Assembly (NCBI GenBank): GCA_964501035.1 | Contig: CAZCRK010000013.1 | Location: 1 to 34,007, forward strand | DNA length: 34,007 bases | Direction of reading: 5' to 3' | Shown: positions 1 to 34,007 of the stretch, piece after piece | Layout of the letters: each line of letters begins with the position of its first letter | Position numbering within the stretch: position 1 is the stretch's first letter | Program-made: the position numbers and the translations under genes | Notes under the pieces: model-generated | The model's database searches: none | What the model was told of the DNA's origin: nothing | The model's input: only the letters and a program-made list of their open reading frames with translations

Positions 1-731
1 AGTGTAAAAATTATCACCGTTTGACTTGGGTCTAATATTTGTTGAGCCCATACCATTATCAAAATTCCAATAAATGTTGCGAAAATACCTGTAACAATGA
101 GGGCTAACCAAAGCGTGTTTGACCATACTATGGGGTTAGGCTCAAAAACAACACCATGAATGACAGATAAAATTGTTACCACTACGGTCTGAACAAGAAA
201 AAATCGGAAAATATTTACTCCAAGTTTAATAAACTTATCTTGGAAAATGACATGGTAGGCAAAAGAAAATGCGCAACCTAACGTTAGAATATCTCCAATA
301 TTAATTCCTTCACCCTTTGGATTGATGAGTAAATATAACCCAAGTATTGCAAATCCTACAGATGTCCAAATTTGTTTGGAAATTTCCTTTTTATAAAAGA
401 GGATTAAAATTATTGGAACAAAAATTACAGCCACACTTGTGATGAAAGCAGATTTACTTGCAGTAGTTTGCATTAATCCGAAATTTTGGAATGCGTACCC
501 AATAAAAAGCCAGAAACCGCAAATCGTTCCACCTATCAACTCATTTCTAGATATCTTCAGAACATTCTTATTGACAAACAATAGCGTTAAAACACATGCA
601 ATAAAGAAACGGATTCCACCAAACCAAAAAGGAGGTGCATCGTTGAGCGCATCCTTCACAAGTACAAAGGTTACACCCCATATAAATGTTGTAAAAATAA
701 GTCCAATTTGGGCTAAGATTTTTTTAGTCAA
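1..731 (-). CDS. DMT/EamA family transporter (3' end runs off the window)
   Basis: Not in the ORF track. TTG start at 731 directly follows the menG stop (732-734). Translation MTKKILAQIGLIFTTFIWGVTFVLVKDALNDAPPFWFGGIRF is a typical EamA N-terminus (IWG.tF...K.....pP......RF), followed by hydrophobic helices. Confidence 0.85.
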   Translation of the reverse strand, partial: MTKKILAQIGLIFTTFIWGVTFVLVKDALNDAPPFWFGGIRFFIACVLTLLFVNKNVLKISRNELIGGTICGFWLFIGYAFQNFGLMQTTASKSAFITSVAVIFVPIILILFYKKEISKQIWTSVGFAILGLYLLINPKGEGINIGDILTLGCAFSFAYHVIFQDKFIKLGVNIFRFFLVQTVVVTILSVIHGVVFEPNPIVWSNTLWLALIVTGIFATFIGILIMVWAQQILDPSQTVIIFT

Positions 732-1442
732 TTATTTATTACCCATAAAAATACTGGAAACACCAAAGGTTAAATCATAAACTTCAGAATTCATAAAACC
801 AGCATCTACAATCATTTGATTCACCTTTTTTCTTGATGGGAAATGATCAACCGATTCGGGTAGATATCTAAATGCATCTTCACGGGCTAAAAGGGCACCA
901 ATTTTAGGTATTACTTTATTAAAATAAAATCGGAATAATGCTCCAAAAAGCTTTGATGTTGGCTCGGAAAATTCCATGATCGCCAACTTTCCTCCAGGTT
1001 TTAAAACTCTATAAAATTCTGAAAGTGCTTCTTTATAATGTCCAATATTCCTAAAACCATACGAAATTGTTAGGGCATCAAATGTATTATCTTTGAAGGG
1101 GAGGTATTCTCCGTCTCCTTGAACAAACTTGAAATATTCTTCGCCATGTTTCTTGGATTTTTCTTTTGCAATTCTAACCATATTAAATGCATAGTCTAAC
1201 CCAATTACATGGACATCATATTTTTTTCTAACAGCAAATGCTACATCACCCGTTCCTGTTGCAACATCTAGAACCAATCCACCATCGGATACATCCAATG
1301 TGTTGACTAATTTTTTTCTCCAATAAATATCAATACCAAAAGATGAAAGATGGTTAAATAAATCATATCGATGTGAAATATCTTCAAACATTTGTTTGAC
1401 ATATTGCTTTTTTTTCTCACCAGAATGAGTAAACTCTGACAT
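732..1442 (-). CDS. menG: Demethylmenaquinone/ubiquinone C-methyltransferase (UbiE/MenG)
   Basis: Motifs MFEDISHRYDLFNHLSSFGID, VLDVATGTGD, ISYGFRN, RVLKPGG, YLPESV; GGAG RBS; divergent from menF. Confidence 0.93.
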   Translation of the reverse strand: MSEFTHSGEKKKQYVKQMFEDISHRYDLFNHLSSFGIDIYWRKKLVNTLDVSDGGLVLDVATGTGDVAFAVRKKYDVHVIGLDYAFNMVRIAKEKSKKHGEEYFKFVQGDGEYLPFKDNTFDALTISYGFRNIGHYKEALSEFYRVLKPGGKLAIMEFSEPTSKLFGALFRFYFNKVIPKIGALLAREDAFRYLPESVDHFPSRKKVNQMIVDAGFMNSEVYDLTFGVSSIFMGNK

Positions 1443-1472
1443 TTTTGATTAATCTCCCAAAATTGTAGGGCG

Positions 1473-1480
1473 CAAATTTA
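1473..1480 (-). promoter_or_regulatory. Putative FCB-type -7 promoter box (TAAATTTG) upstream of menG
   Basis: Exact match to the Bacteroidetes TAnnTTTG consensus about 30 nt upstream of the menG start. Confidence 0.4.
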
Positions 1481-1561
1481 CATCAATTTAACCCTTCTGA
1501 CCCTATTCGTTGTTGAAACAATCTGAAGGTTGTAAATTTCACCCCTAATTTTTCATAAATT

Positions 1562-2968
1562 ATGATGTTAACAACTAAAAATACAGATATTAAGCACATT
1601 GAAGAAGCAATAAACAAAGCTAACTTGTTAGATAAACCTATTCTGTTTGCTCATTCATTTCGTTTTTATACCAATGATTTATTGCCATTATTAACTCACC
1701 CTGCTGACAGAGATGTAACACGAATTTACTGGGAACAACCCAAGACCTCGTTTTCCATGGCAGGATTAGGATCTCTTATAGAACTTGATGTGCAAGATAA
1801 TGAAAACCTATTGCTATTAAGTCAGAACATAAATGAAATATTGGATAATGCAGTGATTGTTTCTGATAATGAATCGATTGGTCCTCGATTTATTGGTGGA
1901 CATGCATTCAATATTGAAACCTCTCCTGATGAAACATGGAAAGAATTCCCAAGAGGTCGATTTATATTACCTGAATGTTTAGCAACTCGTGTTAATGAAA
2001 ACTCGTATTTAACGATTTCAAAAATGGTTCATCCTTCAGATAACCCTGAAGATGTTAAGCAATCATTTTCGAAATTATGCCATCATTATGAAAATAGATT
2101 ACCCGTAACATTACCCCCAATAAAACGGGTACCTGTTGATAAATTTAGAGATATACCAAATAAGAAAACATATTCAGATACTATTTTTTCTGTCCTCGGA
2201 GCAATCAGACCGGGGAAAGTTGAAAAAGCAGTGATTTCCCGTTCTCATCATGTAAAAGTTGGGCATGGATTTAGTGCTGTTTCAGCCATTCAGATATTGA
2301 GAAATATGTATCCAAAATGCACCAATTTTATGTTCAGTTTCCCTCATAATGGAATTTTCTTTGGATCTACCCCAGAATTATTGGTTCGGTTAAAGCAAAA
2401 GTTTATTGAAACTGAAGCCCTTGCTGGGACCATTGCACGAGGCAGAAATATGGAGGAAGACCGGCTGCTCGCTGAAACTTTGTTTGACAGTCATAAGGAG
2501 CGTGAAGAACATCAATTTGTGATTGAACAAATAAAACGGAAATTAGCTCAACTGATTCCAGATTTACAATTTTCACATGAACCTCAAATTTTGAAACTTA
2601 AAAATGTGCAACATTTACACACACCCATATCAGGGCATTTGAAAAATGGTGACAATATTCTTTCATTGGTGAAACAATTACACCCCACTCCAGCTGTTGC
2701 AGGTACACCCACAGATAAAGCATTAGATATAATTCATAAAGTCGAATCGCATGATCGTGGATGGTATTCGGGACCTGTTGGATGGATTGATACAAAAGGA
2801 GATGGTGAATTTTGTGTAGCGCTTCGATCCGCATTGGTAAAGGATGAAGAAGCACATGTTTTTGCTGGTGGAGGTATCGTGTCGGAATCGTTACCCGACC
2901 AAGAATGGACAGAAACTGAGCTCAAACTTCAACCCATTTTGACGGCACTTTCGGGCGGTGAAGTTTAG
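1562..2968 (+). CDS. menF: Isochorismate synthase
   Basis: Chorismate-binding motifs GSTPELLV, EALAGT, KEREEH, LHPTPAVAG, RGWYSG, FCVALRS, FAGGGIV, ETELK; coupled to menD. Confidence 0.92.
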   Translation: MMLTTKNTDIKHIEEAINKANLLDKPILFAHSFRFYTNDLLPLLTHPADRDVTRIYWEQPKTSFSMAGLGSLIELDVQDNENLLLLSQNINEILDNAVIVSDNESIGPRFIGGHAFNIETSPDETWKEFPRGRFILPECLATRVNENSYLTISKMVHPSDNPEDVKQSFSKLCHHYENRLPVTLPPIKRVPVDKFRDIPNKKTYSDTIFSVLGAIRPGKVEKAVISRSHHVKVGHGFSAVSAIQILRNMYPKCTNFMFSFPHNGIFFGSTPELLVRLKQKFIETEALAGTIARGRNMEEDRLLAETLFDSHKEREEHQFVIEQIKRKLAQLIPDLQFSHEPQILKLKNVQHLHTPISGHLKNGDNILSLVKQLHPTPAVAGTPTDKALDIIHKVESHDRGWYSGPVGWIDTKGDGEFCVALRSALVKDEEAHVFAGGGIVSESLPDQEWTETELKLQPILTALSGGEV

Positions 2969-4647
2969 TGAAAGCGTCACATCAATGGAACCAAATTTGG
3001 AGTAATACTACCGTTGACTGTTTGGCAAAACTTGGTGTCCAATATGCATGTATTTCTCCAGGCTCACGCAATTCTGCCCTAACACAAGCATTTGCATCAC
3101 ATCCATCTATCACATCATTTAGTCATATCGATGAACGTTCGGGCGGATTTTTCGCCTTAGGACTCGCAAATGCAAGTCAAACACCAGTCGTATTGGTGTG
3201 CACATCAGGGACAGCAGTTGCAAATTTCATGCCCGCAGTAATTGAAGCAAGTTTGAGCAGGATTCCCCTTATCATTTTATCGGCAGATAGACCTGAATTT
3301 TTAATCAATACCGGTGCAAATCAAACCATCCAACAAAAACATCTTTTTGGGCATCATGTTCGTTGGTTTGCGGATGTTGGACTACCTCAAAAAAACCAAC
3401 AACCTTTGATTGATTTACTGCAAAAATCAATCCACATTTCGGAAGGGTCTGCACAACCACCCGGCCCCGTACATTTGAATTTTCCATTTGACGAACCTTT
3501 ACTTGGAAATACCGTATCTGAATCAAATTTTACCCTATCAAAACAAAAGCAAAACACTATCAAAAGTGAGTTACCACAATTTAACAATTTCAACAAACCG
3601 CTCATTATTGCTGGGCGCTTAAACTCCGAAACAAAAGTGGATCACATTATTGAAATATCCGAACATTTCAATGCTCCGATTTTTGCTGATGCTCTCTCAC
3701 AACTTCGATTTAATAAGCTACATCCGAATATTATGACCGGGTACCATCATTTCTTGAAAAACTGTGATGTTAATCCAGATTTCGTTATTCGGTTCGGTCA
3801 AAAACCCGTATCAAAAATATTAAACCAAAAATTGGATGATTGGAAAGAAGTTACATTTTTAGTTGATACCTATGGTCATTTCAATGATGATTGTCCACAG
3901 GTCATTCGCCAAACTATATCAGATTTCACCCAAAATTGTCAGAAAAATATATCGTTTAGAGCCGAACAAAAGTGGAATGATTACGTACACAGTTTAGACT
4001 TAAATGTTAGGGAATCAATTCAAAATCATAATCACTCTTTTTATGAGGGTGATATTGCAGATATTTGTCTTCATTCATTGCAATCGGGCGATCAATTGAT
4101 TGTGGGGAATTCTATGCCAATTCGTGATTTAGATATGTTTAGCAATAATTCCCAAATAAAAATTCGTACATTTTGTAATCGAGGAGCTAGCGGTATTGAT
4201 GGGGTGGTTTCCACGGCACTTGGAATTGCATCAACAAATAAAAATACTCACTCATTATTGCTTATTGGTGACCTCAGTTTTTATCATGATATGAACGGGT
4301 TATTATTTGCAAAACGATACAATGTAGATTGCACAATTGTGGTTATCAACAATAATGGTGGTGGTATTTTTTCATTCCTACCCCATGCAGATTTAAACTT
4401 GAAATCGTATCCAGAATTTTGGACTACATCGCATAATATAAATTTTGAACCCATTGCAAAAATGATTGATAGTTCATACAAAAAGGTGAGTACTTCCGAG
4501 GGGCTTAAAATTGCATTGAATAATGTAACTAAACGTGGTGTGGAAATTATTGAAGTAGATGTGAACATGGAGCATAATGTAGCAACTCACCATGATATTT
4601 CAGACCATATTCAAACCAATTTAAAGCAGGTTGTTACTTCAATTTAA
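2968..4647 (+). CDS. menD: SEPHCHC synthase (ThDP-dependent)
   Basis: ISPGSRN, HIDERSGGFFALG, CTSGTA, SADRP, PVHLNFPFDEPL, NSMPIRD, NRGASGIDG, GDLSFYHD; GTG start overlaps the menF stop. Confidence 0.96.
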   Translation: MKASHQWNQIWSNTTVDCLAKLGVQYACISPGSRNSALTQAFASHPSITSFSHIDERSGGFFALGLANASQTPVVLVCTSGTAVANFMPAVIEASLSRIPLIILSADRPEFLINTGANQTIQQKHLFGHHVRWFADVGLPQKNQQPLIDLLQKSIHISEGSAQPPGPVHLNFPFDEPLLGNTVSESNFTLSKQKQNTIKSELPQFNNFNKPLIIAGRLNSETKVDHIIEISEHFNAPIFADALSQLRFNKLHPNIMTGYHHFLKNCDVNPDFVIRFGQKPVSKILNQKLDDWKEVTFLVDTYGHFNDDCPQVIRQTISDFTQNCQKNISFRAEQKWNDYVHSLDLNVRESIQNHNHSFYEGDIADICLHSLQSGDQLIVGNSMPIRDLDMFSNNSQIKIRTFCNRGASGIDGVVSTALGIASTNKNTHSLLLIGDLSFYHDMNGLLFAKRYNVDCTIVVINNNGGGIFSFLPHADLNLKSYPEFWTTSHNINFEPIAKMIDSSYKKVSTSEGLKIALNNVTKRGVEIIEVDVNMEHNVATHHDISDHIQTNLKQVVTSI

Positions 4648-4662
4648 CGTTGTTCATTTTTT

Positions 4663-5496
4663 ATGTTTATTAACGGTCCCAAAGCACATTATTTTATTGA
4701 TGAAAGTCATTTCGTACCAGATCAAACCCCTATTGTATTTCTGCACGGATTCATGGGGTCGCACGAATCGTGGAATGACATGGTTGCACACCTCAAAACA
4801 TCATCATTAACTATCGATTTACCCGGTCACGGGCAAAGTACCTTTACGGAAAAACATCCAACATATTCATGGTTGGACTGGAGCAATGATTTCAAATCTA
4901 TTTTAGATTCTTGCCATATTTCAAAGGTAAATCTATATGGGTATTCGATGGGTGGTCGTTTAGCATTAATGTTTGCAAATGCCTATCCTCATTATATTAA
5001 ATCCCTAATTTTAGAAAGTTCAACTCCTGGGATTATAGATGACAAGGAAAGAAATAATCGAAAGATACAGGATACTCAAAATGCCCAATTAATTCGAGCA
5101 AATTATTCACAGTTTTTAACTCAGTGGGAACAACATAACCTGTTTTTGCATCAGAAAATTAGAAATGAGGACGGGTGGAATAATCAGAAAGAAATACGGT
5201 GTAAACAAGACCCCTCGCAAATTGCAACATCCTTAGAAAAATTAGGCACTGGTTCCATGCCACCATTATGGGATAATCTTCCAAACTACCATTTTTCAGT
5301 TACCGTAATTACCGGGGATGATGATGCAAAATTTAGTAAAATTGGACAAAAGATGAACACCTTGCTTCCAAATTGTCATCTAAAAACCATCCCAAACTGT
5401 GGACATAATGTGCATTTGGAAAAGGGAAATTACATTAATAATTTTTTGCAGAATTTATCCCATCTTGAATCGTTGGTTGATCTGCTGGGACATTGA
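4663..5496 (+). CDS. menH: SHCHC synthase (alpha/beta hydrolase)
   Basis: FLHGF, DLPGHG, nucleophile motif GYSMGGR, GDDDAKF, GHNVH; follows menD. Confidence 0.88.
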   Translation: MFINGPKAHYFIDESHFVPDQTPIVFLHGFMGSHESWNDMVAHLKTSSLTIDLPGHGQSTFTEKHPTYSWLDWSNDFKSILDSCHISKVNLYGYSMGGRLALMFANAYPHYIKSLILESSTPGIIDDKERNNRKIQDTQNAQLIRANYSQFLTQWEQHNLFLHQKIRNEDGWNNQKEIRCKQDPSQIATSLEKLGTGSMPPLWDNLPNYHFSVTVITGDDDAKFSKIGQKMNTLLPNCHLKTIPNCGHNVHLEKGNYINNFLQNLSHLESLVDLLGH

Positions 5497-5549
5497 ATAT
5501 AGTTGAAAGTAAAAAGTGAAACAATAATACACGATTGTGTTGTTTTCAT
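5430..5549 (-). CDS. Possible 39-aa small protein (MKTTQSCIIVSLFTFNYIQCPSRSTNDSRWDKFCKKLLM)
   Basis: AGGAG at 5562-5558, 8 nt upstream of ATG 5549; overlaps the menH 3' end on the opposite strand. Confidence 0.3.
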   Translation of the reverse strand: MKTTQSCIIVSLFTFNYIQCPSRSTNDSRWDKFCKKLLM

Positions 5550-5645
5550 TTGAGAAACTCCTAAACAGTGTATTGAAGTTTACAAATAATTTAATATATG
5601 TTAGTCTTTTTTTGAATTGTGCTTATGGTGCGAAAAGAAAATGGA

Positions 5646-6887
5646 TTAATACAATTTTTCTCCTTCAGATTGTGCAATAACTGCCGCACCTATACTGTCG
5701 GATGAAATATTAACCATGGTTCGTAACATATCAAGTGGTCTATCCACTGCAAGCATTGTACCAATAATGAGTGCTACATCTTCATCCCTAAAACCAACCG
5801 CTTGGGTCACAATGAAAATCATGACCAATCCTGCACTTGGAATACCCGCAGCGCCAATGGATGCCAAAAGAGCGGTTAACACCACAATAAATTGTTGAGA
5901 AAAGGTTAACTCAATTCCCAATACTTGACTAATAAACAGCACCCCTGCACATTCGTAGAGAGCAGTTCCATCCATATTAACTGTCGCTCCCATGGGAAGA
6001 ACAAAACTAGATACTTTATTGGAAACACCTGCATTTTCTTCGACACAACGCATGGTTACTGGCAATGTAGCATTGGATGAACTTGTAGAAAATGCTGTTG
6101 CCATTGCCGATGCCATGGCTTTAAAATGTTTTAATGGATTTATCCGTGTTAAAGCAAAAAATATTAGGGGTAAAATAATCAATAAATGAATTGAAAGACC
6201 TAAAGCAATGGTCATCATGTATTTTCCAACGACGGAAAAGATTCCAAAACCTGTATTTGCAACGACTTTTGTAATGAGACCCAACACCCCAAGCGGTGCT
6301 ACTTTAATTACCATTTCTGTCATGACCATTATCGCTTGAAACACCGAATTAAAGAAAGATTTTAGTGGGTTGGCAACTTCAAAATCCAGTTTTGTAATGA
6401 CGACTCCTAAAAATATCGCAAAGAAAATGATTCCCAGCATATCGCCTGATGAGGCCGCTTGAATTGGATTAAGTGGAATCATGCGAATTAAAATATCAGC
6501 TGGAGAACCGGGTGTGTTTAATTTCGATGCATCAAAACCATCACTTACAGGTAGATTTGCTCCGATCCCAGGTTGAAAAACATTGGTAAGCGTTAATCCC
6601 ACCAATATGGCAAACAGACTGGTAAACGCATAATACAAAAGTGTTTTTCCACCTAATCTACCTAAACTTTTACCATCACTAATACCCGATACGCCCGTCA
6701 CAATCGAAGCGAAAATAAGTGGCACAATCACCATTTTCAATAAGCGAACAAAAATAGTCCCCATTGAACTGATGAGACTATAGAGCCAACCGTTAATTCC
6801 GCCTAAATATTGGTGTTGAAATAAAATTCCAAATCCTATTCCAATTGCCATTGCTATCAATATTTGCCAGTGTAATTTGAGTTTCAT
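5646..6887 (-). CDS. Dicarboxylate/amino acid:cation symporter (DAACS/SLC1, GltP/TcyP-like)
   Basis: Motifs AFSTSSSNATLP, GATVNMDG, GAAGIP, DRPLDMLRT. Start re-assigned to ATG 6887 (MKLKLHWQIL) behind GGAG, rather than 6989. Confidence 0.92.
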   Translation of the reverse strand: MKLKLHWQILIAMAIGIGFGILFQHQYLGGINGWLYSLISSMGTIFVRLLKMVIVPLIFASIVTGVSGISDGKSLGRLGGKTLLYYAFTSLFAILVGLTLTNVFQPGIGANLPVSDGFDASKLNTPGSPADILIRMIPLNPIQAASSGDMLGIIFFAIFLGVVITKLDFEVANPLKSFFNSVFQAIMVMTEMVIKVAPLGVLGLITKVVANTGFGIFSVVGKYMMTIALGLSIHLLIILPLIFFALTRINPLKHFKAMASAMATAFSTSSSNATLPVTMRCVEENAGVSNKVSSFVLPMGATVNMDGTALYECAGVLFISQVLGIELTFSQQFIVVLTALLASIGAAGIPSAGLVMIFIVTQAVGFRDEDVALIIGTMLAVDRPLDMLRTMVNISSDSIGAAVIAQSEGEKLY

Positions 6888-7031
6888 GCTTTCTCCGAAA
6901 ATTATAGTTTGGAAGTTACAGGTTTCTACGCAGAATGAACAAAGATACTTTCTAAATTTTAAATTTTTAGGATTTTCTATTTTCATCATTTTAGAATATA
7001 GTAAATTAGTGTTTATAATTTATGAGGGATT

Positions 7032-8075
7032 ATGTCAAAAGAAGTTCGGTTAACAAAATATAGTACAGGTGCTGGTTGAGCGTGTAAGTTGAGTCCATCG
7101 GACCTTGCTCACGTGTTGAGTAATTTACCAACTGATACATTAAATTCAAAAACTGTCGGGTTTGAAACGTCAGAAGATTGCGCTATTTTCCCACTTGATA
7201 ATGGTCAGTTATTGATTCAATCCGTTGATTTTTTCACACCCATAGTGGATGATGCCAAAACATTTGGAAAAATTGCAGCAGTTAATTCGTTGTCTGATAT
7301 TTATGCAATGGGAGGGACACCTCTGTTTGCATTAAATGTTGCTGGGTTTCCATCTGATGAATTGCCGTTGTCTGTTTTGACCAACATATTGCAAGGAGGT
7401 ATTCACATTGCACAAGATGCTGGGATTTCCATTTTAGGCGGACATACTATCAAAGATGATGTTCCAAAATATGGATTAGTGGTTACTGGCATGGTGGATT
7501 CTGACAAAATTGTTCGCAATAATTCCGCAAAACCCGGAGATATACTCGTACTAACAAAACCATTGGGATTGGGAATAATTTCTACCGCCATAAAAAATAA
7601 CAATGCAGATAAAGATTTAGAAAATACTGCCATAGAAACGATGCTTGAGTTAAATAAATCAGCATCAGAAATAATGGTTCAGTTTGATGCACATGCCTGC
7701 ACGGACATTACTGGGTACGGCTTGTTGGGCCATCTAATGGAAATGTGTGAAGGTAGCCACGTTTCTGCGCAGCTAAAGTTTAGTTCTATTCCATTTATTG
7801 ATGGAGTTGAAAATCTCGCTGAAGAAGGTGTAATTCCAGGAGGTACCAAGAAAAATTTAGCTTTTGTTAAAGACAGAATAGATTTTGCATCGCATATTCA
7901 ACCCCACCAACAATTAATGCTTGCAGATGCACAGACGTCGGGTGGTCTGCTTATTTCAATTGATCCATCAAAGGTGAATGATTTGGTTTCAAAACTAAAT
8001 GAAAAAAATGTAATGTGTGCGGAAATTATCGGCAATGTCCAAGAATATAATTCCAAAAGTATTAAGGTCGATTAA
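7032..8075 (+). CDS. selD: Selenide, water dikinase (selenophosphate synthetase), selenocysteine-containing (U16)
   Basis: ATG 7032 behind GAGGGA is in frame with the ORF-track fragment and reads MSKEVRLTKYSTGAG-U-ACKLSP, with in-frame TGA 7077-7079 at the catalytic C/U-x-x-K motif. Further motifs: QSVDFFTP, NSLSDIYAMGG, GGHT, TDITGYGLLGH, DAQTSGGLL. Confidence 0.95.
7080..7114 (+). promoter_or_regulatory. Putative bacterial SECIS element of selD
   Basis: Directly 3' of the UGA: GCGTG(7080-84)/CACGT(7110-14), TAAG/CTTG and apical GTCC-atc-GGAC (7093-7103) can pair. Confidence 0.6.
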
Positions 8076-9226
8076 TGAGCCGTGTTTATTTGGATAATCA
8101 AGCAACTACGCAAATAGACCCCGAAGTTTTGAAAGAAATGATGCCATATTTGACTGATAAATATGGGAATGCTTCGAGTCGAAATCATCCGCAAGGTTGG
8201 GAAGCAGATGAAGCAGTTCATATTGCGAGAGAACGTGTTGCTGAAAGTATTTGTGCAAATCCAAAAGAGATAATTTTTACTAGCGGAGCGACCGAAGCCA
8301 TCAATTTAGCTCTGAAGGGATGGTTTAAAAAAAACAAAGCAAAAAATCATCTCATAACCTTAAAAACTGAACATAAAGCTACACTAGATAATTGTTCCAT
8401 CCTTGAAAAAAAAGGAGTTAATGTTACATACCTACCAGTTCAAGAAAATGGAATAGTTGATTTAAAGGTTTTAGAGAATTCAATTACACCAGATACTGCG
8501 TTAATTTCAATCCTGCATGCAAACAATGAAATTGGGGTTATCCAACCCATTGAAGCAATTGGTAAACTATGCAAAAAAAATAATATTATATTTCATGTTG
8601 ATGGGGCGCAATCTTTGGGAAAATTACCCATAGATGTACTTAAAATGGGAATTGATTTATTATCCATATCTGCCCACAAATTATATGGACCCAAAGGAAT
8701 CGGTGCTTTGTTTGTACGTAGGCGTAATCCTCGAGTTGATTTACATGCTATAATAGATGGTGGCGGACATGAAAATGGGTTGCGATCTGGCACATTACCC
8801 GTTCATCAAATAGTTGGTTTTGGAAAAGCATGTGTTCTTGCAATAACAAACATGGTACCTGAACAAGCTAGAATTGGAGAGTTACGAAAACAACTGGCAA
8901 GTGCAATCCAAAGCGGGTTACCAAACACCATCATAAATGGAGATTTAGATAATCGCCTTGCAGGAAATTTAAATATGTCATTTACAAACATAAATAGCGA
9001 AGCACTCATTATGGCCATGCCAGAAATTTCGGTTTCTACGGGGTCCGCGTGTACATCTTCAACAATGGATCCATCTCATGTATTATTAGCATTGGGGCGT
9101 TCAAAAGAGCTTGCTTACGGATCAATTCGAATTGGGATTGGACGTTTTACGTCACAAGATGATATTGAAATCGCCTCAAGGTCTATTGTAAATGGTGTAA
9201 AAAAACTTCAATCTATTCGATTGTAA
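8075..9226 (+). CDS. iscS: IscS-type (group I) cysteine desulfurase / possible selenocysteine lyase
   Basis: YLDNQAT, GNASS, FTSGATE, HVDGAQ, SAHK (PLP Lys), RSGT, GSACTS; the start overlaps the selD stop (TAATG). Confidence 0.88.
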   Translation: MSRVYLDNQATTQIDPEVLKEMMPYLTDKYGNASSRNHPQGWEADEAVHIARERVAESICANPKEIIFTSGATEAINLALKGWFKKNKAKNHLITLKTEHKATLDNCSILEKKGVNVTYLPVQENGIVDLKVLENSITPDTALISILHANNEIGVIQPIEAIGKLCKKNNIIFHVDGAQSLGKLPIDVLKMGIDLLSISAHKLYGPKGIGALFVRRRNPRVDLHAIIDGGGHENGLRSGTLPVHQIVGFGKACVLAITNMVPEQARIGELRKQLASAIQSGLPNTIINGDLDNRLAGNLNMSFTNINSEALIMAMPEISVSTGSACTSSTMDPSHVLLALGRSKELAYGSIRIGIGRFTSQDDIEIASRSIVNGVKKLQSIRL

Positions 9227-9228
9227 GT

Positions 9229-11832
9229 TTAGATATCAAACCAATAATCAAATTTAACAAATAGTGACTCAATATCGTATCGTTCAACTCCAATTTCATT
9301 TGATTTGAAATCTATAAACTCATTAAATGAAGTAAATCGTTTTCCGTTGATAAACTTTGATTTTGAGTACACAACATACATACTAGAACCTCGAGAAAAC
9401 TCCCACCTTAACACAAAATTAGAAATAAATGATGCGTATTTTGTGTAAAAAAATGGGTCATTTTGAGGATGAATATAATCAAATTCATCATCACAAGCAT
9501 CTTCATTGGACTCATCATAATCTCCAAAACAAGATATGGGATATTGATAATTATTTTCTTCATCAATAAACGTAAATTGAGTGGAATCTTGTTCGAGATT
9601 ATTAAAGTTTGTATAAAATTCTGAGTACATACTCAAGCTTAACTGTTTATTGAAACTTTTCTCAATTCTAAAATCAAAAATATCAATAAAATTATGAGAT
9701 TCAGAGAAGAGCGAGATGGGAGCATCAGAATTTGGAACAATGCGTGTTGGTATATTTCCATTGTTAATCTTGGGTTTAACTCCGTTATTTAGAAATCTGA
9801 ATTTCTCAAATGCTCTAATTTGAGATGCACCAACTTCTAACTGGAAAGATTCTGTTGGATTATAGTTAAACACGAGTGCATGTTCGCGCCCCCAATCGTT
9901 TATTTCACTTTGAACATAACTAACAGAATATTCTGCGTAGAGTGGTTTCCGAATATCGGTTGACAAAACTGTAGAAACACCCCTTGTTTCGGGTACTTTT
10001 AACACGAAACCAAGAGAGTCAATACCAAAATTATAGATTCCATTATGATTGTTATCTTCCCAAGTCATTAAATCATCAAAGTGAGATTTTGTGTTTACTA
10101 GGACAATTCTAGTAGCCCAATAGTTTTGGAATTCAATTGAAGTATGAAAAGAAACAGAATGGTCTAACACATCTTTCTGCAAATTTTCAGCATATTTAAA
10201 TTGGATATCAGCAGAAGCATTTTTAATAAAATCAATGGGGTAATCTGTTCTGTATTTTATCCCTGATTGTAATTTTTCAATATTGTTTCGTTCCATAAAA
10301 CCAGAATAATCAAAATTCAAACTATCGGATAATTTCTCATATTCAATCCATAGAGTAAAATGCTCAGGTGTTTTATAGCTAATTTCTGTGGAAATACCGT
10401 ACCCCGAATAGTCGATATTTCTCTTAATACTTGAAGAAACAAATTGGAAATCAAATGCAAACTTATTTTCAAATAAATTTATCATACCATCTAACGATTG
10501 TACGTTTGAAATTATCGAATTTTTAGTATTATTGAGTGTGTCTTCACCAGAATAATGTGTTGCAAATATTCCAATATTAGAATTGCCATCTAAAATATCA
10601 TATTGAATCCGACCATTATAGAATTCATCTCTATTTCCATGGGCTAACTGCTCTTGAATTGATGTTGTGCTATCGGAAGTTAAAGCACCTAAAATATTAT
10701 AAGACAGACCATATTGTGTTTTACCTGTTAATTTTCCCGCACCTAAAATAGATGTACCATAATCTCCAATCCGTCTCGAATAAAAGATTTCAAGTGGGGT
10801 GTAAAACTGAGATGCATTTTCCATGAAAAATGGTCTATTTTCATCAAGGTATGTCTCATATGCAGTTAGATTTATATCATTAGGGTCGGCTTCAATTTGT
10901 CCAAAATCTGGATTTAAAGTAAGATCAATGACAGCACTTTGTGTTACATAGTACTTTAAATCCAAACCTGTATTATCCATAAATCGATTTTGCTTTTTAT
11001 GAAACATGTTGTCTGCAGTTATCTCATTACCTGAATAATCACTTTTAAGTGTATAATAATCTAAACTACTCATTCCTTCTAAAATATAGGGTTTAAATTC
11101 AAAATTCTTTTGAGGGGTAACGTTTTTAATTCCGGTTAAATGACCATATTGTGATACGATTCCCTTAGTTCCTCTAGGAAAAGTAACCCACGTATCCGTT
11201 TCATTTTTTCGTTGAATATATCGAATAAAGTTGATTCCCCATTGCATGTTTTCTATTTCAATAAATCGTAAAACTGAAAATGGAATCCTATATTCAATTG
11301 ACCATCCAAGCTCATCTACATTCACATGTGAGCTCCATACAGAATCCCAAAAATCATCAATTGATTCATCATCATATACCATGTAATCAGCTTGTACTCC
11401 AGATGCATTTACTACAAATGCAAAAGCAGATTGGTGATCATGATGGCTATCAATTTCAATTGCAAACCAATCAGACTTTCCTTCAAAACCTTCAAACCAG
11501 TCATCATAATCTGATAATTGTTTTTTTATACCTGTTGGATTTGAATCGAATAGTCTAACTCCAAAATAAATAGCATCATTATCATATCCAATTTTCACTT
11601 CGGTTCTTTCAGAGGGTTGCTTCATGTTATGGGGTTCTTCTTGCAAAAAATCAGTGATGGGTGTAATCTCTTTCCAACATGCTTCTTGCAATATTCCATC
11701 AATTTTAACTGAAGATTGCAATTTCTCAATATGAATAAACTTGGAAGATTTATATTGCTCAAATGGTTCTGATCCGTCTCTGGAAAACAGCATAACCAAC
11801 AATAAAATATGTATTATAACTAGTTTATAAAT
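9229..11832 (-). CDS. Exported CBM9-like / DUF5916-type outer-membrane protein
   Basis: IDGILQEACW, WSIEYRIPFSVLRF, WGINFIRYIQR, DLTLNPDFGQIEAD, ENRPFFMEN, FYSRRIG; C-terminal FVKFDYWF strand. Start extended to ATT 11832 (see findings); ORF track start is 11802. Confidence 0.75.
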   Translation of the reverse strand: MYKLVIIHILLLVMLFSRDGSEPFEQYKSSKFIHIEKLQSSVKIDGILQEACWKEITPITDFLQEEPHNMKQPSERTEVKIGYDNDAIYFGVRLFDSNPTGIKKQLSDYDDWFEGFEGKSDWFAIEIDSHHDHQSAFAFVVNASGVQADYMVYDDESIDDFWDSVWSSHVNVDELGWSIEYRIPFSVLRFIEIENMQWGINFIRYIQRKNETDTWVTFPRGTKGIVSQYGHLTGIKNVTPQKNFEFKPYILEGMSSLDYYTLKSDYSGNEITADNMFHKKQNRFMDNTGLDLKYYVTQSAVIDLTLNPDFGQIEADPNDINLTAYETYLDENRPFFMENASQFYTPLEIFYSRRIGDYGTSILGAGKLTGKTQYGLSYNILGALTSDSTTSIQEQLAHGNRDEFYNGRIQYDILDGNSNIGIFATHYSGEDTLNNTKNSIISNVQSLDGMINLFENKFAFDFQFVSSSIKRNIDYSGYGISTEISYKTPEHFTLWIEYEKLSDSLNFDYSGFMERNNIEKLQSGIKYRTDYPIDFIKNASADIQFKYAENLQKDVLDHSVSFHTSIEFQNYWATRIVLVNTKSHFDDLMTWEDNNHNGIYNFGIDSLGFVLKVPETRGVSTVLSTDIRKPLYAEYSVSYVQSEINDWGREHALVFNYNPTESFQLEVGASQIRAFEKFRFLNNGVKPKINNGNIPTRIVPNSDAPISLFSESHNFIDIFDFRIEKSFNKQLSLSMYSEFYTNFNNLEQDSTQFTFIDEENNYQYPISCFGDYDESNEDACDDEFDYIHPQNDPFFYTKYASFISNFVLRWEFSRGSSMYVVYSKSKFINGKRFTSFNEFIDFKSNEIGVERYDIESLFVKFDYWFDI

Positions 11833-12047
11833 TAAAAATCCTTATTAAGCTTTTTATTCATTTAATATCAAGAATAAATTTGAGAATGATACATTATATC
11901 AACCAACAAGAATGACAAATTGTTACAATTCATTCAAATGATATAAAAAGGTCTTTAATATTATTTTTTATGTCGATATTTATTTAAATACTTTGTAACT
12001 TTTTGCAGTTCTATTTAATTATTTTTTACCATTTATGGAGGTTTATA

Positions 12048-12821
12048 ATGAAAATCTGCGTTTTAATAAAGCAGGTTCCTAATGAAGATTCACCAGTTGT
12101 GATTGGATCTGATGGGATTTCAGTCAATAATGAAAACACCACATTCACAACGAATGAATCTGATACATATGCAATGGAAGAAGCATTATTGTTAAAGGAA
12201 AAACATGGTGGTGAAGTAGTTGTTTGTTCACTCGGAGGTGATTCAGCAACTCAAGTCATTAAAGATAGTTTAGCTAAGGGCGGTGATCGTGGTATAATGA
12301 TAAATGACCCACATTTTGAAAACTTACCTCCTCTTGAATTAGCCAAAGTTATTTCTGAAGCCATCAAAAATGAAGCATTTGATTTAATTTTATCTGGTAC
12401 TCAATCTGCAGATGCAGGATATTCACAAGTGGGCGTCTTAGTTGCGGAAATGCTCGGCACAACACATTCAGCCCTTGTAGCTGAAACTGAAGTAGTTAAT
12501 GATTCCACAATAAAAGTAAAACGTGAGCTAGAAGGTGGATGGTTTCAATGGAGTGAGTTAACATTACCTGCTTCATTATCAATCCAATCAGGAATTAATA
12601 AACCAAGATATGCTACATTAAAAGGAATAATGGGTGTAAAAAGAAAAACTGTTGATACGGTTACTGCTACAGAGCTTGGTATCGATTCATTTGAAACAAC
12701 CTCAAATGTGTCTTCACTCTATGTTCCTCAAAAATCAAACAATACAACTTTTATTGATGGTACGGCTGATGAAATTGCTGACAAACTAGTTGACCTTTTT
12801 AAAAACGAATTTAATATTTAG
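12048..12821 (+). CDS. etfB: Electron transfer flavoprotein subunit beta
   Basis: MKICVLIKQVP, GTQSAD, RELEGG, NKPRYATLKGIM; start set to ATG 12048 behind GGAGG. Confidence 0.95.
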   Translation: MKICVLIKQVPNEDSPVVIGSDGISVNNENTTFTTNESDTYAMEEALLLKEKHGGEVVVCSLGGDSATQVIKDSLAKGGDRGIMINDPHFENLPPLELAKVISEAIKNEAFDLILSGTQSADAGYSQVGVLVAEMLGTTHSALVAETEVVNDSTIKVKRELEGGWFQWSELTLPASLSIQSGINKPRYATLKGIMGVKRKTVDTVTATELGIDSFETTSNVSSLYVPQKSNNTTFIDGTADEIADKLVDLFKNEFNI

Positions 12822-12829
12822 GAATATTC

Positions 12830-13771
12830 ATGAAAATATTAACATTTATCCAACACGATGATTCTATTAACAATATTTCACTTGAAGCACTTGTTGGTGC
12901 TCAAAAACTTGCGCAGGATACAGGTGGAAGTGTTGTTGCAGTTACATTTAGTTCAGATGCTATCTCTTCTCTTGAAAAATATGACTTAGCTAAAATTTTA
13001 GTCGCTAATAATCCTAATCTGAGCGAATATAATCCATTGAATTTTACATCTGCTCTTGAACAAATCATCAATTCTGAATCTCCTGATATTGTACTATTTG
13101 GTCATACGTACGAAGCACGTGATTGGTTGCCACGACTAAGTGCACGTTTAAATAGACCACTCATTACCGATTGCATTGACTGCAAAAATGAAAATGGTAT
13201 CACTTTAACTCGGCCATTGTATCAAGGGAAAATTTACTCAGATATCAAAACAGATGGTGGAATGGTATTAGTAGCATTTCAACCTGGTACTTTTAAAGTT
13301 GACAATCTAGAAAACGGTTCTGCACCTAATGAGAGTATTGAAGTAACTTTTTCAGATTCTAATTCAATAACCAACAGCGAAAAATTCCAAGAGTCATCCG
13401 GTGGTGTTGATTTAACTACTGCTGACACTATTGTTACAATTGGTAGAGGAATTGGAAAAGAAGAAAATATTCCAATGGCTGAAGAACTTGCAACTAAAAT
13501 GAGTGCTCAACTCGGTGCATCTCGCCCAATTGTGGATGCAAATTGGATTGACCATTCTCGACAAGTTGGTAGTTCGGGACAAACAATTGCTCCAAATGTG
13601 TATTTAGGTTTGGGTATTTCTGGTGCAATCCAACACTTAGTGGGAATAAAGGGATCAAAAAATATTGTTGCAATCAATAAAGATGAAAATGCTCCAATAT
13701 TTGATATTGCCGATTATGGCGTTGTCGGTGATATCCATGAAATTATCCCCAAACTCATCGAAAAACTTTAA
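12830..13771 (+). CDS. etfA: Electron transfer flavoprotein subunit alpha
   Basis: GRGIG, GASRPIVD, QVGSSGQTIAP, GISGAIQH, INKDENAPIFDIADYGVVGD. Confidence 0.95.
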   Translation: MKILTFIQHDDSINNISLEALVGAQKLAQDTGGSVVAVTFSSDAISSLEKYDLAKILVANNPNLSEYNPLNFTSALEQIINSESPDIVLFGHTYEARDWLPRLSARLNRPLITDCIDCKNENGITLTRPLYQGKIYSDIKTDGGMVLVAFQPGTFKVDNLENGSAPNESIEVTFSDSNSITNSEKFQESSGGVDLTTADTIVTIGRGIGKEENIPMAEELATKMSAQLGASRPIVDANWIDHSRQVGSSGQTIAPNVYLGLGISGAIQHLVGIKGSKNIVAINKDENAPIFDIADYGVVGDIHEIIPKLIEKL

Positions 13772-13796
13772 TCTTTTTAGAAAGGACTAACCAACC

Positions 13797-15647
13797 ATGA
13801 TGAATAATTTTTCTGTCATAGAACAGATTGTTCTCTTCATTCTTGTTATTCTAGCAATATCTTCTTTTGGTTACGAAGTCCTCAAACGATTAAAAATTGT
13901 CGCTAAAGGCACCCCCTCATTTTCATTTGATAACATCCCAAAACGATTACTTCGATTAATTAAAGAATACTTGTTTCAGTCAAAAGTGATTGGGCAACGA
14001 TTTTGGCCGGGGCTTATGCATGCATTTGTGTTTTGGGGTTTTCTCGCATTTGGATTAATTACTATTGACCATTTTGCACTTGGGTTTAATTCAGGATTGT
14101 TTTCTGATGATTTACGTCATATCATTGCTGTATGTGTTGGTTTTCCTTGGTCAGTTCTAGTATTAATTGGTATTCTAAGTTTAGCATATAGGCGGTTTAT
14201 CATTCGTCCAAAACCACTTGGTGATTTATCCATAAAATCTGGAATTGTAGCAATTTTTATTTCACTTTTAATGATAACATATATCTATGGTGAAGGGTTT
14301 CACCCTCAAGGATTAATGTTTAAAATTAATTGGTGGCTTCATGCATTATTAATCCTTGCATTTTTAACATTGATTCCAAAATCCAAACATTTGCATTTAG
14401 TTTTAGCTCCATTTAACATTTTCTTTAAACCGTTTGTTATTCCTGAACATGAACCGATTGCAATTGACATGGAAGCGGATGAAGAAGCATTGGATGAAAT
14501 GTTAAATCAAATGACTAATATGACCCAAAAAATGGCATTGGATTTGTTTTCCTGTGTGGAATGTGGAAGATGCTCTGAGGTATGCCCTGTGACGCGTGGT
14601 GAAGGAGTGTTGGATCCAAAACATCATTTTATATTAGACCAAAAAAAGGAAGCCCTTTCTCAAAATTCTACCAATATTTTGGATAAAATTCAAGTGGATG
14701 CTGGTTGGGAATGTACAACTTGCCAAGCATGTACTGAGGTTTGTCCAGTAGGAAATCAAGTTGAACGTTCAGATGAAATTAGACGTCTGCAAGTATTAGT
14801 TGAGGGCAATGTTCCTCCCGAATATCAAAAAGTATTTATGAATATTCAAAATACTGGTAATACTGAGGGTGCTTCTGGAAATGGATTTGCAAGTACATTA
14901 CCAACATTTTCTTCAGAAAAAGAATATGTTCTGTGGTTGGGTTGTTTTGCACGACATTCTGTTGATAAAAACTTCATGAGCTCTGTTGATAATTTCTTAA
15001 AAGTAATCGATAAGTCCGGCGTTTCATTTGGTGTTTTAGAGGATGAACAATGTACAGGTGACCCAGCAAATAGGTTAGGTGATAAGTTAACCTTTAGTAT
15101 GCAAATGGAACATAACTTAGAACAGCTGGCTGATGCAAAAAAAATCATTACTATGTGTCCTCACTGTTCAGTAACTCTAGGGCAAGAGTATTCAAAATAT
15201 AATAAAATCCCATATACGGTTGAACATCATACTCAATTTTTATCACGAATGATACACGATGGGAAAATTTCTGTAAACCCTGGATCCATGGAAAAATTAA
15301 CATATCATGACGCATGCAATTTATCTAGGTTTATGGATGAAACAGAAGCACCACGAAATGTAATTAAATCTATAGCACCTAATTATTTTGAGCAGAAAGA
15401 ACATAGCAGAAAAACGGTCTGTTGTGGTGCAGGTGGTGGCCAATGGTGGAAAAAAGATACTCAAGGTCACACACATTTAGTTCGTCCAAGGCAAGTGCTT
15501 GAATCTAAGGCAGAAACAGTCGTAACTGCGTGTAACTTTTGCTTTGCGATGATGAATCAAGGGTTGCCAACCATTACACCTGATGACCAAACACCAGTCG
15601 TAGTTAAGGATATTGCTGATTTAGTTGCAGAAAATTTAGTTCAATAA
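13797..15647 (+). CDS. Membrane-bound heme b / FeS oxidoreductase (FadF/HdrD-like; probable ETF:menaquinone oxidoreductase)
   Basis: N-terminal TM helices with candidate heme His residues (MHAFVFWGF, WWLH, SKHLH); two CxxCxxCxxxCP motifs; two CCG-type domains (WLGC..CTGD..CPHC; YHDAC..CCGAGGG..CNFC); follows etfBA. Confidence 0.85.
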   Translation: MMNNFSVIEQIVLFILVILAISSFGYEVLKRLKIVAKGTPSFSFDNIPKRLLRLIKEYLFQSKVIGQRFWPGLMHAFVFWGFLAFGLITIDHFALGFNSGLFSDDLRHIIAVCVGFPWSVLVLIGILSLAYRRFIIRPKPLGDLSIKSGIVAIFISLLMITYIYGEGFHPQGLMFKINWWLHALLILAFLTLIPKSKHLHLVLAPFNIFFKPFVIPEHEPIAIDMEADEEALDEMLNQMTNMTQKMALDLFSCVECGRCSEVCPVTRGEGVLDPKHHFILDQKKEALSQNSTNILDKIQVDAGWECTTCQACTEVCPVGNQVERSDEIRRLQVLVEGNVPPEYQKVFMNIQNTGNTEGASGNGFASTLPTFSSEKEYVLWLGCFARHSVDKNFMSSVDNFLKVIDKSGVSFGVLEDEQCTGDPANRLGDKLTFSMQMEHNLEQLADAKKIITMCPHCSVTLGQEYSKYNKIPYTVEHHTQFLSRMIHDGKISVNPGSMEKLTYHDACNLSRFMDETEAPRNVIKSIAPNYFEQKEHSRKTVCCGAGGGQWWKKDTQGHTHLVRPRQVLESKAETVVTACNFCFAMMNQGLPTITPDDQTPVVVKDIADLVAENLVQ

Positions 15648-15655
15648 TTTTTCTG

Positions 15656-15787
15656 TTGGAGTTTATTTTTCAATCAATTGAGCAATTTTTTTCGAGCATC
15701 CCTCCTCGAATTCTATCCGTTTTGTTAACGGTTCTTGGTGTTGTAGTTTTAACCTTAACTTTTAGATATTGGCTATCAAAAAGGTGA
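15656..15787 (+). CDS. Putative 43-aa single-pass membrane protein
   Basis: TTG start 8 nt after the oxidoreductase stop. MEFIFQSIEQFFSSIPPRILSVLLTVLGVVVLTLTFRYWLSKR has a hydrophobic helix and a basic tail. No clear RBS. Confidence 0.5.
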   Translation: MEFIFQSIEQFFSSIPPRILSVLLTVLGVVVLTLTFRYWLSKR

Positions 15788-15937
15788 TTTATAGCACAAA
15801 ATTCTAAATAAAATATTTTTTCCTTGAATTTATATCAAATTAGTTTTAGTTTCGAGTGTTATTCTAGACATCACTTTTTAGTAAATAACAATAAAAATAC
15901 GGTAAAATACTCAAAATAATAAAAGGAGGAGTAAATA

Positions 15938-18079
15938 ATGAAACGTATATTAATGATGGTTGTCGCAGTTTCAACGCTTATGGTGGCGCAAGATGCTGCA
16001 GGTAACTATAAACTGTCTGGTCTTAATGTAACGTACTATGATGTAGCTCGTTATACTACACCTATCGTTGTTGACGATATTTATGGTGCTGGTGTATCAT
16101 TAGCAATAAGTGCTATTGAACAGGGTGAAATATTTTATGCTACATTTAATGGTCCACACAGTGAAGCATATTTAACATATGCTGGTGTAAACTTAAATGT
16201 AAACTTGTATCCAGATGGTACTGGCCACATTGCTGAAGGTAGTTTCTACCCTGATGTAAATCAAGTTGACTGTATTTCTGGTGTACAAGTATTACCAATT
16301 ACAGATAATTTAATTTATACTTCTGATCTAAACGCTGGGTTGTCATGGCCATCCACAAATATTGCTGGTTTACCATCACATAACCCATATGCTTATGATC
16401 CAAGTACTGCTGGAACAGTAGGTTCATTCTCACTTAGTCAATCAGTTATTTTTGACTTTTTCCCAGCAACACCAACTCAAACATCTATTCCATTCCCAAT
16501 TCATTTTGGTGATTTTGATGGTAGTGGGTCAATTGATTATGAACTTGGCGAAGGCATACCTCCAGGTTATACACTTCCTGGTGTAGCTGGTGGACTTATC
16601 CAAATTGGTGAAAATAACCCAAGTATAATGTTGGAAGATTTAGACGGTGACGGAGTTCCAGAACCAAATGCTGATTGGGATTTAACATTAGAATGGCATG
16701 CTATCGATGGTGCTTTAGCTGAAAGTGGACTTGGAGATATCATTGGTGAAGATGAAGATGGTGACGGAACTGATTTCGATCGTATTTTCGGTCTTCCATA
16801 TATCACTGCTGCATACTTAAATCCAGATCCATCATGTGGTGGATTTAACTATCCAATCTTTGGTGGTCAAGCTGTAGTTGATGTTATGGTTGCTTCTGTT
16901 TATGCTGGTTATTTTGATGCGTGTTCAGGTGCTGGTGGAGTATGGGAAATGATTTATGGTGGTTGTTTGCTTGAAGGTGGTGATGAAGCTACTTGTGCAG
17001 CAGTTGCAAATGCTTCTACTGAAATACCTGCTGGATCCGGTACAGACTACTGTGATCCGTTTGCTTCCAGTATGGCTTCAGGTTGGGAACTAACATGTGT
17101 GGATGAAGCAGATGGTTTAGCGAATGATGCATACGTTATGGATCCTTCTTTAGAACCATGGGGTAATTTCCTAACATTAAATGCTGCTATGTTCCAAGGT
17201 TGCTTGGCACAAACTGGTGGTGACCCTACACCTTGTTTAGATTACATGGTTGATGATAGTGACCATGACTTTAATGGTGTTGATGGTAAACTTGTTATGC
17301 GTTTCTCACCAACTTGTATTCCTGAAGTTGAAATTCGTCAGGTTACTACAGAATTCTATAGTGTAGATGACGTATGTGGACACTCTGGTGATGCAACTGG
17401 TGACGGTGTTGTAAACGTACAAGATATCGTACGAACTATTGATCATATCTTAGGTGGTACACCTTTAGGTGGCGCTGCAATTTGCGAAGCTGACTTAAAT
17501 GATGATGGTATCATTAATGTTATCGATATCGTTGGTATGGTAAATGTTATCCTTGGTGATGGTCGTTCAGTTGATGCAGACGCATCTTACTCAATAAACG
17601 GTACTACTATGGTTGCTGAAAATGTAGCAGGTATCCAAGTAGAAGGCAATTTACTTTCTGCTGTAAATGGTAATGATATAGTTGTAAGCGGTAACGGAAC
17701 TACAGTTATTTATAACCTTAATGGTAAATTAGATACACAATCTTTCACATTTGATAATGTATCTGATGCTGTTGTTGTAGATCAAAATGCTGCTGTTGTT
17801 ACTATGTCTGTTGTTGAAGGTTTTGAGCTAAGTGCTGCTTATCCAAATCCATTCAATCCAACAACAAGCTTTGACCTAACTATTGATAATGCTGCTGATG
17901 TATCTGTAAAAGTATATAATGCAGTGGGTCAATTAGTAAGCGTTATTGCAGAAGGCAATATGAATGCAGATACATATAACTTTACTTGGGATGCTGGCAA
18001 TGTGTCTAGTGGTGTTTACTTCATCACTACTCAAGTTGGTTCAGACTTGAACACTCAAAAAGTTATGTTGATGAAATAA
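15938..18079 (+). CDS. Secreted Cys/Gly/Asp-rich surface protein with dockerin and T9SS type-A C-terminal sorting domain
   Basis: Signal peptide MKRILMMVVAVSTLMVA; duplicated dockerin motif (GDATGDGVVNVQDIV...ADLNDDGIINVIDIV); C-terminal domain YPNPFNP...VYNAVGQLV...SGVYF...KVMLMK; strong AGGAGG RBS. Confidence 0.85.
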   Translation: MKRILMMVVAVSTLMVAQDAAGNYKLSGLNVTYYDVARYTTPIVVDDIYGAGVSLAISAIEQGEIFYATFNGPHSEAYLTYAGVNLNVNLYPDGTGHIAEGSFYPDVNQVDCISGVQVLPITDNLIYTSDLNAGLSWPSTNIAGLPSHNPYAYDPSTAGTVGSFSLSQSVIFDFFPATPTQTSIPFPIHFGDFDGSGSIDYELGEGIPPGYTLPGVAGGLIQIGENNPSIMLEDLDGDGVPEPNADWDLTLEWHAIDGALAESGLGDIIGEDEDGDGTDFDRIFGLPYITAAYLNPDPSCGGFNYPIFGGQAVVDVMVASVYAGYFDACSGAGGVWEMIYGGCLLEGGDEATCAAVANASTEIPAGSGTDYCDPFASSMASGWELTCVDEADGLANDAYVMDPSLEPWGNFLTLNAAMFQGCLAQTGGDPTPCLDYMVDDSDHDFNGVDGKLVMRFSPTCIPEVEIRQVTTEFYSVDDVCGHSGDATGDGVVNVQDIVRTIDHILGGTPLGGAAICEADLNDDGIINVIDIVGMVNVILGDGRSVDADASYSINGTTMVAENVAGIQVEGNLLSAVNGNDIVVSGNGTTVIYNLNGKLDTQSFTFDNVSDAVVVDQNAAVVTMSVVEGFELSAAYPNPFNPTTSFDLTIDNAADVSVKVYNAVGQLVSVIAEGNMNADTYNFTWDAGNVSSGVYFITTQVGSDLNTQKVMLMK

Positions 18080-18102
18080 GTTTTCATTCATTGATTACTT
18101 TT

Positions 18103-18131
18103 AAAAAAGCCCGGTTTTGCCGGGCTTTTTT
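18103..18131 (+). terminator. Rho-independent terminator
   Basis: AAAAAA-GCCCGG-ttttg-CCGGGC-TTTTTT just after the 15938-18079 CDS. Confidence 0.9.
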
Positions 18132-18182
18132 ATTTTTTAGTAATTTCACACAAACATACTTTTTTGTCTTGAAGGTTTAGTT

Positions 18183-18216
18183 ACCCTATCAAAGGTTTGC
18201 AAACCTTTGATAGGGT
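18183..18216. repeat. Perfect 34-bp palindrome (REP-like)
   Basis: ACCCTATCAAAGGTTTG|CAAACCTTTGATAGGGT, no spacer and no T-tract. Confidence 0.8.
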
Positions 18217-18522
18217 GTAAAATCCCTTTTCTTTTTGTCAGAATCAAGATTAACAGGATTACAGAATATTCAATATGACAAAAGATACTTGGTTGAATAC
18301 TTGAAACTTGGATTTAGTTTTTCTGTTAGGGTCATTTTCATACTTTACAAACTTAAAACTTTCTACTTAATAGTGAGCTTATCATGTACAATGAGTAACC
18401 AAACACATAGTTTTACACGCATTAATTTAAACATTATATTTTATTTCGTTTTCATAGAACAATCCTGTTAGATTTAAGACTGTAATTTTTCTGAATTTAC
18501 TTTATCTAAAGGAGATAATGTT

Positions 18523-21500
18523 ATCAAACGTATAATATTTTTATTTATCATAAGTACCACATTTGTTTTTTCAGCAAAGTATGCAACTATTCATGGTGTG
18601 TTATTAGACTCCAAAAATAATGAACCATTAATTGGTGCAAATGTTATTTTAGAAGGAACAGGTTTAGGTGGTGCAACCGATATAGATGGTTCATATACTA
18701 TTAATTATGCACCATCTGGTACATTTAACCTAATTGCAATGTATATTGGGTATGAAAATTACACTCAAGAAATAACTATTAAGCGTGGAGATTATTTAAC
18801 CATTGACATTCCAATGGTAGCATCTGCAATCCAATTAAAAGAAACACGAGTAACTGCAAAAAAACGACAAGATAAAGTTACGGAAGCACCTGCATCTGTA
18901 GAAATTATTTCTGAACGAGATATCAAACGAGAAACTACTACTAACCTAGGTTCTTTTTTAAAAGGGCTCAAAGGTGTTGACTTTACCTCAAGTGGAATCA
19001 ATAATTATAGTATTTCTGTGCGCGGATTTAACAGTAGCTTTTCAACTCGTTTGTTAACTCTAACCGATGGACGTGTAGCAAATATTCCTGCCTTGCGTGT
19101 TATCAACTATAGTACAATTCCACAATCAACTGATGATATTGAAAATATAGAGGTTGTTCTTGGACCTGCAACTGCTTTGTATGGAGCAAATGCACATAGT
19201 GGTGTAGTTAATATTACATCCAAATCCCCTGCATATTCAGAAGGATTTTCCTTAAGTGTTTCCGGTAGTAATGATGACCGGCAATTGCAAAAATATAATG
19301 CTCGATTAGCTAAAAAATTAACCAATACGCTTAGCATGAAACTGTCTGGTATGTATTTGCATGCATACGAATGGCCATTTATATCTGAAGAAGAATATAA
19401 ACGACATAAATACCCTTGGGTTGGCACACCTGGTAGAGCAAAAGATGGTTTTGATAATAANNNNNNNNNNNNNNNNNNNNNNNNNNNNNNNNNNNNNNNN
19501 NNNNNNNNNNNNNNNNNNNNNNNNNNNNNNNNNNNNNNNNNNNNNNNNNNNNNNNNNNNNATTGATAATGATGGTGATGGTCTGATTGATGAAAATATAG
19601 ATCATGCGACTGATCAATGGTACGATGGCTTAGATAATGACGGTGATGGCAATATTGATGACTCTCAAGAAAGAGAAACCGGAAATGGTACTGGACTACC
19701 CCAATGGCAATATAATATGGAAGATAGAAATATTATCATTGAAGGCGGACGAATTTACCAATCTATAAATGGAGAAAATAACCAATGGTATAGTGAATCA
19801 AATTTTCTAAACGAACCCTTTACAGACTCAAATGGTGATGGTGTTTGGAATCCTGAAGATTCTTTTATTGATGAAACATGTCTATGGTGTCAAATTGACG
19901 TATGGGATGCTGACGCTTGTTATAATGGTAATGTTTTAGTAGATTTAAATGGGGATGGTATTTGCAATGGTGAATCTTTGATAGATGATTGGAATAGTAA
20001 TGGTATATGGGATGATTCAGAACCTTTTGAAGATTTAAATGAAAATGGTGTGTATAACTCCTTTGAAGAATATGTTGATTTAAATGAAAATAGTGAATGG
20101 GATGAAAATGAACCATTTGTAGATAATAATGGTAATGAAACATATGATTTCCCTGTAATAATTGATAAACATGTACGCGGTGATTTTCACTATAACGAGA
20201 ATGAACAAACATTAGAATTTGATTTATATATCTATGATACAGATGGTGATGGGGTGTATGATACTGGGGATGGGTGTTTTGGTTGCCCTGCAGATGAGTA
20301 TGAAGATTTAAATAATAATGGAATTTTTGACGAGAATGATATTCTCACCGTTGACCATAATAATGATGGGGAGTTTACACCTAAAGATTACCAAGATAAT
20401 TTTCAATTAGTAACTGATAATAATGGTGATGGATTAGATGAATATCCAGACTTTGAAGTCGAAAACAAAAAAGTAGAGTTTCGTTTGGATTATGATCCAA
20501 ATGTTGATTTTAACATGTCATATCAAACTGGATTCTCATGGACTAAAACTCAGCAAGTTACAGGAACTGGACGATACTTAGCAGATGGGTTTGAATATCG
20601 GTTTCATCAATTACGAAGTCGATATAAAAATTGGTTTGCTCAATTGTATACAAATAGGAGTGAATCCGGTGATACACGCAGTTATTTATTAGGAAACGTA
20701 ATACGAGATCAATCCGTTAACTATGCTGCACAGTTACAAAACAATTTTAAAATACCAAATTTAAGTACTATGGTTGTTTGGGGGATTGACTATTTTAGAA
20801 CGGAACCCATAACCAATGGATCTATACTCAATGATGGACCGAATGGATACGATAATGATGGGGATTTTAATTTCTTATCAACCAATGGAATTGATGATGA
20901 CGGGGATAGTGATGATTATTTGGATGAAAATGGAAACGGTAAACCTGATATTGGTGAACCTGGTGTAAATGATCAAGGTTTTGTGTACGAAAACAGTATT
21001 GATGATGATAATGATGGTGAAACCGATGAAAATATTGATGAAATTTACTGTGATGACGGTTTCCAAGGTGGTATGAAAGATGGTAAGTTTTGGAAATGCG
21101 GCGAAGGTATTGATGAAGCAGATGAATTTGATTATGTGGTTTCAAATGAACTAGGATTTTATTTCCAAACTAAAACCAATTTGTACAACTCACAAAAATG
21201 GGAGTTAATTACAGCTGCCCGGTTTGACAATCATGACCTTTTAGATGAAGGTATTCAATTTTCACCTAAAATGGGTTTGATTTATAAACCCAATGATATG
21301 TCTTCTTGGAGATTTACCTATGGAAAAGCATTTAATACTCCAAGTGCAATAACGCTTCATACAGATTTATTTGTTGCACGAGATGGTATTTTGGAAATTT
21401 ATTTACGTGGTAATGCGGATGGTACACCTTATCCACGTACGGACGAAAACTACCAAGTATCTGCTCCAGGTTATTTTGAAGATGGTGAGTTTATTCATAT

Positions 21501-22782
21501 TGGTTCAGACGTAATTGACGATGGATATGCTGACCGAGTAACTGGGGCACCATTTTTCTTTAATTTACAAGATGGATCCGTACCCACAGATATGATTCCA
21601 ATTGATACCGCACGATATTTAATTTTTGTTCCGGAGTTAAATGATGATGGTGTGCTTTATACTCCAGAACAGACTCTTAATATTCCAGATGTTGACCCTA
21701 TTGGAACAGAAAAAATTCAAACTGTAGAATTGGGTTATAAGGGATTTTTGGGTGAACGAACACACTTTTCTCTTGATTATTATGTGAGTTATTATGAAGA
21801 TTTTTTCAGCCCCCCAACAGTCATAACACCCCTCGTTGTTAAACGAATATTTGATGAAGATGGAAATGATATTACTACAGTAGATAATGCAGAAGTAATG
21901 GGATTAATGCCGGTTAATGATTTTGGAACAAATCCCCCATACGGTACGGCGTGGAATGGAATTGATGATGATGGCGATTGGGCAGAATATGCTCCTTACT
22001 TTGGTTGGGATTTAGATGATGATGATGGCGACGGGAACTATGCTGACCCATATGAATGGGGATATGTAGATCCATACAATCCAAGTGATAATGATGGTGA
22101 TGGTATCGAAGAAGGTTTTACGATATATGAACCATGGGAAATTATGGAGGATTCTGATGGTCAGTTTTCCTTTTTTACTGTTGAAGATACCGTTATTCAA
22201 AGATTTTTATCTGTTGGAGTTGATGAATACTCTTCAGCAACGGGTCTCAGTGAAGCAGAAATGATTGAAACTGCAATTATTGGTGATGATGGTGAACCTT
22301 TGTTAGGACCTGGTCGTGCATATGCACCACCCCATATGGTACTTAGTCCAATGAATTATGGTAATGTGTGGATGCAGGGTTTAGATTTGGGTATCACCCA
22401 GTTTTTACCAGAATATAATTTGGTTATGGATGCAAACTTTTCTTGGTATGGCACTACCGAATACTATAATGAACTTACCAAGAAAAATGACCCCATAAAT
22501 GCCCCCAAGTTTAAAATGAATGCAAGCATTAAGTGGGATGCTCCAATTGGAGCCTTTGCACTTAATTACCGACATGTTGATAAGTTTGAGTGGAAAGATG
22601 GAATTTGGGCTGGATTTATTGGGCCATATGATTTGTTTGACTTGCACTATAATTATAAGTTAAATGAATATGTTGAGTTGAGCTTATCTGCATCTAATAT
22701 TTTTAATGATGTACATAAAGAAATGGTGGGTGGCGCTGAAATGGGTCGTCAACTTATAATGCGAATGACCTCCTCGTTTTAA
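18523..22782 (+). CDS. TonB-dependent receptor with N-terminal carboxypeptidase-regulatory-like domain and large acidic DxDxDG-rich insertions
   Basis: EPLIGANV...GATDIDGSY N-domain; plug motifs (SVRGFNS, LTLTDGR, IEVVLGPATALYGANAHSGVVNITSK); barrel strands (ARFD, FSPKMGLIY, YGKAFNTP, ELGYK, NIFN); C-terminal Phe. Spans the N gap; start extended to ATC 18523 (see findings). Confidence 0.88.
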   Translation: MKRIIFLFIISTTFVFSAKYATIHGVLLDSKNNEPLIGANVILEGTGLGGATDIDGSYTINYAPSGTFNLIAMYIGYENYTQEITIKRGDYLTIDIPMVASAIQLKETRVTAKKRQDKVTEAPASVEIISERDIKRETTTNLGSFLKGLKGVDFTSSGINNYSISVRGFNSSFSTRLLTLTDGRVANIPALRVINYSTIPQSTDDIENIEVVLGPATALYGANAHSGVVNITSKSPAYSEGFSLSVSGSNDDRQLQKYNARLAKKLTNTLSMKLSGMYLHAYEWPFISEEEYKRHKYPWVGTPGRAKDGFDNXXXXXXXXXXXXXXXXXXXXXXXXXXXXXXXXXXIDNDGDGLIDENIDHATDQWYDGLDNDGDGNIDDSQERETGNGTGLPQWQYNMEDRNIIIEGGRIYQSINGENNQWYSESNFLNEPFTDSNGDGVWNPEDSFIDETCLWCQIDVWDADACYNGNVLVDLNGDGICNGESLIDDWNSNGIWDDSEPFEDLNENGVYNSFEEYVDLNENSEWDENEPFVDNNGNETYDFPVIIDKHVRGDFHYNENEQTLEFDLYIYDTDGDGVYDTGDGCFGCPADEYEDLNNNGIFDENDILTVDHNNDGEFTPKDYQDNFQLVTDNNGDGLDEYPDFEVENKKVEFRLDYDPNVDFNMSYQTGFSWTKTQQVTGTGRYLADGFEYRFHQLRSRYKNWFAQLYTNRSESGDTRSYLLGNVIRDQSVNYAAQLQNNFKIPNLSTMVVWGIDYFRTEPITNGSILNDGPNGYDNDGDFNFLSTNGIDDDGDSDDYLDENGNGKPDIGEPGVNDQGFVYENSIDDDNDGETDENIDEIYCDDGFQGGMKDGKFWKCGEGIDEADEFDYVVSNELGFYFQTKTNLYNSQKWELITAARFDNHDLLDEGIQFSPKMGLIYKPNDMSSWRFTYGKAFNTPSAITLHTDLFVARDGILEIYLRGNADGTPYPRTDENYQVSAPGYFEDGEFIHIGSDVIDDGYADRVTGAPFFFNLQDGSVPTDMIPIDTARYLIFVPELNDDGVLYTPEQTLNIPDVDPIGTEKIQTVELGYKGFLGERTHFSLDYYVSYYEDFFSPPTVITPLVVKRIFDEDGNDITTVDNAEVMGLMPVNDFGTNPPYGTAWNGIDDDGDWAEYAPYFGWDLDDDDGDGNYADPYEWGYVDPYNPSDNDGDGIEEGFTIYEPWEIMEDSDGQFSFFTVEDTVIQRFLSVGVDEYSSATGLSEAEMIETAIIGDDGEPLLGPGRAYAPPHMVLSPMNYGNVWMQGLDLGITQFLPEYNLVMDANFSWYGTTEYYNELTKKNDPINAPKFKMNASIKWDAPIGAFALNYRHVDKFEWKDGIWAGFIGPYDLFDLHYNYKLNEYVELSLSASNIFNDVHKEMVGGAEMGRQLIMRMTSSF
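19461..19560. other. Assembly gap (100 N)
   Basis: Run of n inside the repetitive insert of the receptor; true length unknown. Confidence 0.99.
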
Positions 22783-22872
22783 TATATTATCATTATAAGT
22801 CATTCACATATTGTTACATTTTATAATTAGATATTTCTTTACATCGTATTAAATATTATACTAAATTTGTGC

Positions 22873-22988
22873 GATTGGAAATCAATCTTTTTTGGATTTA
22901 CAGAATTAGATATCACTTCGTGCTACTTAGATGGCATGGGACGGCGAGGTGAGAAGGCGGGAGCCCCGATTTATCGGGGCTCTTTCTT
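22873..22988 (+). ncRNA. Candidate small structured RNA
   Basis: GC-rich island in AT-rich intergenic DNA. Hairpins GATTG/CAATC, CACTTCG/CGAGGTG enclosing TGCTA/TGGCA, then a terminator; TAAATTTG box just upstream. Confidence 0.35.
22961..22988 (+). terminator. Rho-independent terminator
   Basis: GAGCCCCGA-ttta-TCGGGGCTC followed by TTTCTT. Confidence 0.75.
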
Positions 22989-23004
22989 ATCCAGTAGAAA
23001 TGAT

Positions 23005-23039
23005 AAAAAAAGGGGAATAGTTTAAACTATTCCCCTTTT
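23005..23039 (-). terminator. Terminator of hflKC (32-bp perfect palindrome)
   Basis: AAAAGGGGAATAGTTT|AAACTATTCCCCTTTT, with a T7 tract on the minus strand, about 20 nt past the hflC stop. Confidence 0.8.
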
Positions 23040-23061
23040 CTGTTTTATGAAAAACTACCTT

Positions 23062-23988
23062 CTACTCTAGATATTTTAAATACTTATTATCTGTGGAGAG
23101 TATTAGTTGAGTTGTAGAATCTAATGTTCTCTTATAGGAATCGAGAGTTTGTTGAAAATTATAAAACTCAGGAGATTTACCATACGCATCTGCATAAATT
23201 TGTACAGCTTCTGCATCGGCCTTTCCTCTAATTTCTTGGGATTTCAAATACGCTGACGAGGTTATCTCCTTTTCTTTTTGTATTTGCATTCCTAAGATCT
23301 CCTGTTTTTTACCCTGCCCTTGAGCTCTATATTTTTCAGCAATCATATTTTGCTCAGAAATCATCCTATTAAACAATTTATTTTGAACCTGTTTGTTATA
23401 ATCAATTCGTTTTAATTGAACATCAACAACTTCAATACCCATATTTAACTCGGATAGTTTGGTTCGAACATTTTGTAAAATTGTTTCTACAATTTCAGTT
23501 CGAGAACCTTCTAGTATATGTTTTTTGTCAGATTCCATATTATTCTCTTCAGTTTCATATATCTGCATTTCTCTATTCGTTGATCGAATTATTTCTTCCA
23601 TGGTTCGAGTTGAAATTTCATCTCTTACTGCTCCATCGATAATATCATCAAGTCGAGATTGTGCAAGCATCTCATTTTTTGCTGATTTATAAAATTGAAG
23701 TGCATCTAAAATCTTCCATCTTGCAAATGCATCAATAAAAATATATTTATTATCAATAGTTGGAATTTCATTTGCAGCTCCATCCCATTCTAAAATTCGC
23801 TTGTCAAATTTGATAACATTTTGAATAACAGGAACTTTGAAATGTAACCCAGCTTTATCTACTAAACCACCAACCGGTTTACCAAACTGAATTACAATAG
23901 CTTGTTCAGCTTCATTTAGAACATACATGGATGAAAAAATAACTAGAACCCCAACAACAGATAAAATTGCGAATATGTTCTTAACCAT
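23062..23988 (-). CDS. hflC: FtsH protease modulator HflC
   Basis: N-terminal TM helix, QFGKPV..GLHFKVP, DVQLKRID, RMISE, IRGKADAEA..IYADAYGKSPEFY. Confidence 0.92.
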   Translation of the reverse strand: MVKNIFAILSVVGVLVIFSSMYVLNEAEQAIVIQFGKPVGGLVDKAGLHFKVPVIQNVIKFDKRILEWDGAANEIPTIDNKYIFIDAFARWKILDALQFYKSAKNEMLAQSRLDDIIDGAVRDEISTRTMEEIIRSTNREMQIYETEENNMESDKKHILEGSRTEIVETILQNVRTKLSELNMGIEVVDVQLKRIDYNKQVQNKLFNRMISEQNMIAEKYRAQGQGKKQEILGMQIQKEKEITSSAYLKSQEIRGKADAEAVQIYADAYGKSPEFYNFQQTLDSYKRTLDSTTQLILSTDNKYLKYLE

Positions 23989-24965
23989 TATTTACCACCT
24001 TTCGAGTTTAAATTTAAGAGGGGTAGTAAGTTTTCTAAATCTGAATCCACAATAATTTTATTGGGAATATCAGTCAACACCTCTTTCATTGCTTCAATGT
24101 AAAGTCTGTCACGTGTAATTTGAGGAGATTTTTTATATTCAACCAAAACTGCTTCAAACAAAGAAGTATTCCCTTTTGCTTCATTTATCCGTTCAATCGC
24201 ATAACCATTGGCTTCATTGATAATTCTTTCTGCTTCACCCTCTACACGGTAAATTTGTTTATTATACTCCTGCCGAGCATTGTTAATCATGGTTTCTTGA
24301 TCTTGTTTTGCACGATTAACTTCATTAAAAGAGTCCGCTACAGGTTCTGGCGGAACAACACTCTGCAATTGAACCATTTCTACAGAAATTCCGGTTCCGT
24401 ACTCATCCAGTAACAATTGCATATTCTCTCTGGCACTATCACCAATATTTCGACGTTCTGCTTGAACTGCTTCACTAAATGATCTATCTCCAACCATTGC
24501 TCTCATTGTGGCTTCAGATACATCTTTAATTGTATTTTCTACATTTTTTACATTAAACAAGTAAGCAAAAGCATCTTTTATTTTATATTGAACCACCCAA
24601 TGAACTTCGGCTATTTTCAAATCACCCGTCAACATCCATGATTCATTTTTAAATGTTTTACTTGAATATTGGGTACGTACTCCAGATTTAACTGTTCTAA
24701 ATCCAAATTCCATTTTATACTGGTAATCCACTTTGACAAAGTGAATAGTATCAATGAATGGGATTTTAAAATGTAACCCTGGCATTGTTGTTTTTGAATA
24801 TTTACCTAATCGTAAAACTACTGCATTTTCGTTGGCTTCCACTGTATAAAATGCAGATGTTGCAAAAATTAAACCCAATACTAATAACGCAATTGACCCA
24901 ATTTTTTTCAGTTGTAAATCTGGTAATTGAACTTCCATGTCATTAAATCTAACCTTTTGTGCCAT
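23988..24965 (-). CDS. hflK: FtsH protease modulator HflK
   Basis: SPFH domain: FYTVEANENAVVLRLGK, MLTGD, VQYKI, SFNEVNRAKQD, PQITRDRLYIE; GGAG RBS; coupled to hflC. Confidence 0.92.
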   Translation of the reverse strand: MAQKVRFNDMEVQLPDLQLKKIGSIALLVLGLIFATSAFYTVEANENAVVLRLGKYSKTTMPGLHFKIPFIDTIHFVKVDYQYKMEFGFRTVKSGVRTQYSSKTFKNESWMLTGDLKIAEVHWVVQYKIKDAFAYLFNVKNVENTIKDVSEATMRAMVGDRSFSEAVQAERRNIGDSARENMQLLLDEYGTGISVEMVQLQSVVPPEPVADSFNEVNRAKQDQETMINNARQEYNKQIYRVEGEAERIINEANGYAIERINEAKGNTSLFEAVLVEYKKSPQITRDRLYIEAMKEVLTDIPNKIIVDSDLENLLPLLNLNSKGGK

Positions 24966-25078
24966 AGTTATCTCCTTTTATTTAGATAGGTTTCGGGTAG
25001 AGAATTTACATCCAAAATAATATGCAAGATTATTCATATTTATTGCGTAACACAAATGAGAACAAAAAAGGAGAACTC

Positions 25079-25747
25079 ATGAAAACTGAAATAAATAAAA
25101 TAGTAAAAACAACAACTGGAGTAATTTTCATTTCCATATTTGTAGTCGGGATTTTTGGACTATCAATCATGGATCCAAAACCAGAACCTATTGTTGATGT
25201 TGTACCTAATCAATCACAAGTAGAGGTAAAAGAGACTTCAGATTATAATATGCCAGATCACTTTAATGAACTTGATGCTGAAACTGTTACCGACACAAAT
25301 ATAGCAGAAACAGAAGCAAAAGTGGAAACAATATCTACTGAACCCAATATTGTCTCACTCACTATTTGTTCAGATGTAGTGGATAGAAATCCTGTAGATA
25401 CTCTAACAGAAGTAGATATGGGTCTAGGTAAAATTTTTACTCATACCACTGTAAGTAGTGAATCTGAAAACACTATCCATCACGTGTATAAATTTGGTGA
25501 TGAAACAATTGCAAAGGTTACATTGGCTGTTGGAAATTCACCATCATGGAGAACATGGAGCTCAAAGTATATTGACCCTATTTGGGAAGGACAATGGACT
25601 GTAGAGGTTCAATCGGATAATGGTAATGTGTTAGCAAGTCAATCATTTTCAGTTGTGCAAACAATTGAAGAAACACCTGCTGATGAGGAAAAACCAGAAG
25701 AATTAGATGAGCCAGAATCGTTTGAAGGAATAAGCTCAACCAATTAA
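25079..25747 (+). CDS. Membrane-anchored DUF2914-like protein
   Basis: AGGAG RBS before ATG 25079; N-terminal TM helix, acidic linker, C-terminal VVDRNP...WRTWSSK...GQWTVEV domain. Confidence 0.7.
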   Translation: MKTEINKIVKTTTGVIFISIFVVGIFGLSIMDPKPEPIVDVVPNQSQVEVKETSDYNMPDHFNELDAETVTDTNIAETEAKVETISTEPNIVSLTICSDVVDRNPVDTLTEVDMGLGKIFTHTTVSSESENTIHHVYKFGDETIAKVTLAVGNSPSWRTWSSKYIDPIWEGQWTVEVQSDNGNVLASQSFSVVQTIEETPADEEKPEELDEPESFEGISSTN

Positions 25748-25768
25748 ACTTCTATCTATTCCCTTCGT

Positions 25769-25796
25769 AAAAAATGCCTCTTTTGAGGCATTTTTT
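25769..25796. terminator. Bidirectional terminator between convergent genes
   Basis: AAAAAATGCCTC-tttt-GAGGCATTTTTT. Confidence 0.85.
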
Positions 25797-27459
25797 ATTT
25801 AAACTTTTCCCAGTTTGAAATATCGACTATCGTATCCTTATCGCATGAAAAATATTTCTCGGATCCACTAAACTTTTCATCCAAAACAAATGCATGAATA
25901 AAATAATTATTTTCATCTATAAAAATGGTATTGGTGTCGATATACTCTGTTTCAAATTTTTGTCCTTGAAAATGTATTTTTGTTGGAATTACATGAGATA
26001 AATTTTCTTTTTGAGAATCAATATTAGGATTTGTAAAATGTAATTGAAGTTTATGGAAAGATGTATCCGCTAAACGAATCAAATATGAATCACCAATATT
26101 GCTAACTGCTTGATAAAAGGTATCATTTTCAACAATACTATGAGTTTGCTCTAATTGACGAAGTACCCAAATACTATCTTCATAATTTAAACTTAGTTCT
26201 AGTGGGTGATAACCAGATTTTTTTAGTACAATATTTTGACCATTTTTAACTTGTATATGTTCCATTGGCAAAATTCCAAGTTTGTTTCCATCTTTAAACA
26301 TTTCAATATCTTGTTGATCTTTATGTACATTTATACTGACAAACTCAGTATGAAATCTATTTTGATACCATTGAGTTAACACTAAAACTAAAAACAATAA
26401 TAGTGTACCTAAAGCAACTTTAATTCCCCATTTTTTCAATCTAAACTGTGAAATCTTTTTATGTTCAAATTTTATAGGATTTATTTTACTATCACCATAT
26501 AAATTGTAAAAAATCCATGATAGGTCTGATAACCCTTTTTTCTCTATCATATGACGACGTGCTAAGAAAAATGCAACCCCACAACTACTTCCAGTTGATA
26601 AATGTTTATATAATTGGATTCCAAACTCACATGCATAATCAGATGGGATATTCCCGGATGTTGCAATGACTGTTTTTATTCCTTCATTTAGAAATGATTG
26701 CACCCATTGAATGCTTGGCTCACCACATGAATTATCAATAACCAATTGTGGTACATGGGCTAACTGGTGAATATCTGAATTTGTAAAATACTCATTATCT
26801 GCTAATCTCCAACCTTTACCCTTGTCATAATGTCCGGAATAATGAAAAACTGATGTATGGGATAATGAACGTGTGAGAGAAATTTTTCTTACTGATTTTC
26901 CCAAATAGGGACCATCTACCAAATCTTCAGGTAGTGTTTCAGATATTGAATAAATTTCATTTTGAACGGATGATTCAATATTCCTATCTTCAGACGGATC
27001 GCCGACAAAAGTAACTCTGTTATTGGTGGAACATTTTTTATTTGAATTCGGATTATCTTTGTTTAAGATAACTCGAGAAATTATAAACCCATCACTTAAA
27101 AAATGTTCTCCATCAAATAGCACTTCAAATGGGAAATATCCGCATGCTTCATCTACGAATAACTGGATTTCAATTGGATTTAATACTGATTTATACTCCA
27201 AGATTCGTGCACTATAATCTCCAAAAATGTGTTGAAATAAAACAAATCCCTCTTGTTTGAGTCTTTCTAATAGGTGGATATTTGCACCTGATCGAAGGAA
27301 AGAATTTGGAATATGAACATTCACTTCATCGATAGATTGACGAAGTTCAGAAATATTTATTGTGTTTAAATATGGTTTAGAATTGCTCTCTTCCCTATCA
27401 GTAAGAATACTGATATGGAAAAGGTCTTGAGTTGATTGAATTATTTGTACTTCTATCAC
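25795..27459 (-). CDS. Membrane-anchored CHAT-domain (caspase-like) protease with extracytoplasmic PEGA-like region
   Basis: CHAT motifs FPFEVLFDG, VFHYSGH (His), VIDNSCG (Cys), A.EF...LY..L..G, ARR, W..Y.LYGD; one TM helix (WGIKVALGTLLLFLVLVLTQWY); then a PEGA-like segment (DGNKLGILP...LKKSGYHP). Confidence 0.8.
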   Translation of the reverse strand: MIEVQIIQSTQDLFHISILTDREESNSKPYLNTINISELRQSIDEVNVHIPNSFLRSGANIHLLERLKQEGFVLFQHIFGDYSARILEYKSVLNPIEIQLFVDEACGYFPFEVLFDGEHFLSDGFIISRVILNKDNPNSNKKCSTNNRVTFVGDPSEDRNIESSVQNEIYSISETLPEDLVDGPYLGKSVRKISLTRSLSHTSVFHYSGHYDKGKGWRLADNEYFTNSDIHQLAHVPQLVIDNSCGEPSIQWVQSFLNEGIKTVIATSGNIPSDYACEFGIQLYKHLSTGSSCGVAFFLARRHMIEKKGLSDLSWIFYNLYGDSKINPIKFEHKKISQFRLKKWGIKVALGTLLLFLVLVLTQWYQNRFHTEFVSINVHKDQQDIEMFKDGNKLGILPMEHIQVKNGQNIVLKKSGYHPLELSLNYEDSIWVLRQLEQTHSIVENDTFYQAVSNIGDSYLIRLADTSFHKLQLHFTNPNIDSQKENLSHVIPTKIHFQGQKFETEYIDTNTIFIDENNYFIHAFVLDEKFSGSEKYFSCDKDTIVDISNWEKFK

Positions 27460-27486
27460 ATTTATTATCTAAAACAGACAACAAAT

Positions 27487-28107
27487 TTAAGAAATACAGA
27501 GTTGTATTGTTCCTAAGTTTTTTTGCCCTAATGAAATATCAATACTATACTTACCCATTTCAATAGCTTGATTGAATGTAGAACCAGTGCTATCTGTTAA
27601 AACTTCCATTACTTTAGTATCATCACTCCACAATTGAAATCGGCCATTTTTAACATGTTTACCATCTTCATCCTCTAGAGAGAACTGAACGGTTTGACCA
27701 TCTTTATTTTCAATCATGTGGCAGAGAATATGATAGTTATCTGCTTTAGTTTTAAAAACATGTAGATATTCAGAATCTCCACGAATTGCCATTAATGTCT
27801 TGGGTGAAGGTTGAAGCAATTCAATTCCCTTGATTACTTCAAAAACATTATTCGTTTTTTTCAATATAATTTCCATCAATGATGGTGTCGATAAGTTTAA
27901 CTTTTCTATTACAGAATCCGTCAAGTATTTTGGAGGTGATTGAGTTGGTTCATCATCAACCAATTGTTGAAGGATATTTACTCGTATTTGAAGTTCTTTA
28001 TTCAATTGTAAAAACTCTGAAAATTCTGCATTTTCTTGTTTTGACATTTTACCTTCTACATATCGCAAAATGTGATTATCTGAAATTTCTTGATTTTCTT
28101 TCTTCAT
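27487..28107 (-). CDS. Putative soluble anti-sigma factor
   Basis: Directly downstream of the ECF gene. N-terminus resembles an anti-sigma domain (ILRYVEGKMSKQE...F..FL...PPKYLTDSVI), without the HxxxCxxC ligands. No TM helix; beta-rich C-terminal domain. Confidence 0.6.
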   Translation of the reverse strand: MKKENQEISDNHILRYVEGKMSKQENAEFSEFLQLNKELQIRVNILQQLVDDEPTQSPPKYLTDSVIEKLNLSTPSLMEIILKKTNNVFEVIKGIELLQPSPKTLMAIRGDSEYLHVFKTKADNYHILCHMIENKDGQTVQFSLEDEDGKHVKNGRFQLWSDDTKVMEVLTDSTGSTFNQAIEMGKYSIDISLGQKNLGTIQLCIS

Positions 28108-28119
28108 AATCCTCTGACG

Positions 28120-28692
28120 TTAAACTGCTTCAATTTCTTGCATATATTTTCGCATTTTTTTCAATGCCCTGCTTTTTAAACTACTAATAGTATTAATTGA
28201 TTTTTCAAGTTCTTCTGCAATTTCTCTCTCATTATACCCATCATAATAATACATCTCAACGACTTCTTTTTCTGAGTCATTCAATATTTCTAACATACCC
28301 TCAACAGATAGAACATTTTCAACAGATGCATCATTAAAATGTATCATATTTTCAACATTAACCAATCCATCATGTGAATTTACATCCCCCACTCTTTTAT
28401 AATATGCAGAATTTATAAAATCTCGTGCTAAATTAGTTACTATCAAGTATAGGTAAGTGGTAAACTTAGAAGTTTGATTCCAGTTTCTAATATGTTTTTT
28501 ATCATTATTAAACAACTTAACAAAAGTCTTTTGAAAAATATCCTCTTTATCTTCTTGAGAAAGTTGATCGAATGATTGTAAAGCTCCATATACAAAAGGT
28601 TGAGATAACTGTATAAATTGTCTACTTGATTGAGGGTCGTCCTCAAGTACTTTTTGAATTAACTGTGGAGTAATAACTGCTTGATTTTTCAT
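28120..28692 (-). CDS. ECF sigma-70 factor
   Basis: Region 2 (EDIFQKTFVKLF...SKFTTYLYLIVTNLARD) and region 4 (LNDSEKEVVEMYYYDGYNEREIAEEL...TISSLKSRALKKMR); 190 aa. Confidence 0.92.
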   Translation of the reverse strand: MKNQAVITPQLIQKVLEDDPQSSRQFIQLSQPFVYGALQSFDQLSQEDKEDIFQKTFVKLFNNDKKHIRNWNQTSKFTTYLYLIVTNLARDFINSAYYKRVGDVNSHDGLVNVENMIHFNDASVENVLSVEGMLEILNDSEKEVVEMYYYDGYNEREIAEELEKSINTISSLKSRALKKMRKYMQEIEAV

Positions 28693-28771
28693 AATTAGTT
28701 TTCTTACACAAATTACTTAAACTTGTTCCTTGTTTTTTGGAAATCACATATTTAAAATGTTATTTTTAATC

Positions 28772-28939
28772 ATGGGTCAAACAATCTTATTTATTGTTTT
28801 TGTAATTTTTGCTGGTATTGGAGCAAAATTAATTTGGTATCGATCAGGTAATCATGATGTTGACTTTATCACAAAACTTATTGGATGGATTATCTTTATT
28901 CCAGCTCTTTTGGGAATTATTGACTCTTTAACTTTTTAG
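28772..28939 (+). CDS. Small two-TM membrane protein
   Basis: Two hydrophobic helices; start uncertain (28730, 28757 or 28772); its stop abuts the RBS of the selenoprotein gene. Confidence 0.55.
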   Translation: MGQTILFIVFVIFAGIGAKLIWYRSGNHDVDFITKLIGWIIFIPALLGIIDSLTF

Positions 28940-28948
28940 GAGAAAAAT

Positions 28949-29173
28949 ATGAATGTACACATAGAATACTGTATTAAGTGAAACTATAAACCCCGCTTCG
29001 ACCGTGCGTCGAGCTTAATCAAAGAAATTGTGCCCAACGCTCATATTGAATCGAACTCCTCATACCCAAGGTCTGGTGCGTTTGAAGTAACTATAAATGA
29101 TACTTTGGTCTATTCAAAATTAAAAACCAATGAATTTCCTTCTGAGGATGAAATTAAATCTTGGGTAGATTAA
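28949..29173 (+). CDS. SelW/SelT/SelH (Rdx) family selenoprotein, CxxU
   Basis: Absent from the ORF track. AGGAG RBS, then MNVHIEYCIK-U-NYKPRFDRASSLIKEIVPNAHIESNSSYPRSGAFEVTINDTLVYSKLKTNEFPSEDEIKSWVD, with in-frame TGA 28979-28981 and Rdx motifs EYCxxU, GAFEV, vYSK, FP. Confidence 0.92.
28995..29014 (+). promoter_or_regulatory. Putative SECIS hairpin of the Rdx selenoprotein
   Basis: GC-(T bulge)-TCGAC-cgtgc-GTCGA-GC, beginning 13 nt after the UGA; locally GC-rich. Confidence 0.7.
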
Positions 29174-29199
29174 TCTGACTTTGTGTCAAATTTATATTA

Positions 29200-29215
29200 C
29201 GGAACAGTATTTGCA
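29200..29215 (+). promoter_or_regulatory. Putative sigma-54 (-24/-12) promoter
   Basis: CGGAACAGTATTTGCA has GG-N10-GC spacing and matches TGGCAC-N5-TTGC(A/T); lies upstream of the GGAGG RBS of the 29247 ORF. Confidence 0.5.
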
Positions 29216-29246
29216 TCACCCATTATTATGTTAACTGGAGGGTAAA

Positions 29247-29465
29247 TTGTTAGTTAATTTTGATAATTTTAGAAGGTACTTTAGCCCAAATCGAAATTCG
29301 TCATGGATTCCTGTAGCTAAAGTAGGTGGTTTTTTTATTCTGCTAGGGTTGTTAATTTTAATCTTGAAAGAAGTCATAATTGCTATTTTGGCTGCATTGT
29401 CAATCGGGATTGGAATTTTTATTTTAACAGTAGCATTTAGGATATGGAGGATGTCAAATTTTTAG
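29247..29465 (+). CDS. Small membrane protein (72 aa)
   Basis: GGAGG RBS, TTG start, two hydrophobic segments. Confidence 0.65.
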   Translation: MLVNFDNFRRYFSPNRNSSWIPVAKVGGFFILLGLLILILKEVIIAILAALSIGIGIFILTVAFRIWRMSNF

Positions 29466-29478
29466 AAAAAATATACTG

Positions 29479-30099
29479 CTAGCTTAGTAACAGTTTAACA
29501 CCTAATAGAATTAGAATTAACCCAAATACTTTATTAATACTTCCAAAGTATTTTTCATACCATCTTAAAATCTTATCTTGTGATAATAAATGAGCAATAC
29601 TAGAAAACCAAACGATTGTACTAGCTACCATTATTATCCCTAAAACCAATACCACCCAATTTGGATTTTCAGGTTTTAATACTAAAGTAAAAAGACTGAT
29701 AAAAAACATCCCTGCTTTTGGATTTAAAATATTGGTTAAAAATCCAATTTGAACAGCTTTTGCAGGGGAAATGATTAATTTCTCATGATGATATTTCTTA
29801 TCAAAATGAAATTGTTTTGACATAAAACTTACCAATCCTAGATAACAAAAATATACCATAACTGCAATTTTCAAACCCTTAAAAACAAAAGGAGACTGCA
29901 TTAAAATTAATGATAAACCGGCAATTGAAAATATAACGTGACAAAACACTCCAATACCAAATCCAACGGCTGTCCATTGTCCTATTTTTTTAGAATATTG
30001 AAGTGTGTTTCGTGTTAGAATAAAAAAGTCAGGTCCAGGACTCATTACTCCCAATAAATGAATCACAGAAATTGACCCAATCAGTGCAAGGTGTTCCAC
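29479..30099 (-). CDS. LysE/RhtB family amino-acid exporter
   Basis: SPGPDF, YLG, GFLTNILNPKA, G.ILILLG. Confidence 0.92.
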   Translation of the reverse strand: MEHLALIGSISVIHLLGVMSPGPDFFILTRNTLQYSKKIGQWTAVGFGIGVFCHVIFSIAGLSLILMQSPFVFKGLKIAVMVYFCYLGLVSFMSKQFHFDKKYHHEKLIISPAKAVQIGFLTNILNPKAGMFFISLFTLVLKPENPNWVVLVLGIIMVASTIVWFSSIAHLLSQDKILRWYEKYFGSINKVFGLILILLGVKLLLS

Positions 30100-30102
30100 T
30101 TA

Positions 30103-31443
30103 TTATTTTGCCAATGCACCCATAGGATCCCATGGGTTTAGTGCAACTGGTTCTCGGTCTAGTATTTTAAGAACAGATTTTGGAACATATTTTTTATCTA
30201 CAACCACTTCGTACATATATTCATCAAACCACTTATCGGACATTGTGAAATATCCTTTGTCGCCAAATTTTGTACCCCAGCTGTTTTCAACTCTCCACTT
30301 CTTGGTTTTTCTATCTTTAATATCCACACCTGTAAAGAGCATTGCATGTGTCATCAAACTATCACCATATTCAAGGCGTTGGGTTTTATCTAGCCCTAAT
30401 TTTGTCCCAAGCAACAGGTCGTAGTCATATAAATCCATATCCATTACGCCCAAATCTAAATTGAACATTTTGCCAACATCACATCCAAACCAAACAGCTT
30501 CTCCATTTTTGATAGATTTTGCTGTATAATTTTTCAGTTGACTGATTTCCAAATTGATATACCGAATGATCTCACCTTCTTCCACATTTCCAAGATGTTT
30601 TACTGTATATAACTCATTAAATTTTTTCTCTGTCATTGGACAGTGTATTAAACAAATTTTGTCATTGAGGTTAACATCAACGTGTTTATTCATAAATTCT
30701 GTTGGTGTTTGATTTACAAATCGTTTAAATTTATTTTTCTTATCACGAATTTCCCAATCAAATGTTGTTGGTGGAGTCCCTAAAAATAAACATAAGACTC
30801 TAAACACCGTTGACAACATCTCTTCTTTTTCTTTTCGAAGTTGAGCTACTTTTACTCCGTTTGAATACTGTGTTCGCAAATGGTATGCATATTCGCGAAG
30901 TTTTCGAGTTAAGAGTCGGTTTAACATTCCTGTATTACTACTTTGAAAGCTCTCAGGCATTGCGCTTTTAGGAACCACACCATATTTATTGATGAGATTT
31001 ACAAACATATCCCATTGTCCACCATCTTCAAGTGGATTTGATAGTATCCATGCAACTAAACGACTATCCAATGGTTGGTCAGCAGTTTTAATAATATTTT
31101 CAAAAAAGTAATTTGATTTTTCAAGTTTATCCCAAAAAATAAAATAATTTTGAGAAAACTCAAAATTTGCAAGATTGTATTTCTTACTGAGCTCTATTCT
31201 AAATAAGTTAAGTCCCGCAAATCCCCAGCATCGTCCACTCTTTTTTTGGTCAGTCACCTTGCCCATTTCACCTTTTACGATATGTGAATATTGATGGTTA
31301 ATTTGACTAAACGTATCCCAATTCATAGCTACATCTTGAATTTTAGACCGAGTTAATGCATTTCGATTGACTCTATTTTGAGGATTATTATCAAACTCTT
31401 TTTGAAAATTTGTGATATTAGTTTGTGAAATTTGAGCTCTCAT
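30103..31443 (-). CDS. pepC: Aminopeptidase C / bleomycin hydrolase (peptidase C1B)
   Basis: QKKSGRCW (Cys), FWDKLEK, DGGQWDM, VWFGCDV, MTHAM (His), VENSWG (Asn), C-terminal WDPMGALA. Confidence 0.95.
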   Translation of the reverse strand: MRAQISQTNITNFQKEFDNNPQNRVNRNALTRSKIQDVAMNWDTFSQINHQYSHIVKGEMGKVTDQKKSGRCWGFAGLNLFRIELSKKYNLANFEFSQNYFIFWDKLEKSNYFFENIIKTADQPLDSRLVAWILSNPLEDGGQWDMFVNLINKYGVVPKSAMPESFQSSNTGMLNRLLTRKLREYAYHLRTQYSNGVKVAQLRKEKEEMLSTVFRVLCLFLGTPPTTFDWEIRDKKNKFKRFVNQTPTEFMNKHVDVNLNDKICLIHCPMTEKKFNELYTVKHLGNVEEGEIIRYINLEISQLKNYTAKSIKNGEAVWFGCDVGKMFNLDLGVMDMDLYDYDLLLGTKLGLDKTQRLEYGDSLMTHAMLFTGVDIKDRKTKKWRVENSWGTKFGDKGYFTMSDKWFDEYMYEVVVDKKYVPKSVLKILDREPVALNPWDPMGALAK

Positions 31444-31538
31444 TTTCTATCCTTTTATATTCCTTAAATTAACCAAAAACTGAGGGAACAATTTAATAAA
31501 TCAAACCAATACTTAAAATGTAATTATTTCGAAATTAA

Positions 31539-31781
31539 TCAATGCGAACAAATATTATGCAGTTTGGGTGTAATTCCATCTGGGGTGACTGATATTTTGT
31601 CCTTCATCTGGAAAAATTGTAGCAAATCTTCAAATGAAAAGAGTCGCCCTGAACAATTGGTAAACTGAGCATCATTCCCTAATTTTTCCACTACTAAATT
31701 ACGTAAGTCTTCGATATGAATGGGCTTATTTTGAGCTTTTAAAATGTTTAAAACTTCATGTGCATGATATACATTTTCCAT
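31539..31781 (-). CDS. YecH/DUF2492-like small metal-binding protein
   Basis: HAHEVL...FTNCS...NICSH pattern; start set to ATG 31781 behind GGAG. Confidence 0.75.
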   Translation of the reverse strand: MENVYHAHEVLNILKAQNKPIHIEDLRNLVVEKLGNDAQFTNCSGRLFSFEDLLQFFQMKDKISVTPDGITPKLHNICSH

Positions 31782-31815
31782 TAATTTCTCCAATACAAAT
31801 AGTTAATTCAGGAAG

Positions 31816-34007
31816 TTAAAAATCCATTCCCATTCCACCGCCTTCTGATCCATCTCTATCCCATTTTTTCTGACGACGTTTCTTTTCTTTGAGTTCACCA
31901 AAATTATACTTCAGTGTTAAATAGAAAGTGCGACCTTCACGACTATGCCATAAATGCCTTGTTTGGTCATGCGAATCTAAAGAAATGACTTCTTCTAGTT
32001 CAAATCCTGCATCATCAAATAGATTTTTGATTTTAAAGGTCATATCCAATCTTTCACTAAAAAATGACCGTTTAACAGCTAAACTTGCCATAATCTTTGG
32101 AGTATTTTTCCCAGAAGTAGTATGTAAATTAAACTGACGTGCGGTTAACTCCACCTGACCCACAACAGGTAAAAATATCTTATTCATTAAAAATGTAAAA
32201 TATCCAAAAGAATTTCCATGCAAATCTGGTTCAGTATTTTCGTCTAATTCTTCAAGTTTTGAATACCATGCATTAGTGCTAATCATTGCAAACCAAAATG
32301 GAAGTGGTTTAAATCCAGCAGAAAGTTCTAGTCCAAATGATTTAGCTGAACCAATATTGTCTGGTTCCATTTTATTATAAATAGTTCCATTATACGAGTA
32401 GTCATCTTTATCCCACCAATGAATCATATTGGTAATATTTGTATAATACGTTGCAATAGATAATGACTTCATACCTTCTTGAAATGAATAATCTACCTCA
32501 ATTTTATCTGCATATTCAGGAACAAGATTAGGATTACCAACCCGTATGTATGTGTCACTAAACGGTGGGGTGGGGTTAAGAGAACGTAAACGTGGTCTTT
32601 CTGTTCGTAAACTATAACCAAATTTTAGAGATCTTTTGTCATCTATTTTATATAAAAAGTGTAAACTCGGAAACACCTTAAAATAACTTGCCGGGACATA
32701 CGGTGAATTATTAATTGCATTATAAGCCAACGTATCAAGAACAGAAACAAAATAAGTAGAATCTAACTCATTTAATGGCTGTAAATGCATGTTCATATCT
32801 ACTTTTTCAAACCGCAACCCATTCATTAGTCCTAAACTTTCATTTATATTGAATGTACTTAATGTGTACATAGCAAATACATTTTCTGAATAATCTAAAT
32901 CATAGTTATAAAATTTGGATGTATTTTCATCATCATTTGTATATGTTACCGAATTAGTTGAAAAATAATTATTAAGAGTTCCTTTTACACCAAACTCTAT
33001 GGAATTATCGTTTTCTAATGGAAGTATGTAGTCTAAATTAAATGTTGTTTTATTTTTATTTTCATTCTCAAACCCATCACTATTTTCAGGATTATTTGAA
33101 TTTTCTAACTGTGTGAGTTCATTTTGAGAATTAGAATGTTGAATTTCTAAAGACATATGATGTTGGTCTTTGTTATAGTTTTGATAATAACCCAACAAAA
33201 CATCAAAACGTGATCCACTTTCAACTTCACTCTCTGCTAAACTTGAAGTAGAAGTTGGTTGTGTTGATATAGTTGTGTTATCATCTTCTTGTTCTAGAGA
33301 GTAAATAGTTGAATCAACTTCTGAATTTACAAAACTTGAATCATTATGTTGATTATAAGATAAATTAAATGAAATACTTTTCTTATCATTAATCTCATAA
33401 TCGGAACCAAATGTAATTGCATTATTAATTTTATGTTTTTGAATCTTTGATATTCTATTAGAAGATATAAATGATTTAGTTGTATCTATTAAATAGGTAT
33501 CAATGAAAGTACTATCATCAATAATATTAATATCATTTAACCATCCAGCATTTCCGTTACGTTGTTCATCTTTGTGTGTGAATGATGTATAAAAATTAAA
33601 TTTATTGAAAAAATAATTCAAATTACCTGAAACATTATATTTTTTTCGCTCCCCAATGGTTGAACTTATTGATCCATTGAATCCTTCAAACATTCCCTTT
33701 TTTAACACTATATTTATAATTCCTGCCATGCCATCGGGATCATATTTCGCAGATGGGCTCGTAATTACTTCTATTTTTTCAATTAAATCAGCAGGAATAT
33801 TTTCAACAGATGAAGACCGTAACCCACCACCTCCCAATGCTGAAGGTTTACCATTAATCAAAATAGTAACATTTGAATCACCTCGTAATGTTACTTGGCC
33901 GTCAACGTCAACATTTACATTCGGAATAGTATTTAATGCATCTTCTGCTGAGCCACCTGTTACTGTAGAACTTTGGGAAACATTAAACACTTTTTTATCA
34001 ATTTCAT
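31816..34007 (-). CDS. TonB-dependent receptor / outer-membrane beta-barrel (5' end outside the window)
   Basis: Frame open to the window edge (EIDKKVFNV); plug motifs GQVTLRG, ILINGKP, IEKIEVITSPSAKYDPDGMAGIINIVLK; GNPNLVPE; KYNFG near the C-terminus. Confidence 0.9.
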   Translation of the reverse strand, partial: EIDKKVFNVSQSSTVTGGSAEDALNTIPNVNVDVDGQVTLRGDSNVTILINGKPSALGGGGLRSSSVENIPADLIEKIEVITSPSAKYDPDGMAGIINIVLKKGMFEGFNGSISSTIGERKKYNVSGNLNYFFNKFNFYTSFTHKDEQRNGNAGWLNDINIIDDSTFIDTYLIDTTKSFISSNRISKIQKHKINNAITFGSDYEINDKKSISFNLSYNQHNDSSFVNSEVDSTIYSLEQEDDNTTISTQPTSTSSLAESEVESGSRFDVLLGYYQNYNKDQHHMSLEIQHSNSQNELTQLENSNNPENSDGFENENKNKTTFNLDYILPLENDNSIEFGVKGTLNNYFSTNSVTYTNDDENTSKFYNYDLDYSENVFAMYTLSTFNINESLGLMNGLRFEKVDMNMHLQPLNELDSTYFVSVLDTLAYNAINNSPYVPASYFKVFPSLHFLYKIDDKRSLKFGYSLRTERPRLRSLNPTPPFSDTYIRVGNPNLVPEYADKIEVDYSFQEGMKSLSIATYYTNITNMIHWWDKDDYSYNGTIYNKMEPDNIGSAKSFGLELSAGFKPLPFWFAMISTNAWYSKLEELDENTEPDLHGNSFGYFTFLMNKIFLPVVGQVELTARQFNLHTTSGKNTPKIMASLAVKRSFFSERLDMTFKIKNLFDDAGFELEEVISLDSHDQTRHLWHSREGRTFYLTLKYNFGELKEKKRRQKKWDRDGSEGGGMGMDF

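Follow-up and report, generated by a model that had tools for sequence, protein, structure and literature searches.

A conserved triad of an ECF sigma factor, a soluble anti-sigma-like protein and a membrane-anchored CHAT protease in Marinisomatota: a candidate signalling unit

How might an ECF sigma factor be set free when its putative anti-sigma is soluble and the next gene encodes a membrane-anchored caspase-like protease? ECF sigma factors are among the main bacterial ways to carry envelope signals to transcription, and the known routes of their activation are the cutting of a membrane-spanning anti-sigma by two proteases, partner switching and phosphorylation. Bacterial caspase-like proteases have so far been linked to CRISPR defence, gasdermin-type death and cyanobacterial development. 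The question is raised by a 34,007-nucleotide stretch of DNA, analysed here as a whole and called the window, from a MAG of Marinisomatota (SAR406), a marine bacterium. On its minus strand, three co-oriented genes encode, in this order, an ECF sigma, a 206-aa protein and a CHAT protease. We regard it as somewhat probable that the triad is a signalling unit in which the CHAT domain, triggered from outside, would cut the soluble anti-sigma in its linker and thereby free the sigma. Our literature searches found no published description of the triad and nothing relevant on a Marinimicrobia sigma factor with CHAT; the Marinisomatota form, with no zinc motif and with a PEGA-like ectodomain, is new. 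The features discussed are the following.

25768..25797, no strand (.): hairpin (A and U arms) lying between the CHAT gene and the convergent DUF2914 gene
25795..27459, minus: CHAT-TM-ectodomain protein, 554 aa (PF12770, model)
25798..26364, minus: its extracytoplasmic all-beta region, residues 366-554, first domain PEGA-like by orthology
26365..26430, minus: its single TM helix, residues 344-365, with a basic N side (Kyte-Doolittle)
26455..27459, minus: its cytoplasmic part, residues 1-335, an N-terminal beta/helical module plus CHAT (model)
26725..26727, minus: codon TGT of the putative catalytic Cys245, the Cys of NSCG
26830..26832, minus: codon CAT of the putative catalytic His210, the second His of HYSGH
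27487..28107, minus: soluble anti-sigma-like protein, 206 aa (no TM helix, complex model, family)
27493..27765, minus: its C-terminal beta-sandwich, residues 115-205, prealbumin / carboxypeptidase-regulatory-like (model, profiles)
27766..27900, minus: its low-confidence linker, residues 70-114, with conserved G94 and R109 (model)
27781..27783, minus: codon of Arg109, candidate P1 cleavage residue (conservation, HetF precedent)
27901..28080, minus: its N-terminal helical anti-sigma domain, residues 10-69, without zinc ligands (model)
28120..28692, minus: ECF-type sigma factor, 190 aa, sigma-2 and sigma-4 only (Pfam and TIGR02937)

Layout and conservation of the triad

The first-pass annotation had described three co-oriented genes separated by 12 and 27 bp and closed by one terminator, with no cas genes or TPRs in view, and this layout agrees with our analysis, the coordinates in the ORF list being exactly those claimed. 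The hairpin at 25768..25797 folds with 13 pairs at -16.2 kcal/mol (z = -7.0; 0/200 shuffles as good) and is likely a two-way terminator; a simple pattern scan did not pick it up because the A/U arms lengthen the stem. The 19 other window ORFs that were scanned matched housekeeping families only, and no cas or defence genes were found among them (Pfam, E <= 1e-5).

The first-pass annotation had also proposed to look for the triad in other genomes, and there it is conserved. Among 401 genomes of the phylum, 19 have a strong match to the middle protein (E <= 1e-44), and all 19 carry the three genes on one contig and in the same order; they are contiguous in 18, while one genome has a 3-kb insertion between the genes (G246). 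Of 41 related genomes, the same 13 have an orthologue of the sigma (E <= 1e-20) and one of the CHAT protein while 28 lack both, a co-occurrence that is counted among kin and is not independent evidence. The triad occurs once per genome and in four families of the order, and wherever flanks were read (12/12 related Marinisomatota loci) it has the same chromosomal position, next to hflK/hflC. A chance arrangement is excluded, because the whole unit is conserved. Word-based homologue searches returned one relative per query, and whole-genome and profile searches found more.

A similar arrangement was found in a second lineage, probably Omnitrophota, where a sigma, a zinc anti-sigma and a CHAT-TM-TPR protein stand together in 12 of 13 loci; one member of this anti-sigma passes zf-HC2 (23.1 bits vs 22.2). 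The wider family of the middle protein was defined as 59 two-domain proteins of at most 300 aa among the 153 matches listed. In this set the HxxxCxxC motif is present in 28/59, a TM-like segment in 1/59, and the arginine corresponding to R109 is kept in 58/59.

Other candidates were set aside. The search for related loci also returned ten distant ECF loci (L042-L051), none of which has a CHAT match, and the only family match among them, in L045, has a TM helix and is a zinc anti-sigma of the ordinary kind. Weak matches to the middle-protein profile in 36/401 genomes of the phylum cover its N-terminal positions only, and L033, the one looked at more closely, is an ORF of 160 aa that comes right after a sigma gene; for these two reasons we read them as ordinary anti-sigmas.

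The three proteins and the proposed mechanism

The sigma factor scores above cut-off with Sigma70_r2 (32.5 bits), Sigma70_r4 (47.9), Sigma70_ECF (23.7) and TIGR02937 (79.3 bits, cut-off 42.9); with these models and its 190 aa it belongs to the ECF (group IV) sigma-70 factors, as had been claimed. By the NCBIfam subfamily and equivalog models it falls in no named ECF group, as none passed its cut-off; TIGR02985 came highest (65.4 bits vs 126.4). Its own genome has five matches to the TIGR02937 sigma70-ECF family model, of which at least one is probably a longer sigma. By eye, no ECF-type promoter motif was seen in 19 upstream regions and 13 of the second lineage, nor a shared two-block motif in the 19; upstream in the second lineage there is a plain TTGACA-17-TATAAT promoter.

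The 206-aa protein had been described as having an anti-sigma-like N-terminus and no TM helix. Its maximum Kyte-Doolittle value is 0.73, and none of 12 orthologues has a TM-like segment. The structure model places N-terminal helices at residues 10-17, 23-35, 37-51 and 60-69, followed by a linker with pLDDT < 50 at residues 75-85 and 87-114, and by a C-terminal beta-sandwich with pLDDT 80-93. When modelled together with the sigma, as the first-pass annotation had suggested, the protein gives an ipSAE of 0.79 against 0.01 for the best control, and passes a mark attained by 116/157 solved complexes and by 2/215 mismatched pairs, although this pass may reflect likeness to known complexes because sigma/anti-sigma complexes are among those solved. 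At least 93% of contacts are shared between runs, and the partner pLDDT is at least 80. The predicted interface sets residues 10-74 of the middle protein against residues 20-94 of the sigma; its confident contacts involve sigma-2 only, leave sigma-4 untouched and do not include the linker. The model thus supports the binding of the sigma through the N-terminal helices, as in a class I anti-sigma domain.

The relationships of the middle protein point in the same direction as its description as anti-sigma-like, which is supported by the predicted sigma binding and by the zinc anti-sigma motif in 28/59 family members. The window protein itself has a weak match to NF010501 (E = 0.024), and the family profile weakly matches the anti-sigma domains of DdvA (8rlz_A, 0.0038), RsiW (0.022) and RsrA (0.08). 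The HxxxCxxC zinc anti-sigma (ZAS) motif is absent from 12/12 Marinisomatota middle proteins. The C-terminal beta-sandwich has profile matches to NOMO2, SdrD and Cna-B-type domains and a weak one to SpaA (E = 0.0028); Foldseek with the model of the middle protein gave nothing at E <= 0.001, only generic beta-sandwiches. Between the two domains, R109 is invariant in both alignments (12/12 and 15/15) and constitutes the most conserved column of the family. This invariant arginine could have a structural or docking role instead of being a cleavage site.

In the third protein, the CHAT domain was found with PF12770 at residues 98-315 (29.5 bits vs a cut-off of 24; 31.3 bits in the genome search, where it is the only CHAT match of its own genome). 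The catalytic residues had been claimed to be intact, and His210 and Cys245 are indeed invariant in 12/12 Marinisomatota orthologues and kept in 12/12 proteins of the second lineage; their retention across two distant lineages argues for selection on catalysis, and the domain is putatively an active, caspase-like protease. The structure model (mean pLDDT 82, about 90 in the cytoplasmic part) matches 48 chains in Foldseek at E <= 0.001, the best being Csx29 (7zoq_A, 1.8e-10), separase (1e-9), SAVED-CHAT, gingipain and DdvA (8rw5, 1.6e-6), and has a caspase/separase-type fold. No signal peptide was seen in this protein, and no TPR family was found by Pfam at E <= 1.

A single TM helix with a basic N side, a cytoplasmic CHAT domain and about 190 aa of extracytoplasmic sequence had been proposed for this protease, and all three hold on closer analysis. 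The Kyte-Doolittle peak is 2.17 at residue 344, with six K+R on the N side, where the stretch KKISQFRLKK is found, vs one on the C side. Eleven of 12 orthologues have the helix at Kyte-Doolittle >=1.6 (the twelfth reaches 1.55), and 10 of these 11 have the K+R excess on the N side. By the positive-inside rule, the predicted topology is with CHAT in the cytoplasm and a variable domain outside, and it is retained in the second lineage. The ectodomain comprises 189 residues after the helix and is modelled with strands only (residues 371-546). A search for PEGA (PF08308) had also been proposed: it gave no match in the window's own ectodomain at E <= 0.1, but at the aligned position 3/12 orthologues are above cut-off and three more below it, so that the assignment stands for the orthologues and not for the window protein by itself. 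The proteases of the two lineages are homologous only in the cytoplasmic part and the TM helix (profile positions about 5-370/550).

From these features we propose the following mechanism. The 206-aa anti-sigma would hold the ECF sigma at its sigma-2 domain through the N-terminal helices, and a disordered linker bearing the nearly invariant R109 would connect these helices to the beta-sandwich. The 554-aa protein would be a one-piece sensor-protease, with a variable ectodomain, a TM helix and a cytoplasmic CHAT domain. Once the ectodomain is triggered, the CHAT domain would cut the linker of the anti-sigma, most likely after R109; general proteases would then remove the leftover helical fragment, and the freed sigma would bind RNA polymerase. 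Of this scheme, the gene order with its conservation, the domain composition, the intact dyad and the topology by the positive-inside rule are established here and the binding of the sigma is supported by a model, whereas we infer the cleavage itself, its site, the envelope trigger and the regulon. Judging from sequence, the anti-sigma is probably cleaved by the CHAT protease, linking an outside signal to gene expression, and we consider this reading well supported because of the conservation of the triad, the sigma-binding model, the arginine kept in 58/59 family members and the cutting after an arginine by HetF.

Comparison with known systems and alternative readings

The first-pass annotation had compared the triad with craspase, and closer precedents than craspase alone exist: HetF-PatU3, DdvA-DdvS, CalpL-CalpT-CalpS and the ECF54 context. 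As described in PMC9457339, HetF of Anabaena sp. PCC 7120 contains a CHAT domain, a TM domain and periplasmic TPRs, and its CHAT domain alone cuts PatU3 at one site, R117/S118, a cleavage that is blocked by mutation of the arginine. The window protease shares this architecture, with CHAT (98-315), TM (344-365) and an outer domain (366-554), and in its 206-aa neighbour a small residue comes after a nearly invariant Arg. In contrast, the outer domain reported for HetF is made of TPRs whereas that of the window is PEGA-like and beta-rich, and the window protease scores 13.7 bits against the HetF equivalog model NF045509, whose cut-off is 1200.

In type III-E craspase, Cas7-11/Csx29 (TPR-CHAT) cuts Csx30, an inhibitor of CASP-sigma (PMC10028731). 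The triad would have in common with it a CHAT protease and a soluble inhibitor whose N-terminal domain binds an ECF-like sigma and which is cut outside that domain. However, craspase is described there as soluble, with N-terminal TPRs and a requirement for Cas7-11 and target RNA, while the window triad has no cas genes among the 19 other ORFs and no TPR, and has a TM helix and an outside domain. The cut sites of craspase come after Met or Leu, as stated in the DdvA paper (PMC11506125).

DdvA of Myxococcus xanthus is depicted in PMC11506125 as one chain, with a zinc anti-sigma inside, a TM helix, and outside a TPR-CHAT with an incomplete active site; the release of DdvS is thought there to require RseP. 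An ECF sigma under an anti-sigma domain linked to CHAT across the membrane is what this system shares with ours (PMC11506125). DdvA is also among the fold matches of the protease (8rw5) and is the best solved anti-sigma match of the family profile (8rlz_A). Nevertheless, in the window the anti-sigma and the protease are separate genes, and CHAT is predicted inside, N-terminal to the TM helix.

CalpL-CalpT-CalpS, described as a SAVED-Lon protease with an anti-sigma and an ECF-like sigma, resembles the proposed unit in having three parts, among them a protease dedicated to the soluble anti-sigma of an ECF-like sigma, but CalpL is described as Lon-type, soluble, activated by cyclic oligoadenylate and CRISPR-linked. 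In the ECF54 context of Actinobacteria, a protein at position +1 has a carboxypeptidase-regulatory-like beta-sandwich, and CHAT, sometimes with TPRs, lies nearby (PMC7826278, PMC8999054); the authors suggest a regulatory role (PMC7826278). The C-terminal domain of the 206-aa protein is a beta-sandwich of the same kind. Differently from the triad, ECF54 is given in these reports as restricted to Actinobacteria, also with subtilase, and their descriptions mention no recognised anti-sigma and no mechanism (PMC7826278, PMC8999054). Finally, the action of DegS/RseP on RseA, cited within PMC10028731 as classical regulated intramembrane proteolysis, leads as in our proposal from an outside signal through anti-sigma proteolysis to ECF sigma release, with cytoplasmic proteases finishing; in that account, however, it is the anti-sigma that is membrane-spanning, with two proteases acting in sequence, whereas in the window the membrane-spanning partner is the protease and the anti-sigma is soluble.

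Several of these systems suggest other readings of the triad. In an ordinary switch, the sigma and its soluble anti-sigma would be separated by other means (ClpXP, Lon, redox or a partner protein) and the CHAT protein would be merely co-expressed, either as a target of the sigma or as a protease with other substrates such as envelope or division proteins, as HetF. Soluble anti-sigmas freed without a dedicated protease are indeed described (PMC8999054), the HetF substrate presented in PMC9457339 is not an anti-sigma, and a redox-capable zinc motif is present in 28/59 family members. However, the window's own anti-sigma has no such motif, the co-occurrence is strict and the order fixed in two distant lineages despite a swapped outer domain, and conservation in the family peaks at an arginine that lies in a disordered linker, outside the predicted sigma contacts; we consider this explanation unlikely. 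It is improbable, in our opinion, that CHAT acts on the sigma or on its own chain and that the middle protein serves the protease as an adaptor or inhibitor and not as a substrate. That protein has anti-sigma relatives and is expected from the model to contact sigma-2 as anti-sigmas do, and the exposed conserved arginine belongs to it, even though direct proteolytic control of the sigma is proposed for ECF54, with its CHAT neighbours and no anti-sigma recognised in those reports (PMC8999054, PMC7826278), and DdvA has been proposed to cleave itself in trans (PMC11506125).

The soluble anti-sigma next to a membrane protein would also be explained if the CHAT protein were a non-cutting tether, holding the anti-sigma by its beta-sandwich and releasing or capturing it on a signal, as in a partner switch without proteolysis. 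The CHAT site of DdvA, reported as incomplete and of unproven activity (PMC11506125), gives a model for such a protein, but the retention of His and Cys in 12/12 and 12/12 proteins of two distant lineages makes it quite improbable here. The first-pass annotation had further considered defence gene expression as an output. Protease-gated sigma release is known in CRISPR-linked systems (PMC10028731; CalpL-CalpT-CalpS) and DdvA-DdvS is reported to govern a defence island (PMC11506125), so an anti-phage switch like craspase or CalpL, inducing defence genes after infection, has its precedents. Against it, there are no cas or defence genes among the 19 window ORFs; PADLOC gave 0 families for the middle protein, 0 families and no cas matches for the protease, and weak HTH-type matches only for the sigma; the triad is found once per genome beside hflK/hflC in four families of the order; and the protease sits in the membrane with a domain outside and is not activated by nucleotides or RNA. 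We find such an anti-phage switch very improbable, and since neither the middle protein nor the protease has a PADLOC match and the chromosomal place is fixed, a defence output of the triad in general is unlikely.

Implications

If the proposed cleavage is true, the roles would be reversed with respect to the classical route, with a membrane-spanning protease and a soluble anti-sigma, and therefore one protein would both sense and cut. We suggest, tentatively, that a CHAT-TM-sensor with a soluble two-domain anti-sigma may be a general third route of ECF activation across several phyla, next to intramembrane proteolysis and partner switching, with an exchangeable ectodomain (PEGA-like or TPR) and a cut after one invariant arginine, and this might explain the CHAT and beta-sandwich neighbours of ECF54 as well. 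The hypothesis lends itself to direct testing, since the protease domain is delimited, the substrate would be a protein of 206 aa and there is one candidate residue, R109. Between lineages the outer domain has been exchanged while the inner part stays constant, which provides a natural set of sensor variants and suggests that CHAT-TM proteases could be re-aimed as signal-to-transcription switches. The finding would also tie bacterial caspase-like proteases to the everyday envelope signalling of marine bacteria that are abundant and uncultured.

The three-gene unit and its surroundings

The unit consists of three co-oriented, head-to-tail genes separated by gaps of 12 and 27 bp, an arrangement already read correctly in the first-pass annotation:

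28692-28120, minus strand: ECF-type sigma factor, 190 aa (ORF with Pfam and NCBIfam matches)
28107-27487, minus strand: middle protein, 206 aa (ORF)
27459-25795, minus strand: CHAT protease, 554 aa (ORF with PF12770 match)

The sigma factor lies above the Pfam cut-offs for Sigma70_r2, r4 and Sigma70_ECF, and scores 79.3 bits against TIGR02937, for which the cut-off is 42.9. A hairpin of 13 pairs begins at the CHAT stop codon (-16.2 kcal/mol, z = -7.0 on folding) and bears out the single terminator that had been proposed to close the unit; a scan with a simple terminator pattern did not pick it up. Reading the regions upstream of the triad by eye showed no ECF-type promoter. A membrane-anchored DUF2914 protein (PF11141, 1.4e-17) encoded at 25022-25747 (+) converges on the CHAT gene at the same hairpin, and its gene occupies the equivalent place in loci L002-L010 and is absent there in L011-L013. 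On the other side, two small hydrophobic ORFs of 69 and 72 aa, 28730-28939 (+) and 29247-29465 (+), diverge from the sigma gene; only about 37 bp separate the former from the sigma start, and the related genome G001 shows an equivalent reading frame.

The remaining ORFs of the window are housekeeping genes (menaquinone genes, ETF, transporters, TonB-type receptors, hflK/hflC, aminopeptidase C) and, as first reported, no cas genes or TPR proteins occur among them. The menaquinone cluster (732-5496) encodes a UbiE-type methyltransferase, a chorismate-binding enzyme, a TPP enzyme and an alpha/beta hydrolase. A 1394-aa TonB-receptor-like ORF (18598-22782) with many Asp-Gly-Asp repeats contains a scaffold gap, a run of 100 N at 19461-19560. 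Also, a 713-aa protein (15938-18079, +) carries a type IX secretion C-terminal sorting domain (Por_Secre_tail, 6.2e-9), consistent with an organism of the FCB group. The host belongs to Candidatus Neomarinimicrobiota (Marinisomatota, SAR406), and its genome of 1.87 Mb in 167 contigs is 95.7% complete.

In the protease, the CHAT domain spans residues 98-315 (PF12770, 29.5 bits with a cut-off of 24). Reading the codons by hand placed the catalytic residues where they had been annotated, with CAT at 26830-26832 encoding the second His of HYSGH and TGT at 26725-26727 the Cys of NSCG. The single transmembrane (TM) helix with a basic N-side also holds, as hydropathy peaks once, at 2.17 on residue 344, with six Lys plus Arg before it and one after; by this positive-inside topology the CHAT domain is predicted to face the cytoplasm. 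The structural model (mean pLDDT 82, about 90 over residues 1-330) comprises a small beta/helical N-terminal module, the CHAT fold, a long helix (335-369) and an all-beta part (371-546). In fold comparison it comes closest to Csx29 of craspase (7zoq_A, 1.8e-10), separase, SAVED-CHAT, gingipains and DdvA (8rw5, 1.6e-6). By orthology, the first outside domain is PEGA-like: among 12 orthologues, PF08308 (PEGA) exceeds its cut-off in three and falls short of it in three more; the window's own ectodomain gave no PF08308 match.

A soluble anti-sigma-like protein with a conserved arginine

A hydropathy scan of the middle protein revealed no TM segment (maximum 0.73), in agreement with its earlier description as soluble. 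Its N-terminus had been described as anti-sigma-like. For the window protein alone nothing significant was found in Pfam and NCBIfam, the best matches being NF010501 (anti-sigmaE, E = 0.024) and a SpaA prealbumin-like domain (E = 0.0028). The family profile searched against PDB sequences matches anti-sigma domains weakly and coherently over its N-terminal part: DdvA (0.0038), RsiW (0.022), RsrA (0.08), 3hug_B (0.17), recorded as a membrane protein and presumably the anti-sigma RslA, and ChrR (1.8). Over the C-terminal part, the same profile matches NOMO2, SdrD and Cna-B-type beta-sandwiches. The AlphaFold model, built from 12 input sequences (mean pLDDT 72), places four helices in residues 10-69, a low-confidence stretch at 75-114 and a confident beta-sandwich at 115-205. 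With this model, Foldseek returned only generic beta-sandwiches and nothing at E <= 0.001.

When sigma and middle protein, whose binding had been proposed, were modeled together, the complex scored 0.79 and the best of three controls 0.01. Among solved complexes, 116 of 157 attain that mark, and among mismatched pairs two of 215; since solved sigma/anti-sigma complexes exist, the result may partly reflect likeness to them. Contacts agree by at least 93% between runs, the partner has a pLDDT of at least 80, and the predicted contacts lie between residues 20-94 of the sigma (sigma-2) and residues 10-74 of the middle protein. The model thus supports binding of sigma-2 by the N-terminal helices of the middle protein, which would act as its anti-sigma domain.

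A profile search over 1.84 billion representatives yielded 321 proteins at E <= 0.001, 21 of them at E <= 1e-30. Among 153 of these hits, 59 have two domains, at most 300 aa and the whole profile covered. Within this subset, the zinc anti-sigma motif HxxxCxxC occurs in the first 90 residues of 28 members, a TM-like segment in one, and the arginine aligned with Arg109 of the middle protein in 58, being the most conserved column of the family. Arg109 sits in the low-confidence linker, outside the predicted sigma interface, and the residue that follows the family arginine is small, e.g., G, S, N, T or D. Short relatives matching the N-terminal half only include typical TM anti-sigmas (e.g., P0047 and P0051), with a TM-like segment in 9 of 19.

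Conservation of the triad in two lineages

Among 41 related genomes, 13 have the CHAT orthologue, counting that of the window itself, and at all 12 other loci a sigma gene (183-195 aa) and a middle-protein gene (197-227 aa) precede it and hflK follows. Exactly the same 13 genomes bear a sigma orthologue (E <= 1e-20), one copy each, and by these queries the other 28 have neither; as these genomes are kin, the counts show the keeping or loss of the whole unit and not independent trials. Over 401 genomes of the phylum, the middle-protein profile has strong full-length matches (E <= 1e-44) in 19, and in each of them a single contig bears the sigma, middle-protein and CHAT genes in the order of the window. 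Weak matches, limited to N-terminal profile positions, occur in 36 further genomes; the one inspected, L033, is a 160-aa ORF immediately downstream of a sigma gene, and from this layout we read the 36 as ordinary anti-sigmas. The window's own genome holds one CHAT match and five matches to TIGR02937, one of which, in a 325-aa frame, is probably not an ECF sigma. In G246, a related genome, about 3 kb (G246:C110, about 8033-11106; L024/L052/L054) separate the middle and CHAT genes; this insertion, which may be mobile, contains an ORF of 436 aa on the opposite strand, for which Pfam gives no family, as well as a duplicated piece from the first 30 residues of CHAT.

With an alignment of three zinc-type relatives, 13 metagenome loci of a second lineage were fetched (GC 0.37-0.48). 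In 12 of them a sigma gene (about 200 aa), a zinc-type middle-protein gene (about 235 aa) and a CHAT gene follow in series on one strand, and the thirteenth contig stops just past the middle gene. Together with the 19 Marinisomatota genomes, these loci confirm that the triad is syntenic elsewhere. The nine complete CHAT proteins have 730-756 aa, and the TM peak falls at residues 374-399 in all 10 that reach far enough; in the four scanned with Pfam, CHAT (about 73-370) is followed by the TM helix and then by TPR repeats. Both His and Cys are retained by 12 of 12 proteins. Their matches to the CHAT profile of the Marinisomatota, at E = 1e-33 to 1e-52, extend only over about positions 5-370 of 550, corresponding to the cytoplasmic portion with the TM helix; this indicates conservation of the inner part and exchange of the outer domain. 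Such a pattern would be expected of an outside sensor with an inside effector. The unit is a fixed three-gene set with a set domain order, a conserved His210/Cys245 dyad and a positive-inside topology.

A plain TTGACA-17-TATAAT promoter lies immediately ahead of the sigma start in the second lineage; it ends 0-7 bases from the start codon and directly follows a GC-rich hairpin (L056, L060, L062, L067). Its position suggests a constitutive transcript that is leaderless or nearly so, and the promoter points to steady expression, with regulation acting on the protein. The neighbors, as read from translations, are a proton pyrophosphatase-like and an Rrf2-like gene; since they differ between the lineages, no common target gene is seen in cis. 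As a lead based on few labelled members, the Atlas clusters nearest to one member of this lineage fall mostly in Candidatus Omnitrophota.

A putative protease-gated release of the sigma factor

In Anabaena, HetF combines a CHAT domain with a TM domain and periplasmic TPRs. The CHAT domain on its own cleaves PatU3 between R117 and S118, and R117A, R117D and R117H block this cut (PMC9457339). As in PatU3, the arginine of the window's family is followed by a small residue. The cytoplasmic CHAT domain may cut the exposed linker of the middle protein, with Arg109 as the most likely site to precede the cut. This would part the helices that bind sigma from the beta-sandwich, and the helical piece would then be degraded, a fate discussed for Csx30 and RseA (PMC10028731). 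Strict three-gene linkage, the conserved arginine, the outer-domain swap and the HetF precedent together make us lean slightly toward cleavage of the anti-sigma by the CHAT protease. The main rival explanation, a protease co-expressed with the sigma pair that acts elsewhere, seems rather improbable. Of the caspase-gated signaling system first proposed, the sequence-level features stand and sigma binding is supported by the model, while cleavage is what we infer.

Related protease-linked systems in print are craspase (PMC10028731), CalpL-CalpT-CalpS, HetF-PatU3 (PMC9457339) and ECF54. The neighbors of ECF54 include a protein at +1 that bears a carboxypeptidase-regulatory-like domain, a subtilase, and a CHAT protein in which TPRs are sometimes present (PMC7826278); neither an anti-sigma nor a mechanism is given for this group (PMC7826278, PMC8999054). 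In the literature covered, which extends to the earlier ECF groups of the PMC7826278 supplement, no description was found of a system that combines an ECF sigma, a soluble anti-sigma and a CHAT protease spanning the membrane. The Marinisomatota form, an anti-sigma without zinc ligands together with a PEGA-like, beta-rich outer domain, is a new version of the triad. The mechanism, if true, belongs to protease-gated ECF sigma release, already known in kind, and would reverse the usual roles, with a membrane-spanning protease and a soluble anti-sigma in place of a membrane anti-sigma and a soluble or intramembrane protease.
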